Sequence record: PZ229304.1
DNA: 64,000 bases
Direction: 5' to 3' (one strand)
From: a phage
In this document: positions 1 to 64,000 of the stretch, one piece after another
Position numbering within the stretch: position 1 is the first letter of the stretch
How the letters are laid out: every line of letters begins with the position of its first letter
Notes under the pieces: generated by a model
Seen by the model: the letters and a program-made list of their open reading frames with translations, nothing else
Databases searched by the model: none
Told to the model about the DNA's origin: nothing
Position numbers and translations under genes: made by a program

Positions 1-1077
1 GTTTTGAGATGCTTTGGTATGTCTAATACGGTTAACACGTAGCATATGTGCCTTATACGCCATCTCCATATGTTGTTCCAACAGTTCAGTAAATAAGATG
101 CCCTTTTCACGGGACTCTGCTGCAATGATAGGTAAGTTTAAAGAAACTACGCCTAAGTTGAAACGACCATCATATTTTTCACCTTGCTCTGTTGCATAGT
201 ATGACAAGAAGCTACGGCAACCCATGCTTGTGACGCGACCATCTGAAGATCCTGTAACTTCTTTGTTTAAAGGTACAGAGATAAAATCAGGATAAATGCG
301 TTCAGCACAACACTCCATTGCCAGTTGCTTCAAATCATAGTTTGGATCGCCAGCTTTCATGTTAACACCATCTTCCAAGAAGAAGATAACTTTAGGAAAT
401 ACAGGAGTTACCCTATCTTTCCCTAAGCCTTGTTTGTGCACCATCAGGTAGTTTTTAGTGATCATTCTACCAAAAGCAGAGGTATCCAAACCTAAACTAA
501 TTGTTATAAAAGGTGACTGACCATTTACACTCATTAGGGTGTTCACCTGGTAGATTAAAGTTTGCATTGCATCGTACACCTGTTTATCTACCATACGCAT
601 AGCAATATCATAATCACCAACATCAGCATAGATTTTATTAAAACTTGCTTTAACGTATTGACTAAGCCCAGTATCAATATGTGCACAAGTTTGTCCACCA
701 TATTGGCTAGAAGCTACTGCTTGAATAATTTGAGTTAGGACAGTAGTTGCTACACCGATAGATTTTGGTTTTTCAATATGTGCATTACCAATACGGAAAC
801 CGTTCTCAAGCATATCTTGGTAATTTACCAGGCAACAATTAGTTAAAGGTGAGAGTAAATAATCTAAATCGTGGATGTGACCATACCCACTTTTATGCCA
901 TTCTGCTAAATCTTCCGGTAAAATATGGGTCATTGCCATGTGCTTGCTTAGGATACCTGCTAGTAAATCTCGGTGAGTATTAACAATCATTGCAGGTTTG
1001 TTTGCATTTTCACGAGTAAATTCTTCGGATGTTTGTTCGAGGAATCCGATTACATCCTCATATAGTTTTTGGGTCAT
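1..1077 (-). CDS. nrdD: anaerobic ribonucleoside-triphosphate reductase NrdD, N-terminal portion; C-terminus lies beyond the window start
   Basis: Own translation from ATG at 1077 (GGAGGA upstream): MTQKLYEDVIGFLEQTSEEFTRENANKPAMIVNTHRDLLAGILSKH...GHIHDLDY, matching from memory the E. coli NrdD segment ENANK..QRDLLAGIVAKH..DIHYHDLDY. Not in ORF track because the ORF runs off the window edge. Confidence 0.8.
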   Translation of the reverse strand, partial: MTQKLYEDVIGFLEQTSEEFTRENANKPAMIVNTHRDLLAGILSKHMAMTHILPEDLAEWHKSGYGHIHDLDYLLSPLTNCCLVNYQDMLENGFRIGNAHIEKPKSIGVATTVLTQIIQAVASSQYGGQTCAHIDTGLSQYVKASFNKIYADVGDYDIAMRMVDKQVYDAMQTLIYQVNTLMSVNGQSPFITISLGLDTSAFGRMITKNYLMVHKQGLGKDRVTPVFPKVIFFLEDGVNMKAGDPNYDLKQLAMECCAERIYPDFISVPLNKEVTGSSDGRVTSMGCRSFLSYYATEQGEKYDGRFNLGVVSLNLPIIAAESREKGILFTELLEQHMEMAYKAHMLRVNRIRHTKASQN

Positions 1078-1166
1078 TAATCCTCCGTGGAAAATAAAAG
1101 CCAGCTTAATGCTGGCTTTAGGGTGGATCTTTATTTTAAATCTTTTTCGTAAGATTGTCCTTGATC

Positions 1167-2117
1167 TTAGTCAAGGTTTTTGGTAATACGTGTACAACCG
1201 TCAGAAGTCAAACCGTCAACTTGAGTTTCCCAAGTACCATGAATATTTCGGAACAATGTTGTTACACCTTTTGGTTCATTAATAATGATTGCCATAACAA
1301 GTTTAGGATCGATAACAGACATAATCTTTTCCTCAATACCCTCTGTAATAACATTATTGCGCACAATATTAATTGCATCTTCTTGTACAGTAAGAACACT
1401 TACGTTCTTAAGAGTATATACCTGCTGTGTAGTGTAAATGATACGAACATAACTTACAGAACGAGTAGGCACAGGTTTACGCGGTCGGCGAAAACGTGGT
1501 TTTGGTGAAGATTCAGTTTTACTTTCATCTTTTGAATAATACTCCTCAAACAGTTTAGTAAATGTTTTTACATCAACTACAAACCGATCTTTCCGATATG
1601 GAGAATTCTTATGTGCACCATTAATACCACTGTTTTCATCGAAGAAAGTAATGTTTTCTTCAGTTGAATACATTAGATAATGATCTGCATTTTTCCAATG
1701 TGGTTGTGGACAACGAGGATTACAAACGGAAAGCAGATAATTAATATTTTCTTCCGTGGCCTCAGTATCCAGGAAACACGTATTATGCACAGTCAGTTGT
1801 ACTTTTTCAGCCATATCTTTTTCTTTATCTTCTTTAGCAAGATATTCAGTACGAATAATCTCCAGAAAACCTTCAGGTGTTACTTCCATAAATTTATATT
1901 CAGGATGAAGCTCCATATATTCAAACCCACAACCATCTAACTGCTGTAGGAAGTTAGGGTAGAAGAACAAATCATTAACACTGTGAATCAGATCATTGAT
2001 TTCTGCTTCAGTTGTGTAACCAAAACTCTTGTGAATTGCTTCGTTAAGAATATGCAGGATACCCATCTCTTCTGCTGCTTTTTTAACTTCCAGTTTATTA
2101 GCGTAAAATGCAATCAT
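1167..2117 (-). CDS. hypothetical protein
   Basis: 316-aa track ORF, ATG with GAAGGAGAA RBS; no recognisable motif. Confidence 0.5.
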   Translation of the reverse strand: MIAFYANKLEVKKAAEEMGILHILNEAIHKSFGYTTEAEINDLIHSVNDLFFYPNFLQQLDGCGFEYMELHPEYKFMEVTPEGFLEIIRTEYLAKEDKEKDMAEKVQLTVHNTCFLDTEATEENINYLLSVCNPRCPQPHWKNADHYLMYSTEENITFFDENSGINGAHKNSPYRKDRFVVDVKTFTKLFEEYYSKDESKTESSPKPRFRRPRKPVPTRSVSYVRIIYTTQQVYTLKNVSVLTVQEDAINIVRNNVITEGIEEKIMSVIDPKLVMAIIINEPKGVTTLFRNIHGTWETQVDGLTSDGCTRITKNLD

Positions 2118-2134
2118 TATGTTCTCCTTCTAAA

Positions 2135-2569
2135 TTAGTTTAAAATTTCTTTTGCAATGGTAGAAGCAAGTTTTCCATCATATTGATTCGGATACTCTGC
2201 TTTAAGGTGTTTCATCATATCTGGCATTTTCTTGCCTGTCAAGGCAAATTCTTCAGCAATAGAGCGAAGATCATCTTCAGATAGCATTTCTGGCAAATAT
2301 TTTTCCAGAGTGGTGATATCACGCATAGCTCGCTCACACTTGCTAATGGAGGCATTAACTTTCTTAAGCGAGTCTAGTTCCTCTTTAGCGTGTGCAATAC
2401 CAATCTTAACAATGTTAATCATAATATCGTCTTCTGATTTGTTTAGATTTGCCTTTTGAGTACGAGCAAGGTCAAACTCACCAATAATATTAGTTAACAA
2501 AGCAAAAGCACCCTTGTCGGTTGTACGTGCTAAGATACGATCTGCTTTCATTTGTGTCACAATAGACAT
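2135..2569 (-). CDS. GatB/YqeY-domain protein
   Basis: C-terminal LEKYLPEMLSEDDL..IAEEFALTGKKMPDMMKHLKAEYPNQYDGKLASTIAKEIL resembles the YqeY family pattern (EEYLP..LSEEEL.. then ..GK..V..K). Confidence 0.5.
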   Translation of the reverse strand: MSIVTQMKADRILARTTDKGAFALLTNIIGEFDLARTQKANLNKSEDDIMINIVKIGIAHAKEELDSLKKVNASISKCERAMRDITTLEKYLPEMLSEDDLRSIAEEFALTGKKMPDMMKHLKAEYPNQYDGKLASTIAKEILN

Positions 2570-2581
2570 TCTATTCTCCTC

Positions 2582-3154
2582 TTATTTGCTAATGCTTTGA
2601 ATGTTATTTACAACACGGTTTATTGCCAGTGAAGCCCTAGGCTCTGCAATACCTGTTGCATAGATATAAGGATGACCTCTTGGAGACTCCCTCATACCGA
2701 ATGAACCTAATTCTAAACCATATTCATCCTCTACGTCAACCCCAATATTAGTGGGTACTAAATATGTTTTAACTCCATAATAAGTAGAGAAGAAACAGCG
2801 CATAGCGTTAGCATACTCTTCAATTGTAGCATCAGGGTAGAACTCAATCAACTCCAATTTCAAGAAAATATTAAAATGAGTATCATCTAAATTTTCTTCT
2901 GTACGGTAACATGGTGTTAGTGCCATATACGGATTACCTGCTGCAAATTCAAAACCATCCTTCTCCATTTGCAGGAAAGATTGTTCTGCACTGGCTACAT
3001 AGTATTTACCGTTAGGATGCCCTAATGGGCGATCCTCTTTATTTTCTGGTAGTGTGTACGCCAGTATATCAGCATCCACGAGATATGGAACTTCCAACAT
3101 TTGTGCAAACCGACCATAGTAATCAATAGCTTGAGCTATTACTGCAACATTCAT
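2582..3154 (-). CDS. hypothetical protein
   Basis: 190-aa track ORF in operon context; fold not recognised. Confidence 0.45.
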   Translation of the reverse strand: MNVAVIAQAIDYYGRFAQMLEVPYLVDADILAYTLPENKEDRPLGHPNGKYYVASAEQSFLQMEKDGFEFAAGNPYMALTPCYRTEENLDDTHFNIFLKLELIEFYPDATIEEYANAMRCFFSTYYGVKTYLVPTNIGVDVEDEYGLELGSFGMRESPRGHPYIYATGIAEPRASLAINRVVNNIQSISK

Positions 3155-3402
3155 GATCGACCTCCATTGCGGAATGCACGTTTAGTAATGTTTGACATAG
3201 TGATCAAATCTTGAAGCGTCATATCAGGAAAATGCTGTTCAAGAACACCTTCAACAGCGCCTACAATATCTGATAACTCAATAAGTTGCATCAGTTTGCA
3301 ATCTTGATCAATAGCATCTTGAAGTTCATAAAGCTCTTCTTGAATCTTAGCAACAGAACCATATTCCTCTTTGCTAATCTCCTTCAAATGATACCCTGCC
3401 AC
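3151..3402 (-). CDS. hypothetical protein, possibly MazG/HisE-like nucleotide pyrophosphohydrolase
   Basis: 83-aa ORF, GTG start with AAGGGGG RBS; paired acidic helices (IQEELYELQDAI ... ELSDIVGAVEGVLE) fit the MazG-like pattern only loosely. Confidence 0.3.
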   Translation of the reverse strand: MAGYHLKEISKEEYGSVAKIQEELYELQDAIDQDCKLMQLIELSDIVGAVEGVLEQHFPDMTLQDLITMSNITKRAFRNGGRS

Positions 3403-3412
3403 TTTAACCCCC

Positions 3413-6187
3413 TTAGTTTACCAGTTTATTTATATCTGGTAAAAGATTTATTTCACCTAAAAAATCACCTTCACCTTCCTCTAACCAACTCTCATATGCT
3501 TGTGCATGATTATAGTTACCATCAAAAGAATCTGCAACAAATTTTTCTACAGTTTTTCGAGATGTGTCAGCGCCAAATACACCAAGTTTAATACCATTGA
3601 TCGGTAAAGTGGTACTTGTTGGTACTTTCTCTGTTGCAACACGGTTGATATCTATAATCTCCTGTACGGTTGTGTTCCATTGTAAGCATTTAACACAACG
3701 GGTATGCGCTACATACAGTAGGTTTCGCTCTGCCTCTTCCAGTCCTACCCATTCACCAGTCTTTTTATCATAGTTGGAAGGAAAATCATTAGCAACAATA
3801 ACCTGATCCCACTCCAAACCTTTAGACTTGTGTGCTGTAGTCAGTGTGACTTTTGCTGTAGGAGAATTTCTATGCGTTCTAAGTGTATGTGCTATAGTGT
3901 TTGCCTTACCAGAAACTACGATGTTTAACAAGCGTTTAGCATCTGGATCAGCCTCTGCACACTCAACAAATTCATTCCAGTCTGCGTAAGGTAATACAGT
4001 TTCATGTTTTACTTTCTCAATATCTCCTCTCCGAAGAGCATTAACACTATCTACCATAGAGATAAAATCCCTGGTATCTACGTTAATAATAATTTCTTCC
4101 CCATCTGCAATACGATCCATTGCCTCCATAAGCAAGGTTAAATTCTTGCGAAAGATGATAGTGTAAGGTTTTGTATAGTCTACAACATCTGATTTGTAGC
4201 TACCTACTACAGTATCAAAGCCTTTACCAACCAAAGGGTGACGCAAAGGTTCTTTATCGCTTAAAATCATATTGGCAATGTTTGCCACTTTGGGGCCAAA
4301 ACGGAAGCAAGCAGTTAATGGAAGCTCTGCTCCATACTTAGCTGTTTCAATCATCATATTAGAGCTACCTCTAAATTGATAAATGCAGTTGTGGCTAAGA
4401 ATTTCATTACCAAAGAAGTTAGCAGTATCCTCTACTTCAATATCATAATAGATACCTTCACTATCTACAATGTCCACAATTTCTTCTGCCGTTACAGTAT
4501 CACCATCTTTTACCAACACAGACATGCCTTTAAACAAACCCGCCGCCGGAATTAAAGTATATTTGGCGGTGTTCACAGAGGACATGCATTCTTTTAAAGA
4601 TGCAAACGGCACTATTTCAAGGATCTTTTGTGCAAAACTCAATGCTTCACGATAAGAATTGAAATATTTACGTACACGGTAACGACCTTCCAACTTAGCA
4701 ACACTTACGCTTACACCTGCTTCAATGAGTGAAGCATAGATTGACATTTCACTTTCTGTCCACTCAAAACTAACTTGTGTTCCTTTACAACCTTGTGCTC
4801 GCAAAGTCACTGTTAACATTTTTCTTTCATCTACTGCACAATTGATGCTGTGCCAATGTGGATAAGCAAAATGATAATCTTTATCCTCTAAAAGTTTAAA
4901 ACCGTTTTGTCCGAATTGTTCAAAAATGTTATTGATCCTTTCTTGATTAATGCCGCGTGAACTTGCTTCAAATACACAAGTAGGAATGCCATATTGTAAA
5001 CTGTATGCCATTTCTTTTTCCATAGCAGCTTCACGGTTTTCAACAATATCCAACACCCATAATTTCTGTGCTTTTTCAGAACGTGTACGTTGCCCCAGTT
5101 TAGAAAAACCTTCTTTATCATCGAATTTGTTAGTGATCCCTACTCGGAAACCTAAATCTTTCCTCCACATTAGGTATACCACCATCTGATCATCTTTCAG
5201 AACATAGGATGAAGCCCAAATACGATGGTTATGTGTCATATCTAAAGTTTTACCTGTGGCAGTAATAATATTCCTACCTTTTGTACGTGTAGATAAAGTC
5301 TTATTTGTTACTTTTCTAAATGTAATTTTACCATTAGAATAAGACTCTACCTTATCACCGATTTGTAGGTCTTTCATTGTAACCTGACCATTCTCGGTAT
5401 TAAGTACCGTGTTTTCCGACACACATTGGAATTCATCGCCCACTACCACAATTTGTTTTGCAGATTTAGCATTTCGCAGAATAGACAAGAATGCAGGGTT
5501 AACATCCTGGAATTCATCACCAAAAATAATGTCATAACCAAGGTCAGCACCTGATAATTCAAACAATTTTACATAGGTGTCATGCGTCATCAAAGTATCT
5601 GTGTTAGGATCGATGCGCTCTCGCCACAATTGTTTTGCATACTTAACTACTTCTGTAATTAGTTTGTGTTCGTTAATACCTTTTCTTTTAATATCTGCAA
5701 GATGTACACTAGGAAAATGTTTACGGCTGATAAAAGGATCATCCGAAAATTCAAACTTACCTACGGTTTGCTTGATCATTAAACCAATCATAGCACGAGT
5801 TAACAGTGTTTTCCCTCGTTTATCAATAAGATTATTAATCTTAAATTTCTTTGCTATCTCGCTACCTGTACCTGCAACGTTAACATACTGTCCTTCTGGT
5901 CGTGACAGTTTTGCACGTAAACGATGATCCAGGAATTGATAGCAAATAGAATGCAATGTACGGCATTCTACATTTAGTGGCATCTTACGTCGTGCTTCTT
6001 CTGCCATGCTTTTATTGAAAGCTAAGTAAAGAATGCGATCTTCTGTACTGTTAGCCAGCAAATAAAGTGTTGACGTTTTGCCTGATCCAGATTTAGCTTG
6101 GATAGTTAAAAAGCGATGGTCTGGAAAAGCCTCCTTAATAGCTGTTTGCTCTTCTGTTGGAGTGAAGCTCAACTCTTTCTTAGCCAT
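3413..6187 (-). CDS. UvrD/PcrA-like SF1 DNA helicase interrupted by an in-frame intein
   Basis: Walker A (AKSGSGKTST), motif II (GDEFQDVNP), motif III split as GDEFQ / C-IYQFRGS, motif V (TAHKSKGLEWDQVIV), motif VI (LLYVAHTRC). Start trimmed from TTG at 6226 to ATG at 6187 with RBS. Confidence 0.8.
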   Translation of the reverse strand: MAKKELSFTPTEEQTAIKEAFPDHRFLTIQAKSGSGKTSTLYLLANSTEDRILYLAFNKSMAEEARRKMPLNVECRTLHSICYQFLDHRLRAKLSRPEGQYVNVAGTGSEIAKKFKINNLIDKRGKTLLTRAMIGLMIKQTVGKFEFSDDPFISRKHFPSVHLADIKRKGINEHKLITEVVKYAKQLWRERIDPNTDTLMTHDTYVKLFELSGADLGYDIIFGDEFQDVNPAFLSILRNAKSAKQIVVVGDEFQCVSENTVLNTENGQVTMKDLQIGDKVESYSNGKITFRKVTNKTLSTRTKGRNIITATGKTLDMTHNHRIWASSYVLKDDQMVVYLMWRKDLGFRVGITNKFDDKEGFSKLGQRTRSEKAQKLWVLDIVENREAAMEKEMAYSLQYGIPTCVFEASSRGINQERINNIFEQFGQNGFKLLEDKDYHFAYPHWHSINCAVDERKMLTVTLRAQGCKGTQVSFEWTESEMSIYASLIEAGVSVSVAKLEGRYRVRKYFNSYREALSFAQKILEIVPFASLKECMSSVNTAKYTLIPAAGLFKGMSVLVKDGDTVTAEEIVDIVDSEGIYYDIEVEDTANFFGNEILSHNCIYQFRGSSNMMIETAKYGAELPLTACFRFGPKVANIANMILSDKEPLRHPLVGKGFDTVVGSYKSDVVDYTKPYTIIFRKNLTLLMEAMDRIADGEEIIINVDTRDFISMVDSVNALRRGDIEKVKHETVLPYADWNEFVECAEADPDAKRLLNIVVSGKANTIAHTLRTHRNSPTAKVTLTTAHKSKGLEWDQVIVANDFPSNYDKKTGEWVGLEEAERNLLYVAHTRCVKCLQWNTTVQEIIDINRVATEKVPTSTTLPINGIKLGVFGADTSRKTVEKFVADSFDGNYNHAQAYESWLEEGEGDFLGEINLLPDINKLVN
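4388..5425 (-). mobile_element. intein (346 aa) inside helicase motif III; central domain may be a homing endonuclease of unidentified type
   Basis: N-terminal Cys (codon aca at 5423-5425 on plus, TGT on minus), block B-like TxxH (MTHNH), C-terminal YDIEVEDTANFFGNEILSHN followed by +1 Cys (4385-4387); removing it restores the canonical motif III GDEFQ-CIYQFRG. Confidence 0.7.
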
Positions 6188-6188
6188 T

Positions 6189-6665
6189 TCAACCTCTCTT
6201 AATTTGTTTAACAAGCATAGGAACAAAGTCTCGTTTTAAAATTTGTTCAATAATATGATCAGGTAGCTGTTGGAAATTATAATTAAAAGCTACTGTCTCA
6301 CCTTTAGGTGTTTCTACCCGCACATATAACATGTTACGAAGTTTATCCACTTGTGCTGTATATTCTAAACCATGTAATTGATGCATTGCAAACATCAAAT
6401 CATCAGTTTCAGTTTGGAATCTATCCCTTCCCTGCATCAAGGACAAGGAAAAAGGTAGATTTTCCCTAAGAGCCACCTTCTTAGGCACTAGTGAAGGGAA
6501 ATACTCCCCAATAACTGCCTGTGTAAGCTGAATACACTCTTTTTCAAGCTGGTTTTGTTCCTTGAGTTCACAAACACTCTTTTGTAAAGTGTTAACCTCT
6601 TTTTGCAAAGCTGCTAGTTGAGCACTTAACTTTCTTTTTTGATTACGACCAAAACGTTTAGACAT
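6189..6665 (-). CDS. hypothetical protein
   Basis: 158-aa track ORF, ATG start. Confidence 0.45.
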   Translation of the reverse strand: MSKRFGRNQKRKLSAQLAALQKEVNTLQKSVCELKEQNQLEKECIQLTQAVIGEYFPSLVPKKVALRENLPFSLSLMQGRDRFQTETDDLMFAMHQLHGLEYTAQVDKLRNMLYVRVETPKGETVAFNYNFQQLPDHIIEQILKRDFVPMLVKQIKRG

Positions 6666-6673
6666 ATTTCCCC

Positions 6674-7189
6674 CTAGTAAAACCCTTTAACAATTTGTAT
6701 TAACTCGGCACAACGGTTGACCAACTTTTCATCGTACAATACACGTTGTGGCATATTTTGTATAATATACTCCATTTGCTCATGCCATGTCCACTTTTCT
6801 TTTTTGTCCGGGATAACATCACTAGCACGAGAATTATCTTTTAATGTTTGTATAATCCAATTACTTGGAAAGTGCTCTCCACCTTTCTTAAATGGTTTAT
6901 AGTGGCCTAGAGTGAATTGAGAATCCCCTGTTAGAGCACCCAATTTATTTAGATGGATAATCAAACTACGAAACACATAATATTCATAGATGTTATCCAC
7001 CGTATAGCAAGCATAATATTTCAAGATGCCCTTATCTCGCGGATACTTACCAACATCCAGATTGCACCAGTTGACATTTTCTGGGTCATAGTGGTGTTCC
7101 TTAAGCCATATTTCTCTTTCATCAAAGTCTGGATATATTACCGCCCTGCTTACAGAGTCAACAAGTTGAGATTGAGCATCAAAAAACAT
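6674..7189 (-). CDS. hypothetical protein
   Basis: 171-aa track ORF, ATG start. Confidence 0.45.
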   Translation of the reverse strand: MFFDAQSQLVDSVSRAVIYPDFDEREIWLKEHHYDPENVNWCNLDVGKYPRDKGILKYYACYTVDNIYEYYVFRSLIIHLNKLGALTGDSQFTLGHYKPFKKGGEHFPSNWIIQTLKDNSRASDVIPDKKEKWTWHEQMEYIIQNMPQRVLYDEKLVNRCAELIQIVKGFY

Positions 7190-7210
7190 TATATTTTCCT
7201 TATTGGTTTG

Positions 7211-7576
7211 TTAAACGTTTTCTAAATCTTTTAAGGCATTACCCAACGTTAAAACAATAACATCGTTTGCTGCCTCTTCCCCATTGATATTGGTGAAATT
7301 TGGTGTGACAAAAGTAACCATATAAAACTCGTCCACCTGGAAGATAGCAATAACACCATCCATCTTAACATCTTGACGAAAGGAAAAACCAATCATCTTC
7401 TCTTGCAAAGGCATATCCCCTTCCTTCATTACCGCTAGGGAGTTTTCAGGAATGTTATATTTATCTGCTCCTATGTAGATGTACGTAATGTTATCTTTAT
7501 CGTGATGATACAGGGTTGCTTTTTCCATATCTAAACCTGACAAATCAAATACGTTAATTTCTTGTGTAGTCTTCAT
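7211..7576 (-). CDS. hypothetical protein
   Basis: Track ORF trimmed to ATG at 7576 (GGGAGGA RBS). Confidence 0.4.
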   Translation of the reverse strand: MKTTQEINVFDLSGLDMEKATLYHHDKDNITYIYIGADKYNIPENSLAVMKEGDMPLQEKMIGFSFRQDVKMDGVIAIFQVDEFYMVTFVTPNFTNINGEEAANDVIVLTLGNALKDLENV

Positions 7577-7940
7577 AAATATCCTCCCAAATCCAATAAT
7601 CATCTGTGTAAGTAGGATGCCTTTTATCCCACTCTGTTCTAGCCCAAGCAACCGCTGCTACCAACACATCACCATGACAAGGTTGAGGTGAGCAGAAGCA
7701 AACTAAGTCTTTCCCTTCTAATTCTAACAAATCCTCAAGAGTGATTTTACCACAACGAATTTGTTCCCACAACCACTCTTTATATCTTTGTATAGTTGAT
7801 CCTCGTGGTTCGTCATCCTTTAACTTAAAAGGATTTGCAAACTTTGAGGCTTTTAACCCCATATGAGGCATAGCTCTGCCAATGTACACTGCACCTTCAG
7901 GTATTACTTTACCTAAGTGGTAAAAATTTAATACTTTCAT
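7554..7940 (-). CDS. DUF4326-like phage protein
   Basis: LVCFCSPQPCHGDVL motif typical of the DUF4326 family; trimmed from TTG at 7964 to ATG at 7940. Confidence 0.5.
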   Translation of the reverse strand: MKVLNFYHLGKVIPEGAVYIGRAMPHMGLKASKFANPFKLKDDEPRGSTIQRYKEWLWEQIRCGKITLEDLLELEGKDLVCFCSPQPCHGDVLVAAVAWARTEWDKRHPTYTDDYWIWEDIYEDYTRN

Positions 7941-7941
7941 A

Positions 7942-8292
7942 TTAACCCAAACACATCTGTGCAATCAAGCCCTGTATAAATTTATTAGCTTCTTTACTGT
8001 CGTAGTCAGTCTCTTCTGGATATCCATCTTCATCGTACACAACTGTACCTTCAATATACCCTGCCTCAATTAAGGCGCGGATCATATCAAATTGCCAGCA
8101 TGAGTTACCAAATGGACGTTTACCATTAAAACACTCTTCTTCTCTCCATAACGTAGAGAGTAGTTGTCGGAAATATTCCCGTACAGTGACAGTACCAAGA
8201 TCTGAATCCTCAAACATAACATCCAGGGCATCAGGATTGCTTTTCTCTACATAAGGAATATATTTAACACCATTAATAGTTACATCAAGCAT
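7942..8292 (-). CDS. hypothetical protein
   Basis: 116-aa track ORF, ATG start. Confidence 0.45.
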   Translation of the reverse strand: MLDVTINGVKYIPYVEKSNPDALDVMFEDSDLGTVTVREYFRQLLSTLWREEECFNGKRPFGNSCWQFDMIRALIEAGYIEGTVVYDEDGYPEETDYDSKEANKFIQGLIAQMCLG

Positions 8293-8655
8293 TTATTTCT
8301 CCTTATCATCATATTCTAGGAACATATCTGCACGATATGCTTTACGCTCTTCAAACTTAGCAGGATCTACAACAATAAGCAATACAAGGTTAACATCTAA
8401 ATACTTCTTAACAAATAGAAATAAATCTTTTCCACAGTTAAAACCTATACCAGTATAGGCATCCCCATATTGATCTACTGATTTAATCTTCTTACTAACC
8501 GTACATTCTATGCTATTCTTTTCTTCTTGGTATAAGGCTTTCCCACCCCAATATGTAAAGAATTTAGTACCGTCAGCACCAAGTTTAAAACCCTCTGTTG
8601 CATGTCCCGCAAATGAAAGTAAACATAACCAAGTGATCATCAGGTACTTTAGCAT
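8293..8655 (-). CDS. secreted protein with N-terminal signal peptide
   Basis: Trimmed to ATG at 8655; N-terminus MLKYLMITWLCLLSFAGHATEG is signal-peptide-like. Confidence 0.4.
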   Translation of the reverse strand: MLKYLMITWLCLLSFAGHATEGFKLGADGTKFFTYWGGKALYQEEKNSIECTVSKKIKSVDQYGDAYTGIGFNCGKDLFLFVKKYLDVNLVLLIVVDPAKFEERKAYRADMFLEYDDKEK

Positions 8656-8656
8656 T

Positions 8657-9139
8657 TTAACCACCCAATTGCAAATGTTTAGAAAGAACAATATCCCACT
8701 GATCACCACAACCATTATCTATGCGGAACATAATGTACGTATCATCTTCTTCTACGACATACAATACCTCATAGGAATTACAACAACCTTCCCAATTTTT
8801 AACAGCCTCTGGTGTATCATGTGTAAAAATTTCATTACCATCATATGACCAAAACAAAGGGGTGAGGTTTTCGAACGTCAGTGAAGTAGGATTTACTTCA
8901 TCTTTAACTGCTTCCTCATATTCTTTATGCGTTTGTACTGCTTTAGTTAGTGTACTCATGTCTATCTCCTTTTCTCCTTCTTGACTATGGAGGATAGCAA
9001 ACTCTCTAAACTCCACTTCACGCCATGTTTTCAGGTAGTGCTTTATAATTTTATCAACATCTGCCTGTTCAACATTACTTTTCAAGCAATAGTAATCATG
9101 GTCTTCGCCCATTCTACCCCATATGCTATACATTGCCAT
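8657..9139 (-). CDS. hypothetical protein
   Basis: 160-aa track ORF, ATG start. Confidence 0.45.
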   Translation of the reverse strand: MAMYSIWGRMGEDHDYYCLKSNVEQADVDKIIKHYLKTWREVEFREFAILHSQEGEKEIDMSTLTKAVQTHKEYEEAVKDEVNPTSLTFENLTPLFWSYDGNEIFTHDTPEAVKNWEGCCNSYEVLYVVEEDDTYIMFRIDNGCGDQWDIVLSKHLQLGG

Positions 9140-9407
9140 CTGATTGATCCTTTACATTGTTCTTGGCATACACAGGAATAACATCGTCGTGATCTTTATT
9201 ACTTTCATCTGTTAAAGCCCAAAACAATTTACCTGCTGGATGTTTAAAGATGTAGGCAATAGGTTCCTCTTCCTGTGCTTCTTTGCTACGGATACCATCC
9301 CGCCAGGCAAGCCAAGTGTAGATCATCACTTCTTGACGTTCTTCTTCGTTAGGCCACATATGTGGTGGAAAGTTTTTATCAAACCATTGCTTAAATTCTT
9401 CGGTCAT
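9126..9407 (-). CDS. hypothetical protein
   Basis: 93-aa track ORF; AAGGAG RBS upstream of ATG at 9407. Confidence 0.45.
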   Translation of the reverse strand: MTEEFKQWFDKNFPPHMWPNEEERQEVMIYTWLAWRDGIRSKEAQEEEPIAYIFKHPAGKLFWALTDESNKDHDDVIPVYAKNNVKDQSDGNV

Positions 9408-9417
9408 AATCTACTCC

Positions 9418-9582
9418 TTAGCGTACAAAGTCAACTTCTGCTTCTTTCAGCTTTGACACTTCTACATAACCACCATGATCATCTTTAATCCATTCTTTTC
9501 CTTTACGGATGATAACAGGATATGTAGAGTGAGTAAGTTTAGGTACAGATCTTTTTGTTTTAGTGATAGAAATGTTTTGCAT
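9418..9582 (-). CDS. small hypothetical protein (54 aa)
   Basis: Own translation; ATG at 9582 with AGGAG RBS; below track size cut-off. Confidence 0.3.
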   Translation of the reverse strand: MQNISITKTKRSVPKLTHSTYPVIIRKGKEWIKDDHGGYVEVSKLKEAEVDFVR

Positions 9583-9642
9583 AGTAGTCTCCTTAGTAAA
9601 TTTTACATAGAGTCTAGATTATTTAGTAGATAGAGTCAATAA

Positions 9643-9909
9643 CTAATTACTGTTAGATCTGTATTCTGTCTTCCATTCGCAATGGTAAACTTCAACAGGT
9701 TCTAACTTCCAATGTTCAGGAACTAATTCAGGACAATATCTACAAAAGAGAAATAGATAGATAACTAAGACAGGTATTAAATAGTAAAATGGTATACGAT
9801 CATAACCATACTTACGAGATAACATGTAGACATAGAGATAGGGTATAACAATTAATCCTATAACTATAAGTAAGAAGAGAAGTATAAACCTTAGTGTAGT
9901 AACATCCAT
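9643..9909 (-). CDS. small membrane protein (two predicted TM helices)
   Basis: Hydrophobic stretches FILLFLLIVIGLIVIPYLYVYML and YYLIPVLVIYLFLF. Confidence 0.45.
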   Translation of the reverse strand: MDVTTLRFILLFLLIVIGLIVIPYLYVYMLSRKYGYDRIPFYYLIPVLVIYLFLFCRYCPELVPEHWKLEPVEVYHCEWKTEYRSNSN

Positions 9910-9987
9910 AGTATTCTCCTATACAGTAATATACTCTGTTCCTGCCCCTCCATGAGTGACAGGAACAATATCTATAGAGAATACTAA

Positions 9988-10040
9988 CTCGCTTCGCTCG
10001 TCACCTTTCAGGTTTAGGGTAGCATGTTTTTCTGAAAAAG
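9988..10040. repeat. intergenic repeat element, copy 1 (CTCGCT-TCGCTCG ... TTAGGGTAGCATGTTTTT.GAAAAGT)
   Basis: Near-identical core to 36897-36950. Confidence 0.5.
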
Positions 10041-10073
10041 TCAATACTCTCCACAAAACTTTACAAAATACTT

Positions 10074-10346
10074 TTACATAGGTACAACAGAGTCTGTTTT
10101 GAAGTCGTACATATGATTTACACCTGTGATTTTTGACATAGAGATTGCACGTTTAGCACCTGCAATTACCTGGTCTGTCTTCTTAATCTCTTCACGGAAC
10201 TTACGTACAGTTAAAGAGAAGAAACGATGATCCATCCATTGACGATTCACACGATCACGCTTGAAGTGACGGAAATCCTCAATCTGTTTATTGCGCAATC
10301 GGCGCAGTACATGCAATAGTTGATAGTAAGGGTGTTTATTTTTCAT
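10074..10346 (-). CDS. hypothetical protein
   Basis: 90-aa track ORF, basic. Confidence 0.4.
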   Translation of the reverse strand: MKNKHPYYQLLHVLRRLRNKQIEDFRHFKRDRVNRQWMDHRFFSLTVRKFREEIKKTDQVIAGAKRAISMSKITGVNHMYDFKTDSVVPM

Positions 10347-10349
10347 AAA

Positions 10350-10778
10350 TTATTCTCCAAATCGAAAATCGTCAATATCATCAAACCATACACAATGGCG
10401 AGTCCTTTCTTTTTCTGTTGCAGACATTGTTTCAACAGCTTTAGGACTAAGCACAACAGGAATGTAACGAACAGGTCGTTCATAATAGTAGCCATACTTT
10501 TCTGTATTAGCTGCCTCAAAGACTTTACGGCGTTCTTCAAGATCTTCTATGGTGAATCCTACCATATAACCATCATGTTTGCTACCCCATCCTTCCTCAC
10601 TTTCAACAATCGGGATATAAAAGCCGTTACGCGTCCCTGACGCTGGTTCTTCTTGAGCCTGAAGGCAAGCCTCCCATCCTGCTTTAAAGACGTTATAGAG
10701 CGATTTACGCACGTTATGAGTGCCACTTTCGCTTGCTGGATAGAGTTCATTAAATTTGTCTTGAATTTGTTGTGTCAT
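10350..10778 (-). CDS. hypothetical protein
   Basis: 142-aa track ORF. Confidence 0.45.
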   Translation of the reverse strand: MTQQIQDKFNELYPASESGTHNVRKSLYNVFKAGWEACLQAQEEPASGTRNGFYIPIVESEEGWGSKHDGYMVGFTIEDLEERRKVFEAANTEKYGYYYERPVRYIPVVLSPKAVETMSATEKERTRHCVWFDDIDDFRFGE

Positions 10779-10921
10779 ACTCGCCCCTTAGTGATTATTT
10801 GACCAGCTAAACAAATAGCTTGTAGTACAATAAAGAAGTAGCCTAATTTTACACTACCTAATACCCAGAATGCAATGTTTGCAAACAAACAAAAAGCAAT
10901 ATTAAGTTTAAAGAATAACAT

Positions 10922-11122
10922 TTAATCCCCTTCATATTTAGGTAAAGGCATATATGCCACAATAGGAGGGTAATCAAAGTGAAAATGATGGTTCACCACA
11001 ATAATCTTACCAGACATACTTTTATGCACTTCACAATACCCTTTTCCACCATCTTCCATTACCACCACATACTCACCTAGTGGGATATCGTATGGATCTT
11101 CTACTTTTACCCATTCTGTCAT
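10922..11122 (-). CDS. small hypothetical protein
   Basis: Trimmed to ATG at 11122, which overlaps the stop of an upstream 50-aa ORF (ATGA coupling). Confidence 0.3.
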   Translation of the reverse strand: MTEWVKVEDPYDIPLGEYVVVMEDGGKGYCEVHKSMSGKIIVVNHHFHFDYPPIVAYMPLPKYEGD

Positions 11123-11286
11123 TTTGTAAACTCCTCGTAGTAAGGTAAAGCCTTGATCAGTTGTTCTGAAGTGCCATTTTGCACCCACGTAACACCATTG
11201 TCAACAGAAACATACCCTTTTTTGTCAATAAATTTACGCAGACAGCCAGTGAACTTATTTTTGTAGATAACCATGTTTACTCCTTG

Positions 11287-11640
11287 TTACATCCACAGAT
11301 TATGAAAATACTTAGCGAACAAAATGCGACCTTCTAAACGATCTTGCCGCTGTTTTTCATTAACTTCTTCTGGTGGAGTTGAGTCCTTAAAAGAAGACTC
11401 CATTTTTTCAAGAATTTCTAACCAGTGTTCTGCTGCTCGTTCTTCCATATAAGGTAGATAGTCACCTTTAGCGTGTGGGTACATCCGACGAAGTAACCCA
11501 CTAGGAATTTTAACATTGTTTGTGGCTATCACTTTTGCACGATACGCAGAAAGTGCGTTGTAGATCAGTTTACTTAGTGTCACATCCAGATCAAGAAGAT
11601 CACTCTCTTCAAATTGAATTTCATCGTGTACAATTTTCAT
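11287..11640 (-). CDS. hypothetical protein
   Basis: 117-aa track ORF. Confidence 0.45.
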   Translation of the reverse strand: MKIVHDEIQFEESDLLDLDVTLSKLIYNALSAYRAKVIATNNVKIPSGLLRRMYPHAKGDYLPYMEERAAEHWLEILEKMESSFKDSTPPEEVNEKQRQDRLEGRILFAKYFHNLWM

Positions 11641-11924
11641 CGTGCCTTCTCCCGATCTGCATCTAATTTCAACAAGAAAGCTGTATACTCTTCCGAACCT
11701 TGGTGTAAAAACATGTGATAAGAGCTTACCAGTTTCTTCGTTGTCGTATAACGTTCCATTTCCCCAACAACACCTCCACCTAGTGTGTAGAGCACAATAC
11801 CTTCAACTCCAACATAGGTTACTACTTCAACCAAATCTGTGTTATCCCAATAGTAGTTAGGTGACACAATAAGATCGCCCACTGCCAGTTTAATGTTTGC
11901 TACTTCATCTTGTGAATAGTACAT
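11637..11924 (-). CDS. hypothetical protein
   Basis: 95-aa track ORF, 4-nt overlap with downstream gene. Confidence 0.45.
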   Translation of the reverse strand: MYYSQDEVANIKLAVGDLIVSPNYYWDNTDLVEVVTYVGVEGIVLYTLGGGVVGEMERYTTTKKLVSSYHMFLHQGSEEYTAFLLKLDADREKAR

Positions 11925-11936
11925 TTTGTTCTCCTC

Positions 11937-12227
11937 TCACATTAAGACACGTTTTGTATTGATGGGGGCATTGTCGAACATGTTTATCACTTTGTCAAGT
12001 TTGTGTATTAACTCGTTCGTAATGTTCCACTCTTTGTATGATCTCCATTGCTTCTTATTCTCACCTACCTGGTGTAAAACTTTTATTGGTGCATTCAAAC
12101 GTACATTGCGTTCTTTGTCCTCTTCAAAAGAGGCTAACCATTTTTCGTTATGTCCATGAACAGCAATAATAATGCCAAAACCATCAAAAGTTTCTGTAAT
12201 ATTCTTAGTTGCTAGTGTGATGTTCAT
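11937..12227 (-). CDS. hypothetical protein
   Basis: 96-aa track ORF; first gene of the minus block, divergent from the plus island. Confidence 0.45.
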   Translation of the reverse strand: MNITLATKNITETFDGFGIIIAVHGHNEKWLASFEEDKERNVRLNAPIKVLHQVGENKKQWRSYKEWNITNELIHKLDKVINMFDNAPINTKRVLM

Positions 12228-12346
12228 ATCTAACCTCTTTTGTTACGATGCACACAGAGTACCAGAAATTAATTTCAGATCAAGTATTGACATACTGTTT
12301 TATTGTGCTAATCTTAATGCATACACAAATGAGAGGAGATAAACGA

Positions 12347-12898
12347 ATGCAAAACATCGATCTTACTTGGATAGAAGCCAAAGAAGCAATGTTAAAAGGT
12401 AAACGCGTTAAACATAAATACTTTTGCGAAGGAGAATGGTTTGAAATGCGTAACCGATCCCTTATAGATGAAAAAGGGAATGACATGCAACAATGGTTCA
12501 AAAATGAAATTTGGCAGGGAACAGGTTGGTCTGTAGTTGAAGAGCAGCCTAGCTCAAGCGCACTGTTTAGCCCTATTATGTATCGCGTTATCGGTGCTTT
12601 AGTTGTTGATCACGGGATTGCAGTGGAAAAAGAATGCTGGGAAGAGGTATCTTTTTTCAACCTGGCTTCTTATGCAAAAAGCCATATGCACTTGTTTGAA
12701 GAAGGGGATGAATTTGTTCTTCGTATGCGATATGGCAAAGAATTCAGATTACCACTTGATAACGATGTAGACACTGTTGTAAAATGGTTAGCAGAGCATT
12801 ACGCTTACGATGCAATTTGTGGTCGCAGCTTCGGCAACGAACGCTGGGACATGATTTGTGAAAAATATGATTTTGAGCCGGAGTACGGAGTTTTATAA
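12347..12898 (+). CDS. DUF2829/Tad2-like N-terminal domain fused to an uncharacterised C-terminal domain
   Basis: Trimmed to ATG 12347 (GAGAGGAG RBS). N-terminus MQNIDLTWIEAKEAMLKGKRVKHKYF..GEWFEM fits the DUF2829 pattern (L.W..A..A...GK.V) by recollection, not by alignment. Confidence 0.4.
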   Translation: MQNIDLTWIEAKEAMLKGKRVKHKYFCEGEWFEMRNRSLIDEKGNDMQQWFKNEIWQGTGWSVVEEQPSSSALFSPIMYRVIGALVVDHGIAVEKECWEEVSFFNLASYAKSHMHLFEEGDEFVLRMRYGKEFRLPLDNDVDTVVKWLAEHYAYDAICGRSFGNERWDMICEKYDFEPEYGVL

Positions 12899-13149
12899 TG
12901 TTAAGTATCAAACCTAAAATGATAACAGAAGACGAAGCAGACTTTATTTTCAAATGTGGACGTGTATGGAGAGAATTCACAAAAGGAAATGAAGTGGTTG
13001 TTGTTGTCGAACACAAGATATCTATCCAGGATCTGTTTGGACAATATGTTGATGTTATTAAATTAGGTATTGACAAGGGTTTAGTTGAGGTGTTAACATT
13101 AGATCAAGTTGAAGCAGAGCACCTCGATAAAGTGGTGGTTGAATTTTAA
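12898..13149 (+). CDS. hypothetical protein
   Basis: 83-aa track ORF, start overlaps upstream stop. Confidence 0.4.
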   Translation: MLSIKPKMITEDEADFIFKCGRVWREFTKGNEVVVVVEHKISIQDLFGQYVDVIKLGIDKGLVEVLTLDQVEAEHLDKVVVEF

Positions 13150-13169
13150 AATACAGACGGGAGAAAGGT

Positions 13170-13343
13170 ATGAGTTTCTTTGTTACAGTATTTATGGCTA
13201 TCTGGATTGTAGTCTCACTCGTTCTTTTCCTGGTGGGTTGTCTGGAAGAGATTAAGAAAGCGGTTATTTGCGGTTTCTTTGGCTTTATTATCTCTCCTGC
13301 CTGGATGTGGTTCTTCATTATGATTGGTTTCCTTAAAAGGTAA
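13170..13343 (+). CDS. small membrane protein (57 aa)
   Basis: Own translation MSFFVTVFMAIWIVVSLVLFLVGCL..; GGGAGAAAGG RBS; below track cut-off. Confidence 0.35.
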   Translation: MSFFVTVFMAIWIVVSLVLFLVGCLEEIKKAVICGFFGFIISPAWMWFFIMIGFLKR

Positions 13344-13357
13344 GTGAGGAATAAAGA

Positions 13358-13795
13358 ATGAGTAAAACAAACGCAATCGCAGATAAAGCAACGGATGTAC
13401 TTCTGAACATGGTTAACGTCACTATTCAAACAATGAGTGATGTTGTAGAGTTTGGAAAACAACAAATTCCAGAAGTAATCCATCAATTATTAGTGTGGAA
13501 AGCAGTATCCGCAGGTTTATGGCAACTTTTTAGTATTTGCTTTATGTTTATTACTTTTATTGCTGTGCGGAACCTCGTAAAAGCAATTAAAGATAAAGAA
13601 TGCCTGTGGTCACGAGATCGCTATGGTGAAGTATCTCCTTTACCTATTGTTGGCCTTGTTGTCTGTGCTTTCTTTTTCTTTTTAGGATTTGTTATTTTCT
13701 TTTCGAATTTTGATTGGCTAAAAATCATTATTGCACCAAAAGTGTATCTGATTGAATTTGCTGCTGATTTAATTCGTTCATCTCAACAAAAATAA
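13358..13795 (+). CDS. membrane protein (predicted TM helices)
   Basis: Hydrophobic segments AVSAGLWQLFSICFMFITFIAV and IVGLVVCAFFFFLGFVIFF. Confidence 0.5.
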   Translation: MSKTNAIADKATDVLLNMVNVTIQTMSDVVEFGKQQIPEVIHQLLVWKAVSAGLWQLFSICFMFITFIAVRNLVKAIKDKECLWSRDRYGEVSPLPIVGLVVCAFFFFLGFVIFFSNFDWLKIIIAPKVYLIEFAADLIRSSQQK

Positions 13796-13806
13796 AAGGG
13801 GTTAAA

Positions 13807-14934
13807 ATGAAATACACGATTTATGGTGATATTGTAAGTGTAAATAAAGATATGGGCGTGGAATCTAACTATCTTCCACCTGGATTCTATACTGTTAGTC
13901 GTGATCCCCTTGGCAATTACTTTTTAAGCCGTGGTAATCTAACAGGTGTACCGGATGTTCTGTATGGTGAAACAGAAAAACGAGCAAATCACGTTATTCG
14001 TACATTCCATCGCCGGAGTGCACAAGGTAAAAATACAGGCTTGCTTCTGACAGGAACTAAGGGCAGTGGTAAAACTATGTTAGCCAAACTCATTAGTCGT
14101 GACCTTGTAGAAGAAGGTATTCCAACTATTATGGTTACTCAAGCCTACAGTGATGCTAATTTCATTGAACTTATTAGTAAGATCACCGACAAAGCAGTGA
14201 TTATTTTTGACGAATTTGATAAAGTATATGAGAAGAAACAAGATCAAGAAGCACTTCTCACTTTGTTAGATGGTACTGGCAGTGGTAATAAACTGTTTAT
14301 TCTAACTAAAAACAGTGGCTTTATCTCTGAATTCTTTCTAAATCGTCCTAGTCGTGTGTTTTATAATTTTAATTATGATAAAATCTCACTAGAAACTATG
14401 ATTGACTATTTAGATAAAAACCTGGATAACAAAGCACACTTGGATAATTTCCAAAGGCTTTGGGATGTAAGTTTAGAGTTGTCCTTTGATGTGATCCAAG
14501 GTATAGTAGAAGAACTTAATTTCTACCCTGATTTATCCTTTAAAGAATGCATCTCTATGATGGGCGTTTCTTTGGGTGGTGGTAATAAGTGGGATATCAG
14601 CAGCGTTGTTATTAATGGGAAACTTCAGAAAGTTAGCTGGGTATCTAGTTGGCATAACTTCACACCTGCAATCTTTTTAGGTGGCTCGTGCACACTAGAC
14701 GTGTACTTGTCATCTCCAAGTGATGCAGACTCTAAAGAAGCCCTTGCTAATAGCTCTTACGTGGTTTTTGATGATGAAGGAGATGCTCGAATTCCATTGA
14801 ATGCGACAAAAATGAAAGCAGATCTTATTACAGGCGGTAAAATCGTTGTGTTTAGTGATGATCCAGAAGATTCTTTCCGTATTGTTCTGGAACCAACTAT
14901 CACCAATGGTGCAACTTTGGCAAGTGTGTTTTAA
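13807..14934 (+). CDS. AAA+-type ATPase with uncharacterised C-terminal domain
   Basis: Walker A GTKGSGKTMLAKL and Walker B VIIFDEFDK. Confidence 0.6.
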   Translation: MKYTIYGDIVSVNKDMGVESNYLPPGFYTVSRDPLGNYFLSRGNLTGVPDVLYGETEKRANHVIRTFHRRSAQGKNTGLLLTGTKGSGKTMLAKLISRDLVEEGIPTIMVTQAYSDANFIELISKITDKAVIIFDEFDKVYEKKQDQEALLTLLDGTGSGNKLFILTKNSGFISEFFLNRPSRVFYNFNYDKISLETMIDYLDKNLDNKAHLDNFQRLWDVSLELSFDVIQGIVEELNFYPDLSFKECISMMGVSLGGGNKWDISSVVINGKLQKVSWVSSWHNFTPAIFLGGSCTLDVYLSSPSDADSKEALANSSYVVFDDEGDARIPLNATKMKADLITGGKIVVFSDDPEDSFRIVLEPTITNGATLASVF

Positions 14935-14949
14935 GTAAGCCAGCAAATA

Positions 14950-14974
14950 AAAACCCGCTTCGGCGGGTTTTCTT
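14950..14974 (+). terminator. intrinsic terminator
   Basis: AACCCGCTTCGGCGGGTT hairpin followed by TTCTTG. Confidence 0.6.
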
Positions 14975-15008
14975 GCATTAATGCCAGATTTAATAAGAGG
15001 AGTAGTAG

Positions 15009-16202
15009 ATGGCAGCACCAAAATCATGGGAACAATATAAAGAAGAGTGTCAACCTATTGCGAATAATAAAGGGATTGAGATCCTAGGATATGTTGAACC
15101 GTTTATAGGTTGTGATACGAAAATGATTCTACGCTGTAGGCAGGAACATGAATGGAAGACTTGTAGTATTAGTAATTTCAAGCACGGTAACAGTTGTCCT
15201 ATCTGTTCTGGTAAGAAGCCGTTAACATGGGAAACAGAATTGCCGATCTTGGAAGAGATAGCACAGAAGAAGGGGTATCAGGTGTTAGGGTACGTTGGAG
15301 AATGGAAAGGGAATAAAACAAAACTTGATTTGTTGTGCCATTGTGGGAATAGATGGCAAAGTACAGCAATTCATCAATTTAAAGGCGGTCGAGGTTGTCC
15401 ACAATGTAGGGGGGAGAATACAAGGAAGGCACTAACAATGTCCGACGATCAACATATTGCAGATTTCTTTTCTACAGGGAAATTTAAGGAAGGCACTATC
15501 TTCACTAACACAGGAACACGGAGTAAAGGATGCAGGCATAGTATCTGGATGGTTGAATGTCCTGTTTGCTCTCATGATGAATATGTTCAAGCAGGTGTTT
15601 GTGATGGTAAATTTTACTCTGAAGGAAATAACCTTAAACGAGGGTGCATTCCGTGTCGTTGTGGAAACTATCGGTATACAGAAGACCAGATCACCTATAG
15701 GGTAAAAAAGGAAGTAGAAGGGCAAGGGTATGTCTGGGTAGGTTGGATCGGTAAACCGTCTAGAAGTCACGGTAAGTTTAAATATCTTTGTCTTGTGCAT
15801 GGGGAACAGACAGGGAGGGCTAATAACTTATTAAGCCTCGGTCAAGGTTGTCCACAGTGTGCTGGTCATAATCAACAGCAATTATATATTAATATTGTTA
15901 AAGATAATGATATTATAGTGGCTCTTAAGTTTGGTATAGCTAAAGATAGTGATAGGCGATTAAATAGTCAAAATAGTTGTAATATGTTTTTTATGGAGCG
16001 TATTTGTTTATATGATTTTAGCACAGTGAAACAATGTAAGGCTGCTGAAAGAGCTATAAAGAAAAAATTAAAAACTGGTATTTTAACGGAAAGAGAGTTG
16101 AAAGACGGTTATACAGAAACAGTAAGTGTTTCTGATTTGGAAAATCTTCAAGAAATTATTACACAACATGGTGGCAAATTAGTATATAATAAGGAGATGT
16201 AA
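15009..16202 (+). CDS. tandem zinc-ribbon repeat protein with C-terminal GIY-YIG-like (T5orf172-type) putative nuclease domain
   Basis: About four repeats of GY..G.....K......C..GH.W.....F..G..CP.C.G (CPICSGKK, CPQCRGEN, CPVCSHDE, CPQCAGHN); C-terminus YINIVKDNDIIVALKFGIAKD..RRL..N...ERI.LYDF resembles the T5orf172/GIY-YIG pattern by recollection. Confidence 0.5.
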   Translation: MAAPKSWEQYKEECQPIANNKGIEILGYVEPFIGCDTKMILRCRQEHEWKTCSISNFKHGNSCPICSGKKPLTWETELPILEEIAQKKGYQVLGYVGEWKGNKTKLDLLCHCGNRWQSTAIHQFKGGRGCPQCRGENTRKALTMSDDQHIADFFSTGKFKEGTIFTNTGTRSKGCRHSIWMVECPVCSHDEYVQAGVCDGKFYSEGNNLKRGCIPCRCGNYRYTEDQITYRVKKEVEGQGYVWVGWIGKPSRSHGKFKYLCLVHGEQTGRANNLLSLGQGCPQCAGHNQQQLYINIVKDNDIIVALKFGIAKDSDRRLNSQNSCNMFFMERICLYDFSTVKQCKAAERAIKKKLKTGILTERELKDGYTETVSVSDLENLQEIITQHGGKLVYNKEM

Positions 16203-16754
16203 ATGCGGATTACTGATAAATATGTGTTCTTCTTCTCGGCAAAAGATGAATTTAGCAACTGGTATCTATCATCTTTTATTGAACCTTTAGCTCCCAAGTA
16301 TAATAATTCTATTACAAGTTCTGTTGAATTTACTTGTGTGGAACAATATATGATGTGGAGAAAAGCATGTTTGTTTTATGATTACAACATTGCATCTTCT
16401 ATTTTAACCGGAGATCTAAGATATACAGGAGAAAAAGAACAGGCATATTATAAGCGACTAGGTAGATTAGTTAAAGATTACGATGAAGCTACTTGGACTT
16501 CTTTACGGGAGAAGATTGTCAAGCGTGGTTTGTATCTTAAATACACACAAAATGAAGATCTCAAAAATAAACTTATCGCTTACGCAGATAAGGAGTTCGT
16601 AGAGGCAAGCCCTTATGATTCTATTTATGGTATCAAAATGGGAATGTGGGATCGTGATGTGGAAAATAAGGACTGTTGGAAAGGACAAAATCTTTTAGGA
16701 AAATGGCATACAGACCTTGCTGTTTATCTAAAAGCACAATCTGATATTTCCTGA
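16203..16754 (+). CDS. NADAR (YbiA-like, DUF1768) domain protein
   Basis: FFFSAKDEFSNWYLSSF, FTCVEQYMMWRKACLF and SPYDSIYGIKMGMWDRD..KDCWKGQNLLGKWHTDLAV parallel the YbiA motifs FYS..D.YG.FSNF, TSEHYFQA.KF and D.YWG.G..G.G.N.LG. Confidence 0.7.
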   Translation: MRITDKYVFFFSAKDEFSNWYLSSFIEPLAPKYNNSITSSVEFTCVEQYMMWRKACLFYDYNIASSILTGDLRYTGEKEQAYYKRLGRLVKDYDEATWTSLREKIVKRGLYLKYTQNEDLKNKLIAYADKEFVEASPYDSIYGIKMGMWDRDVENKDCWKGQNLLGKWHTDLAVYLKAQSDIS

Positions 16755-16967
16755 TATTTTGAAAATTTTTATTTTTATAAAAAGGGGTGTGGGTTTCATG
16801 TACGGAAATCCACCCTCTGAATAATATATCCAGAGTAAATATTATTCTGTACTCTGTTAATAAAGTATTTAATTTGTTTGTTGGACTATGGTATCTGATC
16901 TTTAAAAGGCATACTATCTCTTAACTACTACTTATAACAGAACAGTAAAATCATTTTTATAAAAAGG

Positions 16968-17170
16968 ACAAAATTATTTAAAGTTTTTACAGATTTTTGG
17001 GTACAAATTTTGAAAATGAAAAGTTCAAGTTTGGTCAAAATTATTTAAAGTTTTTGTATGTATTTCTATCCAGATTTTGAAAATGAAAACTTCAATTTTT
17101 TAAAAATTCCCCAGTTTATTTAAAGTTTTTTTGCCTTTTTCCGTAGAAAAATCAAAAATGAAAAGTTCAA
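16968..17170. repeat. three tandem direct repeats of about 67-72 bp (TATTTAAAGTTTTT ... TTTTGAAAATGAAAAGTTCAA), iteron-like
   Basis: Read directly in non-coding DNA. Confidence 0.6.
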
Positions 17171-17196
17171 TTTCGTGTTTTTATAGGTGTGCGTAT

Positions 17197-17306
17197 GATA
17201 ATCATTCTCATTTGTAAATGAGAATCATTATCATTTAAGTATGTAAGTGATAATCATTCTCATTAAGAGAATGAGAATCATTAGCAAATGAGAATTTTTC
17301 TCATTT
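17197..17306. promoter_or_regulatory. cluster of Fur-box-like palindromes (GATAATCATTCTCATT x2, AATGAGAATCATTATC)
   Basis: AAATGAGAATCATTATC matches the Fur consensus GATAATGATAATCATTATC at about 16/19 by hand. Confidence 0.45.
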
Positions 17307-17567
17307 AGAGAATAACGCGCAGGGGCGGTGTTTGTCTCGCGCTCCCGTGTCCCCTCGCCATACAATAAGAATAGCATAACCAACAACAAAAGCAAGCGAT
17401 TATTTTTATCTTTACATTTCTTTACAAATTTATTTTAGACGAGCTACCGGCGATCAACCTTCCAACCAGTGCCCCCTGGTATGTTAGCCCCGCCTTTACG
17501 CCGTGGGGGTGGCGCTTCCTCTTCTGTATGTAAAACAGTATAAGCCCGATCCCTGGGCTTGTCAAGA

Positions 17568-17834
17568 TTATTTTTTGTTTTCTTGCCAGGATAGGACACC
17601 TAACCAAAAATACATGTCGCCCCGCGCCCCTGGTGGGATCTTGCTTTCCCCGCCGCCACTGCAAGCCCATAGATAACCATTAGCGAACGGATCAAAGTTT
17701 TCTATTTCTTCCACCTTATGATCGCCCAGGTTGAGAACGGTTTCGACCTTTAAGCCCGTTGCGCTTGCTACCTGGTGCACCGTGCCGCCTTGCCAGCCCA
17801 ATGAGTGCATAAGGTGTAAAGTAGTATTTGTCAT
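17568..17834 (-). CDS. hypothetical protein (uncertain)
   Basis: 88-aa ORF with ATG and weak RBS in a GC-rich stretch where overlapping spurious frames are common. Confidence 0.25.
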   Translation of the reverse strand: MTNTTLHLMHSLGWQGGTVHQVASATGLKVETVLNLGDHKVEEIENFDPFANGYLWACSGGGESKIPPGARGDMYFWLGVLSWQENKK

Positions 17835-17933
17835 GGTATCGCCCTTTCTTTGATGTGCGCCCTGGTTGGCGCGGTAGAAAGATAATAGCCGTTTCCTTTA
17901 TAGATAGCAAGCAAAAAAAGAAATGAAAAAAGA

Positions 17934-18266
17934 TTAAAAAAATGGTTGACGTTCCTCACCTGGTAGCGTAATATTCATCTTGTCGAGGGGGGCAAGGCAC
18001 AACGACAATAAACAATAGGCGGGTGCAATGCATGACGGGCAAAGGTGAGGATCTCCACAATCCACCGTCACAATAACATTACTTATAAAAGGTTGATAAC
18101 GATGATCAAGAAAGAAAATAGCTTGACGGTTGGAACGATTAACGCTATCATTCTCGCCGTTCCATTTTGGATTGTAGTGGCGGTTGTTATTTTCTAAAAA
18201 ATATTCTTGACAACGTTTTTTAATCTGATAAGATGTATCACATAGGGCGGCAATAGTGCCGCTCAT
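17934..18266 (-). CDS. hypothetical Cys-rich protein (uncertain)
   Basis: 110-aa ORF with ATG start, but its 5' end overlaps the promoter/hairpin of the first plus-strand cassette. Confidence 0.2.
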   Translation of the reverse strand: MSGTIAALCDTSYQIKKRCQEYFLENNNRHYNPKWNGENDSVNRSNRQAIFFLDHRYQPFISNVIVTVDCGDPHLCPSCIAPAYCLLSLCLAPLDKMNITLPGEERQPFF

Positions 18267-18286
18267 AACAGAAGAGAGAAATAATC

Positions 18287-18559
18287 ATGGCATCATATAG
18301 CGCATCAATGATCGTAGCTGGCATCACTGGTAAACCTATGCGCGGTGGCGGATCTTTCGCTAACATCAATATTGATGGACGTTTATCCCTGGACGCAGCG
18401 ATCACCGTGGCACGGGAAACGTTTAAAAAAGAATGTAATTTCAATAAACAAGATTATCTCGGTTTCGCTATTGAAAAAACCGCGCGATTTGTGGATTATA
18501 AAAGCCCGAAAATGATCGACACTACACTAAAAGCGCAAGATGTAGCGTTTTTGCTTTAA
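18287..18559 (+). CDS. hypothetical protein (cassette gene)
   Basis: Preceded by TTGACA promoter, CACATAGGGCGGCA..TGCCGCT hairpin and AGAGAG RBS. Confidence 0.5.
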   Translation: MASYSASMIVAGITGKPMRGGGSFANINIDGRLSLDAAITVARETFKKECNFNKQDYLGFAIEKTARFVDYKSPKMIDTTLKAQDVAFLL

Positions 18560-18562
18560 GGC

Positions 18563-18622
18563 TTGACACTGAAAAATACTTTGTTAATATATACCACATA
18601 AGGCGGGGAAATGGTTTCCCGC
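18563..18622 (+). promoter_or_regulatory. sigma70-type promoter (TTGACA-N16-TAATAT) plus 5' leader hairpin GGCGGGGAAATGGTTTCCCGCC
   Basis: Read directly; same architecture recurs through the array. Confidence 0.6.
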
Positions 18623-18645
18623 CAAATCAAAGAAAGGGTAATGCA

Positions 18646-19008
18646 ATGAGCAAGCAAATCAATACTATCATGTTTAATCTGGTATCTTTCCGCGATGACG
18701 TGAAAAACCTTTCGCGTGGTGCAGTGGATGCACGGATCGAAAGCTATCGCACACAGATCGCAACGTTACCGCTGAAACGTGATCAACATGCCGCTAATAT
18801 GATGCTTGATGCTATGATTAAAAAGATGATTCAATGTGATCTTACTCTGGCTTATGAATATGCTGGCGATCTCTTTGTAACGTATAACAAGCCCGTTCCA
18901 GGTATGAGCACCACGGAAGAATTGCATGCCTTAAATCTGCGACAAGATGCATGGGATAACATGCGCCGTGTTATGGTATGGGTAGAAAGCGGCAAAATTT
19001 ACGCGTAA
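18646..19008 (+). CDS. hypothetical protein (cassette gene)
   Basis: 120-aa track ORF downstream of promoter-hairpin unit. Confidence 0.5.
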   Translation: MSKQINTIMFNLVSFRDDVKNLSRGAVDARIESYRTQIATLPLKRDQHAANMMLDAMIKKMIQCDLTLAYEYAGDLFVTYNKPVPGMSTTEELHALNLRQDAWDNMRRVMVWVESGKIYA

Positions 19009-19083
19009 AGATTGACATTACACGAAAACCTGATAAGCTATCTTAAAGCGGGAATAGTTCCCGCTTACATAGGATAAAACTTT

Positions 19084-19230
19084 ATGAAACAATATGTAAT
19101 GAGTATTCATACCAAAAACGGCGCTACTGTTACGACTCCGGCACGGTTTGCACTTGTAAACCGTTGCAAGAGACTAAAACGAGAGCTAAAAAATAACCGT
19201 GCAACCGGTTTTAAACGCTGGGGAGGATAA
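19084..19230 (+). CDS. small basic protein (48 aa)
   Basis: Own translation MKQYVMSIHTKNGATVTTPARFALVNRCKRLKRELKNNRATGFKRWGG; preceded by TTGACA promoter and GCGGGAATAGTTCCCGC hairpin. Confidence 0.3.
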   Translation: MKQYVMSIHTKNGATVTTPARFALVNRCKRLKRELKNNRATGFKRWGG

Positions 19231-19232
19231 TC

Positions 19233-19493
19233 TTGTTTTTTCTAAAAGTTTTTGATAATGTGATCGCTTTTGAACATGCTACGACGTTCGACCTGGCGAG
19301 ATACGCTATCAGGTTTAAAGATAATGTTTATCCCCGTGCTGGCGGCGGTTACACTATTTTTAATCATCGTAACGCTCAATTAACGGATATAACTAATCCA
19401 GGCCCTGGAGTGTATCGCATAGGCTGGCTACCGTCAAAAGACGCGGCAAGCATGTTTAAGGTATGTAAACTACTAACAGAAGAGGCGAACTAA
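19233..19493 (+). CDS. hypothetical protein
   Basis: 86-aa track ORF, TTG start just after GGAGGA. Confidence 0.35.
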   Translation: MFFLKVFDNVIAFEHATTFDLARYAIRFKDNVYPRAGGGYTIFNHRNAQLTDITNPGPGVYRIGWLPSKDAASMFKVCKLLTEEAN

Positions 19494-19494
19494 C

Positions 19495-20049
19495 ATGGGG
19501 CGTGAGTATGTGATCCAGTCCTGGGTAAAGCATGACGCTAATGATCCGCGCATAATACCAGATGACATGATCGATCACATGGTAGGGTATAGCGGGGAGC
19601 AGATAGGAAATCGAGCGGCAAAGAGCAACGGCAACACAAAGGCGCGATCCGTTCGCCCTGGTTGGCTGGCAAATGGTAACGCTGACATTGCAAGCGCCGC
19701 AGATCCAAGCGATGACGCTAAAAATAATCCCTTGTACAGCATTGATCCGGCTTTTAAGGTGTTGGAAGAGTATCCCGCTAAATTAGCCGCACTAGATAAG
19801 GCATACGAAGAAAAGCGCATGGCATGGACTGTATACAACACCGCTAAAATGGTGCTAGATGCAAAATTGATTAAAGCCCAGGAGAAGATCAATAAACTTG
19901 TTACCATAGCGCAAGAGGAAGACCAGGACGACCAGGAGGAAGAGGAAGAAATCATGCCTATCCTGGAAGAGGAAGAGATCCAGCCATACATGCCGACGGA
20001 AGAGGAAAAAAGACAAGCCCTAAAAAATTACGAAAATTGTATTGTGTAA
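19495..20049 (+). CDS. hypothetical protein with acidic C-terminus
   Basis: 184-aa track ORF; the longer antisense frame 19575-19991 is treated as a shadow. Confidence 0.45.
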   Translation: MGREYVIQSWVKHDANDPRIIPDDMIDHMVGYSGEQIGNRAAKSNGNTKARSVRPGWLANGNADIASAADPSDDAKNNPLYSIDPAFKVLEEYPAKLAALDKAYEEKRMAWTVYNTAKMVLDAKLIKAQEKINKLVTIAQEEDQDDQEEEEEIMPILEEEEIQPYMPTEEEKRQALKNYENCIV

Positions 20050-20195
20050 GGCTTGACATATGCAAACAAGCCCCGTAATATGTACCACATAAAGCGGGGC
20101 AACGCCCCATAAGGTGAAATAAAAAATCACTTGACACCTGAAATCAGTAAGCTATAATGCTTATATAGATTGAAACATTACTAAGGAATAAAAGC

Positions 20196-20375
20196 ATGGC
20201 TATTATTGCAAAGACTGAGATCGTAGGTTTAGATTCTATCATCCTGGCATATGAGGAAGCTATAGAAATGTATGTGGTTTCCTATGGTGATTATATCCGT
20301 GAATATAAATCTATTGATCTAGCTTTTGAATGTTATATTCGCCAGGTAAATAAAGCATACGATGATTATCGTTAA
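20196..20375 (+). CDS. small hypothetical protein (59 aa)
   Basis: Own translation; TTGACA-N17-TATAAT promoter at 20131-20160 and AAGGAA RBS. Confidence 0.3.
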   Translation: MAIIAKTEIVGLDSIILAYEEAIEMYVVSYGDYIREYKSIDLAFECYIRQVNKAYDDYR

Positions 20376-20470
20376 AAGTTTTAGTCTTGTGCTATTGACA
20401 ACGAACGATAGTACAAGCATAATAACTTTTATCGGGAATACTCCTAACTAATCAAAAGAGATTAAAGACT

Positions 20471-20836
20471 ATGGCTAAAAATATCAATGTTTCTGCTTAT
20501 GCTACCCTGGCTAACACTGCTAAAATTGAACTATCCAGCATTGAAGCGGTACATATTAGCGCCCGTCGCTGGTTTCAAAAGTCTTATGGTAATACTTATT
20601 TCTCTTTGATGGTTGACGTTGAGATCGGCGGTAAACTGATTGAAGTCGTTAACGTTCCGTTTCAATATGGCTACGGGGATCATTTTGATACCGTTGCCCT
20701 AGAAGAGTTTAGCAAGGTTATCAACCTGGAAGGTAAAGACTTTTCAAATTATGCTTACCTTTCCCGCTTTTGCCGTGATAATGGGATCGCTGTATACAGT
20801 CATGCAAGCGATGTTAAACGTAAAAAAGATTTATAA
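20471..20836 (+). CDS. hypothetical protein (cassette gene)
   Basis: 121-aa track ORF with TTGACA promoter at about 20394. Confidence 0.5.
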   Translation: MAKNINVSAYATLANTAKIELSSIEAVHISARRWFQKSYGNTYFSLMVDVEIGGKLIEVVNVPFQYGYGDHFDTVALEEFSKVINLEGKDFSNYAYLSRFCRDNGIAVYSHASDVKRKKDL

Positions 20837-20924
20837 AAAGCATTGACAGCACGAATAAAAAGCATATAATACTTATATCGAGAGCGGGAATAGTTCCCGC
20901 CTCACTGAAAAAGAGATTAACATC

Positions 20925-21164
20925 ATGGCTAAATCTAAAATGTACAACGGTCACAAAAATAAAACTCATTGGAATGTAAGCCTTTGGATCAACAATGATG
21001 AAGGTTTTTATAATCTTGCACGTGAATTTATTGCAGCTAACACCAATAAGAATGACGCAGCGCGTGATATGATGCTATTTCTTGAAAGTATGGATCAAGA
21101 TAAAACGCCAGACGGTTACAAGTTCAGTAAAACTGCAATCCGCGCCGCGATGGTTGGAATGTAA
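20925..21164 (+). CDS. hypothetical protein (cassette gene)
   Basis: 79-aa track ORF; TTGACA-N16-TATAAT and GCGGGAATAGTTCCCGCC hairpin upstream. Confidence 0.5.
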   Translation: MAKSKMYNGHKNKTHWNVSLWINNDEGFYNLAREFIAANTNKNDAARDMMLFLESMDQDKTPDGYKFSKTAIRAAMVGM

Positions 21165-21259
21165 AGGAGACATAAAAATGAAACATCGTTCGACCTATCT
21201 CACAAAACGTTTTAGCTTAGATCATAAATTGGGCTATTACGGAAGAAATAGAAAATAAT

Positions 21260-21319
21260 TTGACAACGTTTTAAATTAGTGTAATATATATCACATAGGG
21301 CGGGAAATGGTTTCCCGCC
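21260..21319 (+). promoter_or_regulatory. sigma70-type promoter (TTGACA-N17-TAATAT) plus 5' leader hairpin GGCGGGAAATGGTTTCCCGCC
   Basis: Read directly. Confidence 0.6.
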
Positions 21320-21341
21320 AAATCAAAGAAAGGTTATCATT

Positions 21342-21569
21342 ATGGCTATCGTTATTGTTCGCGTATCCGGTACGGTTGGAATCTCTCAGGTAGTAGCAGT
21401 TATCACAGAGAAGAAAGGAGATGATCTTCACTCCTCCTTGAATAGCTGGGCGGTCGCTAATTTTGGGCAATGGTCGAGCGTTGAGTACATCGAATCCTAC
21501 CAGGTGCCAACGATTAGCCTGACCGATCTGAATGTTGATCGCTTGTTGTGCCTGGATCAATTAAATTAA
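21342..21569 (+). CDS. hypothetical protein (cassette gene)
   Basis: 75-aa track ORF. Confidence 0.45.
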   Translation: MAIVIVRVSGTVGISQVVAVITEKKGDDLHSSLNSWAVANFGQWSSVEYIESYQVPTISLTDLNVDRLLCLDQLN

Positions 21570-21655
21570 AAATAATATTGACAAGATAACTAAAATCAGT
21601 AAAATGTAATGCATAGGGCGGCACTATTGCCGCCCTAGTGAGAGAGATTATCAAA

Positions 21656-21871
21656 ATGGCTAATATCCGCACACTGTTAAAAAATGCAAGTCAAGTTTTA
21701 TTTTCAGATGACGAATATTTTAATAAAGATATTACAGGCGTGAAAAATTTAAAAGACGTGAAGGATGTTATCGGTATCCGTGGATCTTTACGTAAAGGTG
21801 ACATATACGGTAACAAGGTGCAGTATAAACTGTCAAAAGATTATGATTTTACTTTGACAATTATTTCATAA
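21656..21871 (+). CDS. hypothetical protein (cassette gene)
   Basis: Trimmed to ATG at 21656 (MANIRTLLKN) because the track start lies inside the leader hairpin. Confidence 0.45.
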   Translation: MANIRTLLKNASQVLFSDDEYFNKDITGVKNLKDVKDVIGIRGSLRKGDIYGNKVQYKLSKDYDFTLTIIS

Positions 21872-21962
21872 AACTACTTGCAAACCTGGTAAAATAAAGT
21901 AAACTATATTCATTAAGGCGGTGGAATAGCCAACCGCCTAACAAAGAGAAGAGGAAAACATC

Positions 21963-22133
21963 ATGATCACTTTCGCTACCCGTGAAGCCGCTCGCAACGT
22001 TGCACGTAAAGTTAACGCCGCCAACCTGGGCGCTACGCTTAAAGCCCCGGTAAAAGATGAATCAGGAAAATGGATCTTCCCTGGTCTGCGTCACGCTGAT
22101 AAGCTGGGAACATTAACGTTAAAAAATAAATAA
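21963..22133 (+). CDS. small hypothetical protein (56 aa)
   Basis: Own translation MITFATREAARNVARKVNAANLG..; promoter, hairpin and AGAGAAGAGGA RBS upstream. Confidence 0.4.
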   Translation: MITFATREAARNVARKVNAANLGATLKAPVKDESGKWIFPGLRHADKLGTLTLKNK

Positions 22134-22140
22134 TATTCGC

Positions 22141-22199
22141 TTGACAGTAGCATCATTTATAAGTAAAGTAACAACAACGGCGGGAAATGGTTTCCCGCC
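22141..22199 (+). promoter_or_regulatory. sigma70-type promoter (TTGACA-N17-TAAAGT) plus leader hairpin GGCGGGAAATGGTTTCCCGCC
   Basis: Read directly. Confidence 0.6.
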
Positions 22200-22219
22200 A
22201 TCAATAAAGAGATAAGATT

Positions 22220-22579
22220 ATGAAATCAGCAAAAGCAATTAAAACTTACATTTTGTCGGCTATTTCTTTTGATGGTACTACAACCGAAAAAGAAAAAATC
22301 ACCGAACTGATGCGCCGTTTTAATTCTGAATACTGGTATCCCGATAATCAAAAACGTTACAATTATAACGTGATCAAGGCGATAGCCTCATGGTTACAAG
22401 GTTTACCGTCAGAAATCAATATTGCTTTTGATTATAACGAGATCGATCACTTGTTAATTGAATGGAAGTACATAAAAGAAACAAGCAAAGAAACAACCGT
22501 TACCCGTGAGCGGGAAAATTATTGGTTATATATTGCAAGCATGATCGTAATCCTGGCAAAACAGCATAACGTGGCGTAA
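22220..22579 (+). CDS. hypothetical protein (cassette gene)
   Basis: 119-aa track ORF. Confidence 0.5.
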   Translation: MKSAKAIKTYILSAISFDGTTTEKEKITELMRRFNSEYWYPDNQKRYNYNVIKAIASWLQGLPSEINIAFDYNEIDHLLIEWKYIKETSKETTVTRERENYWLYIASMIVILAKQHNVA

Positions 22580-22594
22580 TTAAGAGGAAGAAAC

Positions 22595-22732
22595 ATGAAC
22601 GCATCACAGCAGATCGAAAAATTCAACCGCAGCAAGGCGCGTAAAGATTGGAACGAAGAGATCACCAAAAAAGGTGACAAGCGGAACAAAACAAAGAGAG
22701 ATCGCAGCACAAAAAGATACTGGAACGAATAA
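22595..22732 (+). CDS. small basic protein (45 aa)
   Basis: Own translation; AAGAGGAAG RBS; terminator immediately after. Confidence 0.3.
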   Translation: MNASQQIEKFNRSKARKDWNEEITKKGDKRNKTKRDRSTKRYWNE

Positions 22733-22735
22733 CAA

Positions 22736-22762
22736 AAAAGGGCGCAATAAGCGCCCTTTTAG
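22736..22762 (+). terminator. intrinsic terminator
   Basis: AGGGCGCAATAAGCGCCCT hairpin plus T-run. Confidence 0.6.
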
Positions 22763-22850
22763 CTTATATAGAGGCTTGTTACCCATAGGCAATGGTAACG
22801 CCAGGGCAAGCCTATAAATCAACGTTAGACGGCTTTACAGGAGCTTTAAA

Positions 22851-23033
22851 ATGAGATTAGAAGAAATAAGCAAGGCACTAGCCCAGGGGCAAAGGTTAAA
22901 CGCCCGTTATCGTGATCAATATGGTTTCATAACTAGCGGCGTGATCCTGGGGATTGAAGACAATAAGATTTTTATTGACACGTTGAAAAACGTTGTATAT
23001 AGTGACAATATAATCTCAATAAAACATATATGA
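22851..23033 (+). CDS. hypothetical protein
   Basis: 60-aa track ORF. Confidence 0.35.
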   Translation: MRLEEISKALAQGQRLNARYRDQYGFITSGVILGIEDNKIFIDTLKNVVYSDNIISIKHI

Positions 23034-23041
23034 GGCAAGAA

Positions 23042-23443
23042 ATGAAAAAATTATTGATCGCTGGTTTACTCTCTTTTGGCATGGTTGGAACATCTAGCGC
23101 GGCGATATCCTCCACAGTAGCAGAATTAAGCGCCGTTGATGCAATGGAAAACGTCATGCTTATTAACAATGCGATCCCCGATGAAATCATGGAGGATTCA
23201 CACATGATCGCTTATGGTGCTGTTACACAACTAACGGCAAAAATAGATAAATCTATTGTTAATGGCTTAAATGAAGATGTACCATGTGAAATTATTACAA
23301 GTGTGCTGACTACTCAAAATTTTACGCCGTGGTTAAAAAGTATTCAAAAAGTACACAGTACAGCCGCAGATCGTAGCAATGAAAAACTAGTGTCAGCACT
23401 TGCAACGTATACCCTGGCAAAATGCACCGAGATAAAAGATTGA
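23042..23443 (+). CDS. secreted protein with signal peptide
   Basis: Trimmed to ATG 23042; MKKLLIAGLLSFGMVGTSSAA is a typical Sec signal. Confidence 0.5.
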   Translation: MKKLLIAGLLSFGMVGTSSAAISSTVAELSAVDAMENVMLINNAIPDEIMEDSHMIAYGAVTQLTAKIDKSIVNGLNEDVPCEIITSVLTTQNFTPWLKSIQKVHSTAADRSNEKLVSALATYTLAKCTEIKD

Positions 23444-23490
23444 CAACATAGAAAGCACGTTATAAGATACACACAACAAAGGAGAACTAC

Positions 23491-23787
23491 ATGAACGGCA
23501 TAGCTAAAACGTTTTTTCTTTTTTCTGGTGTAAATGATCCATCAATAAAAGTCGATAGTGTAAAAGAAAACAATACTATCACAGCTAAATTGTATCAAGA
23601 TGAAACAAATAACGTGCTAATCATTAATCTTAAAGAAATAACAAAAGGTTATTATGCTATTGCTTACCATGCGATTTATCATGCTGGTACTAGTGAGGAA
23701 GTGCAAACAAGCAACAACGAAAGCGCGGCGCTACCTGGTGATCTGGTGCTGGGCGTTATCAGTTTAATTGTCAATGATTTTTTTTAA
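23491..23787 (+). CDS. hypothetical protein
   Basis: 98-aa track ORF with TTGACA promoter at about 23443. Confidence 0.45.
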   Translation: MNGIAKTFFLFSGVNDPSIKVDSVKENNTITAKLYQDETNNVLIINLKEITKGYYAIAYHAIYHAGTSEEVQTSNNESAALPGDLVLGVISLIVNDFF

Positions 23788-24123
23788 GGAGTAAAACCAT
23801 GCCCTATTTACATTTATTTTTCGGTATCTTATTGACGGGATCTTTTTTCTTCTGTATGCTTGTTTCTATTGTAAACCACGTTTTAAGACATTAAGGAAAC
23901 AGCATGAAAATTATTCCCGTACAATATAGCGTAATAAATCCAGCATACGAGGAAGGAAGGAAAACAAGCATGGCTTTATGTTGTATTACTACTATAGCCA
24001 TGTTGTTATACATTGTGTTTTAATAGGTTTTATAGTTGTACGCTTTAAAGGCTTGACAATTTTTTGTTATGCTTTAAACTATATCTTGAAAACGGCAAAG
24101 GCCGCAAACAAAAGGGTAAAATT

Positions 24124-24447
24124 ATGAAATCTGTGATCGGTGTTTATTTGGATAACTCTGATTTTTTCTATCATCGCGCTCGTTTCCTTGATGCGATTGA
24201 AATGATAGAATCAGGCTTTAAAGAGTATCGCCTTGCACATGATGACCTGGAAGCATTACAGGGCAATAGTGTTTTTACATTGCAAGCGAAAGCACTATGT
24301 AAAAGCCGGATCGACATTGCGAGCAAAAAGATAGAACGCGGCATGTCCTGGTTGCGCACCGCAGAAATCAACATGGGGCAATGGCACGGCGAAAACTTAG
24401 AAAATAAACATACTTTTGTCAATGTAGAAAATATTGAAGATTATTGA
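24124..24447 (+). CDS. hypothetical protein
   Basis: Trimmed to ATG 24124 (MKSVIGVYLD). Confidence 0.45.
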   Translation: MKSVIGVYLDNSDFFYHRARFLDAIEMIESGFKEYRLAHDDLEALQGNSVFTLQAKALCKSRIDIASKKIERGMSWLRTAEINMGQWHGENLENKHTFVNVENIEDY

Positions 24448-24510
24448 TTGACAGCACACCTGATAAGTAGTATATTGTATCTCATAGAGCGGGGAAATGG
24501 TTTCCCCGCC
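24448..24510 (+). promoter_or_regulatory. sigma70-type promoter (TTGACA-N17-TATATT) plus leader hairpin GCGGGGAAATGGTTTCCCCGC
   Basis: Hairpin carries a compensatory G:C pair relative to the common GGCGGGAAA/TTTCCCGCC form. Confidence 0.6.
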
Positions 24511-24529
24511 TTAAAAGAAGAGATAAGCT

Positions 24530-24814
24530 ATGAAGATCACAAAAGCACTTTCCAACTATGCAGCACGTCGCGGCTTATGTTTAACCGTTGAAAACCTGGG
24601 GAAAGAAGATTTTTTGTGCTTTTGGGAGCTTGAGAATGATAATGAGTGGATCTTCTCTTATTCTATCTGCGAAGATCAAAACGGTTGTTTATTAACCTGG
24701 CGCGGTAATATCTATCTACCGGAAGAAATCAAAGAAGAATTGCCAGGCACGATCATGACTGAGAAACAGCTTAAGGAAGTGATCAATTTTGTAGGGCAAA
24801 ACATTAAAAAATAA
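24530..24814 (+). CDS. hypothetical protein (cassette gene)
   Basis: 94-aa track ORF. Confidence 0.5.
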   Translation: MKITKALSNYAARRGLCLTVENLGKEDFLCFWELENDNEWIFSYSICEDQNGCLLTWRGNIYLPEEIKEELPGTIMTEKQLKEVINFVGQNIKK

Positions 24815-24815
24815 T

Positions 24816-24875
24816 TTGACACCAGGCAAACAACGTAGTAAAGTTTATCACATAGGGCGGGAAATGGTTTCCCGC
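24816..24875 (+). promoter_or_regulatory. sigma70-type promoter (TTGACA-N17-TAAAGT) plus leader hairpin
   Basis: Read directly. Confidence 0.55.
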
Positions 24876-24897
24876 TCACAACAAAAGAGAACAAATC

Positions 24898-25068
24898 ATG
24901 ATCCCGACTATGTTTTACGTATCGCGCAAAGGTCACAATATTTTTTGGTCTGAAGATTTAAATGAAGCCATGACGTTTGCCCGTGATCGTGTTGCTATCG
25001 GTGGCGTTAACATTACTGTAACCGATGAAAACGGCATTGAATACTATAACGGCGACGATGAAGAGTAA
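24898..25068 (+). CDS. small hypothetical protein (56 aa)
   Basis: Own translation MIPTMFYVSRKGHNIFWSEDLNEAMTFARDRV.. Confidence 0.35.
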   Translation: MIPTMFYVSRKGHNIFWSEDLNEAMTFARDRVAIGGVNITVTDENGIEYYNGDDEE

Positions 25069-25115
25069 TTAATGAGGCGGGGGAGTATTCCCCGCCGTCA
25101 ATAAAGAGGTAAATC

Positions 25116-25385
25116 ATGAAAATATCATTTGACGTTGCAATCAAGGCCATCGAATCCGGTTACACCCTGGTAAAAGATGATAAGGCTAAAATAGTGCATC
25201 ATGTTAACAAGGAAACAGGCGAAAGCATGATCACATATAAAGCCGCCTACTTTCTCCAATCAGTAGCAGATCCGCGCGTACAGCGCCAGGTCACGGCGGC
25301 TATTGCTAAAAAATTATGTGCTTTACAGGGCACAAGTTTTAACGAGATCCCGCCGTGTTTTGACTGGTCGAGCTTGAAAAAATAG
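25116..25385 (+). CDS. hypothetical protein (cassette gene)
   Basis: 89-aa track ORF; hairpin variant GGCGGGGGAGTATTCCCCGCC upstream. Confidence 0.5.
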   Translation: MKISFDVAIKAIESGYTLVKDDKAKIVHHVNKETGESMITYKAAYFLQSVADPRVQRQVTAAIAKKLCALQGTSFNEIPPCFDWSSLKK

Positions 25386-25581
25386 TTTGACAATATGCGG
25401 TTATCTGGTAAAGTGTACCACGTAGGGCGGGGCAATAAGGCAACGCCCACTAATGAGGGTAAAATCATGTTAGAGAAAATTTTCACGGTTGTAGTAGTGG
25501 GCCTGGCGTTATCGGTTGGATTGGTTGCAACTATGGCTAACATGATCCTATCTTCCCACGGTATTGGATAAGGTGAATCAA

Positions 25582-25815
25582 ATGATCACGAATAAGACAG
25601 GTAAAACAGAATTTTTACGCGGCTTGCAAATAGGTAAACCTGAAATCTGGCATTGCACTAAAACACCACGTGACGAAATGAAAGATTTCACCGCTACTTT
25701 ACAACGTGTTAAAATATCTATCACACAGAAAAAAGCCTTGTTAGTAGTAGAAAACGAGATCCCGCAAACCAGATCGGGAATGATTTACATTTTACCCGTA
25801 ACGGTCACGGCGTAG
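25582..25815 (+). CDS. hypothetical protein
   Basis: Trimmed to ATG 25582; a 34-aa membrane peptide ORF lies just upstream (25468-25572). Confidence 0.4.
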   Translation: MITNKTGKTEFLRGLQIGKPEIWHCTKTPRDEMKDFTATLQRVKISITQKKALLVVENEIPQTRSGMIYILPVTVTA

Positions 25816-25943
25816 GCTTTTGGGATCGCCCTGAAATATACACTACTAACACCGCCAACCGCCTAACAAATGCGGCTAAATTAATGCCATCGGTGCATGC
25901 TTACATTGGTGAAGATAATTTGATTTATATTGAATAAAAAGTA

Positions 25944-26003
25944 TTGACACCGATCCCCCAATATGTTACTATTTACCACGTAGGCGGGAAATGGTTTCCC
26001 GCC
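25944..26003 (+). promoter_or_regulatory. sigma70-type promoter (TTGACA-N17-TACTAT) plus leader hairpin GGCGGGAAATGGTTTCCCGCC
   Basis: Read directly. Confidence 0.6.
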
Positions 26004-26026
26004 AGGTAATCAAAAAGGTAAATACT

Positions 26027-26416
26027 ATGCGCAACCTGGTTTCTGTTTCTAACGTTGAAAAATTCCAATCTTTACAGGGTATCGTTAACAACGTAGCGCC
26101 TTTTTTAGTCAATGGCTTGATTGCAAAGATGAAGAATAAACATCATGCCGCATGGTCTGCTTACTGCTTTGACAATGATGAAAAAGCGGCTGAAATGATG
26201 TTAAATATGCTGTTAGACAGTGTAGAATCATCTTTACCGGAAAACATCGCAGAAGAGATCACCTATCGTTATAATATGGCGATCACTTACCAGGAGGTTG
26301 CGCAATTTAATATGATGGACGATGACGAACAACAGGATCAGGAAATATTCTGGGAGTATGCGGATCGTCAATCGGCTTTTGATGAAAAGTTAGCGATGTA
26401 TTATAACGAATATTAA
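26027..26416 (+). CDS. hypothetical acidic protein
   Basis: Trimmed to ATG 26027 because the track start lies in the hairpin. Confidence 0.5.
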   Translation: MRNLVSVSNVEKFQSLQGIVNNVAPFLVNGLIAKMKNKHHAAWSAYCFDNDEKAAEMMLNMLLDSVESSLPENIAEEITYRYNMAITYQEVAQFNMMDDDEQQDQEIFWEYADRQSAFDEKLAMYYNEY

Positions 26417-26430
26417 TACACGGTAAAAGA

Positions 26431-26457
26431 AAGGGGCGCACTAAGCGCCCTTTTTTG
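26431..26457 (+). terminator. intrinsic terminator
   Basis: GGGGCGCACTAAGCGCCC hairpin plus TTTTTT. Confidence 0.65.
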
Positions 26458-26878
26458 TATTCTTTTTTCACAATGGAAGCGACACGTAAAGAATAGGCGT
26501 AAAGGTGGCGTAAAACCATCTAAAACCGACTGTAACCGCTTAAACAAGGTAGGAATGATTAATCACCTTACCAGGATGAAAAAGCTGTTATAAAGCTATA
26601 TAGGGCGTTTAAAGCACATAGGAAATAATTTGCTTTTTATCTTGCCTTTTATTCTGCTTTTGATTATTATTATGGAACGGGCGGCACCTGGGAACAGGGG
26701 AAGATAATCACCGGACGACCCCGCTATATATTGATAGCTAACATCTATCAAACAACAAAACATCAAAGGAATAAACTATCAAATCTTTACAATCTCATCT
26801 ATTGACCGGTAAATCATAGCAGTTTAATATTGTTTTTAGAGGGTAGAACATACCCAAAACGAAAACAGGAAAAAGAAA

Positions 26879-27115
26879 ATGAAAGAAGTCATGATCCTCA
26901 AAAAATCACCTATTTTACGTGGTGGCTTTATCGCTTACTCTGATGATCTGTTAATTGCAACGGTTGCAAAAATACTAAAATCAGAAGAGGATAGTAAAAA
27001 CGGCGTTTATCGTATCTGTTTCACCCGTGGGAAATTGCAAGGCAAGATCGCCTATGCTTTTGATTTACAAGATGTAAATGATAAAATCTGCGCTGTTATT
27101 GATTATGCAAAATAA
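26879..27115 (+). CDS. hypothetical protein
   Basis: 78-aa track ORF; TTGACC..TAATAT promoter about 26790. Confidence 0.45.
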   Translation: MKEVMILKKSPILRGGFIAYSDDLLIATVAKILKSEEDSKNGVYRICFTRGKLQGKIAYAFDLQDVNDKICAVIDYAK

Positions 27116-27202
27116 TTAACTTTCTTATTGACACCGGATCACGCTTACATTATTATTTATCACGTAGGGCAAATCATTTTAAACGGTAAACGAGGAATCA
27201 CC

Positions 27203-27586
27203 ATGAGCAATATCATCAACCTGGCGGCTACTGTAAACGGTAAAGATTTTAACGGCGCTGTAGATCGTGATCCTATGTGGTGCTTATCCGTGTTTAAAGG
27301 CGATCTGGTTGAAGTTAGAACAACCGAAGGTTATAGCGACGATTATAAATGCGAGATCCATTTACACAACTGGTACACGGGTAAAACTTATGCGCTGAAT
27401 CATGCGTTTATCGGCAAGGTTGAATATAGAGAAATGATCGACGAAGAAACGGGGCAAGATTTTAGCGATTATGTTTATATCCGTTCCGAGACATTAGCAG
27501 AACGTTTGATCGAGAAAATGAAAGCAAAAAATAAAATTAATTTAGCTCATTGGATTGATATAACAAACGATCCAGCTTATAAGTAA
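27203..27586 (+). CDS. hypothetical protein
   Basis: Trimmed to ATG 27203 (AGGAA RBS); TTGACA promoter at about 27131. Confidence 0.5.
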   Translation: MSNIINLAATVNGKDFNGAVDRDPMWCLSVFKGDLVEVRTTEGYSDDYKCEIHLHNWYTGKTYALNHAFIGKVEYREMIDEETGQDFSDYVYIRSETLAERLIEKMKAKNKINLAHWIDITNDPAYK

Positions 27587-27600
27587 ATGACACTTCACAC

Positions 27601-27629
27601 CAGGGCGCACAAAGCGCCCTTTCTTTTTA
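27601..27629 (+). terminator. intrinsic terminator
   Basis: AGGGCGCACAAAGCGCCCT hairpin plus TTCTTTTT. Confidence 0.65.
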
Positions 27630-27833
27630 CCTAAATAAAGATGATAGCTTTTACCTATCAAAAACGTTCACCGAAAAAAGTGAATAGATCGCGGTATCGA
27701 GCTAATCAAGGAGCAGATGAACAACCATACCATGAAGATCATAAGGCGCTTACAGCGTGTTTTAGACCGCTTATTTTTAATTTCTTCATGCAACTATTTG
27801 GCAAAAACAGCCTTTTTCTTGTCTTTCCTCTTA

Positions 27834-27907
27834 AATGATAATCATTCTTATTTATAGCTGATTATTTATGCAATAAACTGCATAATGCAATAATGATAAT
27901 CATTCTT
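27834..27907. promoter_or_regulatory. two Fur-box-like sites (AATGATAATCATTCTTA and AATAATGATAATCATTCTT)
   Basis: Second site about 16/19 to the Fur consensus by hand. Confidence 0.45.
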
Positions 27908-27909
27908 AA

Positions 27910-28255
27910 CTTATGACCATCTAACCTATAAAATAATAAGTTATCTAACTAAATTAAAACTAATTATCTTACTTTTATTTATAACTTACTGTTACTATCT
28001 CATTGATAACCTTATATTAAACAACAATAACTAATATAAATCATTACTAAGCTAAATATAATCTATCTAACCTTTAAAACTATAACTATAATCTATTGAA
28101 TTATTGCACAAAGTAACTATTAAATCGTTAGTAACATTACTAAATAATTAATATCCTATCTATTTATGATCTAATCTTTACATTCCTATCTATTACCTAA
28201 ATAATCATTTCATATAGTAATCATTTCATACAATAACTATAACAAGAAATATAAT
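27910..28255. other. G-poor, AT-rich non-coding tract with short reiterated motifs (CTAAC, CTATC, TAACT)
   Basis: Strong strand asymmetry visible by eye; no ORF. Confidence 0.5.
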
Positions 28256-28274
28256 TCGCAAGCGTATCATTAGC

Positions 28275-28440
28275 AGCCTATGCCGGACACATAGGCGGCT
28301 AATAATAACGCAACTACACACCCCACATAATAACTATCACCGATAGTTATTATTTGTGCTTATGTAGCTTGCAACAACTGCAAGCGCAACAATATACATG
28401 GTATATTGTATCCCTTACATTGTTGCGGTGCGTTATTATT
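28275..28440. repeat. cluster of nested palindromes / inverted repeats
   Basis: GCCTATG..CATAGGC, ATAATAACTAT..ATAGTTATTAT, CTTGCA..TGCAAG, ATATAC..GTATAT, and a long-range pair TAATAATAACGCAAC / GTTGCGGTGCGTTATTATTA. Confidence 0.55.
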
Positions 28441-28766
28441 AGCTAATGTTTAGAACATTGGCTATAATATAAGCTAAATCATAAGCTATGCAATAATAAA
28501 CATGGTGAATAATGACATTGATGATCATAATGCGCCACCTTCCAGGGGGCGCTATGTGAACACAAAGAAATCTTTCTTGTCAAGAAAATATTACTACTAT
28601 TGCGCAAAATTATTTATATCTGAATAGATGATTTTTTATGCTATTGCCCCCTTGATTATTACTATTTGTTGCCCTAACTATTGTCATTTGTTGAGCCTAC
28701 TTTCTTAAAAGCGCAATAAATCAGAATTATCTTGATTTTTAGTCGGTTTTATAGTACAGAAAGTAT

Positions 28767-28785
28767 GCAAATGATAATCATTATC
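28767..28785. promoter_or_regulatory. near-consensus Fur-box-like site GCAAATGATAATCATTATC
   Basis: 17/19 identity to GATAATGATAATCATTATC by hand. Confidence 0.5.
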
Positions 28786-28951
28786 AGCTATCTTCCACGG
28801 GTGGCACTATTTCACGCCAGATCATTTCATTTGGCAAGGTGTATATAGATGTTTAGAAATGCCAAGCCATTGATTTACTTAGAATTTATCTGTTTTGTTG
28901 TGAGTAGTGCCTTTCTTGCTCAGAAAATAATCAAAAGTCTTATAAGTCATT

Positions 28952-28983
28952 GAATGATAATGCAAATGATAATTATTCTCATT
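28952..28983. promoter_or_regulatory. degenerate Fur-box-like repeats
   Basis: GAATGATAATGCAAATGATAATTATTCTCATT. Confidence 0.35.
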
Positions 28984-29428
28984 GATATTTGAGGGGGACG
29001 GTCGGCAGAAATCGGGGGGCGCTGAAAATCGCGTTAAGCACCTCTCGCAAGCGAGCAGTATTTTGCGGCAAGTTATTGATATTATTGACTTTACGCTTAA
29101 GAAAAGGGGGCGTGTCGAAATAAATCGGGTATACCGGAAAATTTTTGTGGCATAGATATTTATTTGTCTATATTATGTACAAAGGGGTGTGTTAAAAATA
29201 ATAGGTATATATAGAATAATTGATAGGGAAATCCTATACTAAATCCTTCATTAATGATGTTCCTATGTTGCTGTTCTTGTAATAGATGAAAAGACGCTAT
29301 ATGATGTGTGGCATGAAACGTAAACTTATAAGATGCAAATAATGCTTGCATTGAATAGAAATGTCTATACACTGTGTTTCATAAGATATGCAATATCGCG
29401 CATAACAAACTACTAATGAGAGGTGTAA

Positions 29429-29887
29429 ATGAAAACTGTATCTTTGTATCTTGCTAACACGGAGCGTGTACATAATCTTGTAAAAGAATGCGGTGTGAGT
29501 GTTCAATTTAACATAGGAAAGCCTTCCGTGGTGACAGGCAGTGAGATGTGTGTTATTGATTTCCTCAATGAATATTTTCGTGGAAAACCTATTGCTCGTC
29601 ACTTCATTCGAGAAATGCGAGATGTACAACAGGATTATGAATTCTACCCAGAAATTTGTGAACGCTATGAAACTATTCTTAGTTCTGTAGAAGATCCAGA
29701 TACCAGTGAAACAGGTGTTTCCCACTTACTGTGGATGTTGAATGAAATTCAGGATGGGTGTAATGGTATGTCTGAAACCAAACGCCATCGTTGGCTAGGC
29801 TATATTCAGGGTGTTATGGTTATGAAAAACCTTATTACAGTGAGTGATGAACGTAACGCTACACGCCCCGTCTTTAATGGAGCATAA
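29429..29887 (+). CDS. hypothetical protein
   Basis: 152-aa track ORF; GAGAGG RBS; first gene of the AT-rich plus block. Confidence 0.5.
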   Translation: MKTVSLYLANTERVHNLVKECGVSVQFNIGKPSVVTGSEMCVIDFLNEYFRGKPIARHFIREMRDVQQDYEFYPEICERYETILSSVEDPDTSETGVSHLLWMLNEIQDGCNGMSETKRHRWLGYIQGVMVMKNLITVSDERNATRPVFNGA

Positions 29888-29888
29888 C

Positions 29889-30104
29889 ATGAAAAGCATT
29901 CAGGTGTGTATTGAAAATAATTGTGGTTATCTTGGGTTGACACATGTTGCTTTCCCTCTTATGTTAGATGCTGATATCGCTTACAGCGGAGTTGCTTATG
30001 TGTCATTCAAGACAATGAGCCAAGTACCTGGCTGGAAGTGGGAAGTAGTTGATGTTGTTGAAGGAGAAGATTATGTTTTCCTTCCACACGAATATACTGT
30101 TTAA
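29889..30104 (+). CDS. hypothetical protein
   Basis: Trimmed to ATG 29889 (GGAG RBS). Confidence 0.4.
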   Translation: MKSIQVCIENNCGYLGLTHVAFPLMLDADIAYSGVAYVSFKTMSQVPGWKWEVVDVVEGEDYVFLPHEYTV

Positions 30105-30119
30105 AGAGAGGAAAAGAAG

Positions 30120-30302
30120 ATGGATAAACAAACTACTGTGTACTTAGTAACAAAGAATACCCTAGACTGGAACCAATGCAGCACTGTCCCTTACAAGATC
30201 TGTGCAACATTAGAACTAGCACAACGCGCAGAAGCAGAAGTGGATGCCATGCAAATGCAACACAGCTATGGTGAGATCATTCCTCTTACTCTTGAACAAT
30301 AA
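30120..30302 (+). CDS. hypothetical protein
   Basis: 60-aa track ORF. Confidence 0.4.
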   Translation: MDKQTTVYLVTKNTLDWNQCSTVPYKICATLELAQRAEAEVDAMQMQHSYGEIIPLTLEQ

Positions 30303-30313
30303 GGATTTGTGTA

Positions 30314-30766
30314 ATGTTTGAAATTGGTAAAGTGTATCGTTTTAAAAACCCATCTTATATCCGTAAGTTTGCTAACATGTCTGAGTGCAATAGCAGGATT
30401 GCTTCTTTTTTAGGTGATTCCTATTTTCGTGTATTAGATGTGGATGATTGGTATGGTGTCACTGCTTTGCAATCCTTAGCAGGAGAACAAGAAATTATCG
30501 CTCAAAATGAAGGAGACTTTCTTCAGTGTTACACGTTGCTTGCAAAAAGTGAGTTTGAGTATTTTGTAGAAGTAGTAGAGGAAGCACCAAAAAGTAAACA
30601 CGAAGAGAAATACCTGCTTGTAGTGGATGGAGTTCCGATCATGGAAACCATCTCCCGTGAGGAAGTTGAAAAAGAGGCGAAACGTTACAAGCTGGATCGT
30701 ACACAGGGTGTAGTTGAAATCTATTCTCTTGTTGGTGTTGCAGATATTAGTGTGAACATCGTATAA
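30314..30766 (+). CDS. hypothetical protein
   Basis: 150-aa track ORF. Confidence 0.5.
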   Translation: MFEIGKVYRFKNPSYIRKFANMSECNSRIASFLGDSYFRVLDVDDWYGVTALQSLAGEQEIIAQNEGDFLQCYTLLAKSEFEYFVEVVEEAPKSKHEEKYLLVVDGVPIMETISREEVEKEAKRYKLDRTQGVVEIYSLVGVADISVNIV

Positions 30767-30769
30767 TAT

Positions 30770-30982
30770 ATGTGTAATGACAGATACATTCTTCGTGTAT
30801 CTGATAAGTCTCCTATGTTTGACTGGCGGGGCTGGTGGCTACTAGCTCCGATGCAAGGTCTGACAGACGTGGAAAAGGAGGCTTATGTGTATACAAAAGA
30901 AGAGATAGAAGATAGTCTTTATTTGACAGATAACATTAAGAATGGTATCTTTGAGTGTAAATTGAAAGGAGAGGAAGAATGA
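30770..30982 (+). CDS. hypothetical protein
   Basis: 70-aa track ORF. Confidence 0.4.
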   Translation: MCNDRYILRVSDKSPMFDWRGWWLLAPMQGLTDVEKEAYVYTKEEIEDSLYLTDNIKNGIFECKLKGEEE

Positions 30983-31278
30983 CTGTTACAGAAAAACTGC
31001 GTTGTATTGCAAAGCAAAGTGGAGAAGGTTTATGGTTTCCTATTGATGAAGTTATTCAGGACTGTTATGACCAGGCTAAGACTGGCAAATACTCCAAAGC
31101 ATTTAAACCATCTGTTTTCGGTTTGGATGACTATCCGACAAATGAACAAGCAAGGAAACGCCAAGTTGATTTGATTGATCTTGCTATGGAAGCACTACGA
31201 GAGCGTGGGCTTAGTAAGGTGTATGCTTTAAACACCAAAGAGGGTTTTGTAGATTCAGTGATCGTAGATTGGCATTAA
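30979..31278 (+). CDS. hypothetical protein
   Basis: 99-aa track ORF, 4-nt overlap with upstream gene. Confidence 0.45.
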   Translation: MTVTEKLRCIAKQSGEGLWFPIDEVIQDCYDQAKTGKYSKAFKPSVFGLDDYPTNEQARKRQVDLIDLAMEALRERGLSKVYALNTKEGFVDSVIVDWH

Positions 31279-31291
31279 GGAGAATAGTAAA

Positions 31292-31642
31292 GTGTGTAAC
31301 ATGAAAAGCAGCCCTTATTTGCTACAATTTTATGAATGGTGGTTAGAACAAGAAGATACAAACTTTAGCAAAAAGCATTATGGTCTTTGCACGTGTCTTG
31401 TAGACTTCTTATACAATATTGCTTGGATAAAAGATGTTGAGAATGTAGCAAACCTCCAGTCTTCTGTACGAGAGGAAATGAAGGAACAATTTAAGAAAGC
31501 AGGTTTGAACCATTTACACCCATTTAATACAGATTTCTCGCACTACTTTACGGAAACAGAGCTAGGCATTGCACACCTTAATAAAGAACGTGTACAATGG
31601 GTGATTGATCGTATTCGTGATATGGAGGAATACAATGGTTAA
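31292..31642 (+). CDS. hypothetical protein, paralogue family A
   Basis: Shares LLQFY..W, L..LHPFN and HLNKER.QWV..R motifs with 32266-32850. Confidence 0.5.
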   Translation: MCNMKSSPYLLQFYEWWLEQEDTNFSKKHYGLCTCLVDFLYNIAWIKDVENVANLQSSVREEMKEQFKKAGLNHLHPFNTDFSHYFTETELGIAHLNKERVQWVIDRIRDMEEYNG

Positions 31643-31853
31643 GTTTAAAACTTTCTGTGCAATCACTGTTTGTCTTATTCTTGCATACGTGTTATTCTCT
31701 GGTATCGTTCGTTTAGGTGAATATATGGCAAGAGAAGCTCGTGAAAGTGAAGCTAAAAAAGAACAGTGTATTGTGTTCAAGCATCAAAGAGATGCTGAAA
31801 AGTTTCTCGCACTTGATTGCAATCGTTATGTATCTTATCAAATGTATGAGTAA
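31635..31853 (+). CDS. small membrane-anchored protein, paralogue family B
   Basis: Trimmed to ATG 31635 (GGAGG RBS); N-terminal TM helix; EQCIVFKHQRDAEKFLALDCNRYVSY resembles EKCTILKHNKQAEDFLKNKCYNYIDY in 36343-36567. Confidence 0.45.
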   Translation: MVKFKTFCAITVCLILAYVLFSGIVRLGEYMAREARESEAKKEQCIVFKHQRDAEKFLALDCNRYVSYQMYE

Positions 31854-31862
31854 GGAGGATTT

Positions 31863-32087
31863 ATGGTAAAACGTCTGGAATGGGATGCGTGTACTGCTCA
31901 CGCTTGTCACTGTGATATTGTGGAAGATCCTAATGGAGAAATGGTGTATTATGAGGATTACGAAGCATTGCATAATGCTGTGATCGCTTTACTGGATGAT
32001 ATTAGCTCACGCTATCCAGGACAACAGTTTACGTGTCCACATATCCAACTATTAGCCGAACTTACGGAGTATCCAAGTGTTCCATAA
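31863..32087 (+). CDS. hypothetical protein, paralogue family C
   Basis: CDIVEDPNGEMVYYEDYEALHNA resembles CDIVPDPEGDYVLLADYNKLEER in 37228-37491. Confidence 0.45.
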   Translation: MVKRLEWDACTAHACHCDIVEDPNGEMVYYEDYEALHNAVIALLDDISSRYPGQQFTCPHIQLLAELTEYPSVP

Positions 32088-32265
32088 TATGGGTATCCCT
32101 GAACAACTGCTCTTTATTGTAGGATTAGTAGGCTTACTGGCGGCTGGCGCTAAAGCCGCTTCTCACACGCATCACATAATGTTAAGATTTCTATTCCTAC
32201 TCCCTTCTATCCTCGTACTATTAGTCATACTGATCGATAACATTTTGCACAATTAAGGAGAGGTT

Positions 32266-32850
32266 ATGAGTAAAATTATACCAAGCAGTTATGAATTATT
32301 GCAGTTTTATGTGTATTATATAGACTGGGTTAATAGATCGAATGTTAAAGACAATGCGATGTTTAGTAAAAACATCTGTTTAACAGAAAGTATCTTCCGT
32401 TACTGGCACACAGGTAGAAAGTGTACACACAGTGAAGCTATGCGCATTGTAGGAGAATATCTGGAGCAATTGCAAAAAGCAGAGCTACCTGTCCTTCACC
32501 CATTCAATGAATCTAAAGAAGAATTAGAACAAGAGTGTAGAGAAGGTAAGTGCCATTTGAATGAAAAACGTATCGAATGGGTGAGGCAACGTTTAGCCGA
32601 TGCAGGGAATCCTCCTAGTGACTCTGACTATACGTGGTATGATGTAGAGGGTTTAGTTCAAGGTTTTGAGGCTTGTGCTATAGATAATACCAACTTTGCC
32701 AAAGTTTTATGCGAGGCTTATGACTTGGCAGATAAAATCCGAAATCATGGATGGAAACAAGAGCATAAAGAATCATATGAACGCCTTGACAAGATTTTCA
32801 AACAGATCTATTCTAACCACAAGAAGATGTTCCAAATGGAGGATGTGTAA
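32266..32850 (+). CDS. hypothetical protein, paralogue family A
   Basis: See 31292-31642. Confidence 0.5.
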   Translation: MSKIIPSSYELLQFYVYYIDWVNRSNVKDNAMFSKNICLTESIFRYWHTGRKCTHSEAMRIVGEYLEQLQKAELPVLHPFNESKEELEQECREGKCHLNEKRIEWVRQRLADAGNPPSDSDYTWYDVEGLVQGFEACAIDNTNFAKVLCEAYDLADKIRNHGWKQEHKESYERLDKIFKQIYSNHKKMFQMEDV

Positions 32851-33533
32851 TGAAAGAGATTATGTTTGAAGGGCATCGTTACGAAGTTCCAGACAATGCA
32901 AATTTCATGGCTCGTGATATCACTGGAGATGTGTTCTGGTTTGAAGATGAACCTGTGTTTTCGAACAAACACTGGTTTTCACAACAATCTTCTTCGGAAA
33001 ACATGACTTTTGGCTACGTAGAGCCTAAAGTGCGCTGCAAAGCAGCTTCTTCTTTGGTAAAAATTTCCCAAGATGATCAAGAAAATACTCCATATGTTGT
33101 TAGTGCACTACTGAAGTACATTGCAGAACTTGAGAAGAAAATTAAAGAAGCAGAAACTAAGGTGAAAGCACGATCAGCCATCATTGAAGCTATGTCTGAA
33201 CGTATCTTAGAGCTAGAAGATTTGTGTGGAGAGGCTTATCAAGTGGTCGGTGCGCTGGCTTGCGAAGCACAAATGTTTGAAACTTCAGAACAAGTTTCAC
33301 ATATGTTAGATAATTTAAGTGAATGTAAAATGATTCATGATGATGTATTGCCATTTTGTTGCAATGTTAACAAAGCAGAGCAAACAGAAGATTCAGAAAC
33401 AGTTTATGTTCCGCTGATGTGTGTTCCAGATCATCTAAAAGGTGTATTCTCTTGTAAATGGTCACTGTTGAGCGTTACTAATTGTGGCGAAAACTATTCT
33501 GCCAACATTGAATTGCTAAAACACGTTAAATAA
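32850..33533 (+). CDS. hypothetical protein
   Basis: 227-aa track ORF. Confidence 0.5.
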   Translation: MKEIMFEGHRYEVPDNANFMARDITGDVFWFEDEPVFSNKHWFSQQSSSENMTFGYVEPKVRCKAASSLVKISQDDQENTPYVVSALLKYIAELEKKIKEAETKVKARSAIIEAMSERILELEDLCGEAYQVVGALACEAQMFETSEQVSHMLDNLSECKMIHDDVLPFCCNVNKAEQTEDSETVYVPLMCVPDHLKGVFSCKWSLLSVTNCGENYSANIELLKHVK

Positions 33534-33543
33534 GGAGAGTAAT

Positions 33544-33948
33544 ATGTGGTCTGTTAAAATCAAATATAATGCGCAGTATTATGGTGGAAAGCCTTACGAA
33601 GTTGTTATTTGTGACTGTATCTCTAAAGAAGTTGCACAGCTTTGTGGCGCTGGGGTTAGTGAAGCTATGAACAAAATGCATAACTCGACTGTGCGTTACC
33701 TGGATCAAGATATTCCAGAAGATGTAAATGATTATGCTTACGAAGTTATTTTCAGTGAAGGTAAGAAGCTCTCTATTGAAGATGCACTTAAAGCACTACC
33801 TGCTATGTGCAGCCCAACACCAGAAGCAGTTAAAGAGATTTTACCAGAATCCAACCCCGATGAATATGCCTCTATGGTTGCTTCAGACATGTGGAATCTC
33901 TGTCGAGAAACTATGATTAAAAATCTTGTGGAAATGGCGCATGAGTAA
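33544..33948 (+). CDS. hypothetical protein
   Basis: 134-aa track ORF. Confidence 0.5.
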   Translation: MWSVKIKYNAQYYGGKPYEVVICDCISKEVAQLCGAGVSEAMNKMHNSTVRYLDQDIPEDVNDYAYEVIFSEGKKLSIEDALKALPAMCSPTPEAVKEILPESNPDEYASMVASDMWNLCRETMIKNLVEMAHE

Positions 33949-34159
33949 AACACACTTTATACATCCGTTTGATCCAAAGAACAAGGCGGTTATACACCGC
34001 CGTTGGACTGAAACGCGCATTACAAAATGTCCTGTGCCAGCGGCACAGGAATATAACAAAACATATAAAGCAGAATTTGTGGAGTATACCTTTGTAAATA
34101 ACAAAGGGAAGGAGGTTTATGTTCCAGAATACTGCCTTTGGATAAAATGGGAGGAATAA
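33941..34159 (+). CDS. hypothetical protein
   Basis: Trimmed to ATG 33941, overlapping the upstream stop. Confidence 0.4.
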   Translation: MSKTHFIHPFDPKNKAVIHRRWTETRITKCPVPAAQEYNKTYKAEFVEYTFVNNKGKEVYVPEYCLWIKWEE

Positions 34160-34326
34160 TGCAAACATTTTTTATCGACAAATTCAATAAAAGTATGAAC
34201 ACGTGGATGGCAACATTCACTATGCAATTTGCGTCATTTAAAGAAGCTCAAGAATGGTGCGATCAACACAAGGATTTTGATTTTTACTATCAAATTAATG
34301 CAAACCTTTCTCCAGAGGAGAAATAA
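34159..34326 (+). CDS. small hypothetical protein
   Basis: Trimmed to ATG 34159 (GGGAGGA RBS). Confidence 0.35.
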   Translation: MQTFFIDKFNKSMNTWMATFTMQFASFKEAQEWCDQHKDFDFYYQINANLSPEEK

Positions 34327-34327
34327 T

Positions 34328-34672
34328 ATGTTAGCTGATATTGAAATCCTTATGTACCGACAAGGTATGATCAAAATGTGGCTAGATTCTTTTAGCAATA
34401 TATACTGTACAGTACGATCAGCAGACGAGCGTAAAACGCTTATCTTATCTGCTATTGTTGATAAACAACGTTTCTTCAAAGAAGTTTTGCAAACAGGTTT
34501 CTCCGATGCAGGAGTAGAAATTGCAACTCTTAGTCTTGGGGTGCTGTCTTACTTGGAATCCGTTGTTTTATATGTCTTCTCTTTAGAAGAACACTTGCAA
34601 TTTGAAGCATTAAAACTTATCTTAGATGCTGCAATTGACATAGAACAAAATCGAATTGACTCTTTTGAATAA
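34328..34672 (+). CDS. hypothetical protein
   Basis: Trimmed to ATG 34328 (GGAG RBS). Confidence 0.45.
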   Translation: MLADIEILMYRQGMIKMWLDSFSNIYCTVRSADERKTLILSAIVDKQRFFKEVLQTGFSDAGVEIATLSLGVLSYLESVVLYVFSLEEHLQFEALKLILDAAIDIEQNRIDSFE

Positions 34673-34688
34673 AAATAAGGAGAAAACT

Positions 34689-35147
34689 ATGCAAGAGGTT
34701 AAACATCATCCACATGGTCGTAGTTTTGTAGCTGTATGGCATGTTCCTGCTCGTAATGAACTGTTTTGTGCATCTTTTCATTACAAAGATGGACAATATT
34801 TCACCTATGACGAGACGATGGATGATTTTATCCCAGAGTGCGATCATGGGTATACACCAATGTTCTTTAAACGTATGAAAGCTCGTTTCTTCGTTACAGA
34901 TGTTGATGGTGAACCTACTTGGCACATCGAAGAAGATTGGCAAGATTCTGTGGATATTAAAGAAGCCCCAGAATGGGCTACATTACTGGTACACGTCAAA
35001 ACCCCTACCCTTGACGTTATGGCGTGGGTTAATCATGATGATACCCATTACCAATACATAAATGGTAGCACAGAGATTTCTGGTGAGATTATTGGTCGTT
35101 GGAAGCCTACGAATCAGGTTGCCATTGTCGGGTATAAGGCAGTATAA
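34689..35147 (+). CDS. hypothetical protein
   Basis: Trimmed to ATG 34689 (AAGGAGAAA RBS). Confidence 0.45.
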   Translation: MQEVKHHPHGRSFVAVWHVPARNELFCASFHYKDGQYFTYDETMDDFIPECDHGYTPMFFKRMKARFFVTDVDGEPTWHIEEDWQDSVDIKEAPEWATLLVHVKTPTLDVMAWVNHDDTHYQYINGSTEISGEIIGRWKPTNQVAIVGYKAV

Positions 35148-35148
35148 T

Positions 35149-35343
35149 ATGAAAAATAGTGTAGATTGGGATGATTTATCCGATTTTGAAAAATGGTTCT
35201 TAGTTAGTGGTTGTTATGCAGATGGGGATCTCGAAAGAGATCCTTCTGGAAACTACACTATGCCACTAACTCAAGGTTTTTATGAGTGCTGGTGCGCAGC
35301 ACAAAACAACGTACTAAATAAGGAGACAACACAATGCAATTAA
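35149..35343 (+). CDS. small hypothetical protein
   Basis: Trimmed to ATG 35149. Confidence 0.35.
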   Translation: MKNSVDWDDLSDFEKWFLVSGCYADGDLERDPSGNYTMPLTQGFYECWCAAQNNVLNKETTQCN

Positions 35344-35573
35344 ACATCGGACAACCAATTTTTGATGCAGATACTGGTCAATATGCAGTGATTGTTGCTC
35401 GTATGAGCGGTGATGACCTTATTGTTTCAGAACTACTCGGATCAGATCCGCAACTCCGCGTAGTATGTGACCTATATCTTCGAGACGAAAGTGATCGCAT
35501 TGCACTGAAAGAAGATGGTATGCTCTACTACACCTGGACTAGAGATCCTGGGGTAACGGAGGTAGAGGTCTAA
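35334..35573 (+). CDS. hypothetical protein
   Basis: 79-aa track ORF, GGAGAC RBS. Confidence 0.45.
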   Translation: MQLNIGQPIFDADTGQYAVIVARMSGDDLIVSELLGSDPQLRVVCDLYLRDESDRIALKEDGMLYYTWTRDPGVTEVEV

Positions 35574-35867
35574 TGGTAAGGAATAGGGTTTACATAAAAG
35601 AAGACACCTTACTTACTGGCATCGTAAAGTACATGAACCTGTATCAAAGAAAGAATGGCAATATCTGCCTTATGGGAAGGAGCGAAGAAAGTATCTGTTA
35701 GCTCACTTAAGGGTACATGGTTCTCTTCCTGTTAACAGTAAGTGGCAATTGCAAACAGCTTATGACGAAGATATGAAATATTTGTTAAAGAGAGGCATTA
35801 TTTGCCTTGTTAAGATAGGGCGATGGAAATCTCGTCAATCCTATATCGTACTTAAACAGGAGAAACC

Positions 35868-36119
35868 ATGAATATCAAAGATGTTGTAGCATACGTAGCA
35901 GATGAAGTTAAAAACCATACAAGTTTACTGAAAGTAATGGTTGTGGTTAAAAATGGCATTGGACAAGTAAACGTACAACATGTCTTATCTGATACTGTAT
36001 ATAATGTGTTTGAATGTAAAGACACACCTCATGGAGTACGTGTGGTGTATATTGATAACAATTTCAAAGAGTGTGTGAGACATACCTTAAAAAATGAGCT
36101 AAGGATCACAACCTTATGA
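35868..36119 (+). CDS. hypothetical protein
   Basis: 83-aa track ORF, AGGAGAAA RBS. Confidence 0.45.
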   Translation: MNIKDVVAYVADEVKNHTSLLKVMVVVKNGIGQVNVQHVLSDTVYNVFECKDTPHGVRVVYIDNNFKECVRHTLKNELRITTL

Positions 36120-36289
36120 GTTATTATGTTGTACCCTATGCTAATAAGTGGAGAGTAAGAGAAACTTGTTTTCTATTCTCCTGGTGGGCTACGTTCGGAG
36201 ATGGTTGTGGAAATGATACAGGGAAGCCTGTAGAGTATGACACAAAAGAAGAATGTGAACAGTGGATAAAATTAACACAAAGATGTTGA
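36116..36289 (+). CDS. small hypothetical protein (57 aa)
   Basis: Own translation MSYYVVPYANKWRVRETCFLFSWW..; ATGA overlap with upstream stop. Confidence 0.3.
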   Translation: MSYYVVPYANKWRVRETCFLFSWWATFGDGCGNDTGKPVEYDTKEECEQWIKLTQRC

Positions 36290-36342
36290 CACGATCTTAA
36301 CTTCTTGTTAGTATCAATGTGTACTAACGATAAGGAGGGTTT

Positions 36343-36567
36343 ATGAAGTCTGTAAACAAGTTGCAACAATTTTTGTTATCAACAGCAATCTTTTTGCTTT
36401 TGTTAATTGGTATTCTGTATGGTGCATCTAACTTATACAATCTACACAACAATGTAGAACATAATATAGAGAAGTGCACCATTCTAAAACACAATAAACA
36501 AGCAGAAGATTTCTTAAAGAATAAGTGTTACAATTACATTGATTATGAGGAGACAAACAATGATTAA
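36343..36567 (+). CDS. small membrane-anchored protein, paralogue family B
   Basis: AAGGAGGG RBS; TM helix; see 31635-31853. Confidence 0.45.
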   Translation: MKSVNKLQQFLLSTAIFLLLLIGILYGASNLYNLHNNVEHNIEKCTILKHNKQAEDFLKNKCYNYIDYEETNND

Positions 36568-36802
36568 AGAATTAGGGATGCGAGTATACAGTGAGTGGAC
36601 TCCAAGCAATGGCCCAGGAGTTGTTGCAGCTAAGTGTATCAATGGTCGTATTGAGTACCTGGAAGGTTATGAAGATAATGAAGAGTTAGTAGATTATGCT
36701 AAATCTTTTATTGAAGATGATACAGACTTTATTGTATTATATGATACAGGAGAGTTAGAGTATGGATATGATGGAGATGGGGATATCTTTGAACTTCAAT
36801 AA
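36560..36802 (+). CDS. hypothetical acidic protein
   Basis: Trimmed to ATG 36560 (GAGGAG RBS). Confidence 0.4.
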   Translation: MIKELGMRVYSEWTPSNGPGVVAAKCINGRIEYLEGYEDNEELVDYAKSFIEDDTDFIVLYDTGELEYGYDGDGDIFELQ

Positions 36803-36896
36803 GAGTAGTAAGTAAGATATAAAGAGTATATAGTTAGTTATAGAGTTAGTAACATTACATATACTCTTTCCATGTATAACATGGAATATTCTCTAC

Positions 36897-36950
36897 CTCG
36901 CTATCGCTCGGTATATAAGATTAGGGTAGCATGTTTTTTACGAAAAGTAA
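36897..36950. repeat. intergenic repeat element, copy 2
   Basis: CCTCGCTATCGCTCGG ... TTAGGGTAGCATGTTTTTTACGAAAAGTAAAA, matching 9988-10040. Confidence 0.5.
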
Positions 36951-37009
36951 AACTGTTTGTACCGATTGATAGCAGGTTTTTAATAGATTTTATCTATGAG
37001 GAGTAGAAA

Positions 37010-37228
37010 GTGTACAAATTATATAAAGCAAAAGATAAGTTTACGGGTAATACATCTGGTTTCTATGTAACACCTCGTGGTGTTGCTGTGTTCGATTGGA
37101 TCTCTGGTACTCCAGATCGTGAAATGATCTCTCTTGTAAAACTGTCGGAACAAGAGTACACTTACGGTGACATTACAACATTCTATTCTCGTGCAGAAAA
37201 TCCAAAACTGATTGCGGAGTGGGAATAA
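37010..37228 (+). CDS. hypothetical protein
   Basis: 72-aa track ORF, GTG start 6 nt after GAGGAG. Confidence 0.4.
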   Translation: MYKLYKAKDKFTGNTSGFYVTPRGVAVFDWISGTPDREMISLVKLSEQEYTYGDITTFYSRAENPKLIAEWE

Positions 37229-37491
37229 TGGTTACACGATATGGCTTAGAGGTGTACAGCCAAGGTGCTGCTGGTCAATGTGATATTGTACCAGATCCAG
37301 AAGGGGATTATGTTCTTCTTGCTGATTACAATAAGCTAGAAGAAAGACTTCTGGCTGTGTATGCTAAAGAGAACAAAACAATCTGCCCTTATTGCAGTGG
37401 AATGGGTTGGGTAGTTGCAGATGTTGGACAAATGTATGAATGTGTGCCTTGTAAAACCACAGGATTTATTGAAAAGGATACTAACAAATGA
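37228..37491 (+). CDS. hypothetical Cys-containing protein, paralogue family C
   Basis: Trimmed to ATG 37228; CPYCSG..CVPCKTTG suggests a zinc ribbon. Confidence 0.4.
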   Translation: MVTRYGLEVYSQGAAGQCDIVPDPEGDYVLLADYNKLEERLLAVYAKENKTICPYCSGMGWVVADVGQMYECVPCKTTGFIEKDTNK

Positions 37492-37736
37492 CTGTAGCAG
37501 ATAAAATGAGAGAACTGGCAGAAAACGCAGAACTTAACAAAGCAAAGGATAGTCTACAAAATATCTACTCGTATATTGAGAGAGCAGCTAAAGATGGAGA
37601 TAGAGAAGTTGCTATATACACGCTTTATCCAACTTTTGTAAAAGTTCACTTGGATGCTGAAGGTTTTTCAACTTTTATTGATACAGAAACATCTCATTAC
37701 GACGAAAACTTTACTCGAATAGTTATTCGATGGTAA
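37488..37736 (+). CDS. hypothetical protein
   Basis: 82-aa track ORF. Confidence 0.45.
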   Translation: MTVADKMRELAENAELNKAKDSLQNIYSYIERAAKDGDREVAIYTLYPTFVKVHLDAEGFSTFIDTETSHYDENFTRIVIRW

Positions 37737-37841
37737 ATTTCTGACATTTATGCGCCCTGGCTACCTGGGCGTAATAAATTCAGCTTATATTTGATCCGCG
37801 CCTTCGGCGCTTAGGCAAAGCCACGCCACACAGGAGGGTTT

Positions 37842-38252
37842 ATGTTCAAATGGTTAAAAGGGTTTCTAACATCTTTGGCAGAACCTAAGCAAGATGTTAT
37901 TAAAAGCTCTATCACAGGAAAACCGCTTGTTATAGTTACAGGCGGCTTTGGTCATGGGTTTTCTCTTAAACAAACAGATATAGGTTTACAGGGATGTTTG
38001 ATTAGTTTTAGAATCACTCAATTAGGAGATAATAGACAAACAATCTTAGACCTTTTCAATGGGGAATTTGATGACTATTTATCCAAGAGTGGTAAAGAAC
38101 GTCTGATCGAGCATATAAAACACCGCTATGAGCATGGTGGTTACTACTTAGATACAAAACGTAATACACAAGGTGATCTTGACATAGTTCGTATAGCGTG
38201 GGATAATGAATTTAAAACTAAACTTGGTAAACTTCTGGAGGAGTTATGGTAA
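37842..38252 (+). CDS. hypothetical protein
   Basis: 136-aa track ORF, AGGAGGG RBS. Confidence 0.5.
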   Translation: MFKWLKGFLTSLAEPKQDVIKSSITGKPLVIVTGGFGHGFSLKQTDIGLQGCLISFRITQLGDNRQTILDLFNGEFDDYLSKSGKERLIEHIKHRYEHGGYYLDTKRNTQGDLDIVRIAWDNEFKTKLGKLLEELW

Positions 38253-38428
38253 ATATTAAAACAGGTGATATTGTACGTCTTGCTAGTGAAGAAATGTTAA
38301 TGACTGTAATGGTATCTACCTATGATACTTGCGAAGTGGTGTGGTTTGATGTTAATGAACAACTACAGAAAGCTACATTTGATAAACGTATGCTTCGTAA
38401 AGTTGAAGAAGTGAAGGAGGAAGAATAA
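38246..38428 (+). CDS. small hypothetical protein
   Basis: 60-aa track ORF, GGAGGAG RBS. Confidence 0.4.
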   Translation: MVNIKTGDIVRLASEEMLMTVMVSTYDTCEVVWFDVNEQLQKATFDKRMLRKVEEVKEEE

Positions 38429-38429
38429 T

Positions 38430-38642
38430 ATGACAATGTTGCTTCGTATGTTTGTGTTTCTTATGTTCTGGATTATCGTTGGTAACGGTATTGTGTTTTT
38501 GATTTTTCCTGAAGTAATGACAGGTAATGAAAATAAGGCAGTGCCTTACATTATGCTTATCGGTTACGGTATTGGTACACTTGGATTACTGTTTGCTGAC
38601 TGGTTAGTCAATACTTTGTTCTCTAAGTACAGGAACAACTAA
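38430..38642 (+). CDS. small membrane protein (two TM helices)
   Basis: MFVFLMFWIIVGNGIVFLIF and IMLIGYGIGTLGLLFADWLV. Confidence 0.45.
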   Translation: MTMLLRMFVFLMFWIIVGNGIVFLIFPEVMTGNENKAVPYIMLIGYGIGTLGLLFADWLVNTLFSKYRNN

Positions 38643-38643
38643 T

Positions 38644-38916
38644 ATGTCGGAAAAATTACCTAATGTTTTCTTTTGTTTTGTAGATTGTGTTACACAAGAA
38701 ATTATAGTTGACGAAGAAGGTATGTTTACTTATTTTGCATCTGAAGAAGAGGCAAAACTATCAGCTATGAAATGTATAAGCCAATTGTCAGTACCTGCTG
38801 TCAACAGGTTCGGTATTGCACAGGTGTATAAAACAGTAACAGAGTTTACACCAGATCGAAAACTAACTTTTCTTAACGTTCACTTTGTTTGTAAGTTTAG
38901 TGAACTACGACATTAA
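38644..38916 (+). CDS. hypothetical protein
   Basis: 90-aa track ORF. Confidence 0.4.
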   Translation: MSEKLPNVFFCFVDCVTQEIIVDEEGMFTYFASEEEAKLSAMKCISQLSVPAVNRFGIAQVYKTVTEFTPDRKLTFLNVHFVCKFSELRH

Positions 38917-38929
38917 ATCAGGAGTAAAA

Positions 38930-39529
38930 ATGAAAGAATATTGGAGTGGTGAGAAGGGCTTGCTAAAGCCAGGAATGCTTTTGCGAGTAAAGAACATGTT
39001 GATCACACAAGATTACATAATGCCTAATCCTGGAGCATTAGTAGAATTCCTTACTGCGCGAGATCAACCTGGGGTTGGTGAAATGTGGATTGTAACGTGG
39101 ATATCTCTCGATAGTAAATTACGCGTTGCTCCTATTGACCCAAAACACTTGGAATCTCCTTACGCCAGCATTGATTCTCGGATCATAGATTTGGCTAGAG
39201 TTTATAAGGCTAGGACTGGTGTAGAATTAGATGTAGAAATTTTAAATCAATGTATTGACTTCTTACCTGAAAAAGTGCATAATGCACAACAAGAAGATAG
39301 CGGTTTAGAAGTTATTCTTCTGAATGATGGGATGTTCTCTGGTCTGGCATCTGTAGATTTTCCAATAACATTAAGATTGTTACCTGGGGAATACGTACTG
39401 GATGACACTACTATTGCTATATCCTCTAAAATTTTAGAACTCATTCCAGGTGCAAGGTGTGTTGGTGATACATCTTCCTTGCTGTTTACTCTGAATGAAG
39501 AAGCCATTATAGTTAAAAAGGAGAAGTAA
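38930..39529 (+). CDS. hypothetical protein
   Basis: Trimmed to ATG 38930 (AGGAG RBS). Confidence 0.5.
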   Translation: MKEYWSGEKGLLKPGMLLRVKNMLITQDYIMPNPGALVEFLTARDQPGVGEMWIVTWISLDSKLRVAPIDPKHLESPYASIDSRIIDLARVYKARTGVELDVEILNQCIDFLPEKVHNAQQEDSGLEVILLNDGMFSGLASVDFPITLRLLPGEYVLDDTTIAISSKILELIPGARCVGDTSSLLFTLNEEAIIVKKEK

Positions 39530-39685
39530 ATGATGACGTTTATTGTTGGTGTTGTTGTTGGTTATTTTGGTCACAAGTACCAGGATGTTATCATCGCTAA
39601 AGTTGACGAAGTAATCGAAAAATTTAAACACTAATTTTTAAAAAGGCTGTACTGCTGTGCAGCCTATCTTTCAAAGGAGAGTAAA

Positions 39686-39859
39686 ATGTTCAAAGATACC
39701 AATTATAAATGTGTACATTGTGGTAAATCTTTTGGTGATCACAAAGCTAAAACATTCAATTGTCCACGAAAAGGGCGAGGTAGCTTTAAAGGTTTTAATC
39801 CATCCCACGTTTATTCTCCCAACTACGAGAAACCAGAAGAAGAAAAATTTGTAATCTGA
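39686..39859 (+). CDS. small zinc-ribbon-like protein (57 aa)
   Basis: Own translation MFKDTNYKCVHCGKSFGDHKAKTFNCPRKGRG..; AAGGAGAG RBS; replaces track ORF 39657-39854, which begins inside a hairpin. Confidence 0.35.
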   Translation: MFKDTNYKCVHCGKSFGDHKAKTFNCPRKGRGSFKGFNPSHVYSPNYEKPEEEKFVI

Positions 39860-39868
39860 GGAGGCAAT

Positions 39869-40156
39869 ATGGAACTAGTGCAAGAAGTTTATGAAAAACT
39901 GAAAGAAGAGAATCTTGATTGGCCTGAACATGCTCTTATTGTCGTCAAAGATACTAATGGTGAAATAAAATTCTCAAGTGTAAGTGAAGATGATGTTGTT
40001 TTAAGTCCTACAGGATATTATATGAGAGGTGTTACGTGTCTATTCAACACCAAAGTGTATCCTGAAATTAAACTTAGTTACGGTGAACCTGATCATCCAG
40101 AAATCGTTACACGTAATGAATATGAAAATTATTATTTTGCTCGTGAAAGCAAATAA
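39869..40156 (+). CDS. hypothetical protein
   Basis: 95-aa track ORF, GAGGAGG RBS. Confidence 0.45.
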   Translation: MELVQEVYEKLKEENLDWPEHALIVVKDTNGEIKFSSVSEDDVVLSPTGYYMRGVTCLFNTKVYPEIKLSYGEPDHPEIVTRNEYENYYFARESK

Positions 40157-40164
40157 GGAAAACT

Positions 40165-40488
40165 ATGCAAAAAATAAACACTGGTTCTCGTCCTAAACAG
40201 AAGCAAACAAAAGCAAGGGTATCTTATGTTGACAACTCTTGTTATAATTTCAAAAATGTTAAAGAAGTTATCATTGATGAAAAAGAAGGTTTGATTCACA
40301 TTTCATCTGAACGTTTGAAAGGTAGTGTTACTCTTCGTGAGAATGTATCTATACCTATGAAAGTTGTGGCTACACTTTGTGTTGATAAACCAGATGTTGT
40401 TAACTACTATGTGTTCCGTGATAGTTGTATTTCATTACATAATAAGATTTTTAAATCTTCGCACGTTAAAACAAAACACATTGTATAA
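40165..40488 (+). CDS. hypothetical protein
   Basis: 107-aa track ORF. Confidence 0.45.
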   Translation: MQKINTGSRPKQKQTKARVSYVDNSCYNFKNVKEVIIDEKEGLIHISSERLKGSVTLRENVSIPMKVVATLCVDKPDVVNYYVFRDSCISLHNKIFKSSHVKTKHIV

Positions 40489-40493
40489 CACAT

Positions 40494-40518
40494 AAACCCG
40501 CTTCGGCGGGTTTTCTTG
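40494..40518 (+). terminator. intrinsic terminator (same hairpin sequence as 14950-14974)
   Basis: AAACCCGCTTCGGCGGGTTT plus TCTTG. Confidence 0.6.
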
Positions 40519-40562
40519 TATGTGTGTTTTTATTTATCTTAGCATAAACAATAGGAGGTATT

Positions 40563-40784
40563 ATGTCTGTAGTTGTAGAAGGTAGTATTGGTTTCTTAGT
40601 AGATAACCCTCACCCTTTCGTGGTTAAGGTTCATGTTCAAGAAAAGGTAAGCAACAATACGTGGTTGTGCTTGTTAGATAGTAAGATACACTCTTATACA
40701 GAGGTTTATCTTCACACTTGGCAAATTGGTACGATAACAGCAGAGGATGAATTGATAATTGAACTATATGAACGAGATTTATAG
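40563..40784 (+). CDS. hypothetical protein
   Basis: 73-aa track ORF, AGGAGG RBS. Confidence 0.45.
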   Translation: MSVVVEGSIGFLVDNPHPFVVKVHVQEKVSNNTWLCLLDSKIHSYTEVYLHTWQIGTITAEDELIIELYERDL

Positions 40785-40855
40785 ATGACTTTATTAGAGA
40801 GTATTGTAGTGTTAATCATCTTTATCATTGTTGTCATAGGATATTTTACAGAAGA

Positions 40856-40895
40856 CTAAAATAAAGCCCCTAGAATCGCTTCTAGGGGCTTTTGT
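40856..40895. terminator. bidirectional terminator at the convergence of plus and minus blocks
   Basis: AAGCCCCTAGAATCGCTTCTAGGGGCTT hairpin with A/T runs on both sides. Confidence 0.6.
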
Positions 40896-40959
40896 CTACA
40901 TTAGGTAGGGAAACGTATTACTAAAATAAAAAGCGCGTTAGAATGCGTTACAGGAGGTT

Positions 40960-41217
40960 TTAGGAATGCATAAAATCTTCTTCAGGGCAGGTTGAGAGAT
41001 AAGAGATGCATGTTGGGACAACAACAACATTGTCTTTAAGGTTTTCAACCAAGCCTTTTGTAATCCCAGCCACTGCCCCGTTAATATCTGCTTGACGGAT
41101 ACCAAAACCTTGTTGTGCGGATAGATAACAAAATCCTTCACCTTTCTGTTGATTGTTATTGAAGTAATAAACGTAGTGCATCATAAAATGGTCTTTAACG
41201 ATTTGTTCTGTGGTCAT
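40960..41217 (-). CDS. hypothetical protein
   Basis: 85-aa track ORF. Confidence 0.4.
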   Translation of the reverse strand: MTTEQIVKDHFMMHYVYYFNNNQQKGEGFCYLSAQQGFGIRQADINGAVAGITKGLVENLKDNVVVVPTCISYLSTCPEEDFMHS

Positions 41218-41225
41218 AATATTCT

Positions 41226-41252
41226 CCTATAAGAAAAGGGGCTTTCGCCCCT
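41226..41252 (-). terminator. intrinsic terminator
   Basis: GGGGCTTTCGCCCC hairpin with T-run on the minus strand. Confidence 0.55.
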
Positions 41253-41260
41253 TGGTCAAG

Positions 41261-42073
41261 TTACTTAGTCAAATGATCTTCTATCATTTTTATGAAAGCA
41301 GGATTGCTAAAAGCATCTGCTGCCTTTTCTCTATAAACAAAGACTCCTCTATCTTCGTAAAGAAGAGTTTCTTCGTAATTAATTCCTGGGTTAACAACAA
41401 TCATTTTTGTACCCATAGTAAGTGCAGGGAATAATTCCCAATTAAAATTGATAACTTGGTTTGAACATCCTACTACAACAACCAAATCTTGCATGGTCAA
41501 AGTATCAAACAAGTGAGCCATATCTGCATACAAAGGTGCAGCCTCACCAAAAAATACAACATTAGGCTTCACCCAGTTATAATCATCTATGTTTATACTA
41601 TTGTAACCAATGTCTACCAGTGTTTTGTAATCTCCAGGATGCATACGGTAAACTACTTCAGGAAGATATCCGTGCACGTGAATAACAGAATCCCTGTCTA
41701 CACCTGCTCGCTCTAGTAGGTCATCAACGTTTGTTGTCAAGTTTACTACTTGGTTAGGATATTCCTTAAACCACTTTGCTATTTGAATATGTGCAGCATT
41801 AGGTTGTACATCTTTAAGCTCAACACGTCTTTTGTTATAAAATTCGTGTGTTTTGGCATACAAATCCATACCGTTTTCGTCTACACCACCAACCACTGGA
41901 AGATCTGGTGATGTTCTCACACGATAACCTGCTTGGAAAGCTCCAATATCGCAGATCTCTTCTAAATCCCATTCTTCCCATAGGGCACGACCACTATCTG
42001 TGTCTGTTCGGAATGTTCGAATCCCACTGTCTGCACTTAAACCAGCTCCACTAACAAAAATTACTCTTCGCAT
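41261..42073 (-). CDS. Sir2-family (sirtuin-like) NAD-dependent protein lacking the zinc-binding Cys module
   Basis: GAGLSADSGIRTFR, TTNVDDLLERAG, HG, PNVVFFGE motifs; no CxxC..CxxC pairs. Confidence 0.7.
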   Translation of the reverse strand: MRRVIFVSGAGLSADSGIRTFRTDTDSGRALWEEWDLEEICDIGAFQAGYRVRTSPDLPVVGGVDENGMDLYAKTHEFYNKRRVELKDVQPNAAHIQIAKWFKEYPNQVVNLTTNVDDLLERAGVDRDSVIHVHGYLPEVVYRMHPGDYKTLVDIGYNSINIDDYNWVKPNVVFFGEAAPLYADMAHLFDTLTMQDLVVVVGCSNQVINFNWELFPALTMGTKMIVVNPGINYEETLLYEDRGVFVYREKAADAFSNPAFIKMIEDHLTK

Positions 42074-42615
42074 TCAATATCCTCTTCGTAATCATCATCC
42101 CAAGAAGATGCGTCGTAACGCTCTTCCTCTTCGAAATCCCAATTAATTTCTACTCCAAAATCTAAAAACAATTTAACAATGTTTTCTGTAGAGTAGTATT
42201 TATCATAAGCGTTAGCTAGTTCCCAATACTTGTCACTCAATTTTTTATATTTAGGATCATTATAGTCATAATCTACTTTATAACCATAATCATACATCTC
42301 TTGTTCAGCTTTAAGCATAGCTTCTGGTGTAAGAAGATTAGGGAACGGACGATTTCTTTCTTTTAACTTAGAAACAATCCAGTTTGCAACATTTGCCACT
42401 TCACCATCTTGATTATCACCTAAACAACTTGCATAATCTCCATCTTCGTAAGTGCCTAAATCCCCACAGACTTCATGTACAATAGATGAATACGATCCAC
42501 ACGTTTCACAATCTGAAAAAGTGTCTACTGTTGTAATATCAATAGATAAAACTGGTAAAGCCATAGCTTCTTTCACACAAGCCTCCTCATATAATAACAT
42601 ATCATCAAAACCCAT
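42061..42615 (-). CDS. hypothetical highly acidic protein
   Basis: Trimmed from TTG at 42630 to ATG at 42615 (GGAGGA RBS). Confidence 0.4.
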   Translation of the reverse strand: MGFDDMLLYEEACVKEAMALPVLSIDITTVDTFSDCETCGSYSSIVHEVCGDLGTYEDGDYASCLGDNQDGEVANVANWIVSKLKERNRPFPNLLTPEAMLKAEQEMYDYGYKVDYDYNDPKYKKLSDKYWELANAYDKYYSTENIVKLFLDFGVEINWDFEEEERYDASSWDDDYEEDIECEE

Positions 42616-42669
42616 ATATCCTCCACACAAATAAAGCCCCTGATTGGGGCTTTGGTTAAGTTTTACGGA

Positions 42670-43278
42670 TTATACCAGACTTTTAAGGTACTTGTCAAGG
42701 GCTTCTTGATCACCTTGACAAACATAGCAACGGAAGTCTTGAGCAGAAGGTTCTTTGTCCTCGTCCCAATCCCAATAAACAGTACCTTTATAACGTGAGC
42801 CTGGGAACTCGAAATATGCTGTATGAGTAATATGATGTGGGCCACCCCAAAACTGTGTAAAAGTAAATTGAGGATACGCTGCTTTAACTGTATTTTCAAA
42901 CCAAGTTTTACGATCTAATGCTTCGTTTATAAAATAAGCATGGCGTTCCATTTCATCCCAGTCTTTCCAAACGCATTTTTCATCCAGAGAAAAAACAAAA
43001 TCCTTGCTGTTGAATTCATCTGTATCTTCCAAAATATCATAATCATGTGCACTAGGTATCCACCATCCAGCTTCTAATAGTGCTTTCACGGGTACAAAAC
43101 CTTTTTCAGCATATTGATCAAATTCTTTTACTCTACGTACAGTGCAGTATTCATCTTCACCACCAATGTCCAGTAGACAAGCACCTTTGCGTCTTGCTGC
43201 AAGACCATGTGTATCAAAAACTACAACACTACCTTCACCATCTTCACGATCTACTTGATATGCAACTTTTTGAGTCAT
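42670..43278 (-). CDS. hypothetical protein
   Basis: 202-aa track ORF. Confidence 0.45.
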   Translation of the reverse strand: MTQKVAYQVDREDGEGSVVVFDTHGLAARRKGACLLDIGGEDEYCTVRRVKEFDQYAEKGFVPVKALLEAGWWIPSAHDYDILEDTDEFNSKDFVFSLDEKCVWKDWDEMERHAYFINEALDRKTWFENTVKAAYPQFTFTQFWGGPHHITHTAYFEFPGSRYKGTVYWDWDEDKEPSAQDFRCYVCQGDQEALDKYLKSLV

Positions 43279-43401
43279 ATTACCCCCAATGTATATGGGA
43301 AATTAACCAAAAGATAAATTCCCAAAAACACCAACCAAGAAAAGTTAATGGAATTATAAAAGCTATCAGAGCAGTCTTCCAGCCTTTCCACAATGTTTCC
43401 A

Positions 43402-44391
43402 CTATTCCTCCATACATTTAAGAATATGTGCAATGACAGGTATAGTCCAACCGTTACCTAACATCTTATATGCTTGTGTGTTACTACTCAGCTTAAAGTA
43501 GTCATCTGGCACACCTTGCAAGCGACAACACTCTTTAACCGTTAACTTTCTATAATGTACGCCTTCACTCAATTTTTCAAAAGCATCTAGATATCTTCCA
43601 GGTGGAATGTAGGCTAATAGTACGTCTTTAGGCACAGTCGTGAGGCAACGAGTTTTTTCACTGTCCTGAACTTCCAAACAATGTACCAAACGATCAGTTT
43701 TAGATGTACTACGTTTGCCATTTTCATTAATTCTACGCCCATATATTGCTGCCGGATAAAAAACCAGTTGTCTGCGACTCTTTTCAAAATACTGTTCTAT
43801 ATTACCACCTTTGGCATAATTTGCATCTATGCAATAAGCCTTATCTCTGTCTACAATACTATCATCTTCAATGATATCTTGCAACACTTCATTGGTGATC
43901 TCCCAGGGTTTTATTTCCCAGTTGCACCAGTATAAACGTTGTCTATTCTGTGCCGTGAAATCTGCGGAGTTAATGAATACGGGATCAACACCTAAGTAAC
44001 TTGTGATCACGTTTTCCCACTCCACTTTCATCTTAACGTTTTCAAGCATGAACTTAACATTAGGATTAAACTTTTTAATATGTTCAAGAATTTCAACATA
44101 TTCGAAGAATAGCTTAGATCGCGGATCTTGAAAGTTCAAACCCTTACCAGAAGAAGAGAAGCCTTGACACGGACTACCACCTAACAAAAGATCAATTTCT
44201 CCCCACGGGATATCCCATTCTCTCCATTTTGTAACATCACCTAACTGAATAATATCTGGAAAATTTGCTTGGCTTTCAGCTATGGCAAATTTGTCTAATT
44301 CTGAAGCATAATATGTATCTACTTCAATACCTGCACTTTTTAGCGCAAGCATTCCTCCTGACATACCATCAAAAAGACTTAAAACTTTCAT
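43402..44391 (-). CDS. DNA (cytosine-5)-methyltransferase, orphan
   Basis: Motif I LSLFDGMSGG, motif IV GGSPCQGFS, motif VI ENV, motif VIII QNRQR, motif X GNGWTIPV; no adjacent restriction endonuclease recognised. Confidence 0.8.
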   Translation of the reverse strand: MKVLSLFDGMSGGMLALKSAGIEVDTYYASELDKFAIAESQANFPDIIQLGDVTKWREWDIPWGEIDLLLGGSPCQGFSSSGKGLNFQDPRSKLFFEYVEILEHIKKFNPNVKFMLENVKMKVEWENVITSYLGVDPVFINSADFTAQNRQRLYWCNWEIKPWEITNEVLQDIIEDDSIVDRDKAYCIDANYAKGGNIEQYFEKSRRQLVFYPAAIYGRRINENGKRSTSKTDRLVHCLEVQDSEKTRCLTTVPKDVLLAYIPPGRYLDAFEKLSEGVHYRKLTVKECCRLQGVPDDYFKLSSNTQAYKMLGNGWTIPVIAHILKCMEE

Positions 44392-44393
44392 TA

Positions 44394-44804
44394 TTACTTC
44401 TTCTCCTTAACACTAGCTGGTAACTCTACCTTGAGGCAGAAGTTTAAACGGTAAGCCTCATTCTCATTTAAAAGTACAGATTCACACGATAACCAGAACA
44501 AGAGATCCTCAATACTAGGGCTGTTAAGCCAACAGTGCAAAAGAGAATGTTGTTCTATATCAATGTAATTTAGTAACAAGGCTTGTAAGGCGTAACTAGT
44601 TCCTGTCGTTTTTGCTTTTTCAAGGATGATATTGTGTTTACTAACAACTTTCTTCCTAAGACCAAACCATTTATTAACAACAACAGTCTCCTCTTGTAGT
44701 TGTTTTCTTATTTTCTCACATTCTTTAACTACAATCTGCATCTTATCCACTGCTGATTGAAGCTGTTCTTTTGTTGGGTTTACAAAATAGTCACTATAGT
44801 ACAT
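44394..44804 (-). CDS. hypothetical protein
   Basis: 136-aa track ORF. Confidence 0.45.
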   Translation of the reverse strand: MYYSDYFVNPTKEQLQSAVDKMQIVVKECEKIRKQLQEETVVVNKWFGLRKKVVSKHNIILEKAKTTGTSYALQALLLNYIDIEQHSLLHCWLNSPSIEDLLFWLSCESVLLNENEAYRLNFCLKVELPASVKEKK

Positions 44805-44859
44805 GCTAATCTTCTCCTCTTCTGTTTTTCTGTAGTTTATTTGAAAAAACTGGTGTTGT

Positions 44860-44886
44860 CAACAAAAAACCCGCCGAAGCGGGTTT
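44860..44886 (-). terminator. intrinsic terminator
   Basis: AAACCCGCCGAAGCGGGTTT hairpin with T-run on the minus strand. Confidence 0.55.
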
Positions 44887-44889
44887 ATA

Positions 44890-45147
44890 TTATTCTACAG
44901 GAACTTCTTCACCAAGAGAAACTTCTAAACGGAATGCTTTACTTTCAATACACTCACTACCTTTTAGAAAATCAAATTGCACTATAGACTGACTTAATAG
45001 GATAGATAGAATCACATCGCAATCTTCACTGGGCGCTAGATGTTTGTATTCTTCCTTCAAGGTAACATCATAAAAACATAAATCCCCTACTCCTAGTTCA
45101 TCCCATCCTTCCCACGCATCTACAAAGTTAAACTCTAAACCTTTCAT
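44890..45147 (-). CDS. hypothetical protein
   Basis: 85-aa track ORF. Confidence 0.4.
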   Translation of the reverse strand: MKGLEFNFVDAWEGWDELGVGDLCFYDVTLKEEYKHLAPSEDCDVILSILLSQSIVQFDFLKGSECIESKAFRLEVSLGEEVPVE

Positions 45148-45668
45148 ACAACCTCCTCGTAATTGTTATTGTGTTTTACTGTCTCAACATACAATAAAGA
45201 TTCCATCTGTAATACATTACCAGAAATAATAAACCCATAAGCCATTTCAGATGTGTCTATATCATATGCCCCGTCTTCCGGTTTAGCAAAGTGTAAAACT
45301 ATTTCATCTGGGTTTTCTTCATCCCATAGTTTAGAAATTTTCCGAACCAGAATGTTAGCTAAAATAGTTGACATTCGGGATAAAGCTGTATCCTCATATC
45401 TTTTAAAACCTAGCCAATAGAGGTTAAGAATTTCTACTTCTTCTTGTGTTAAGTTTTTATCTAAAGTAATCAGATCTGTAGAGCACGGCGTTTTTGTTGA
45501 ACCTACTGTTACAAAACCTGGAGTGTTATGAAAAACAATCTTAACTTTATCACGTATAAAGTTTAAACCTTGTGCCTCAACTATATATTGTATTGTAGGT
45601 ACAATATCGTTTGTTACATCAATAAAACTATCTTTAATGACGCTTATATTATTTCTGGACAAGACCAT
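45144..45668 (-). CDS. hypothetical protein
   Basis: 174-aa track ORF. Confidence 0.45.
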   Translation of the reverse strand: MVLSRNNISVIKDSFIDVTNDIVPTIQYIVEAQGLNFIRDKVKIVFHNTPGFVTVGSTKTPCSTDLITLDKNLTQEEVEILNLYWLGFKRYEDTALSRMSTILANILVRKISKLWDEENPDEIVLHFAKPEDGAYDIDTSEMAYGFIISGNVLQMESLLYVETVKHNNNYEEVV

Positions 45669-46227
45669 TCTCCTCTAAAATAGGCTTAATAAATTCGAAA
45701 ATTTGTTTTTTACTTTTACCTCTAATATTAAAACAAGGAACATTAAACTTTTTAGCCAACATCCAAGCTGTTCTTGTACCACCTAAAGGATCTCCATTTT
45801 TATCTGTATTTGCACAAGCTAAAAGAAAACAAGATGGTTTTGGATTCTCAAGATCCCTGCCAAGAACTTGGTGGATATTTCTTTGATGTAATTTTTTAGC
45901 ACCTTGAGATAATCTGTCCCAAGCTGGATGCAATTCTTTTGCATATTGCAAGGTTAGAGCATAGTTTACACTATCTGGTCTGTCAAGAACAATAACCTCT
46001 CCCTCTATCTCATTACCTTTAAACGAAGGCCAAGGAATGTATATTTCTTTCTTTGTATTGTTTCCACTATCATACACCCCGCATTCAAATGCGGAATCTG
46101 CACCTTCTGCTTTACCAGATCGTAAAATGAACCATGTAGATAACCATTTTGCAACAGCTACCATAGTGTCCCATTCTTCGTCTGTAATATCTCTGCTACC
46201 AACACCTGTGTAGAATAAATCGCTCAT
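45649..46227 (-). CDS. DprA/Smf-like (SLOG-type Rossmann) protein
   Basis: Trimmed to ATG 46227 (AAGGAGAAAA RBS); YTGVGSRDIT..SGKAEGADSA resembles the DprA GSR..SG.A.G.D pattern; weak. Confidence 0.3.
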   Translation of the reverse strand: MSDLFYTGVGSRDITDEEWDTMVAVAKWLSTWFILRSGKAEGADSAFECGVYDSGNNTKKEIYIPWPSFKGNEIEGEVIVLDRPDSVNYALTLQYAKELHPAWDRLSQGAKKLHQRNIHQVLGRDLENPKPSCFLLACANTDKNGDPLGGTRTAWMLAKKFNVPCFNIRGKSKKQIFEFIKPILEENGLVQK

Positions 46228-46237
46228 GGTTTTCTCC

Positions 46238-46558
46238 TTAACAAGTAATATTTGGAATAATACTGGGAGTAACAATTGGAGTAATAGGGTACGTAAACCA
46301 AGGGCTTCCAATTTCCCAAGGACTATAAGGTGTACGAGGATCAAATGGAGGCGTTACTTGAGGCTTTTTCCAAATCTCCGCTAGTTGTTTCTTCCATTTA
46401 TCCCTTGCTGTATCGTTATCTTCATCCAACTGTTCGTCATTATCTTTTATTTCTGATTTTGGAAATAAAAGCTCTTTGACTAACTCAACGTCTTCCGTTT
46501 CAATAGTAGTTTCTTTCGTAATATTCCCTACCGTCTCTTTAATTGTGACTTTATACAT
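46238..46558 (-). CDS. hypothetical protein
   Basis: 106-aa track ORF. Confidence 0.4.
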   Translation of the reverse strand: MYKVTIKETVGNITKETTIETEDVELVKELLFPKSEIKDNDEQLDEDNDTARDKWKKQLAEIWKKPQVTPPFDPRTPYSPWEIGSPWFTYPITPIVTPSIIPNITC

Positions 46559-47304
46559 TAGTCCTCCTCTAAAGTAGAATAAAATTGTAACGTATTTGAA
46601 TCATCAAAATATGCAAAGGTTAAATTACCATTGAAGCAAGATCCTGTGTCCATATATACCCTATTACTGCTAATTACAGGTTTAGGAACATAAGAATGCC
46701 CGTGAAATACATAATCTACTCCTGAAACTCTAGGAAGAAGAATCCCTTCAAGGGCGCAATCTATCATATCACGATCCCACATTAAAGATTCTGTGAATCG
46801 AGATACTTGCTCTTTATTCATATTCAAACAAAATGGCAAAACTTCTGTCACTGGTAAATGTTCCAAAACTGAAGGATACCCACCGTGAATAAAGCCTAGT
46901 TTCATATCACGATAATTGACAACAAGTACAACAGGTAAATCTTCTAGCATCAAAGCAAGAGCAGTTGCACCCTCTTCTCCACACTCGTCTAGAACTGTAT
47001 GGCCTCCGTTCTGAAACCAACATTCGTAATATCGTCTATCACCTTCTAGCAACCCTTTAATCATCATATCTTCATGATTTCCACGAATACCATAACGATT
47101 TAGCTTTCTGGTGAATTCAACAACACAACGAAAATTCTGCTTGCCGCGATCTGTAAGATCTCCTAAAGATACAACAACATCTTGATCTCGGATACCTAAA
47201 GTATTAACACCTTTCTGGTACAAATCAAAGCAACCATGTAAATCACCAATAATAAATAGGTCTTGATCATCTTTTACACTAATTTCTTGATATACTAGCA
47301 TCAA
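46558..47304 (-). CDS. Ser/Thr protein phosphatase (metallophosphoesterase, lambda-PPase-like)
   Basis: GDLHGCFDL, GDLTDRG and GNHE motifs. Confidence 0.75.
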   Translation of the reverse strand: MMLVYQEISVKDDQDLFIIGDLHGCFDLYQKGVNTLGIRDQDVVVSLGDLTDRGKQNFRCVVEFTRKLNRYGIRGNHEDMMIKGLLEGDRRYYECWFQNGGHTVLDECGEEGATALALMLEDLPVVLVVNYRDMKLGFIHGGYPSVLEHLPVTEVLPFCLNMNKEQVSRFTESLMWDRDMIDCALEGILLPRVSGVDYVFHGHSYVPKPVISSNRVYMDTGSCFNGNLTFAYFDDSNTLQFYSTLEED

Positions 47305-47627
47305 CTCTCCTCAAAATCCATAAGTATAAAGATATTAACTTTACCTTCTATATTATGTTCTACAACAAGATCTGCAAATTCTTTGTAGGCTTTTTCTTCT
47401 ATTTGTTCAATGTGAGACGCTACATCTTTGTATATAGCGTCACCATCTACTTTAACAAGGAGGAATAGAGATCTTACTTCAATCTCTTTATTTTTACGGG
47501 GTAGAAAATCGACGGCTTCTTGTATACGCCAGCCGAGATACCCTGGAGTCCTTTGAATATCCTCCAAATGACTTTCTAAGATTTCCCTTCCTTTGTCTAT
47601 TAAAGCCTGTTCTGTCGTTATTTTCAT
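47301..47627 (-). CDS. hypothetical protein
   Basis: 108-aa track ORF. Confidence 0.45.
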   Translation of the reverse strand: MKITTEQALIDKGREILESHLEDIQRTPGYLGWRIQEAVDFLPRKNKEIEVRSLFLLVKVDGDAIYKDVASHIEQIEEKAYKEFADLVVEHNIEGKVNIFILMDFEES

Positions 47628-47637
47628 CCCCTTCTCC

Positions 47638-48210
47638 TTAATGTGTTAATGAAACTGCGTAGCTAAACACAGGTTCAGATATTACATCGGCTACAGTAAT
47701 AAAAACGTCTTCGTCTTGAGTTGTTTCTACACGACATACAGTTACACCATTCACCACGAATTCAACGCAATGTGGAATATCTTCACAAACGAAGGTAGTG
47801 TAAGTAACACCCAAAGCATCATACAAAGATTTAACAGTGTTTGCAAGTGCCGCAGTTTCTTCTTTTTCTGAGACAATGAATGCTGTAACAACAAGATTGT
47901 TTGCATAGTTTAGACTGTCCTCTATAGCCAATGATTTACAAGGTAGTAATGCAAAATATTTACCTGGTTTAATCAGACCTGCTTCCCATTGATTCAAAAT
48001 TGCTTGGGATGGTTTAGTAATATAAAACAGATTTTCACTTGGGTTATCAATATTACTTCTGGCGATACAACGTGAAGGATTATTAATATCAAACACATGA
48101 TCAAAATCTACACAAACTGGTAAACTGAAAGGTGTGAATTTTTTACCTAATAATCCTACTGCTGACAATATGTTTACTGTGCTTATCTTCCCGTTAAAAG
48201 CTAAACGCAT
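47638..48210 (-). CDS. hypothetical protein
   Basis: 190-aa track ORF. Confidence 0.45.
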   Translation of the reverse strand: MRLAFNGKISTVNILSAVGLLGKKFTPFSLPVCVDFDHVFDINNPSRCIARSNIDNPSENLFYITKPSQAILNQWEAGLIKPGKYFALLPCKSLAIEDSLNYANNLVVTAFIVSEKEETAALANTVKSLYDALGVTYTTFVCEDIPHCVEFVVNGVTVCRVETTQDEDVFITVADVISEPVFSYAVSLTH

Positions 48211-48221
48211 ATTTAACTCCT

Positions 48222-48425
48222 TTAACTAGCAACCGTAACTTCCGAACTTTCTTCTTTCGTACTGTCTACGATATGCCTGGTGGCAATATACGAGACTTGC
48301 CAGTTACCATCTGGTGTAGTCTCAATAAGTACCCTATCTACTTCGAGAAAATGCAAAAATTCAACCATCGCTCGCTTCGATAGGAATTGTTTTTTAACAG
48401 TCTCCTCAAAAGATTGAACTGCCAT
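48222..48425 (-). CDS. hypothetical protein
   Basis: 67-aa track ORF. Confidence 0.4.
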   Translation of the reverse strand: MAVQSFEETVKKQFLSKRAMVEFLHFLEVDRVLIETTPDGNWQVSYIATRHIVDSTKEESSEVTVAS

Positions 48426-48434
48426 GTTTCCTCC

Positions 48435-49097
48435 TTATTTAATATTCAATTTTGCACAAAGACGTTGTACCGCTTTGGCATCGAACAAACTCCCACGAAT
48501 AGTTCTCTTTCCTGATTCATTCAGATGCTTTGCAATCGTCATATATGGCGTTTTACAAGCTCTGTATGCAACTAAAGAATCTTTTAAAGAAAGCGCAAAC
48601 TCTTTTGAGCGTTTTGCTTCTTCCGTTTTCGTATAATCTGTTCTTTTGTATTTAGGGTTTGCTGCACCAAGAAGCGTTCCCTTCGCTTTTGCTACCTTAA
48701 GGCTCTTCTTAACACGATCAGATATTGCACGAGCCTCTTCTTCTGCCAGAACTGCTAAAATATTTATTATCATATTTTCAGCGGAGGGCATAGTTGCTAT
48801 TCGTACATTAATCATCTCTAACAAGGTTGCAACAGAAGCTGTGTTACGTCCAAGACGGTCAACCTTAGCAACAACAAGTGTAGCACCTGTTTCTTTGCAA
48901 AGATTAACAGCTTTTACAAGCTCTCTACGTTGCTTCCAATCGCCTTTACCAGAATAAAACTCTGCAAAGCTACCTACAATAGTATAATTTTCTTGTGAAT
49001 CCAGGAAGCGTTGAATATCTGCTTCCTGTGATTCTATACCATACTGGTTGCCTTGTTGTTTCTTCTTAGAAAGTCGATGATATAGTACAAACTTCAT
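48435..49097 (-). CDS. serine recombinase (resolvase/invertase family)
   Basis: N-terminal YHRLSKKKQ (candidate catalytic Ser), LVVAKVDRLGRN, AEEEARAISDRVKKSLKVAKAKG; about 220 aa, so the small resolvase/invertase class. Confidence 0.65.
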   Translation of the reverse strand: MKFVLYHRLSKKKQQGNQYGIESQEADIQRFLDSQENYTIVGSFAEFYSGKGDWKQRRELVKAVNLCKETGATLVVAKVDRLGRNTASVATLLEMINVRIATMPSAENMIINILAVLAEEEARAISDRVKKSLKVAKAKGTLLGAANPKYKRTDYTKTEEAKRSKEFALSLKDSLVAYRACKTPYMTIAKHLNESGKRTIRGSLFDAKAVQRLCAKLNIK

Positions 49098-49154
49098 AAT
49101 ACCCTCCTGTTCTGTTACAGGAAGTATGCACTACCTTAATGTTAAAGTCAACAG

Positions 49155-49358
49155 TTAAGTAGTGGTAATATCATCCTCTTGAATACCAGGGTCAACTTCT
49201 GCAAAGATAGCCTCTACAGGAATTTCTTCACCTGCTATTCTAGAAAGAAGCACTGAACCAATAGCTTTTGCGTGTTCTTCGGATTCCGCATAAACATTAG
49301 TTCCTGTGTCTTTTTTCTTAGTTTCGTTAAAATATACCAGATAGTAATTGTATGCCAT
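49155..49358 (-). CDS. hypothetical protein
   Basis: 67-aa track ORF. Confidence 0.4.
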   Translation of the reverse strand: MAYNYYLVYFNETKKKDTGTNVYAESEEHAKAIGSVLLSRIAGEEIPVEAIFAEVDPGIQEDDITTT

Positions 49359-49609
49359 TATTCATCCCAATCGCCGTTACGAGCACTTTCAAGAACCTTG
49401 ACAACTTCTGCATACTCTACAGCTAAACCAGCACATACTTCAGCTTGTTTTGCAATTGCTTGCTTAAAGAACATAGCGATTGCAACACTCTGTGTTGTGT
49501 GAATGTTATCTGCTTTAGTTGATACATGAAGATCAAAATCTTCTTCATCAAAGGTGAGTTCCATAGTAACAATAAATTTCTCGGTCATAAAAATGCTCCT
49601 CTTAAACAA
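49358..49609 (-). CDS. hypothetical protein
   Basis: 83-aa track ORF. Confidence 0.4.
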   Translation of the reverse strand: MFKRSIFMTEKFIVTMELTFDEEDFDLHVSTKADNIHTTQSVAIAMFFKQAIAKQAEVCAGLAVEYAEVVKVLESARNGDWDE

Positions 49610-50111
49610 AATAGAAAGGTTGAGTTAAACCCAGCCTGTTTTTTGGGTCGTAGACGTACCAAGCATATGCTGTCTTATCAGTACCACCTGCAACAAAAGA
49701 TGGTCGTTCAGAAAGAACAATCAAATTTGTTGGTGGATTCTGTTTATGGAATTCCCTTCGTTTAATAGACTCTAGGAACCCAAGACGCAACAAGTATATG
49801 CAAACGTCTGCTTCTTTTAAGCTCTTTTGCAAGAACTCAAGTGCAAGTTTGAATGGGGGATTTGTGATTATAATATCCGGCTTAGTATGCCATTCGTGGT
49901 TAAAATAATCTTTCCCTTCTTCTAACTCACAATATTCTGATCCTTCTGGAAAATGTTGATAAATTGCAGCAGCAGCGCCTTTACACGGTTCTGCAAAAAT
50001 AAAACCTTCTTCTTTAAGGTTATTAAAATCTATTACACTAAATAATGCATTTATACATTTTTGTGGAGTAGGATAGTAATCAGTTGGTGGACGATCATAC
50101 TTATTTGCCAC
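49602..50111 (-). CDS. DNA N6-adenine methyltransferase (phage Dam-like), orphan
   Basis: DYYPTP near the N-terminus and catalytic IITNPPF motif. Confidence 0.65.
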   Translation of the reverse strand: MANKYDRPPTDYYPTPQKCINALFSVIDFNNLKEEGFIFAEPCKGAAAAIYQHFPEGSEYCELEEGKDYFNHEWHTKPDIIITNPPFKLALEFLQKSLKEADVCIYLLRLGFLESIKRREFHKQNPPTNLIVLSERPSFVAGGTDKTAYAWYVYDPKNRLGLTQPFYFV

Positions 50112-50529
50112 TACTTAAAATCTCCTCTTTTGTGATTTCAGGGTCTTCTTCAAAAACCATAATATCTCTTAAGAACGTTAATTCTTCCATAGATACTGGT
50201 ATTGTATCTTCTTCTGTTTTTCGTTTACATAAATCGTCAAGAAAGTTTTTAAAGTTTTCTGACAAATCGTAAAATTTCAACAGTTGATAATCACAGGAGG
50301 AGATCCTATCTAGTTCTAACATTCTTTCTAAGATATTTTCTGTGTTGCCATACAGCACACGAACTTCTCCGAAAGGGTTGACTGAGTATTGTGAAGTTCT
50401 GAACCATCCCTTTTTAGATACAGTGTAACGCTGTTCTGCTAAACTTTCAATAAAATTTTTAGCTCTTTTACAGTTTTGTTCTAAAGAGTAGTAGGCTTTT
50501 TCTACAAAGGTTACAGGTACTGGTAACAT
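50101..50529 (-). CDS. hypothetical protein
   Basis: 142-aa track ORF. Confidence 0.45.
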   Translation of the reverse strand: MLPVPVTFVEKAYYSLEQNCKRAKNFIESLAEQRYTVSKKGWFRTSQYSVNPFGEVRVLYGNTENILERMLELDRISSCDYQLLKFYDLSENFKNFLDDLCKRKTEEDTIPVSMEELTFLRDIMVFEEDPEITKEEILSSGK

Positions 50530-50569
50530 ATCTCCTCCTAATAACCCCCTCGCGGGGGTTTATACTAGA

Positions 50570-51223
50570 TTAATTATCAGAGGACACTTTATCAAGTTTT
50601 TCAGAGACTGTCAATACTTTTTCTTGTGATTCTTTCATTTCTGCTAAAATACTTTCAGCTTCATCACTATCAGGATCACCAGTCAACAGCATACTAATTA
50701 GTTGCTCCTTGCTGAAGTTCAGAATATCTTCCGCTGTTAACTCCAGTTGTTCTTCGATCTCTTCGATAAAAGTTTCACCGCCTGAAAAAGCATCTCGCAG
50801 TTTTGCAACTTCCATCGCTTCTTCTGGAGTTGCCCCTGCATCTAAAGCTGCTAAAGCAAAATCTGCCCCACTACCAACAGCATAATAATCTTCAGTTAAA
50901 GGATATGCTCGCGTTGGATTATTACCCTCGTGCATATAAATTTTACCGTCTGGGTGAACAACCAATGCCACAAACTCTTCATCTTCTTTATCAGGATCGG
51001 ACTGGATCACCAAACCTGGGATTGTCTCTTGTGCTGCTTGGCATTGTAAGTTTTGTTCGAACCAAGAAAAGAAAGTCAGGATAGAAGACAGACGTCCTGC
51101 ACCACCAACAAGGTAGTCCCCAATTTTACGCACTTTCTTGAAATTTAAAGTGTCTACACGACTACCTACTGTTACTTTACCGTCAGACAGAATTTTGTTA
51201 CGTGTTGCAATAATTGTTGTCAT
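50570..51223 (-). CDS. HslV-like Ntn-hydrolase peptidase with acidic C-terminal extension
   Basis: MTTIIATRN (Thr right after initiator Met), KKVRKIGDYLVGGAG, AVGSGADFALAALDAG parallel HslV TTIVSVRR, KKVRR, AIGSGG.YA. Confidence 0.5.
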   Translation of the reverse strand: MTTIIATRNKILSDGKVTVGSRVDTLNFKKVRKIGDYLVGGAGRLSSILTFFSWFEQNLQCQAAQETIPGLVIQSDPDKEDEEFVALVVHPDGKIYMHEGNNPTRAYPLTEDYYAVGSGADFALAALDAGATPEEAMEVAKLRDAFSGGETFIEEIEEQLELTAEDILNFSKEQLISMLLTGDPDSDEAESILAEMKESQEKVLTVSEKLDKVSSDN

Positions 51224-51714
51224 TGTACTTCCTCCTGTAGTGTTTTAAGGACTGCTTTACCACCGCTTACATATTTACGGAGGTAATCAATAGCTCTTAG
51301 TGTTTCTTTATCCACAAGAATTTTATTAGTTCTTGTTAGTGGATGATTTAGTAAATCACTGCAATTTCTTACTAACATAGATTTCTTGTGAAAAATACTG
51401 CTAAGAAAAAGAAGTTTAGAATCTTCTTCATCAATCAGGAGTAATTCTGAATTAGACCCAGCTACATTTATTATACACTCAAACAAGCCTTCTTGACTAT
51501 CAGATAATTCCTGGTAATATTTAGTTAGCCAATCCTCGCCTTTTAACCAACTAAAAAACATCTGAACTTTTTGCAAAGTTGTCATGTTCTCTAAACGAAG
51601 AGATATTTCTTTTTCAATCTTGTCAATATAAATCTGTCTAAACTCATTCGGCTTAACTAAGCCAGCTTGATAGCATTCATCAATACCATTGCGATCAATC
51701 TCAATTAGCGTCAT
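51220..51714 (-). CDS. hypothetical protein
   Basis: 164-aa track ORF. Confidence 0.45.
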   Translation of the reverse strand: MTLIEIDRNGIDECYQAGLVKPNEFRQIYIDKIEKEISLRLENMTTLQKVQMFFSWLKGEDWLTKYYQELSDSQEGLFECIINVAGSNSELLLIDEEDSKLLFLSSIFHKKSMLVRNCSDLLNHPLTRTNKILVDKETLRAIDYLRKYVSGGKAVLKTLQEEVQ

Positions 51715-51750
51715 TTAACCTCCATAACAGGCATCCTTGCCTTGTAATTA

Positions 51751-52503
51751 TTAGTATACTTCCGTGATGAACTGAGACAAACGGGAACGTTGGTTATCAG
51801 CAGTTGTCATTTCAACATAACCAATAAAATCCACAATAGCTTCCCTTTCTCCTTCTTCATTAATAGGAACAACACGATCTAACAAATCACCTAACCCGTT
51901 AGCTCTTCGTTTAATTGCATATGTTTGATTAACATCGCCCATAATGACAATACGTGTATTAAGACCTGCTCGCTCAAGGAGAAGTTTTACTGTATTTGGT
52001 GACATAAGTTGAACTTCATCAATAAGAATAATGCTGTTATCCCACGTAGCACCTAGTGCATAGTTTGGAATATTAAGTTCAATTTTGCCACTTGCAATAT
52101 CGTTTTCCAATTTATTTGCAGTCATAAACTGTTGGAAAATTCTTTTAGTTGATTCGTAGTGTGCTGCTAGTTTATCAGTCTTATCTCCAGATAAGAAACC
52201 AATTTGATCATCACCTACTTCTGTCGGGTTTTTAAGGAAAATCAACTTTCTGAAATCACCAGCTTTAAGCATTTGCAATGCTTTCCACAGTGCTGTTGTC
52301 GTTTTTCCTGTTCCTGCTGGGGCATTAACAATGGTTAAATCATTCCAAACCATGCTTCTTACAATAGCTTCTTGATTCCCAACAGGGGTAAATTCATCAA
52401 GACGGTAATCATCATTTCCTACTGCTTTAGCCGCATAACGACTGGCACGTTTGTCATCATTGGCTGCTGATTGACGACGAGCCTTTGCGGTTTTATTTCC
52501 CAT
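51751..52503 (-). CDS. phoH: PhoH-like ATPase
   Basis: Walker A NAPAGTGKTTTA, Walker B IILIDEVQ, PhoH-like length. Confidence 0.8.
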   Translation of the reverse strand: MGNKTAKARRQSAANDDKRASRYAAKAVGNDDYRLDEFTPVGNQEAIVRSMVWNDLTIVNAPAGTGKTTTALWKALQMLKAGDFRKLIFLKNPTEVGDDQIGFLSGDKTDKLAAHYESTKRIFQQFMTANKLENDIASGKIELNIPNYALGATWDNSIILIDEVQLMSPNTVKLLLERAGLNTRIVIMGDVNQTYAIKRRANGLGDLLDRVVPINEEGEREAIVDFIGYVEMTTADNQRSRLSQFITEVY

Positions 52504-52515
52504 GTTTGCACTCCT

Positions 52516-52540
52516 TATAAAAGGGGCTTTCGCCCCTTTG
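52516..52540 (-). terminator. intrinsic terminator
   Basis: AGGGGCTTTCGCCCCT hairpin with T-run on the minus strand. Confidence 0.55.
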
Positions 52541-52541
52541 T

Positions 52542-53042
52542 TTAGTTATAAGCGTCTAATGTTCCAGTTTTAAGTACCTGAATTACACGCTCTGCGCGAT
52601 TAGGCGTTTGGCGATACCATTTACTTTTACGTAAATTTATAGAGGCTTGAGTATAATATGAATTACTCACTAAAGTCAAGCTATTTTTGAAAGATTCTGC
52701 ACCTTTCAATCCCATTTGAAATACCATATTGATAATAGCCATTTTACGATTAGGACTTACTTTATCGTAAATAGGAGATAATATGGTGCTTGAATGGATC
52801 TGTTGTATCGCTTTCTTTACGTCACTCTCAAAGATTTTTCTAGCTTCCGCTTCAGTAATAACCCCATTGGTTTTTCTACCTACTAAGTTATCAAGAATGC
52901 GTATAGCTTCTGCTTTATCTTTGCGTTTTGTCAGAAGGTGTCCAATACCAACTGTCCAATACCCTTCGGTATCAGGATACACAGTTAGCTTTAGTCCTTC
53001 ATCAAAACGTAACATATCAAACACATCAACTACTTTAGCCAT
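52542..53042 (-). CDS. T4-type lysozyme (GH24 endolysin)
   Basis: MAKVVDVFDMLRFDEGLKLTVYPDTEGYWTVGIGHLLTK..INMVFQMG..KSKWYRQTPNRAERV closely parallels T4 gene e lysozyme, including catalytic E, D and T positions. Confidence 0.85.
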   Translation of the reverse strand: MAKVVDVFDMLRFDEGLKLTVYPDTEGYWTVGIGHLLTKRKDKAEAIRILDNLVGRKTNGVITEAEARKIFESDVKKAIQQIHSSTILSPIYDKVSPNRKMAIINMVFQMGLKGAESFKNSLTLVSNSYYTQASINLRKSKWYRQTPNRAERVIQVLKTGTLDAYN

Positions 53043-53202
53043 GTTTTCCTTATATTAGTCGCCCTCCCCATGATCTAGCTCTTGAAACAGTAGGTGTTCA
53101 GGAGACATTTCACGTTTAGGCTTCGTCTTTTTAGTTTGGGACTTAAGCTCTGTTGCCAAAGCACGAGAAAAGATCTTACGTTTCTGTTTACCTTTCATAT
53201 TG

Positions 53203-53469
53203 TTACTCCGCAATCTGAGCCATGAATTCACGTAGTTCAGAAAAACCTCCTACGTGGGTTAGCTGTTCACCATCTTCCACAAAAATCTGAGGAAATGTGC
53301 GTGGTAGAACACCTGTTTTCTCTAAAACCAGATTCTGAATCTGATCTAAAGAATAGTCTTCATCTAAGGTAAGGTATTTAAAATCCTGTTCACGCTGTTC
53401 TAGTAGAATCTTAGCGTTAGTGCAGAAAGGACAATTTGGTTTACCGTAGATAATAAAATTCATTTTCAC
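53203..53469 (-). CDS. glutaredoxin-like protein
   Basis: CPFC active-site motif near the N-terminus, 88 aa, positioned with the RNR genes. Confidence 0.7.
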   Translation of the reverse strand: MKMNFIIYGKPNCPFCTNAKILLEQREQDFKYLTLDEDYSLDQIQNLVLEKTGVLPRTFPQIFVEDGEQLTHVGGFSELREFMAQIAE

Positions 53470-54296
53470 TCCTTGTTTAAAAGTATAGTTAAAGTTCTTA
53501 CAATACCGCTATCAACACTTCGCGGATTTAAAGTAGGATCTGTTTTTAAATAAGATGTTGCTGGTCTGACTGCTTTGGAATTATAGGTTGAAGCAGATAC
53601 AGGATTAACTGTAACAGACAAATCTATAACAAGAAATATCTTTCGTGCAAAATCATACCAAGAAATATAATCTGCACCTGCATAGTGTACAATTTTACTA
53701 TTTACACCATCTTTTACAAGTTTAAAAATTGTTTCTGCAAGATCAGGTGCATAAGTAGGACATGATAAATGATCACATACTACATTAAATTCTTTTTGAC
53801 CACCGTTGTAGCGTTCCAACATAGTTTTCAAAAAGTTATGTCCAAATTCACTATAAACAGAAGCTGTTCTGATAATAAGTGCTGTAGGACAAACTGCTTG
53901 TACTAAAGTTTCACCTAATTGTTTACTGTAACCGTAGGTGTTCAAGGGGTTTGTTTTACTCTCTTCTGTGCCAGCAACATGTCCATCAAAAACATAGTCT
54001 GTTGAAATATGTACAAACTGTATCAGTAAATCATTACATGCTTTGGCAATGTTTGTTGCACCGTATGCATTAACATTTATACAGGTGTTAACATCTTCTT
54101 CAGCTTTATCTACTGCCGTGTAAGCCGCACAATTCACAACAACATCAGGCACGTGCTGTACAAGACTATTCATAACATCTTTAAAGTTGGTAATGTCTAT
54201 ATCACTTGCTTCAATCAAAATAACATCTTCGGGCGCAACTTTTGCCAAAGACTGTCCTAATTGACCTTTTGAACCAAAGACTAAAAATTTTGTCAA
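53466..54296 (-). CDS. rmlD: dTDP-4-dehydrorhamnose reductase
   Basis: GSKGQLG, PDVVVNCAAYTAVDKAE, HISTDYVFDG, YGYSK motifs. Confidence 0.75.
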   Translation of the reverse strand: MTKFLVFGSKGQLGQSLAKVAPEDVILIEASDIDITNFKDVMNSLVQHVPDVVVNCAAYTAVDKAEEDVNTCINVNAYGATNIAKACNDLLIQFVHISTDYVFDGHVAGTEESKTNPLNTYGYSKQLGETLVQAVCPTALIIRTASVYSEFGHNFLKTMLERYNGGQKEFNVVCDHLSCPTYAPDLAETIFKLVKDGVNSKIVHYAGADYISWYDFARKIFLVIDLSVTVNPVSASTYNSKAVRPATSYLKTDPTLNPRSVDSGIVRTLTILLNKE

Positions 54297-54847
54297 AATA
54301 TGATCTCCTTTAGTGTTTTGGCTTGCTGATCTTTTTGTGACAAGATAGGTTTAAAATTAATATCATTAAAGATTAAATCAAAACCCCAATCTATATTGAT
54401 ATCTGGATCATTCCACGCAAGACTACACTCTGAAGTCGGATCGTAATATTCTGTACATTTATATTCAAAATCAGCAATGTCGCTAATCACAACAAAACCA
54501 TGAGCGAAACCAGGAGGAATCCAAAATTGTGTTTTATTCTTTTCAGATAAAAGAACACCTACCCATTCTCCAAATGTTGGACTACCAACCCTAATATCTA
54601 CAGCAACATCATAAACTTCACCACGAACACAACGTACTAACTTCCCTTGTGGGTTTTTCTTTTGAAAATGAAGCCCACGTAGAACTCCTCGAATAGAACG
54701 TGAGTGGTTATCCTGGACAAAGTTTTGTTTACCTATGTATTGATCATATAAAGCCTGATTAAAACTTTCTAAGAAAAAGCCACGTTCATCTCCGTAAACG
54801 TCAGGTTGAATGATCAACAAATCTTCGATTTTTGTTGCTTGAATCAT
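54293..54847 (-). CDS. rmlC: dTDP-4-dehydrorhamnose 3,5-epimerase
   Basis: YGDERGFF, VLRGLHFQ, KLVRCVRGEVYDVAVDIRVGSPTFGEW, IPPGFAHGF. Confidence 0.8.
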   Translation of the reverse strand: MIQATKIEDLLIIQPDVYGDERGFFLESFNQALYDQYIGKQNFVQDNHSRSIRGVLRGLHFQKKNPQGKLVRCVRGEVYDVAVDIRVGSPTFGEWVGVLLSEKNKTQFWIPPGFAHGFVVISDIADFEYKCTEYYDPTSECSLAWNDPDINIDWGFDLIFNDINFKPILSQKDQQAKTLKEIIF

Positions 54848-54860
54848 TTAATTCCCCCTT

Positions 54861-55730
54861 TTATTTTAATTTAAGTAAATACTTACCGTAGTCTGTTTTA
54901 CTTAAAACCTCTCCAGAACTTTTTACAGAGTCTAAAGTAATCCATTCATTTTTAAAAGCAATCTCTTCCAGGCATGCAACCTTCATACCTTGTTGCTTTT
55001 CTATTGCATGAACAAATTGAGATGCTTCCATAAGACTTTCATGTGTTCCTGTATCCAGCCAAGTGAAACCTCTTCCTAGTTTACAGACACGTAAAGTCTT
55101 TTCTTTCCAGTACATCTCATTTATATCTGTAATCTCTAACTCCCCTCTAGCAGAAGGTTTAACGCTCTTAGCTTTCTGTATAACAGAATTATCGTAAAAG
55201 TACAAGCCTGTGATTGCGTAGTTGCTTTTTGGTGCTTTTGGTTTTTCTTCAATACTCACCACTGTACCTTCAGAATCAAACTCAACAACACCAAATCTTT
55301 CAGGATCATTTACGTGATACCCAAAAATATTAGCTCCACCATTCTTTTCAATATATTCTTTAGCAGAATCTAAAATGCTACCAAAACTCTGACCAAAGAA
55401 TAAATTATCACCTAGCACAAGTGCTACAGAATCTTCACCAATAAAGTTCTCACCAATAATAAATGCTTCTGCTAAACCTTTTGGGCTATCCTGTATTGCA
55501 TACTGTAGGGAAATACCAAAAGAAGAGCCATCACCTAGAAGATTTACAAAATTAATTTGATCTTCTGGTGTTGTAATTATTAGTATTTCCCTAATTCCAG
55601 AAAGCATTAGGACAGAGAGTGGATAATAAATCATAGGTTTATCGTAAATTGGTAATAGTTGTTTACTAACCCCTTTAGTAACTGGGTAAAGTCTTGTTCC
55701 ACTACCACCTGCTAAGATAATACCTTTCAT
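54861..55730 (-). CDS. rmlA: glucose-1-phosphate thymidylyltransferase
   Basis: [35 protein letters not shown] signature. Confidence 0.85.
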
Positions 55731-55738
55731 ACTCCTCC

Positions 55739-56728
55739 TTAAACTTTATTTTCCCACCACTCTTTGTTATCTACATACCAATCAATGGTTGAATAAAGTT
55801 TTTCTTCAAATGTGCCTTTAGCTTTCCACCCTAATTCCTTTTCAATCTTATAAGGATTCACTTCATATCTTAAATCATGCCCAGGCCTATCTGTAACCAT
55901 CTCAATGAGGCTACAAGCATCTGTTTCAGATGGATATACCGCATCCATATAATCACAAATCATATAGATTACATCAATATTAGTTCTAGGGTTTCTGCTC
56001 CCAATATTATATGTCTCTCCAGATTTGCCTTTAGTTACTACTAGGTGTAATGCCTCTGCGTGATCGTCAACGTATAACCAGTCTCTTACTTGAAGACCAT
56101 TACCATAAACAGGGATTGGTTTATGCATTAAGATATTTGTTATCGTTTTAGGTATTAGTTTTTCTGGATGATGATATGCTCCAAAATTATTTGAACAATT
56201 TGTTATAACTGTCGGAATACCATAAGTACGATGCCACGCTCTTACCAAATGATCGCTTGCAGCTTTAGATGCAGCATATGGACTACTTGGTTTATAAGGA
56301 TTCTGTTCTGTAAACGGATAATCTCCTTCTTCCAGATCACCATATACTTCATCTGTTGAAATATGATGGAACATTTTAAGATTTGATTTATCTCCCATTA
56401 AACGAACAGCTTCTAGAAGATTAAATGTCCCAACAATATTTGAATTTATAAAAACACTCGGTGATGCTATTGAATTATCTACGTGACTCTCTGCTGCAAG
56501 ATGCATTATATAATCTGGATTAACATCTGCCACAATCTTAGCAGTTAACTGCGCATTTGTCAAGTCAACACGACAAAACTTTACATTAGGTGTTTCTGAT
56601 AAATTCCTAGGGTCTGAAGCGTAACCCCATTTATCTATAACGTAAATATCATTCTTAGTATTTTTAGCTAGGAAACGAACTACCGCACTTCCAATAAAGC
56701 CTAAACCACCTGTTACTAAGTATTTCAT
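55739..56728 (-). CDS. rmlB: dTDP-glucose 4,6-dehydratase
   Basis: [10 protein letters not shown]-terminus and SDR-extended YxxxK (YAASKAASD). Confidence 0.85.
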
Positions 56729-56922
56729 TTAGTCTCCTTCCAATTATTCCCTTCAGTAAAAATAATACCTTCATAAAACAACCATCTGGAACCTTTTTCA
56801 ACAGGAACAGGAAGCTCTTCTTCAGTAAAGTTATAAACCTCTCTAGCATCTTCTAAAAGTGATGCAAATGTTTTTGGACTTACTGTTACGCGAGGAGCAT
56901 TGATCAGTTGATCTAGCATCAT
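56725..56922 (-). CDS. small hypothetical protein
   Basis: Trimmed to ATG 56922 (AAGGAGGA RBS). Confidence 0.35.
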   Translation of the reverse strand: MMLDQLINAPRVTVSPKTFASLLEDAREVYNFTEEELPVPVEKGSRWLFYEGIIFTEGNNWKETK

Positions 56923-56935
56923 TCTACTATCCTCC

Positions 56936-57262
56936 TTACCAAACGTGTTGAGAAATAATAGTTTCCGTTTCAATGTTATATTTTTCAAGAAGTTGTGCAT
57001 AGGCTTCTTTTGCATTTTTATTTAGTTGCTCAAGATCTACAGCTACACTTCCTTCGCCACCTTCTAAATAAATGCCATATATGCAATAAGATTCATCAGC
57101 GTCATAGAAAGGAGAGATACGACTTAAATCAAGACCTTCTTGTAAGAACCAGTTAAAGTCTCCATCAAATTCTTCTTCAACTCTAGGATCTTCTCCTACA
57201 GCTTCTTCCCATTTATTAAAAGGTGCGCCCTGTAACATACGCCATTCAATATTAGTCCCCAT
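56936..57262 (-). CDS. hypothetical protein
   Basis: 108-aa track ORF. Confidence 0.45.
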   Translation of the reverse strand: MGTNIEWRMLQGAPFNKWEEAVGEDPRVEEEFDGDFNWFLQEGLDLSRISPFYDADESYCIYGIYLEGGEGSVAVDLEQLNKNAKEAYAQLLEKYNIETETIISQHVW

Positions 57263-57394
57263 TATCTTCCTCTTCTTCTTCAGTATGAACGAAACCTAAA
57301 CCGTTACAATTCCAACAAGGAATAAATTGTTCCATACTAACAATAAAATTCCCAGTACCACCGCAGATAGGACAAATACTTACATCATCCATTA

Positions 57395-57601
57395 TTAAAG
57401 CTCCTCAATCTTTTCTAACATCTGTTTTAACTCATTCTCTGTTAACAGAATTTCTGTGATACCATCATAAGTTTCCACCATCAGAGTAAAACATTTCTCT
57501 CCATCTGAACACACAAAAGCACCACCTTCATCTTCTGTTAAGTCAGAATTAATATCTACATCAACAAAATCAATCATCTTTTTCTCCTTTGATAATTTCA
57601 A
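57395..57601 (-). CDS. hypothetical acidic protein
   Basis: 68-aa track ORF. Confidence 0.4.
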   Translation of the reverse strand: MKLSKEKKMIDFVDVDINSDLTEDEGGAFVCSDGEKCFTLMVETYDGITEILLTENELKQMLEKIEEL

Positions 57602-57788
57602 ACTTGGCTACACCATTAACTATAATGTGACCGCAAGACATAACTCCTAGCCAATGATCACCATTCTTTTTTAAACGTTTACCGTAAACATCACAGAAAC
57701 CATTCTGTAATTCGGAAGCCTCATAAGAGGCTCCCTTTTCGAAAACGTCTTTGAAGTCAGAAATTAATCCAACACAAAGTAGTTTCAT
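57570..57788 (-). CDS. hypothetical protein
   Basis: 72-aa track ORF. Confidence 0.4.
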   Translation of the reverse strand: MKLLCVGLISDFKDVFEKGASYEASELQNGFCDVYGKRLKKNGDHWLGVMSCGHIIVNGVAKFEIIKGEKDD

Positions 57789-58873
57789 TAAAAATCTAAC
57801 TCCTCGTCATCACTTACATCTTTATTTGCTGAATTCAGTTTGTAAGCTGTAATTTGGATCTCCTGTGCTGCTGCTTGAATTTGATCTGGATTTAACCAAA
57901 CATCCATCCAAGGCAGTGGACTTTTCTTCGGTGCACGGAATTTGTGTTTCATTTTCAGTCTGCGATAGATAGGCGCAGCATTGAAGTAAACCCAAAGTTT
58001 GAACAGCTCTGCGTTACCACCAACGATAATCCTTCCTTCACTAAACAGATAGTCACACCAATCTTCCTCTTGTCCAACTACCGTGTCAAGAATTGCTGTC
58101 AGAACGTCGATATTATCTTCGTATACTTTTCTCCAGACAGGATCTTTCAGCAATGCATCAATAATAGCATAATCCATTTTAACGTGCAATAGTTCATCCA
58201 ACATAATTTTTTGAATGAGTTTAGCTGCACCTACAAACAGTTGCTGCTCTGCTAAGGCAAATGTTGCAGCAAAAGATGATATGAATTGAATGCCTTCCAG
58301 ACCGATAAGTGCAATCATTCCTTTCAGAATCAGTAGACGAAGGTTATCATCCTTCTCAATCAGACCTAGAGCATACTTATGCCCTGCCTCTGCCAGATCA
58401 CTCATTATCTCTTCAACTATACCCATCCTCTGGAAGATTCTTTCGTTCTCCATAATCTGATCGATAACTTCATTTGGATTAGGGATACACTGACGAATAA
58501 TTTCAGAATATGTCAAAGCGTGTAAAACTTCCATTTCTGATTGCTTCATCATCATTGCACATGCTTCGTTGTTGCTTAAAAATGGTGCAAACAAAGTGAT
58601 GATTGATTTAGCAAGTGAATCATTTTCCCATTGGAAAGATAGGTTTTTGATCATAACATCATAGTTGCTTTTAGAACAAGCTACGAAATCTTTTCGTGTC
58701 TGATCTAAGTTTACTTCGTTTTCATCCCAATCTTGCTGTTTTTGTAGTTTGTACAGACGATGCATTTCTGGGTATGTTACATTAATAGAATCAAAAATAC
58801 CTAACTGTTCTCCCAAAAACACAGGGTAGAAACCTTCTTTGTAAGTGTCGTTGTATAAGTTAATTGCTGCCAT
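57788..58873 (-). CDS. nrdB: ribonucleotide reductase class Ia beta subunit
   Basis: Ferritin-like di-iron protein of NrdB length with EMEVLHALTYSEI-type iron-ligand region. Confidence 0.8.
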   Translation of the reverse strand: MAAINLYNDTYKEGFYPVFLGEQLGIFDSINVTYPEMHRLYKLQKQQDWDENEVNLDQTRKDFVACSKSNYDVMIKNLSFQWENDSLAKSIITLFAPFLSNNEACAMMMKQSEMEVLHALTYSEIIRQCIPNPNEVIDQIMENERIFQRMGIVEEIMSDLAEAGHKYALGLIEKDDNLRLLILKGMIALIGLEGIQFISSFAATFALAEQQLFVGAAKLIQKIMLDELLHVKMDYAIIDALLKDPVWRKVYEDNIDVLTAILDTVVGQEEDWCDYLFSEGRIIVGGNAELFKLWVYFNAAPIYRRLKMKHKFRAPKKSPLPWMDVWLNPDQIQAAAQEIQITAYKLNSANKDVSDDEELDF

Positions 58874-59195
58874 TTAAATCCTCCACAATATCGCACATTG
58901 CTTTTATTGTATCAATGTGTTCTCTCTCCATACCATGCTCTATGTAAGCCTTCTCTAATGCGTCCCATACACTCTTTGTGAGTAGTACAGTAACCTCTCC
59001 CTCATACCTTGCCCTGGTTAAAGCATACCAGGTAGCTATGGGATCATTGGAAGCCCATATTTCAACACTGGAAAATTGAAAACCTGCAATATAATTGCAA
59101 CACCAATCGAATGTAAAATCTTTACTATCTACCAGTGTATAATTTCCCCAACGCCTTTGTGGTGTTGCTCCAGGTAATACAACTAATGTAGGCAT
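58860..59195 (-). CDS. hypothetical protein
   Basis: Trimmed to ATG 59195 (AGGAGGA RBS). Confidence 0.4.
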   Translation of the reverse strand: MPTLVVLPGATPQRRWGNYTLVDSKDFTFDWCCNYIAGFQFSSVEIWASNDPIATWYALTRARYEGEVTVLLTKSVWDALEKAYIEHGMEREHIDTIKAMCDIVEDLNGSN

Positions 59196-59204
59196 ATTCC
59201 TCCT

Positions 59205-59232
59205 TAAGAAAGGGGGACAAAGCCCCCTAGTT
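59205..59232 (-). terminator. intrinsic terminator or attenuator between nrdA and downstream genes
   Basis: AGGGGGACAAAGCCCCCT hairpin with T-run on the minus strand, immediately after the nrdA stop. Confidence 0.5.
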
Positions 59233-59235
59233 TCA

Positions 59236-61497
59236 TTACATCTTACAAGCCTCACAACCGGATTCTTCATCCTCTTGAGCGAGTGAGGTTGCCGATTTTG
59301 TTCTACTATTTAGATAGTACAAAGATTTACCACCAAGTTTTGCAAACTGAAGGATATATTGCATTTCTGATTTAATGGATAAACGACCACCTTCCATCTT
59401 AGAGTAGTCAATCCACTTATCACATGATGCACCTTGATCTAAGAATTTAGTCAACAGGCCATATGCTTCAGCCATATCTTTATCTGGCGTATCCCAAGCC
59501 GATTGGTAAATATCTTTTAGTTTATCGTAATCTGGCACAATAAACAGAACATTACCTTTTTGGCTTTGTTTATAAACTATAGTATCTCGTACAGGATACA
59601 CAGAGTTAGTCGTATTACTTACAAGACTACTGGACTCATTTGGAGCAATAGCTGCTAATACGCTATTTCGGATACCACCTTGTGCAATGATATCTTGTCG
59701 TAAACCTTCCCAATCCATTTTAAGTTTAAAATTGCCGATATCGTCTACAGCTTTAGCGTAGGTATCAATAGGCAACCATCCTTCAGGCCACTTGGTTTTA
59801 TGCATCCATTCTGCATTACCTTTCTCTTTTGCCAAACGAAGAGAAGCTCTTGCTAACCAGTAATAATGTCTTTCTGCTAATTCGTGAATTAGTTTTTTGC
59901 CGTAAGGATCTGAGTAAGTAACAAAATTACTTGCCAGATAATGTGCAAGGTTTGTAATACCTACGCCGATAGACCTACGTGCTTTAGCAGTGATTTCGTT
60001 ATGTTTAAACGGATACTGCATTGTTTCAATAACATTATCAATAGTCAGAACGGTATAATATGCAACATCTTCATATTCTTCTGGTGTAACACGACCAGCT
60101 ACAATAGAAGACAGGAAGCATAATGCCAATTCTTGATCTTCTGTATTCTCACCTGTGAAAAGATCAGTCATATTGTGAAATGCTTTCGTAGGTAAGAAAA
60201 TTTCTTGGCACAAGTTTGACTGGTAAATAACATCCTTAAACGGAGTATGCTTATTAGCATTATCCGCAAAGAACATATAAATACGTCCTGTCTCTGCTCT
60301 TTGTGTAATAATTTCTGCCAGAAGATCTCGTGCTTTTACAAACTTCTTCTTAATTCGTTTGCGACTAACTTTTTCATATACTTCTTCAAACTCTTCCTCG
60401 CTTTTATAAAGCGCCTCATAGAGTTCTGGTGCTTCGTCATAACTGACTAGCATCCAATCTTTACCTTTTGCTGCACGGCGCAGGAAAGCATTGTTTACTA
60501 CAATAGAGTAATCAAGTTTATCTACTCGTTTTTCACTAACAGTAGTTGGATTTTTCAAACGTACCAGATCTTCAAAATCAGGTTCTAATATTGTAAACGT
60601 TACTGTTGCACTTCCACCACGGCTTGCTTGTTTTGATGCTCCAACACTTGTTTCCATCCATTTCAGATATGGTAAAAGACCACCGTGAACGATACGGTTG
60701 TTCTTAACACCTTGTCCTGTAGCACGGGTTTGGAGGTTAACACCAATACCTGCATTATTCAATGTATATTCATGAGCAAGATAGTTAGCAATTGCTAAAG
60801 ATTCTGCTGTATCATCTGCTCTAAACAGACAACAAGAAGCACTACCTTTAATCTTAGTACGCAAAGTTGTTAAATAAGGCGATGGTAAATTAATCTTAAG
60901 ATCACTTACGTAGGTATATAGACGTTTAATGTCTTCTACTCTGCGATCTTTTGGTTGAATTTCCATTACCTTCATTGCTACACCAATGAATAAAAACTGT
61001 GGTGATTCAAAAACAACATCATTGATCGCATCTTTCACAAGATACTTATCAACCATCTGGCGCAGTACGGAATAACCATAAGTTAGGTTTTTATCGTGAT
61101 TGACAATTTTACCAATCTCAATAATTTCTTCTTCTGTATAATCCATTTTTCCCCAATAGCCTTTACTTACAGACATATTGTAGAAATCCAGGAGGGAGGG
61201 GATATTGTGATATCCCCCATGAGCCTGTTTATAAATCATACCAAGAAGTAACCGACCTGCCATATCACTATATGCCTGATCTTTCTTATCAATACATGCT
61301 GCTATCATAGCTTTATGTAAATCACGAGTAGGCACACCGTCGTAACAACGTTTAACAGCTTCGAGTTCAATTTCAGACCAATTTAATTTACCAGCAGCAA
61401 ACTCTGACCATTTACGAAGTTTTTCTGGATTAAATTCTTCTTTCTTGCCGTTTGTTTTTGTTACATAACGGATAGATTTGCTTAGATACTGAGTCAC
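59236..61497 (-). CDS. nrdA: ribonucleotide reductase class Ia alpha subunit
   Basis: 753-aa ORF with NLCQEI and C-terminal CEACK Cys pair; adjacent to nrdB and glutaredoxin. Confidence 0.85.
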   Translation of the reverse strand: MTQYLSKSIRYVTKTNGKKEEFNPEKLRKWSEFAAGKLNWSEIELEAVKRCYDGVPTRDLHKAMIAACIDKKDQAYSDMAGRLLLGMIYKQAHGGYHNIPSLLDFYNMSVSKGYWGKMDYTEEEIIEIGKIVNHDKNLTYGYSVLRQMVDKYLVKDAINDVVFESPQFLFIGVAMKVMEIQPKDRRVEDIKRLYTYVSDLKINLPSPYLTTLRTKIKGSASCCLFRADDTAESLAIANYLAHEYTLNNAGIGVNLQTRATGQGVKNNRIVHGGLLPYLKWMETSVGASKQASRGGSATVTFTILEPDFEDLVRLKNPTTVSEKRVDKLDYSIVVNNAFLRRAAKGKDWMLVSYDEAPELYEALYKSEEEFEEVYEKVSRKRIKKKFVKARDLLAEIITQRAETGRIYMFFADNANKHTPFKDVIYQSNLCQEIFLPTKAFHNMTDLFTGENTEDQELALCFLSSIVAGRVTPEEYEDVAYYTVLTIDNVIETMQYPFKHNEITAKARRSIGVGITNLAHYLASNFVTYSDPYGKKLIHELAERHYYWLARASLRLAKEKGNAEWMHKTKWPEGWLPIDTYAKAVDDIGNFKLKMDWEGLRQDIIAQGGIRNSVLAAIAPNESSSLVSNTTNSVYPVRDTIVYKQSQKGNVLFIVPDYDKLKDIYQSAWDTPDKDMAEAYGLLTKFLDQGASCDKWIDYSKMEGGRLSIKSEMQYILQFAKLGGKSLYYLNSRTKSATSLAQEDEESGCEACKM

Positions 61498-61508
61498 TTC
61501 CTCTCCTA

Positions 61509-61757
61509 TTAATTATGCATATTTAGAACATCTACATCATAACCGCCACGCATCTCATTATATAAGCCATTTGCGTATAGAAAACCTTCAAAATGATCTA
61601 TACCTTCAAAACCTTTTGCCTTTGCTTTGCGGTCTGCTTCTTGTCTTTTTGGGGATAATCTTTTAGATGTATCAAGGATAACTGTTACATTGCAACCTAA
61701 TGTTTCATCAAAATAGACTTCAATTTCACAGCCTTCATATTTATTACTTTCTGTCAT
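61509..61757 (-). CDS. hypothetical protein
   Basis: Trimmed from TTG to ATG at 61757 (GAGAGG RBS). Confidence 0.4.
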   Translation of the reverse strand: MTESNKYEGCEIEVYFDETLGCNVTVILDTSKRLSPKRQEADRKAKAKGFEGIDHFEGFLYANGLYNEMRGGYDVDVLNMHN

Positions 61758-61769
61758 TTGGCCTCTCAA

Positions 61770-62180
61770 TTAGAATTCAGAATCATCATCTCGTGATGGA
61801 TCATGTTCATTTCCGAAGTCTTCCATTTTGATATGAGAGCTACCCCAACCTGTAAAATCTTCTTCTCCAAAGTGCAAAATATCCACACCTTGATAGATTC
61901 GCTTATATTTATAGTCTTGTCGAACTGGGAAAGTATACAATGTAGTATTTGCAAACACCACACGTCGATTGTTGTTACTACGAATATTAACACCACGTTC
62001 TACTGTATAATGTCCATCGGTAGACATACCAAGCATTACTAATGCTGCTCGCAATGTAGTGTTATGATACTCGTGAGGAATTTTTCCTCCGTGCTTTTTA
62101 GCCATTTCTTTCCAGATCGGTGTAGCCTTAATGGTAGACATACTTACGGTCGCCCAAATGGTTGTATTAATTAGTGACAT
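61770..62180 (-). CDS. hypothetical protein
   Basis: 136-aa track ORF. Confidence 0.45.
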   Translation of the reverse strand: MSLINTTIWATVSMSTIKATPIWKEMAKKHGGKIPHEYHNTTLRAALVMLGMSTDGHYTVERGVNIRSNNNRRVVFANTTLYTFPVRQDYKYKRIYQGVDILHFGEEDFTGWGSSHIKMEDFGNEHDPSRDDDSEF

Positions 62181-62277
62181 AAATTCTCCTTCTCTCTTTT
62201 AAGGAGAGCATAGCTCTCCTAACGTTAGCCTATACTACACGAATCTCAATTAAAAGTCAACTATAATTTTAAGTTGA

Positions 62278-63249
62278 TCACCATTTTGTATGATTAGTCA
62301 AAAGTTGACGATGTTGAATCCAACCACAGAAGTTTCCACTCCACAAACGATGTTTACGATCCATATGTGTAATACCTTCCTCCCAAGAAGAAGGGAACGG
62401 AGGCATATTAATACCATCTTTCTGTTGTTTTAATCCTGACAGATCCATTTCTTTCATTGGCGTTGCCTGGTGTTCAAACGGAGATGCATGTACCTTTTGT
62501 CCAGACAGCAAACGAGAATAGATATCCAATGCTTTATCTTTAGTATCATTCAATTTACGATAACTTACCTGAGCGCAACAAGAAGCTGAAATAGCTTTTG
62601 CTTCCTCTTCTGTCAACATTTTCTCGTTGGAGAAGGTTTCACCCAAGAAATAACGGATCATACCAGTTTCTGGATCTCGATCACGATTAACGTAAGGTGT
62701 ATGCCATTCCCCTGGGAAAAGAAGATATGGTTCAGAAGATTCATACAGTTTTTTAATTTCTTTAGCAAGAGCCTCAATAGTAGGATCTGCATCAGCATCC
62801 ACGCGCAACCACAAGAAGTTTTCTAGCTCTGTAGTTGTTACTACAGTCTTCATACGTTGGAATGGTTCTAGTAGGCGGTTTGCAACCTGTTTATGATAAC
62901 CAGCAAGGGCAAACTCTTCTGCAAAACGTGCAGCACTTAGCGCAGCTAAGTCCCACCATTCTTTTGCAGTGTAACCTGCATCAATCAGGGCATCGTGATC
63001 TGTGCCTTTATCTTGCATACCTGGTTGGTTAGCACCAAAACGATAAGGACGTGCTGGAGATTGCCGTACCATTTCAATTAGAGTTTTAACAGGAATAGCT
63101 CGACTTGATGCGGCATTACGAGAAAACAAACGATGCGTCATCAATTCAGAGTGAATGATTCGGGGATATTCAAGTTCAAAGGTAACAATATCTTTACCTT
63201 CAGATGTTTGAGAGTGTGCAATAATTTTTGCTGAAATAGAATTTGTCAT
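62278..63249 (-). CDS. ThyX-like flavin-dependent thymidylate synthase homologue (atypical)
   Basis: THRLFSRNAASSR fits the ThyX RHR-x7-S signature except the first Arg is Thr; protein is longer than typical ThyX. Confidence 0.55.
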   Translation of the reverse strand: MTNSISAKIIAHSQTSEGKDIVTFELEYPRIIHSELMTHRLFSRNAASSRAIPVKTLIEMVRQSPARPYRFGANQPGMQDKGTDHDALIDAGYTAKEWWDLAALSAARFAEEFALAGYHKQVANRLLEPFQRMKTVVTTTELENFLWLRVDADADPTIEALAKEIKKLYESSEPYLLFPGEWHTPYVNRDRDPETGMIRYFLGETFSNEKMLTEEEAKAISASCCAQVSYRKLNDTKDKALDIYSRLLSGQKVHASPFEHQATPMKEMDLSGLKQQKDGINMPPFPSSWEEGITHMDRKHRLWSGNFCGWIQHRQLLTNHTKW

Positions 63250-63258
63250 TATTTCTCC

Positions 63259-63849
63259 TTAAGGTAGTAAAATACTTTCAATTTCTTCCCACTGATTATC
63301 TAAACCAGTGATAATTACATTAGGAAGTTTCTTTAACTCTTCCAAGTATGGATCTTCGTAAATAGTGTTGAAATATATTTTCAACGTTTCATCTGGAAAT
63401 AGGACAAGATTTTCAGCCCTATCGTCAATAGTTACGTCGCAAGGTAATAAGTATTTTTCTTTTGTTGCGAAAAAACCATTACCAGATGTTCTACTAAAAT
63501 CCACTTTATCTAAAGATCGTGTTACGTGTCTATATTTAGAACTAAGGTGTCCACCCTTAGTGTGGCTCGCTATAGATATATTAGCTCCATTTGCAATTAT
63601 ACGATGAACAACATCTGTACTATTAGGTACTACTCCCATAGTATCATATAGATGTTGGTTATCCCAAAAAGAGTAAGGATCTACACCAAATTGCTTTTTA
63701 AAATCAGGGAAATATTTCGTAATATCGTAGTGCACAGTTTTATGTGTCTTATCAAATTTGATATTAGATCTACTTACCGCATTTAACCAATTTAACCATT
63801 CTATATCTGCTGGAGCTATTACTAAATCCCAATCACATACTAGACGCAT
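63259..63849 (-). CDS. putative HAD-family 5'-deoxyribonucleotidase
   Basis: Trimmed from GTG at 63963 to ATG at 63849 (AGGAG RBS); N-terminal LVCDWDLV resembles the HAD DxD motif; weak. Confidence 0.35.
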   Translation of the reverse strand: MRLVCDWDLVIAPADIEWLNWLNAVSRSNIKFDKTHKTVHYDITKYFPDFKKQFGVDPYSFWDNQHLYDTMGVVPNSTDVVHRIIANGANISIASHTKGGHLSSKYRHVTRSLDKVDFSRTSGNGFFATKEKYLLPCDVTIDDRAENLVLFPDETLKIYFNTIYEDPYLEELKKLPNVIITGLDNQWEEIESILLP

Positions 63850-64000
63850 TATTTCTCCTGTTATAACATTTTCTACACATTGTTTCGTAAATGTCTTCTC
63901 CTCCAATAACAATCTGTTCTTTAGAGTCGATAAGTCTAGCATTGAAAATAGCTTTTCTTCCACATTTACAAATGCTTTTCAATTCTGTAATTGAATCTGC
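63833..64000 (-). CDS. tdk: thymidine kinase, C-terminal part; N-terminus lies beyond the window end
   Basis: Own translation of the minus strand from 64000: ..ITELKSICKCGRKAIFNARLIDSKEQIVIGGEDIYETMCRKCY.., the zinc-ribbon C-terminus typical of Tdk; stop at 63833-63835. Confidence 0.7.
   Translation of the reverse strand, partial: ADSITELKSICKCGRKAIFNARLIDSKEQIVIGGEDIYETMCRKCYNRRNNASSM

Follow-up and report, generated by a model that had tools for sequence, protein, structure and literature searches.

Fur-box-like palindromes around the cassette array and in the terminal repeat of a phi92-like phage, with counterparts near the ends of T5-like and lambda-like phages

Fur operators, the T5 stop region and lambda cos

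Sites bound by Fur in Escherichia coli are found largely at promoters: of 363 Fur clusters, 303 overlap a promoter and 60 lie without an overlapping one (Chen et al. 2007, PMC2189734). In the same study a site upstream of nohA, scored at 22.3 bits, was gel-shifted by Fur, having earlier been recovered by in vivo selection for Fur-binding fragments; the paper makes no mention of prophage, lambda or cos (PMC2189734).

Two-step DNA transfer is a feature of phage T5, in which a region annotated as an 'injection stop signal' (Repeat Region 3) comprises direct repeat C and palindromes E-J. A 2026 preprint describes this signal as repeats and palindromes only; A2, predicted to bind DNA, is described there as essential to the second step of transfer. 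Davison's T5 preprint stresses DnaA boxes and contains 0 occurrences of 'Fur'.

A site for a host DNA-binding protein within an end-processing region is represented in lambda by IHF site I1 of cosB. The P1 pac site contains an IHF site as well. Lambda cosQ is defined as 7 bp only, and we know of no role assigned to the palindrome on its left. The Fur box, the nohA Fur site, the T5 palindromes and cosQ are thus each already known singly. In the literature, as far as our incomplete coverage extends, we found no account of Fur-type sites as a common feature of phage ends, no equation of the cosQ-adjacent palindrome with the nohA Fur site (two Feiss-lab cos papers included) and no description of the T5 stop-region repeats as Fur-like.

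Fur-like palindromes in a phi92-like genome

The DNA analysed here, referred to as the window, is a stretch of 64,000 nucleotides from a phage (sequence record PZ229304.1). By its sequence it is from a phi92-like myovirus of the genus Justusliebigvirus (Stephanstirmvirinae; phi92 group, with genomes of ~148 kb), being 96-97% identical to Escherichia phages ESCO8, J-01, Paula and other members of the genus and having the same gene order as phi92. Public records named 'Campylobacter phage A145/A110a/A150/C3' share ~95% identity with these E. coli phages and look mislabelled. The features discussed below are collected in Table 1.

Table 1 Positions of Fur-like sites and neighbouring features in the window
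Feature	Position	Strand	Remarks
gp222-gp223 homologues	end at 16754		non-coding stretch next
Three tandem 67-75-bp repeats	16953..17173	.	directly upstream of the first cluster, in the same conserved non-coding module
First cluster	17195..17306	.	four to five Fur-like sites as nested palindromes
Fur-like core TGATAATCATTCTCA	17196-17210		1 mismatch
Fur-like core TGAGAATCATTATCA	17219-17233		1 mismatch
Fur-like core TGATAATCATTCTCA, second copy	17248-17262		1 mismatch
Fur-like core TGAGAATCATTAGCA	17272-17286		2 mismatches
Weaker fifth Fur-like copy TGAGAATTTTTCTCA	17290-17304		
GC-rich conserved elements	17310..17530	.	directly 3' of the first cluster; comprise GCGCAGGGGCGGTGTTTGTCTC and, at 17436-17530, a ~90-nt block
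gp224 homologue		minus	after the first non-coding stretch
Small-gene cassette array, gp225-gp248 homologues	18.3-27.6 kb	plus	~30 genes
Terminator hairpin of the last array gene (gp248 homologue)	27602-27620		
Non-coding DNA, 1.8 kb			after the array, then gp001 homologue onward
Two identical sites AATGATAATCATTCTTA	27834..27908	.	just 3' of the terminator of the gp248 homologue
Cores TGATAATCATTCTTA of the identical pair	27836-27850 and 27894-27908		2 mismatches each
Direct terminal repeat, 343 bp	28694..29036	.	left end 28694, right end 29036
Perfect Fur core TGATAATCATTATCA	28772-28786	.	within the element 28767..28789
Fur-like core TGATAATTATTCTCA	28967-28981	.	1 mismatch; element 28951..28983, with an extra upstream GATAAT hexamer

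Sites were scored by counting mismatches to the 15-bp Fur 7-1-7 core (TGATAATNATTATCA) and to the 19-bp Fur box (GATAATGATAATCATTATC), by comparison with shuffled sequences and by identity to bound operators, in place of a position weight matrix of curated sites. Across the window, the 19-bp box was matched six times with up to three mismatches, against 0.04 matches expected, and the 15-bp core ten times with up to two mismatches, against 0.6 expected. Eight of the ten core matches fall in the two non-coding regions named by an earlier note on this DNA. When expectations were derived from dinucleotide-preserving shuffles of each AT-rich region itself, region 16755-18286 contained five core matches (up to two mismatches) against 0.03 expected, and region 27587-29428 contained four against 0.08. 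The remaining matches in the window, at 4872 and 18094, are weak and probably due to chance. A perfect DnaA box (TTATCCACA) lies on the minus strand at 4857-4865, 6 bp from the weak Fur-like site at 4872-4886; this pair (4857-4886) is located inside a 937-aa minus-strand ORF, and it echoes the pairing of DnaA boxes with Fur-like sites in T5-like phages described below but may be chance.

In Justusliebigvirus alia, a close relative with a complete genome of 148,442 bp, the homologues of the two regions hold all five sites with up to one mismatch and 8 of the 11 with up to two; the observation is therefore confirmed, with the motif confined to ~12 kb of the 148-kb genome. The earlier note, made from the letters of the window, had placed Fur-box-like sequences at four places in non-coding DNA on both sides of the cassette array, one of them at about 17/19, and had judged such matches unlikely by chance. 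These statements hold: Fur-like sequences are present at all four places and do bracket the array, the 19-mer at 28767-28785 matches GATAATGATAATCATTATC at 17 of 19 positions, and the shuffled background yields far fewer matches than the window.

Within the first cluster, successive cores start 23, 29, 24 and 18 bp apart; some of these spacings are multiples of 6 and none of the cores overlap, whereas typical Fur operators have overlapping sites offset by 6 (or 3) bp. The palindrome arms (19 + 19 nt) are 95% complementary, and the single-strand DNA fold of 17185-17315 has a z-score of -7.2 (z = -7.2). Alignment of the cluster by blastn to 5,426 E. coli genomes returned one marginal plasmid match, the database being too large for short motifs.

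The tandem repeats upstream of the cluster each terminate in an inverted motif of the TTGAAAATGAAAAGTTCAA type and look iteron-like. On the other side, the ~90-nt block (…CTACCGGCGATCAACCTTCC…GTTAGCCCCGCCTTTACGCCGTGGGGGTGGCG…) is GC-rich in AT-rich non-coding surroundings and is kept across Stephanstirmvirinae and Vequintavirinae, with counterparts in sequence pieces L023 (4530-4650), L026 (775-895) and L027 (790-915). Its consensus fold has 16 pairs, only one of them covarying, and it has no match in Rfam; a small RNA and a binding site for a protein are both conceivable. Across the searches of Rfam, run with gathering and with E-value cut-offs, the only matches were chance ones between plant microRNA hairpins and AT-rich palindromes, and a tRNA search found no tRNA.

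The first cluster is single-copy in alia and nearly invariant within Justusliebigvirus (muut, Paula, phi92, alia, BME3), and its motif is also kept in Phapecoctavirus, 4MG and CR9. Phapecoctavirus has Fur-like sites at all homologous places, namely at the first cluster, after the gp248-like gene (where the site homologous to the 27.8-kb pair is TGATAACCATTATCA) and in the terminus region, and these are kept even though window positions 28390-29150 have no blastn similarity to that genus. In the Vequintavirinae, phage 4MG and Cronobacter phage CR9 have tandem repeats, Fur-like palindromes, a GC-rich box and the ~90-nt block, and a perfect core is present in 4MG; the tandem-repeat block ahead of the palindromes is in the same place in these two phages and differs from the repeats of the window.

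The phi92 record annotates identical direct terminal repeats (DTR-L 1-343 and DTR-R 148270-148612), base 1 of phi92 corresponds to window position 28694, six independent records begin at the equivalent base, and the BME3 paper reports a 342-bp DTR determined by PhageTerm. Window positions 28694-29036 are therefore the direct terminal repeat, and so mark the physical genome ends. The annotation of BME3 puts the DTR 73 bp to the right, and that of phi92 was used instead. The BME3 record (PP239276; L005/L006) contains the terminal region three times, as equivalents of window 28281-29331, 28694-29111 and 27569-29035 in succession, which is probably an assembly or annotation artefact.

Two Fur-like cores, one perfect and one with a single mismatch, are held by the terminal repeat; the perfect core begins 78 bp in from the left end of the genome, and the other ends 55 bp from the right one. 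The 27.8-kb pair lies ~800 bp before the repeat, and ~11.6 kb, or 7.8% of the genome, separate the first cluster from the right end. Since neither the pair nor the cluster is at a physical end, the term 'end element' fails to cover every site.

A 37-nt unit, ATGCAAATGATAAT.ATT.TCA…N~12…GGGG, is present in three copies, within the terminal repeat and around it (28512-28548, 28765-28801 and 28960-28996); the first copy has a degenerate core, and a G-run lies ~12-15 nt 3' of each Fur-like core. Between the 27.8-kb pair and the terminal repeat, the 331 bp at 27910-28240 are poor in G, with 12 on the plus strand against 136 A, 129 T and 54 C, and a comparable G-poor tract adjoins the repeat region of T5 (sequence piece L003, 1060-1240).

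With respect to transcription, the first cluster is flanked by the convergent gp223 and gp224 homologues. A scan for sigma-70-type promoters detected no promoter-like site of 10/12 or better over any Fur core, and the only matches inside the palindromes were at the chance level of 9/12. Within the array (18207-27168), at least eight junction units consist of a TTGACA-N17-TAnnAT promoter, a stem-loop (GGCGGGAAATGGTTTCCCGCC) and then a ribosome-binding site, and none of these units, at least eight in number, contains a Fur core. The junction units resemble the promoter-early stem-loop cassettes of T4-type phages, and the gene content of the array differs among relatives. The lack of a core over any promoter, together with the Fur-free promoters of the array, argues against iron control of flanking transcription, an interpretation which the earlier note had put forward and which the convergent genes around the first cluster also disfavour.

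Identity to Fur-bound operators was seen at two places. Lambda (48450-48466) and prophage Qin, upstream of nohA, both contain the exact 17-mer ATGATAATCATTATCA found at 28770-28786. The 15-mer AATGAGAATCATTAT at 17217-17231, with the half-site variant TGAGAAT, is also present in the operator of the aerobactin iucA promoter. The sequence taken to be that promoter is present at 100% identity in >640 plasmids, where some 20 bp separate it from iucA downstream. Symmetrised and compiled into a count matrix, 36 non-redundant phage sites read AAATGA[T/G]AAT-N-ATT[A/C]TCATTT with an unconstrained centre base, in agreement with the 7-1-7/9-1-9 Fur model. Searches by tblastn for a phage-encoded Fur among these phage groups revealed no homologue, the matches being mislabelled host contigs only. 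Host Fur genes are carried by two such contigs, 'Listeria phage LM 4-11-1' and 'Salmonella phage S.Kent 1-2-1', which look to be of host origin; the Listeria 'phage' match was therefore discounted.

Collectively, the window sites have in common with E. coli Fur operators the consensus, the clustering and the stretches identical to the nohA/lambda site and to part of the iucA operator; they differ in being located off promoters, between convergent genes or in a terminal repeat, with no iron-related genes nearby and, apparently, no overlapping 6-bp register. We strongly infer that the palindromes are genuine Fur-type sites and that fragments of the window carrying them would be bound by Fur.

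Counterparts in T5-like and lambda-like phages

Alignment by blastn matched the first cluster to T5 and many T5-like phages at the 'injection stop signal', with ~75% similarity over ~100 bp to the T5 stop region. The latter is a series of units such as GAAATGCAAATGATAATGATTCTCATTTAAG, labelled in AY587007 as direct repeat C and palindromes G/H, and a Phapecoctavirus unit is identical to a T5 unit at 30 of 31 positions. The T5-like phage Kenya-K45 (L016, whole genome, 108 kb) has only five sites with up to two mismatches: one perfect core at 200-214, 200 bp from the left end, and four sites in the stop region. In T5 itself (AY692264, L019), a perfect core at 233-247 lies inside dmp (…EDDNDYQ…), 233 bp from the left end; it is the only perfect T5 core outside the stop region, and a T5-like phage of Salmonella has kept it. 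In a T5-like phage of Vibrio, two perfect DnaA boxes next to small genes are flanked on both sides by Fur-like sites.

The inner end of the T5 terminal repeat varies by record, being placed at 9749 (the major nick) in AY692264, at 10139 in AY587007 (Davison) and at 9846 in Kenya-K37 (OQ291034). By the Kenya-K37 and Davison coordinates, the Fur-like cluster of T5-like phages lies ~0.5-0.6 kb inside this end, not directly at it; the repeat end of AY692264 would put it ~30-200 bp away. The T5 cluster adjoins the major nick annotated in AY692264 and is close to Davison's calculated first-step shear point.

In its setting, the T5 stop region resembles the first cluster of the window: both are non-coding clusters between convergent genes, lie ~8% of the genome from an end, and border small early genes transcribed largely towards that end. 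Several differences were apparent. T5 has a ~10-kb terminal repeat at this place, compared to 343 bp in the present phage group, and paired DnaA boxes (IRD'-spacer-IRC'), none of which lie by the first cluster; T5 also encodes A1 and A2, which lack homologues here, and phi92-like phages are not known to transfer their DNA in two steps. No DnaA box of the form TTWTNCACA occurs in 16755-18286 or 27587-29428, and the window as a whole shows no excess of such boxes; the 'DnaA box' reading of T5 therefore does not transfer and was rejected for both regions. Fifteen T5 pre-early proteins, including A1 and A2, were aligned by tblastn to the window and to the whole alia genome, and none gave a match at E<0.01, so that no common phage protein explains the motif. 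A parallel between the right-terminal 11.6-kb block of phi92-like phages and the first-step block of T5, in share of the genome (~8%), small genes, direction and repeat-cluster border, is speculative.

Lambda (48.5 kb) contains exactly one perfect core, at 48452-48466, which is 37-51 bp from the right cohesive end. It lies just left of cosQ, whose coordinates were reportedly given by Wieczorek and Feiss (2001). The corresponding 55 bp of the phi80 record are annotated 'cosQ; aka R4 region'. The palindrome is separated from GGGTCCT by 5 bp in phi80 and mEp213 and by 6 bp in lambda, and the upstream flanks are unrelated. In addition, the last ~130 bp at the right end of N15-like PY54 hold two cores, one perfect and the other with a single mismatch, and DLP12 has a variant palindrome beside its cos site.

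The cos regions of lambda-like phages (lambda, phi80, mEp213, Qin, DLP12) thus have in common with the terminal repeat of the window a (near-)identical core ~50 bp from a chromosome end, with diverging flanks. They differ in having cohesive ends and the cosQ sequence GGGTCCT 5-6 bp off, whereas the phage of the window has direct terminal repeats and its perfect site is followed by GCTATCTTCCACGGGTGGC. The comparison with IHF sites in packaging signals has a limit of its own, in that the protein proposed here would be Fur, a metal-sensing repressor, and not a dedicated bending protein.

As judged by these matches, the motif recurs in unrelated phages which have only the host in common. The earlier note had described the sites as flanking the array, which they do, but had missed that two of them are inside the 343-bp DTR, that the first cluster is T5-stop-like and that the 17-mer equals the cosQ palindrome.

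Possible roles of the palindromes

We favour, with a probability of about 0.42, the reading that the ligand would be host holo-Fur and that the sites would serve as cis elements of chromosome end or junction architecture, and not as promoter operators; the link to ends is a post hoc observation on three phage groups. The phage would recruit abundant host Fur as an architectural or roadblock factor, like IHF at lambda cosB. Tightly bound to the concatemer, Fur could be a marker or a speed bump shortly ahead of the point at which the packaging motor has to stop and cut; in lambda the site precedes cosQ and cosN in the direction of packaging. Another option is that Fur loads on the first-entering DNA or at the border of the first block, where it could pause, anchor or protect the DNA. 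End processing or DNA delivery would in this way become sensitive to host iron status.

It is unlikely, in our estimate, that the sites are targets of a phage-encoded protein (a terminase small subunit, a virion protein or an A2-like factor) and merely resemble the Fur box. The 21-bp extent of the palindrome, its strongly conserved AAA/TTT flanks and the T/G alternation could mean a specificity of its own, a predicted DNA-binding protein is at hand in T5 A2, and the close identity of the Phapecoctavirus and T5 units (30/31) would be in keeping with joint horizontal transfer of a site and the protein that binds it. However, neither the window nor a whole Justusliebigvirus genome encodes a homologue of the T5 pre-early proteins, the packaging systems of lambda, T5 and phi92 are unrelated and yet the motif is common to all of them, and the core is identical to sites experimentally bound by host Fur, with a centre base as free as it is for Fur. 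A phage regulator with a similar motif, which the earlier note had listed among its options, is likewise improbable given the recurrence in T5-, lambda- and rV5/phi92-like phages and the lack of T5 pre-early or Fur homologues. We consider it quite improbable that the palindromes are a DNA structure or replication-origin module, extruding as AT-rich cruciforms or hairpins, to which the Fur likeness would be incidental or accessory. The strong predicted fold of 17185-17315, the three tandem repeats upstream, the conserved GC-rich block downstream and the classical description of the T5 stop region by repeats and palindromes are all compatible with such a module, but each site in the DTR, lambda and T5 dmp is a lone palindrome of 15-21 bp, too short for stable extrusion, the sequence is conserved and not symmetry alone, and the two window regions are free of DnaA boxes.

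Two further readings keep Fur as the ligand. Replicating phage DNA could titrate Fur, another option of the earlier note, its presumed high-affinity sites acting as a decoy that would derepress host iron uptake for the iron enzymes of the phage, e.g. ribonucleotide reductases; there are 9-10 sites per genome, derepression of the regulon by multicopy Fur sites is the principle of the in vivo selection that recovered nohA (PMC2189734), and the phi92-group genes listed in the BME3 paper include an anaerobic ribonucleotide reductase. This reading nevertheless leaves unexplained the placement in the terminal repeat, next to cosQ and at the T5 stop region, lambda has one site only, and T5 degrades host DNA within minutes, so that derepression of the host would be pointless there; we assign it a low probability. 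An equally small chance is given to iron-responsive control of transcription, including a Fur roadblock or insulator between convergent or tandem units. Fur is primarily a repressor, the sites are located between transcription units, and the 60 E. coli clusters without an overlapping promoter offer a precedent (PMC2189734); against this, the promoter scan and the Fur-free array promoters described above leave no promoter under any core, and a convergent-gene setting offers nothing to repress.

A stronger form of the favoured end-architecture reading, which we regard as doubtful, is that Fur is an unrecognised host factor at the ends of three unrelated enterobacterial phage groups, needed there for efficient end cutting or DNA delivery. 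The three settings would be beside cosQ in lambda-like phages, in the stop/terminal-repeat region of T5-like phages, and in the terminal repeat and at the block border of phi92/rV5-like phages. If Fur were needed at these ends, infection would be coupled to the iron status of the host. As a corollary, delivery of phi92-like DNA may start with the right-terminal 11.6-kb early block and pause at the 17.2-kb cluster, as that of T5 does at its stop region.

Fur boxes are textbook promoter operators, and a role at the ends of three phage groups would add a metal sensor to the host factors of phage DNA processing. The unexplained injection-stop signal of T5 gains a concrete candidate ligand, and attention is drawn to an unstudied, perfectly conserved palindrome beside lambda cosQ, among the best-studied of packaging sites. 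Since phi92-like and rV5-like phages are used in therapy cocktails, iron at sites of infection could affect their efficiency, if the sites are functional.

Follow-up and report, generated by a model that had tools for sequence, protein, structure and literature searches.

Hairpin-bearing promoter cassettes of the PeSL type in a phi92-like phage and a possible role for the hairpin at mRNA 5' ends

What does a GC-rich hairpin do when it recurs just behind one phage promoter after another? We addressed this question in sequence record PZ229304.1, where "the window" denotes the whole 64,000-nucleotide stretch analyzed. Its relatives at 95 to 98% identity belong to Justusliebigvirus (phi92-like phages). 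The hairpins lie in an array of small genes whose counterpart in phi92 is gp225 to gp248, the final ~10 kb ahead of the right terminal repeat; that repeat of phi92 maps to window positions 28694 to 29036, and the array ends ~1 kb ahead of it. A sequence-only reading had proposed about 20 small-gene cassettes at 18200 to 27630, each gene with its own promoter, and at least 12 hairpin copies. Our counts agree with those numbers: from 17946 to 27204, the + strand carries 22 sigma70-consensus promoters (~22 expression units), 13 strong GC hairpins (−12 to −20 kcal/mol), and three or four weak ones. The cassette array itself was thus recovered, but its start had to be moved to 17946, three true terminators divide it, and several ORFs lack an individual promoter. 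Coding sequence makes up only 69% of the region, and nine of 10 array proteins tested matched nothing beyond PHROG families of unknown function, while the remaining one matched none. The region is hyperplastic, and at least one gene with its cassette is common to jumbo Asteriusvirus phages. The best explanation is that the array is the hyperplastic early-gene region of a phi92-like phage, built from PeSL-type cassettes. As had been judged by eye, the array is richer in GC than its surroundings (39.4%, versus 36.8% elsewhere in the window), and it is the most GC-rich stretch of the window, but the excess is a mere 2.6 points, and composition does not show the separate evolutionary origin once drawn from it.

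The cassettes share the anatomy originally described for them: TTGAC(A), a 16- or 17-nt spacer, TAnnnT, ~7 nt, CA-Y-R-TAG, a GC hairpin, an A-rich leader, an AAAGAG-type Shine-Dalgarno (SD) sequence, and ATG (Table 1). A cassette spans ~85 bp, with 75 to 88 nt from the −35 box to the ATG, and every stem variant quoted earlier is found in the sequence. Allowing ≤3 mismatches, GGCGGGAAATGGTTTCCCGCC occurs five times on the + strand (0.00 in shuffles), and TTGACA-N25-30-CAYRTAG occurs six times (0.06 expected). Across the 64-kb window, perfect GC stems of ≥7 bp of the array family are confined to 19.0 to 26.0 kb; the other such stems belong to the terminator type, with runs of A and T. Each of 14 leaders folds as a single 5' hairpin (−7 to −20 kcal/mol; z = −2.8 to −5.1) that leaves the SD and AUG, 18 to 25 nt 3' of the stem, open. 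Position is regular as well: 20 loci yielded 57 distinct promoter-proximal hairpins, all of which begin 9 to 14 nt past the −10 box (mode, 10 to 11). Sigma70 transcription typically starts 7 to 8 nt past this box, with a pyrimidine at −1 and a purine at +1. Here transcription is predicted to start at the R of CAYRTAG, and the typical spacing would thus leave 1 to 5 unpaired nucleotides ahead of the stem.

Table 1. Features of the array and of a same-design cassette elsewhere in the window
Feature	Position	Strand	Hairpin or other elements	ORFs and remarks
Whole array	17946..27620	+	22 sigma70-type promoters, three intrinsic terminators	~26 small ORFs
Strong hairpins (starts)	18245, 18602, 19046, 20882, 21299, 21614, 21917, 22179, 24489, 24855, 25076, 25425, 25983	+		
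Weak/degenerate hairpins (3-4)	20096, 24093, 26841, 20433	+		
Promoters without hairpin (n=5)	17946, 20131, 22975, 23440, 27128	+		
Cassette	18207..18286	+	18245-18264 (GGGCGGCA ATAG TGCCGCTC)	ORF 18287-18559; z −3.96
Cassette	18563..18645	+	18602-18623 (GGCGGGGAA ATGG TTTCCCGCC)	ORF 18646-19008
Cassette	19012..19083	+	19046-19066 (AAGCGGGAA TAG TTCCCGCTT)	ORF 19084-19230 first; also drives 19233-19493 and 19495-20049 (no own promoter)
Orphan cassette	20053..20130	+	promoter, CACATAA, 20096-20108 (GGGGC AAC GCCCC)	No ORF; next promoter directly after
Perfect-consensus promoter	20131..20195	+	TTGACA-16-TATAAT, no hairpin	ORF 20196-20375, missing in phi92, muut, SD2
Asteriusvirus-type cassette	20395..20470	+	spacer GATAGTAC, CATAAT, TTTTATC; degenerate hairpin	ORF 20471-20836
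Cassette	20843..20924	+	20882-20902 (core GCGGGAA TAG TTCCCGC)	ORF 20925-21164
Cassette	21260..21341	+	21299-21319 (GGCGGGAAA TGG TTTCCCGCC)	ORF 21342-21569
Cassette	21578..21655	+	21614-21637 (TAGGGCGGCA CTAT TGCCGCCCTA)	ORF 21656-21871; apical 6 nt inverted relative to relatives
Cassette	21878..21962	+	−35 TTGCAA; 21917-21938 (GGCGGTGG AATAG CCAACCGCC, internal loop)	ORF 21963-22133
Cassette	22141..22219	+	22179-22199 (GGCGGGAAA TGG TTTCCCGCC)	ORFs 22220-22579, 22595-22732
True bidirectional intrinsic terminator	22736..22760	.	AAAAGGGCGC AATAA GCGCCCTTTT	
Sub-module	22975..24123	+	three promoters (22975, 23440, 24053), no strong hairpin	ORFs with strong SDs; one N-terminus signal-peptide-like
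Cassette	24448..24529	+	24489-24509 (GCGGGGAAA TGG TTTCCCCGC)	ORF 24530-24814
Cassette	24816..24897	+	24855-24877 (GGGCGGGAAA TGG TTTCCCGCTC)	ORF 24898-25068; core swapped for CAATAGTG in ESCO8, muut, L030
Promoterless hairpin	25076..25096	+	GGCGGGGGA GTA TTCCCCGCC	Between ORFs 24898-25068 and 25116-25385
Cassette	25387..25466	+	25425-25448 (GGGCG..GGCAATAAGGCAA..CGCCC)	ORF 25467-25571; hairpin, leader and gene behind three different promoters among relatives
Cassette	25944..26026	+	25983-26003 (GGCGGGAAA TGG TTTCCCGCC)	ORF 26027-26416
Intrinsic terminator	26434..26456	+	GGGCGC ACTAA GCGCCC TTTTTT	
Cassette	26802..26878	+	−35 TTGACC; weak, 26841-26855 (GGGTA GAACA TACCC), unrelated to remaining array hairpins	ORF 26879-27115; z −3.82
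Promoter	27128..27202	+	CACGTAG, no hairpin	ORF 27203-27586 (Pfam Phage_30_8)
Intrinsic terminator	27602..27620	+		Closes array
Same-design cassette outside array	62181..62260	-	TTGACT-17-TAGTAT, 11 nt, 62220-62202 (AGGAGAGC TAT GCTCTCCT), then TAAAAGAGAGAAGGAG	Drives 136-aa ORF 62180-61770, between thyX-like and nrdA-like genes

Selection on the structure, which the sequence-only reading had argued from compensatory changes, is supported: the stems do vary through compensatory changes, and they evolve slowly. In comparisons with close relatives, stems had a substitution density of 3.3%; the corresponding values were 7.3% for third codon positions, 12% for spacers, and 15% for loops. Of 12 stem pairs that had changed, nine still pair, four of them with both sides changed. 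The same cassette design, with an unrelated stem at the same position, recurs at 62.2 kb of the window, upstream of phi92 gp182, and in Asteriusvirus A4. Five orthologues of the 62.2-kb cassette, chosen by synteny alone, yielded a 7-pair consensus hairpin with compensatory changes in four pairs; a large covariation count over the hairpins is circular, because these had been selected for pairing. A strand test for selection on the sense RNA gave no support (seven interior G.T mismatches versus 10 A.C), and the + strand had only a slight stability advantage over its complement (66 cases versus 45).

The explanation that we favor, tentatively, is that the hairpin is the 5'-terminal stem-loop of each early mRNA, serving stability or insulation. 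Each cassette would start with an AT-rich upstream stretch and a near-consensus sigma70 promoter used by unmodified host RNA polymerase. Transcription would begin at the purine of C-A-Y-R-TAG, and the hairpin, at about +2 to +27, would be transcribed and cap the 5' end of the mRNA, followed by an unstructured A-rich leader, a weak SD, and a small ORFan. Such a cap would most likely hinder the decay by RppH and RNase E that depends on the 5' end; within polycistronic RNA, whether read-through or processed, it would act as an intercistronic barrier; and it would keep the region of the ribosome-binding site from pairing upstream, making expression of each ORFan independent of context. Because all cassettes share sequence, they would also be joints where homologous recombination deletes, inserts, or replaces ORFans.

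A stabilizing role is compatible with the predicted geometry of a few unpaired nucleotides, a stem, and an open leader, and 5' secondary structure is known to stabilize Escherichia coli mRNAs, since single-stranded 5' ends are required by both RppH and RNase E (PMC3997798). The idea is weakened by the lack of a sense-strand G.U excess and by sister genera, where the inverted repeats lie in the spacer or across the −10 box; a hairpin in itself is thus not bound to the 5' end of the mRNA. Also counting against it, RppH loss touches only ~10% of E. coli mRNAs (PMC3997798), and five array promoters have no hairpin; an overhang of 2 to 5 unpaired nucleotides ahead of the stem may still admit RppH. 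Two observations nonetheless favor a separate function of the downstream hairpin: in Certrevirus, cassettes often combine a promoter-embedded hairpin with a second at about +4, and 65 of 72 downstream hairpins are G-first, while promoter-embedded ones are unbiased (19 versus 17). A literature search for mapped transcription starts or half-life data from phages of this group found none.

The PeSL authors interpret their own stem-loops differently, as attenuators, terminators, or 3'-end barriers acting on transcription that comes from the upstream cassette, and an RB49 PeSL stem-loop lowered lacZ expression as much as rrnB T1 did (PMC2839356). Here, such a barrier would prevent expression from piling up along strong tandem promoters, or would halt 3' exonucleases at a protective hairpin ending the upstream mRNA, and the hairpin would end up in the downstream mRNA only as a by-product. 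The layout suits this: terminators are absent between most array genes, and promoters start directly past the preceding stop codon; the hairpin at 25076 is purely intercistronic; strong hairpins are missing from the array's first promoter (17946) and from the first post-terminator promoters (22975 and 26802); and the Certrevirus and FBKp34 hairpins inside promoters are contained in upstream transcripts alone. We nevertheless consider it unlikely. None of 15 hairpins checked is followed by a T run (0 to 2 T within the next 10 nt), unlike the three canonical terminators with which the array ends its transcription units; hairpins keep a fixed distance from the −10 box but not from the upstream stop codon; and the second Certrevirus hairpin is added where a promoter-embedded one already exists.

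That the hairpin, or the palindrome in DNA, is the site of a phage-encoded regulator switching the whole early class on or off together (an RNA-binding translational repressor or stabilizer, or a dimeric DNA-binding repressor) seems more doubtful still. Its location at +2 to +27 would suit a roadblock, and its distance of 8 to 12 nt upstream of the SD would suit translational control; the commonest variants are strongly conserved within a genome, an apical AAT(R)GT is common to many Justusliebigvirus and Phapecoctavirus variants, and each genus has one dominant variant, as expected from site-protein co-evolution. However, within one genome stem sequence and length vary, loops are anywhere from 3 to 8 nt long, and some stems are wholly unrelated (GGGTA/TACCC and AGGAGAGC/GCTCTCCT), which disfavors the shared operator for a palindrome-binding regulator suggested earlier. 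Loops, moreover, evolve fastest and one is inverted, and we identified no candidate regulator protein.

We regard as similarly doubtful an inverted repeat that has no role in expression and is kept as a recombinogenic, selfish mobile regulatory module, spread and homogenized by template switching or by the forming of hairpins, cruciforms, or mini-circles. RB49 mini-circle junctions do lie in or beside the loop (PMC2839356), breakpoints fall within or at the edges of hairpins (22187, 26002, and 21621 to 21890), a hairpin core has been swapped between identical flanks and a loop inverted, wobble pairs lack strand bias, and repeat position is free across genera. Against this, cassettes in conserved, syntenic, nonplastic settings (thyX-nrdA and gp182) retain an identically placed hairpin whose stems covary, the distance from the −10 box is held within strict limits, the G-first orientation is peculiar to downstream hairpins, and promoter and leader homology alone would suffice for recombination.

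Improbable, too, is a direct effect on the polymerase, in which the nascent hairpin and the GC-rich initial transcribed sequence would tune promoter escape, sigma release, or a hairpin-stabilized pause at about +35 to +40 that lets the first ribosome load. The initial transcribed sequence of T5 N25 is purine-rich and escapes well. The 5' arm here is likewise purine-rich, the hairpin is fixed within the first 27 nt of the transcript, and the SD and AUG lie 18 to 25 nt past the stem, but no conserved pause-site sequence follows the hairpin and post-stem leaders differ widely. Finally, it is very improbable that the conserved 20-mer is a phage-specific promoter or, relatedly, an N4-like hairpin promoter: although it is repeated and oriented closely upstream of many genes, and GenBank NC_020079 (phAPEC8) labels it "putative promoter determined with PHIRE," it always stands at a fixed distance behind a complete sigma70 promoter, covaries as a stem without conservation of sequence, and would leave a leader of <20 nt if transcription started 3' of it, and the rV5 genome paper, which found neither a phage RNA polymerase nor a phage sigma factor, proposes that all promoters are of the host type (PMC3606486). 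The GenBank record of Paula labels the same motif "terminator."

The best-documented property of the cassettes, absent from the sequence-only reading, is their behavior as recombination modules. Nineteen of 31 alignment breakpoints against relatives fall inside cassettes, which make up 17% of the region (P ~6e-8), although under any model intergenic DNA is where most surviving breakpoints would be expected. Several of the breakpoints are marked by short duplicated homology, and hairpin cores, promoters, and genes recombine independently of one another. Since related phages swap genes at these units, the cassettes are a variant form of a cassette type, PeSL, already described in T4-like phages (PMC2839356 and PMC4122927) and not a new kind of element. 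In sister genera, the hairpin lies within the promoter, occupying the spacer or overlapping the −10 box, as in the PeSL subclasses of the T4-like phage RB49; in this lineage (Justusliebigvirus) it lies downstream of the promoter, at the predicted start of the transcript.

Reading of the sequence and tabulation of every promoter on the + strand between 17946 and 27204 identified 22 sigma70-type promoters upstream of ORFs, all on the + strand. Each matches 9 to 12 of the 12 consensus positions, and the distance from the -35 box to the ATG is 75 to 88 nt. The array contains 13 strong hairpins and 3 or 4 weak or degenerate ones, whereas 5 promoters have no hairpin. These counts bear out the sequence-only reading that a promoter, a leader hairpin, and an A-rich leader precede most small genes, as well as its tally of at least 12 hairpin copies. 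Its description of about 20 cassettes, each with its own promoter, holds for the promoters but not for every pairing of promoter and hairpin, given the 5 promoters without a hairpin and one hairpin, at 25076, that lacks a promoter. The 20 nt upstream of the -35 boxes average 77% AT, compared with 63% for the window. The consensus 21-mer, allowing at most three mismatches, occurs 5 times versus 0.00 in shuffles, and TTGACA-N25-30-CAYRTAG occurs 6 times versus 0.06 expected. Outside the array, the perfect GC stems in the 64-kb window that reach 7 bp or more are of the terminator type, with flanking A and T runs; the sole exception belongs to a cassette at 62.2 kb.

The approximately 7 nt that follow the -10 hexamer end in C-A-Y, and R-T-A-G comes next. 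Escherichia coli RNA polymerase usually starts 7 to 8 nt past the -10 box, with a preference for a purine as the first nucleotide (+1) and a pyrimidine just before it (-1); thus, the conserved Y-R of CAYRTAG most likely represents -1/+1. Among 57 distinct hairpins from 20 loci, the stem begins 9 to 14 nt past the -10 box (mode, 10 to 11), with 1 to 5 nt unpaired ahead of it given a predicted (unmapped) start 7 to 8 nt past that box. The 18 to 25 nt between the end of the stem and the ATG are A-rich and contain a weak Shine-Dalgarno (SD) sequence. The phi92 annotators assigned ribosome-binding site (RBS) motifs of mostly 3 nt to the array genes and AGGAG to most others, and the early ORFans seem to use another style of translation-initiation region than other phi92 genes. 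All 14 predicted leaders that were folded have one 5' hairpin each, and the rest of the leader is open (folding z = -2.8 to -5.1).

Coordinates of individual features in and around the cassette array
Feature	Coordinates	Strand	Description
Orphan cassette	20053-20130	+	Promoter, CACATAA, hairpin GGGGC-AAC-GCCCC, AAGGTG; no ORF
Asteriusvirus-type ORFan and cassette	20395-20836		71-80% amino acid identity to A4 and SP27, with alignable promoter region; A4 counterpart at A4 1114-1857
Hairpin with loop inversion	21614-21637		Apical 6 nt ACTATT, exact reverse complement of AATAGT in six relatives
Divergent sub-module	22851-24023		Promoters without hairpins; strong SDs; signal-peptide-like ORF (23030/23042-23443) and several very small hydrophobic ORFs
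Family hairpin without upstream promoter	25076-25096	+	Between two ORFs; AU-rich stop region precedes
Missing segment	25764-25771		About 236 bp missing versus ESCO8, Paula, and muut, inside ORF 25564-25815
Non-coding gap	26457-26801		About 345 nt between terminator and next promoter; no ORF called, no Rfam match
Terminal region	27.6-29.3 kb		AT-rich, gene-free
Match to phi92 direct terminal repeat	28694-29036		343 bp in phi92; 98% identity
Same-design cassette outside the array	62260-62181	-	Unrelated stem AGGAGAGC/GCTCTCCT

By megablast, 18200-27630 matched 289 phage records, the best of which were the Justusliebigvirus (Stephanstirmvirinae) phages ESCO8, J-01, Paula, alia, and phi92, at 95 to 98% identity. 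The phi92 counterpart of the array is gp225 to gp248, at 138.0 to 147.2 kb of the 148.6-kb linear genome, and stops about 1.1 kb short of the right direct terminal repeat. The position of this repeat places the array in the last ~10 kb ahead of the genome end, with transcription directed towards that end. Since the repeat maps inside the window, the window also spans the physical genome ends, which suggests that the assembly is permuted or circular, with the terminal repeat collapsed. For 9 of 10 tested array proteins, the only PHROG matches are to families of unknown function; the other protein (25116-25385) matches none; in Pfam, one array protein is assigned to DUF7249 and the final one to Phage_30_8. 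The coding fraction of the region is just 69%, because ~85 bp of regulatory DNA sits between most genes. The region is richer in GC than the remainder of the window (39.4% versus 36.8%), as the earlier reading had judged by eye, but the separate origin that it drew from this was rejected because the difference, although real, is only 2.6 points.

Several units depart from the standard cassette. A perfect-consensus promoter at 20131 directly follows the orphan cassette, and a deletion between two cassettes probably left this orphan as its scar. The ORF downstream of the promoter-less hairpin encodes 89 aa and has no PHROG family match. The sub-module listed in the table is unlike the rest of the array. 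The breakpoint of the missing segment lies outside the cassettes, and the ORF that contains it may be a fusion or a remnant.

Comparison with close relatives indicated that the stems change slowly. Substitution density was 3.3% in stems, compared with 15% in loops and 7.3% at third codon positions; the -35 box (0.5%), spacer (12%), -10 box (7%), and leaders (4.7%) were scored in the same way. Twelve stem pairs had changed, and 9 of these were still paired, 4 via double changes. In a loop-anchored alignment of 41 hairpins, 80% of the cells were paired, compared with 63% for shuffled sequences, and two-sided changes were seen in 9 of the 10 pairs; this count is circular, however, since the hairpins had been chosen for pairing, and we therefore relied on orthologue-based tests instead. 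The cassette at 62.2 kb served for one of these; the ORF that it drives encodes 136 aa and is flanked by thyX-like and nrdA-like genes. (A cassette with an unrelated stem, GCGGAGGA/TCCTCCGC, is also found upstream of phi92 gp182.) Orthologues of the 62.2-kb cassette in KP2025, ESCO5, phiWec181, and 05F01 were picked by synteny alone (thyX, then the ORF). All four keep a hairpin in the same position, with covarying stems (GGAGAGC, GGGAGGA, GGGGGA, and GAGAGG) whose 5' arms are purine-rich and SD-like. RNAalifold, run on the MAFFT alignment, predicted a structure of 7 pairs, and compensatory changes occur in 4 of these. Slow stems, retained pairs, compensatory orthologues, and the recurrence of the architecture outside the array with unrelated stems uphold the earlier claim of selection on structure.

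Related genomes also tend to differ at the cassettes. The window was aligned with ESCO8, Paula, phi92, muut, SD2, and phAPEC8, and 19 of 31 distinct breakpoints fell inside cassettes, which make up 17% of the region (P about 6e-8). The remaining breakpoints are mostly no more than 10 nt from a cassette edge. This enrichment is not decisive by itself, because intergenic breakpoints are expected to survive preferentially under any model. Gene content differs among relatives, and the short duplicated homology at 25377-25437, 27154-27168, and 20865-20879 is the signature of cassette-to-cassette exchange. The modules of orthologous cassettes also move independently. At gene 24898, the promoter and leader are constant, but the hairpin core differs between phages (GAAATGGTTTC or CAATAGTG); at gene 25467, an unusual hairpin and its leader are constant behind three different promoters. 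The hairpin at 21614-21637 has a small loop inversion between its inverted-repeat arms.

Across the 64-kb window and 98.6 kb of phi92, matches to model R1 lie only in the array, two weaker ones excepted. A search with a single cassette gave matches at 431 places; the 142 phage records that contain them are all of rV5-like or phi92-like phages. The true matches in an IMG/VR pattern scan were restricted to rV5/phi92-like contigs of 137 to 153 kb; about 25 of the 38 pattern matches were discarded as coding-sequence coincidences in ~40-kb contigs. Several ~146- to 150-kb MG0656xx records labelled as Campylobacter jejuni phage are near-identical to coliphages of this group, and their host label seems doubtful. 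Downstream hairpins with other dominant stems occur in Phapecoctavirus, Vequintavirus FV3, and Certrevirus. In Certrevirus (CR8, DU_PP_I, and F2M1E) and Klebsiella phage FBKp34, GC inverted repeats are found within the -35/-10 spacer as well (TTGAC-GGGGCC-N7-GGCCCC-ATAAT) or, alternatively, over the -10 or -35 box, and these promoter-embedded repeats are often paired with a second hairpin at about +4. Cassettes of the jumbo Asteriusvirus A4 have the form TTGCAA-17-TATAAT-GTTTTACATCRAG-hairpin. The ORFan at 20395-20836 and its cassette are of this type, which points to gene-plus-cassette transfer between unrelated phage families.

For the lineage of the window, we favor a role in which the hairpin would act as the 5'-terminal stem-loop of the mRNA made from its own cassette. 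Its position is fixed relative to the predicted start and is kept with unrelated stems, at conserved loci, and in four lineages. No U tract follows it, the leader behind it is open, and Certrevirus adds a downstream hairpin on top of its promoter-embedded ones. The 5' hairpin in the leader of T7 gene 10 is a precedent for such an mRNA stabilizer. In E. coli, 5' secondary structure stabilizes mRNAs, as RppH and RNase E require single-stranded 5' ends (PMC3997798), and the ompA and papA 5' untranslated regions (UTRs) are 5'-terminal stem-loop stabilizers (refs 92-95 in PMC3997798). The cassettes resemble all three leaders in having a stable hairpin a few nucleotides from the (here predicted) 5' end, followed by an accessible RBS. 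The known stem-loops are found on abundantly expressed messages, and they differ from the cassette element in that the latter is repeated more than 13 times within a recombining cassette. In read-through RNA, the hairpin of a cassette would become intercistronic, a position that fits the promoter-less hairpin at 25076. Each cassette is a compact natural part of ~85 bp with a predicted strong promoter, a 5' hairpin, and an open leader. If the hairpin protects or insulates early mRNAs, this would account for the reliable expression of dozens of unrelated small genes right after infection, and phage engineering and the construction of synthetic expression cassettes would gain design rules from it.

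Other roles were weighed against this one. The hairpin may instead be an attenuator or a 3' barrier, as stem-loops were read by the authors who described the promoter-early stem-loops (PeSLs) of T4-like phages. It resembles intrinsic terminators in being GC-rich and intergenic, and it resembles REP/BIME palindromes and elements of selective RNA processing and stabilization (PMC10667835) as a repeated GC-rich extragenic, intercistronic structure that could stop exonucleases. The U run of an intrinsic terminator is absent, however: only 0 to 2 T residues occur in the 10 nt after each of 15 hairpins, which therefore do not match the terminator pattern, whereas the genuine array terminators at 22736, 26434, and 27602 carry a T run. 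A terminator scan flagged 2 of the 15 cassette hairpins, on the - strand. REPs, for their part, are host elements 3' of genes, with no link to a promoter and no fixed distance from a -10 box.

A regulator-binding site is also possible, but the shared operator for a palindrome-binding regulator proposed from the first reading is disfavored. There is no conserved half-site or fixed spacing for a dimeric DNA-binding protein, and stem sequence, stem length (5 to 10 bp), and loop length (3 to 8 nt) vary within the array and between orthologues. The element might also be a purely recombinogenic palindrome, or it could affect polymerase escape or pausing. Interior mismatches comprise 7 G.T, tolerated only in sense RNA, versus 10 A.C, tolerated only in antisense, and minimum free energies of sense and complement are weakly asymmetric (66 versus 45); neither comparison separates RNA from DNA action. 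A G-first, G-rich 5' arm is found in 65 of 72 distinct downstream hairpins, whereas promoter-embedded ones are unbiased (19 versus 17). Because the two strands of a palindrome share an identical 5' arm, this polarity was rejected as strand evidence and distinguishes the two classes of hairpin instead. A phage-specific promoter is unlikely, and an N4-type hairpin promoter was set aside, since the motif always comes after a complete sigma70 promoter and there is no reported phage RNA polymerase.

Existing annotations disagree about this element. The "putative promoter determined with PHIRE" of phAPEC8 (NC_020079) is the 5' half of the hairpin motif, and "terminator" features of Paula (LR865361) are the hairpin motif; both are literally the same sequences as the cassette motif (RTAGGGCGGCAATGGTGCCG). 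Neither label fits, as the motif is preceded by a full sigma70 promoter, its stem covaries, and most copies have no U tract on either strand, so that two conflicting database annotations of one motif can be corrected. The motif was neither described nor printed in the literature searched (motif sequence, phAPEC8 PHIRE annotation, and transcriptomics of these subfamilies), and the rV5 genome paper lists 33 promoters with no mention of a hairpin (PMC3606486). Rfam gave no match at the gathering threshold in the whole window, the best sub-threshold matches of a permissive scan were unrelated, and no Rfam family exists for the motif; ARAGORN found no tRNA. Like lambda nut (boxA/boxB) and rrn antitermination leaders, the cassettes have a small hairpin soon after an early promoter, and in some copies GCTCACAACA follows with a faint likeness to boxA, whereas the commonest variant is followed by AAATCAAAG. 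This resemblance was dropped because it is not conserved among copies; there is also one hairpin per gene rather than per operon.

The closest known counterparts are the PeSLs, described in RB49/phi1, PST, and nt-1 (Arbiol et al. 2010, PMC2839356; Comeau et al. 2014, PMC4122927). Those of RB49/phi1 combine a near-consensus sigma70 promoter with a G-tract/C-tract stem-loop in five positional subclasses, with an AT-rich region upstream and an SD and ATG at the 3' end (PMC2839356). They cluster by ORFans in hyperplastic regions and mediate modular shuffling (PMC2839356, PMC4122927). The cassettes share the near-consensus early promoter (here predicted) with its AT-rich upstream stretch, the adjacent GC stem-loop with a G tract and then a C tract, and a 3' end that supplies the SD and start codon for a small ORFan. 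They likewise form dense tandem arrays in hyperplastic regions and bound insertions, deletions, and replacements between close relatives, and Certrevirus and FBKp34 have the same subclasses, in which the hairpin occupies the spacer, overlaps the -10 or -35 box, or lies downstream. PeSLs are further characterized by terminator or attenuator action and by mini-circle excision between flanking cassettes. The phages considered here also belong to lineages unrelated to T4 (Stephanstirmvirinae, Vequintavirinae, and Asteriusvirus). In addition, the hairpin of the window is always downstream of the predicted start, at about +2 to +27, and thus in the cassette's own 5' UTR rather than forming a terminator before or inside the promoter; it has no U tract behind it, and a conserved CAYRTAG start motif is present.

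A broader reading, to which we give little credence, is that the cassettes constitute a shared "plug format" through which large virulent phages of enterobacteria, unrelated to each other, exchange ORFans that are ready for expression; the partners may include T4-like, rV5-like, phi92-like, and jumbo Asteriusvirus phages. The transcribed 5' hairpin would then give each imported gene the same protected, context-independent mRNA start, and it might spare early phage messages from a phage-stimulated RNase E purge of host mRNA; an Srd homologue is reported in rV5 (PMC3606486). The support for such a format so far is the one ORFan with an Asteriusvirus-style cassette at 20395-20836. It is, by comparison, well supported that the array consists of early expression cassettes of the PeSL type, which also serve as recombination joints. 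What is new is the occurrence of PeSL-like cassettes in non-T4 lineages, with the stem-loop shifted into the 5' UTR. The PeSL concept, so far tied to T4-like phages, thereby comes to cover at least three further groups of large coliphages, and promoter-hairpin cassettes would represent a general means of organizing and shuffling host-takeover and accessory ORFans.

Follow-up and report, generated by a model that had tools for sequence, protein, structure and literature searches.

The DNA examined here is a 64,000 nt stretch of phage sequence record PZ229304.1 (the window; positions are counted from its first letter). Sequence searches with the intergenic gap described below and its flanks matched approximately 100 phage records, the best of which were 95–99 % identical. 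All classified matching records were assigned to Justusliebigvirus (phi92-like) or to related Stephanstirmvirinae, with genomes of ~146 kb. Judged by these matches, the window is DNA of a Justusliebigvirus (phi92-like, Stephanstirmvirinae) coliphage.

Positions 27587–29428 form a gap of 1842 bp between called genes, in agreement with the gene-free gap of ~1.8 kb reported in the preliminary description of this DNA. The gap is bordered by genes for small proteins whose function is unknown and by a gene for a gp30.8-like protein; the latter gene (27203–27586, + strand) is a homologue of Phi92_gp248, lies directly to the left of the gap and is the last of the right-end genes. The genes to the right (29429 onwards, + strand) are the counterparts of the first genes in the phi92 record. 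Given the identity of the left-hand gene and of the right-hand genes, the gap corresponds to the place where the phi92 record starts and ends. The locus had earlier been described by its position at the junction of a GC-rich array and an AT-rich block of genes, which is the wrong landmark; the relevant landmark is the genome end.

The last right-end gene is followed by an intrinsic terminator (27602–27620, + strand), with a 7 bp stem that includes six G–C pairs, and then TTCTTTTT. Further into the gap lies a possible small gene of 46 codons (27717–27857, + strand), which is preceded by a strong AAGGAG ribosome-binding site and is intact in 12 relatives. This ORF is annotated in some of the relatives' records and absent from the phi92 annotation, and a terminator scan found no intrinsic terminator of its own. 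If the ORF is a real gene, the non-coding stretch shrinks to 27858–29428. The 3′ end of the ORF overlaps the first of the Fur-like boxes described below.

Elsewhere in the window, a tRNA scan of all 64 kb detected no tRNA genes, and an Rfam search of positions 16500–21000 returned no match. A second AT-rich non-coding region, containing three direct repeats of ~70 nt, is located at 16953–17173.

Terminal repeat and Fur-like boxes

The genomes of Stephanstirmvirinae are reported to carry short direct terminal repeats at their ends (PMC12695924), with reported lengths of 342 bp in BME3, as determined by PhageTerm (PMC12210895), and 328 bp in Schickermooser (PMC6563267). In the phi92 record, the left direct terminal repeat (1–343) is identical to the right one (148270–148612), and both map to 28694–29036 of the window. 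The UAB_1 record bears the same terminal-repeat annotation. The record of Klebsiella phage phi1_175008, which is only ~63 % identical in this region, has identical ends of 343 bp that also align to 28694–29036. A position derived from BME3 (28767–29108), at which the repeat seemed to start at a Fur box, was rejected in favour of the coordinates given by phi92, UAB_1 and phi1_175008. The BME3 feature was treated as an annotation shift, because its rightward offset of 73 nt equals the distance of the feature from the record end.

Two features of the sequence support the boundaries at 28694 and 29036. Abutting the left boundary are two tandem units of ~22 nt, each ending in ATTTGTTG (28650–28693, + strand). 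The copy number of these units varies from ~1 to 4 among 12 genomes, and conservation resumes exactly at 28694. In addition, a similar AGC(C/A) word follows both repeat boundaries (TTG|AGCCTAC and TTA|AGCACCTC), and the same is seen in phi1_175008. The switch from variable copy number to conserved sequence and the similar boundary words are therefore both consistent with a 343 bp direct terminal repeat at 28694–29036.

The element that is the subject of this study occupies 27910–28450 and comprises a G-poor tract followed by a module of hairpins. Its right edge lies 244 bp to the left of the terminal repeat, the hairpin module being centred ~340 bp to the left, and the region between module and repeat is variable and indel-rich. 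With the terminal repeat at 28694–29036, the element is the final piece of unique sequence ahead of the repeat's right-hand copy. Mapping of the genome termini had been proposed as a check on the locus; in the relatives' records the termini do adjoin the element. We also considered whether the tract, at 341 bp, might itself be the 343 bp terminal repeat, and rejected this idea, as the tract does not map to the repeat and is present once per record.

Candidate Fur-binding sites were scored against GATAATGATAATCATTATC (matches out of 19) and against the 7-1-7 motif TGATAATnATTATCA. Such sites are strongly enriched in the window, with 11 sites at ≥15/19 against 0.35 expected; the 7-1-7 motif is matched at 10 sites, where 0.96 would be expected. 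Strong Fur-like sites start at 27831, 27889, 28767 and 28962, and there is a second cluster at 17191–17286. To the left of the element is a pair of 7-1-7 boxes at 27836–27850 and 27894–27908 (span 27836–27908), both TGATAATCATTCTTA with two mismatches each, scoring 14/19 and 16/19. A ATGCAATA-type short repeat at 27868–27895 is flanked by these two boxes. Two further boxes sit within the terminal repeat, at 28772–28786 (a perfect 7-1-7 match) and 28967–28981. The inverted repeats of the element had been thought to be interspersed with Fur-like sites, which proved not to be the case. The four 7-1-7 matches (27836, 27894, 28772 and 28967) are outside the element or at its very edge, no site of ≥14/19 occurs between 27889 and 28508, and there are none within the palindromes; the sites flank the element and sit in the terminal repeat. 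Whether the host iron regulator binds the ends of the phage genome is a separate question raised by the boxes inside the repeat.

G-poor tract and hairpin module

The left part of the element (27910–28250, + strand) is a tract of 341 nt with the composition A143 C55 G13 T130, that is 3.8 % G and 80 % A+T. The number of G residues per 340 nt has a mean of 61.5 (sd 13.3) across the window and reaches its minimum of 12 at 27896. The tract is also the most AT-rich stretch of the 64 kb (80.6 % versus 62.8 %, sd 3.5) and the one with the lowest duplex stability (−1.04 versus −1.27 kcal/mol per bp, sd 0.042), and folding predicts that its single strand has essentially no structure of its own. A G-poor, AT-rich tract of ~340 bp, as originally described, is therefore not only present, but is the extreme of the window in AT-richness and instability. 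Read in the sense direction of the upstream genes, the 341 nt have a C/G ratio of 4.2. This signal is a loss of G rather than an enrichment of C, which at 16 % is below the window mean of ~19 %; YC dinucleotides number 27.

The short reiterated motifs that had been ascribed to the tract did not stand up to analysis. The recurrence of 6- to 8-mers was within the expectation of a composition-matched first-order Markov model (p ~0.1–0.5). The exception, and the sole clear repeat in the tract, is a 16 nt tandem unit (ATCATTTCATAyArTAA; 28204–28236, + strand), of which there are two copies here and one to four in relatives, and which is annotated as a repeat_region in arall, inny and muut. TRF, which gave two weak rows in all, reported no 16 nt array in the tract, and only a weak 12 nt row at its right edge (28230–28254, score 36).

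The tract can be aligned only within the genus; in more distant relatives, the 200–600 nt directly 5′ of the hairpin module are still G-poor, with C exceeding G. This was the case in every lineage examined, namely Phapecoctavirus, the phiWec genus, Klebsiella phages, Citrobacter phage Tr1 and metagenome contigs. In Phapecoctavirus, the equivalent zone contains 20–28 % C and 9–14 % G over 300–600 nt, and Justusliebigvirus is the extreme case among these lineages. What is conserved in the tract is its low G content rather than its sequence.

The right part of the element contains nested inverted repeats at 28265–28307, at 28298–28312 with 28429–28443 (complementary at 15/15 positions), at 28324–28356 and at 28379–28419. 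The predicted helices are assigned here to the minus strand. Hairpin P0 (28262–28311) has a core of 28276–28282 paired with 28290–28296 and the loop CCGGACA. The long-range helix P1 (28298–28443) pairs 28298–28312 with 28429–28443 over 15 bp, encloses a loop of 116 nt and closes the module. The 3′ arm of P0 overlaps the 5′ arm of P1, making the two alternative pairings. Within P1 lie hairpin P2 (28324–28356; core 28331–28338 with 28342–28349) and the palindrome P3a (28367–28385), in which GCTTGCA and TGCAAGC are separated by 5 nt. An alternative long hairpin, P3 (28379–28397 with 28401–28419, within 28367–28421), has an apical part that is deleted in other genera. The sequence CAACTACAC at 28311–28319 is unpaired.

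As RNA, the 196 nt module folds with −68.7 kcal/mol on the plus strand (z −6.6) and −84.2 kcal/mol on the minus strand (z −8.2); as DNA, the minus strand folds with −50.2 kcal/mol (z −8.9). In each case, none of 200 shuffled sequences folded as well. The dense, nested inverted repeats of the preliminary description are thus confirmed at 28262–28443. An Rfam 15 search of the gap gave only two hits, both at chance level (E 0.54 and 0.78) and both outside the module.

The module was detected in 133 phage records, without exception from relatives of Stephanstirmvirinae, as well as in four IMG/VR contigs and nine metagenome contigs. Searches of 72,556 plasmids and of 185,579 genomes of bacteria and archaea (one per species) gave no match. 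No other part of the gap is as conserved within the genus: the module has a pi of 0.022, compared with 0.03–0.06 for the neighbouring segments and 0.27 for the variable repeats.

We aligned 22 distinct module sequences from at least five lineages. RNAalifold predicted four helices from this alignment, with 11 pairs changed on both sides. For the structure composed of P0, P1, P2 and P3a, 98.4 % of 814 alignment cells were standard pairs and 12 pairs showed double changes; none of 500 shuffles reached any of the four main measures, and only 23–47 % of positions were paired in a control in which the partner was slid by 1–3 columns. The number of covarying pairs rose to 14 when five further metagenome lineages were added (29 sequences). 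P1 was Watson–Crick in all sequences (330/330 cells with 22 sequences, 435/435 with 29), four of its pairs being changed on both sides; between them, these four pairs show five additional, compensated pair types. The core of P0 was likewise 100 % Watson–Crick in the 22 sequences, with three pairs changed on both sides, and five of the eight core pairs of P2 were changed on both sides. P3a never varied in the alignment, nor did the unpaired CAACTACAC, and both of these invariant sequences may be protein contacts. Taken as a whole, the pattern of substitution indicates that the module is under selection for pairing.

The mismatches carry information about the strand. In the structure derived from the plus strand there were no G·U/G·T cells, and all 13 non-Watson–Crick cells were A·C, which corresponds to G·T or G·U wobble on the minus strand. 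The mismatches in P2 were all of this kind. A similar bias was seen in the extension of P0, where 19 of the 22 sequences have C·A, and, on inspection of the alignment, in the long P3. The consensus fold was also more stable on the minus strand (−55.8 versus −45.1 kcal/mol). These observations are suggestive of the minus strand as the folding strand, either as RNA or as single-stranded DNA. They are not conclusive, because the independent substitution events are few (three sites for the plus-strand-derived structure, and seven or eight for the minus-strand-derived one).

The preliminary description had compared the layout to an unwinding element next to structured protein-binding sites. The first half of this comparison stands, as an unwinding-prone tract does lie beside a structured element; the second half is not supported, the palindromes behaving as covarying helices rather than as protein-binding sites.

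Candidate roles of the element

The most probable role of the element is that of a DNA signal in the copying or cutting of genome ends, rather than that of a gene or a Fur switch. The general idea of a DNA-processing site, put forward at the outset, holds up in that the termini in the relatives' records adjoin the element. More specifically, we tentatively propose that it is a cis-acting DNA element which serves in replicating or processing the terminal repeat at the concatemer junction. T7-type concatemers contain one copy of the repeat per junction, which must be duplicated, and both strand-displacement and primase-initiated models have been put forward for this step, according to PMC4281155 (which cites Chung & Hinkle 1990 and Molineux 2006). 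A hairpin form of DNA was found in T7-infected cells (Chung & Hinkle 1990, as cited in PMC4281155).

In the proposed mechanism, the 340 bp tract, G-poor and 80 % A+T, would be the site at which the duplex opens most easily. Once single-stranded, the module of ~180 nt would fold on the minus strand, forming P0 or P1 as alternatives, and then P2 and P3. DNA synthesis, if primed on the minus strand, would proceed to the right, crossing first the short repeats and then the terminal repeat, and could in this way duplicate the single repeat copy of the concatemer junction and yield a complete right end. Alternatively or additionally, the element may mark the end at which packaging starts. At the left end, the adjoining genes (29429 onwards, + strand) are directed into the genome. 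If T7 is a guide, the left end would be the first to enter the cell and the right end the first to be packaged. Three parts of this proposal are inferred: the action of the module as DNA and not as RNA, its service in duplicating the repeat or in packaging instead of in general replication, and the direction in which synthesis runs.

Some considerations speak against a role in end processing. A multi-branch loop of 116 nt closed by a 15 bp helix, in which unpaired nucleotides are invariant, would be expected of a functional RNA more than of a DNA element. Furthermore, the terminase cut sites and the adjacent variable repeats could be sufficient for packaging, which would leave the element with another role.

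Several candidate signals were sought beside the module. A sigma-70-type scan found no phage promoter equivalent to phiOR of T7; the scan gave a 9/12 sigma-70-like site at 27906–27934, in a count that was not above that of shuffled sequence. Beside the module, no promoter or terminator was conserved in position in four lineages, and promoter-like sites were not above shuffles. TTGCAA and TACAAT inside the module were considered as a promoter, a reading that was dropped because their spacing differs between lineages. The GTGTC of the P0 loop (minus strand) was considered as a T7-primase-like site, and this too was dropped, because the Klebsiella-phage lineage carries GTTTC.

A general replication origin, primary or secondary, is an unlikely alternative. 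Here the G-poor tract would unwind, the minus-strand hairpins would act as a single-strand initiation signal for a phage or host primase, and the nearness of the terminal repeat would be incidental. The least stable duplex in the window provides the unwinding element that such an origin would require, a cluster of hairpins on one strand adjoins it, and the element is conserved throughout the subfamily. However, the hallmarks of a classical origin are missing: k-mer statistics revealed no iterons above chance, no DnaA box (≤1 mismatch) was found between 24147 and 30439, no replication-initiator gene was recognised next to the element, and there is no resemblance to plasmid initiation signals. 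The AT-rich non-coding region at 16953–17173, with its three repeats, looks at least as origin-like. Skew analysis, which had been proposed as a check, gave no sign of an origin, as GC skew only tracks gene orientation; the same has been described for rV5 (PMC3606486). None of these results demonstrates the replication origin that had been suggested for the locus. The phiOR promoter region at the right end of T7 also serves as a secondary origin, and the roles of origin and end processing therefore need not exclude each other.

It is equally doubtful that the minus strand is transcribed leftwards into a structured non-coding RNA, with the module as its folded 5′ domain and the C-poor complement of the tract as an unstructured tail. 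The multi-branched fold with its long-range closing helix and invariant unpaired nucleotides would suit an RNA, as would wobble pairs confined to the minus strand and a minus-strand fold of −84.2 kcal/mol (z −8.2). G·T wobbles are, however, also the best-tolerated mismatch in DNA hairpins. No Rfam family matched, no terminator is present, the region between module and repeat is variable and indel-rich, and no promoter-like site was above shuffles or conserved in position across lineages. Weak promoter-like sites on the minus strand do overlap the Fur boxes (28807–28780 and 28982–28954), and a promoter in or near the terminal repeat overlapping these boxes might make such an RNA iron-responsive. 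The fuller version of this idea, an RNA of an undescribed kind that is specific to Stephanstirmvirinae, acts in genome-end formation or packaging and is perhaps tied to host iron through the boxes of the terminal repeat, is distinctly less likely.

There is only a slight chance that the element is a Rho-dependent stop, in which untranslated, unstructured plus-strand RNA, poor in G and with C exceeding G, would load Rho, and the hairpins would pause RNA polymerase. Such a stop would prevent transcription from running rightwards into the terminal repeat and, in a concatemer, on into the early genes of the following genome. The excess of C over G in the tract (55 versus 13 over 341 nt), its lack of structure, the hairpins that follow directly, the 20–28 % C and 9–14 % G of the equivalent Phapecoctavirus zone and the lack of an intrinsic terminator for the ORF at 27717–27857 all fit this explanation. 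In the tract itself, however, C is not enriched and YC dinucleotides are sparse; a strong intrinsic terminator already closes the upstream operon, and a pause site needs neither four compensated helices nor a minus-strand bias.

Finally, an array of operators for a dimeric DNA-binding protein (a phage regulator, the small terminase subunit or host Fur), with the inverted repeats as double-stranded half-sites, is very improbable: the motif TATTATTAGC does recur, at 28265 and 28434 and in inverted form at 28298, Klebsiella and Citrobacter phages carry additional copies of it, the GCTTGCA..TGCAAGC palindrome is invariant and Fur-like boxes are enriched in the phage, but the reading is contradicted by the lineage-specific compensatory changes in P0, P1 and P2, by arall, in which both arms of P1 are changed and the third copy of TATTATTAGC is not, and by the absence of any Fur-like site of ≥14/19 inside the module.

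Our literature search, the coverage of which did not extend to the phi92 genome paper, found no published description of the element in Stephanstirmvirinae. For phages with short direct terminal repeats, the duplication of the single repeat copy at concatemer junctions is understood only in part, and chiefly from T7. A compact, strongly covarying and strand-biased element is now defined at the equivalent place in the relatives of phi92 and phAPEC8, a large group of myoviruses in therapeutic use, in which it offers precise targets for experiments. The element is also a practical landmark for opening and orienting the genome records of Stephanstirmvirinae, many of which are arbitrarily permuted.

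Comparison with known systems

Were the module to act as RNA, the packaging RNA of phi29 would be comparable, as a structured RNA of ~170 nt that is encoded next to the genome end. The module shows neither homology nor an Rfam match. In addition, phi29 relies on protein priming for its replication and lacks a terminal repeat of the 343 bp kind.

The cos site of lambda (cosQ–cosN–cosB) and the pac sites of headful-packaging phages are likewise cis-acting DNA at the site where the concatemer is cut, with accessory elements upstream of the cut. Unlike the module, they are short protein-binding sequences without covarying helices. By this comparison, the variable ATTTGTTG units at 28650–28693 are better candidates for terminase binding than the module is.

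Single-strand initiation signals (the complementary-strand origin of G4, the primosome assembly site of phiX174 and the ssi signals of plasmids), taken together with the unwinding elements of origins, share with the phage element a cluster of hairpins on one strand beside easily melted DNA. The phage element differs in that it has no similarity to plasmid sequences and is located in a double-stranded genome of 146 kb, next to the terminus.

The injection stop signal (iss) region of T5 offers a second parallel (bioRxiv 10.1101/866236). There, as here, a large untranslated region associated with the genome terminus is conserved across a phage group and is dense in direct and inverted repeats and in palindromes; it also carries boxes for a host protein, which are DnaA boxes in T5 and Fur-like boxes here. 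The T5 region lies inside a terminal repeat of 10 kb at the end that enters first, whereas the element described here has no DnaA boxes and lies outside the 343 bp repeat, at what is presumed to be the last-entering end.

Since both the classical hallmarks of an origin and a discrete transcription unit were absent, the position beside the terminal repeat was the remaining clue, and we therefore measured the right end of T7. The order of features there is the phiOR promoter, an AT-rich tract (GC 30–35 %), the short gene 19.5, a palindrome with 19 nt arms centred 190 bp to the left of the repeat, short repeats (CCTAAG/ACCTAAAG, SRR) and the terminal repeat. The likeness is one of layout, with no sequence similarity, and there are clear differences. 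The repeat is 160 bp in T7 and 343 bp here, the AT-rich tract is longer here and almost free of G, and the single imperfect hairpin of T7 contrasts with a module of approximately four helices that has a long-range closing stem and alternative pairings. No phage promoter equivalent to phiOR was found here, and the functional roles of the T7 features are drawn from the literature. Nevertheless, in both phages an AT-rich tract, a palindromic structure, short repeats and the terminal repeat follow one another in the unique DNA to the left of the right-hand repeat, and the genes run towards that end in both genomes. Both phages also have short direct terminal repeats that need duplication at concatemer junctions, as set out in PMC4281155. 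By layout only, the right-end region of T7 is the closest known system to the element.

Sequence at the boundaries and on the flanks of the terminal repeat

Each boundary of the 343-bp direct terminal repeat (28694-29036) is followed by a similar word, TTG/AGCCTACTTTC on the left (within 28650-28700) and TTA/AGCACCTCTC on the right (within 29030-29050), where the slash marks the boundary. The boundaries of the repeat in Klebsiella phage phi1_175008 show this pattern too. Just before the left boundary lie units of ~22 nt ending in ATTTGTTG, the copy number of which differs between relatives. The boundary words and the ATTTGTTG units are likely to represent the terminase cut and recognition sequences.

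The composition of the right flank mirrors that of the G-poor tract to the left of the repeat (27910-28250). The plus strand is C-poor at 29137-29236, with 5 C in its 100 nt, and includes a C-free run of 52 nt at 29181-29232. Thus, on each flank, the strand that runs 5' to 3' towards the repeat is the one without G.

The record of phage BME3 (PP239276.1; sequences L004/L005) contains three copies of the repeat region, and its annotated terminal repeat feature is displaced by 73 nt. In window equivalents, position 29108 is joined to 28281, a junction that lies 2 nt ahead of the loop of the P0 hairpin (28262-28311). This junction may be a misassembly, or else the trace of a genuine hairpin-associated molecule.

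Coding content and related records

A 46-codon ORF (MNNHTMKIIRRLQRVLDRLF...; 27717-27857), preceded by a strong AAGGAG ribosome-binding site, is unbroken in 12 relatives, and is annotated in only some of the records. The end of this ORF overlaps the first Fur-like box. Elsewhere, the window encodes an intein-interrupted UvrD-like helicase (3413-6226, minus strand), a protein containing CapR and T5orf172 domains (15009-16202, plus strand), a Sir2-family protein (41261-42073, minus strand) and a C5 cytosine DNA methylase (43402-44391, minus strand).

Between 10 and 16 tRNA genes have been reported in this phage family. ARAGORN found none in the window (1-64000), so the 'GC-rich array' of the preliminary description does not consist of tRNA genes located there.

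Four records named 'Campylobacter phage' (MG065639, MG065645, MG065656 and MG065689) match the coliphage region over its full length at ~96% identity; they are probably mislabelled or derived from contaminating coliphages.

Fur-like boxes in a second non-coding region and in the terminal repeat

A second non-coding region (16755-17420) ranks second in the window both for AT-richness and for low stability. It holds three direct repeats of ~70 nt (16953-17173) and, to their right, four to six arrayed Fur-like 7-1-7 palindromes (17196-17307; consensus AATGAGAATCATTCTCATT). The region is itself a candidate for an origin or a regulatory hub.

Two 7-1-7 Fur boxes lie within the terminal repeat itself: TGATAATCATTATCA (28772-28786), which matches perfectly, and another with one mismatch (28967-28981). 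The ends of the phage genome may be bound by host Fur. Similar boxes are found in the corresponding region of the distant relatives ukendt (L009, 5063-5091) and FBKp34 (L010, 4945-5100).
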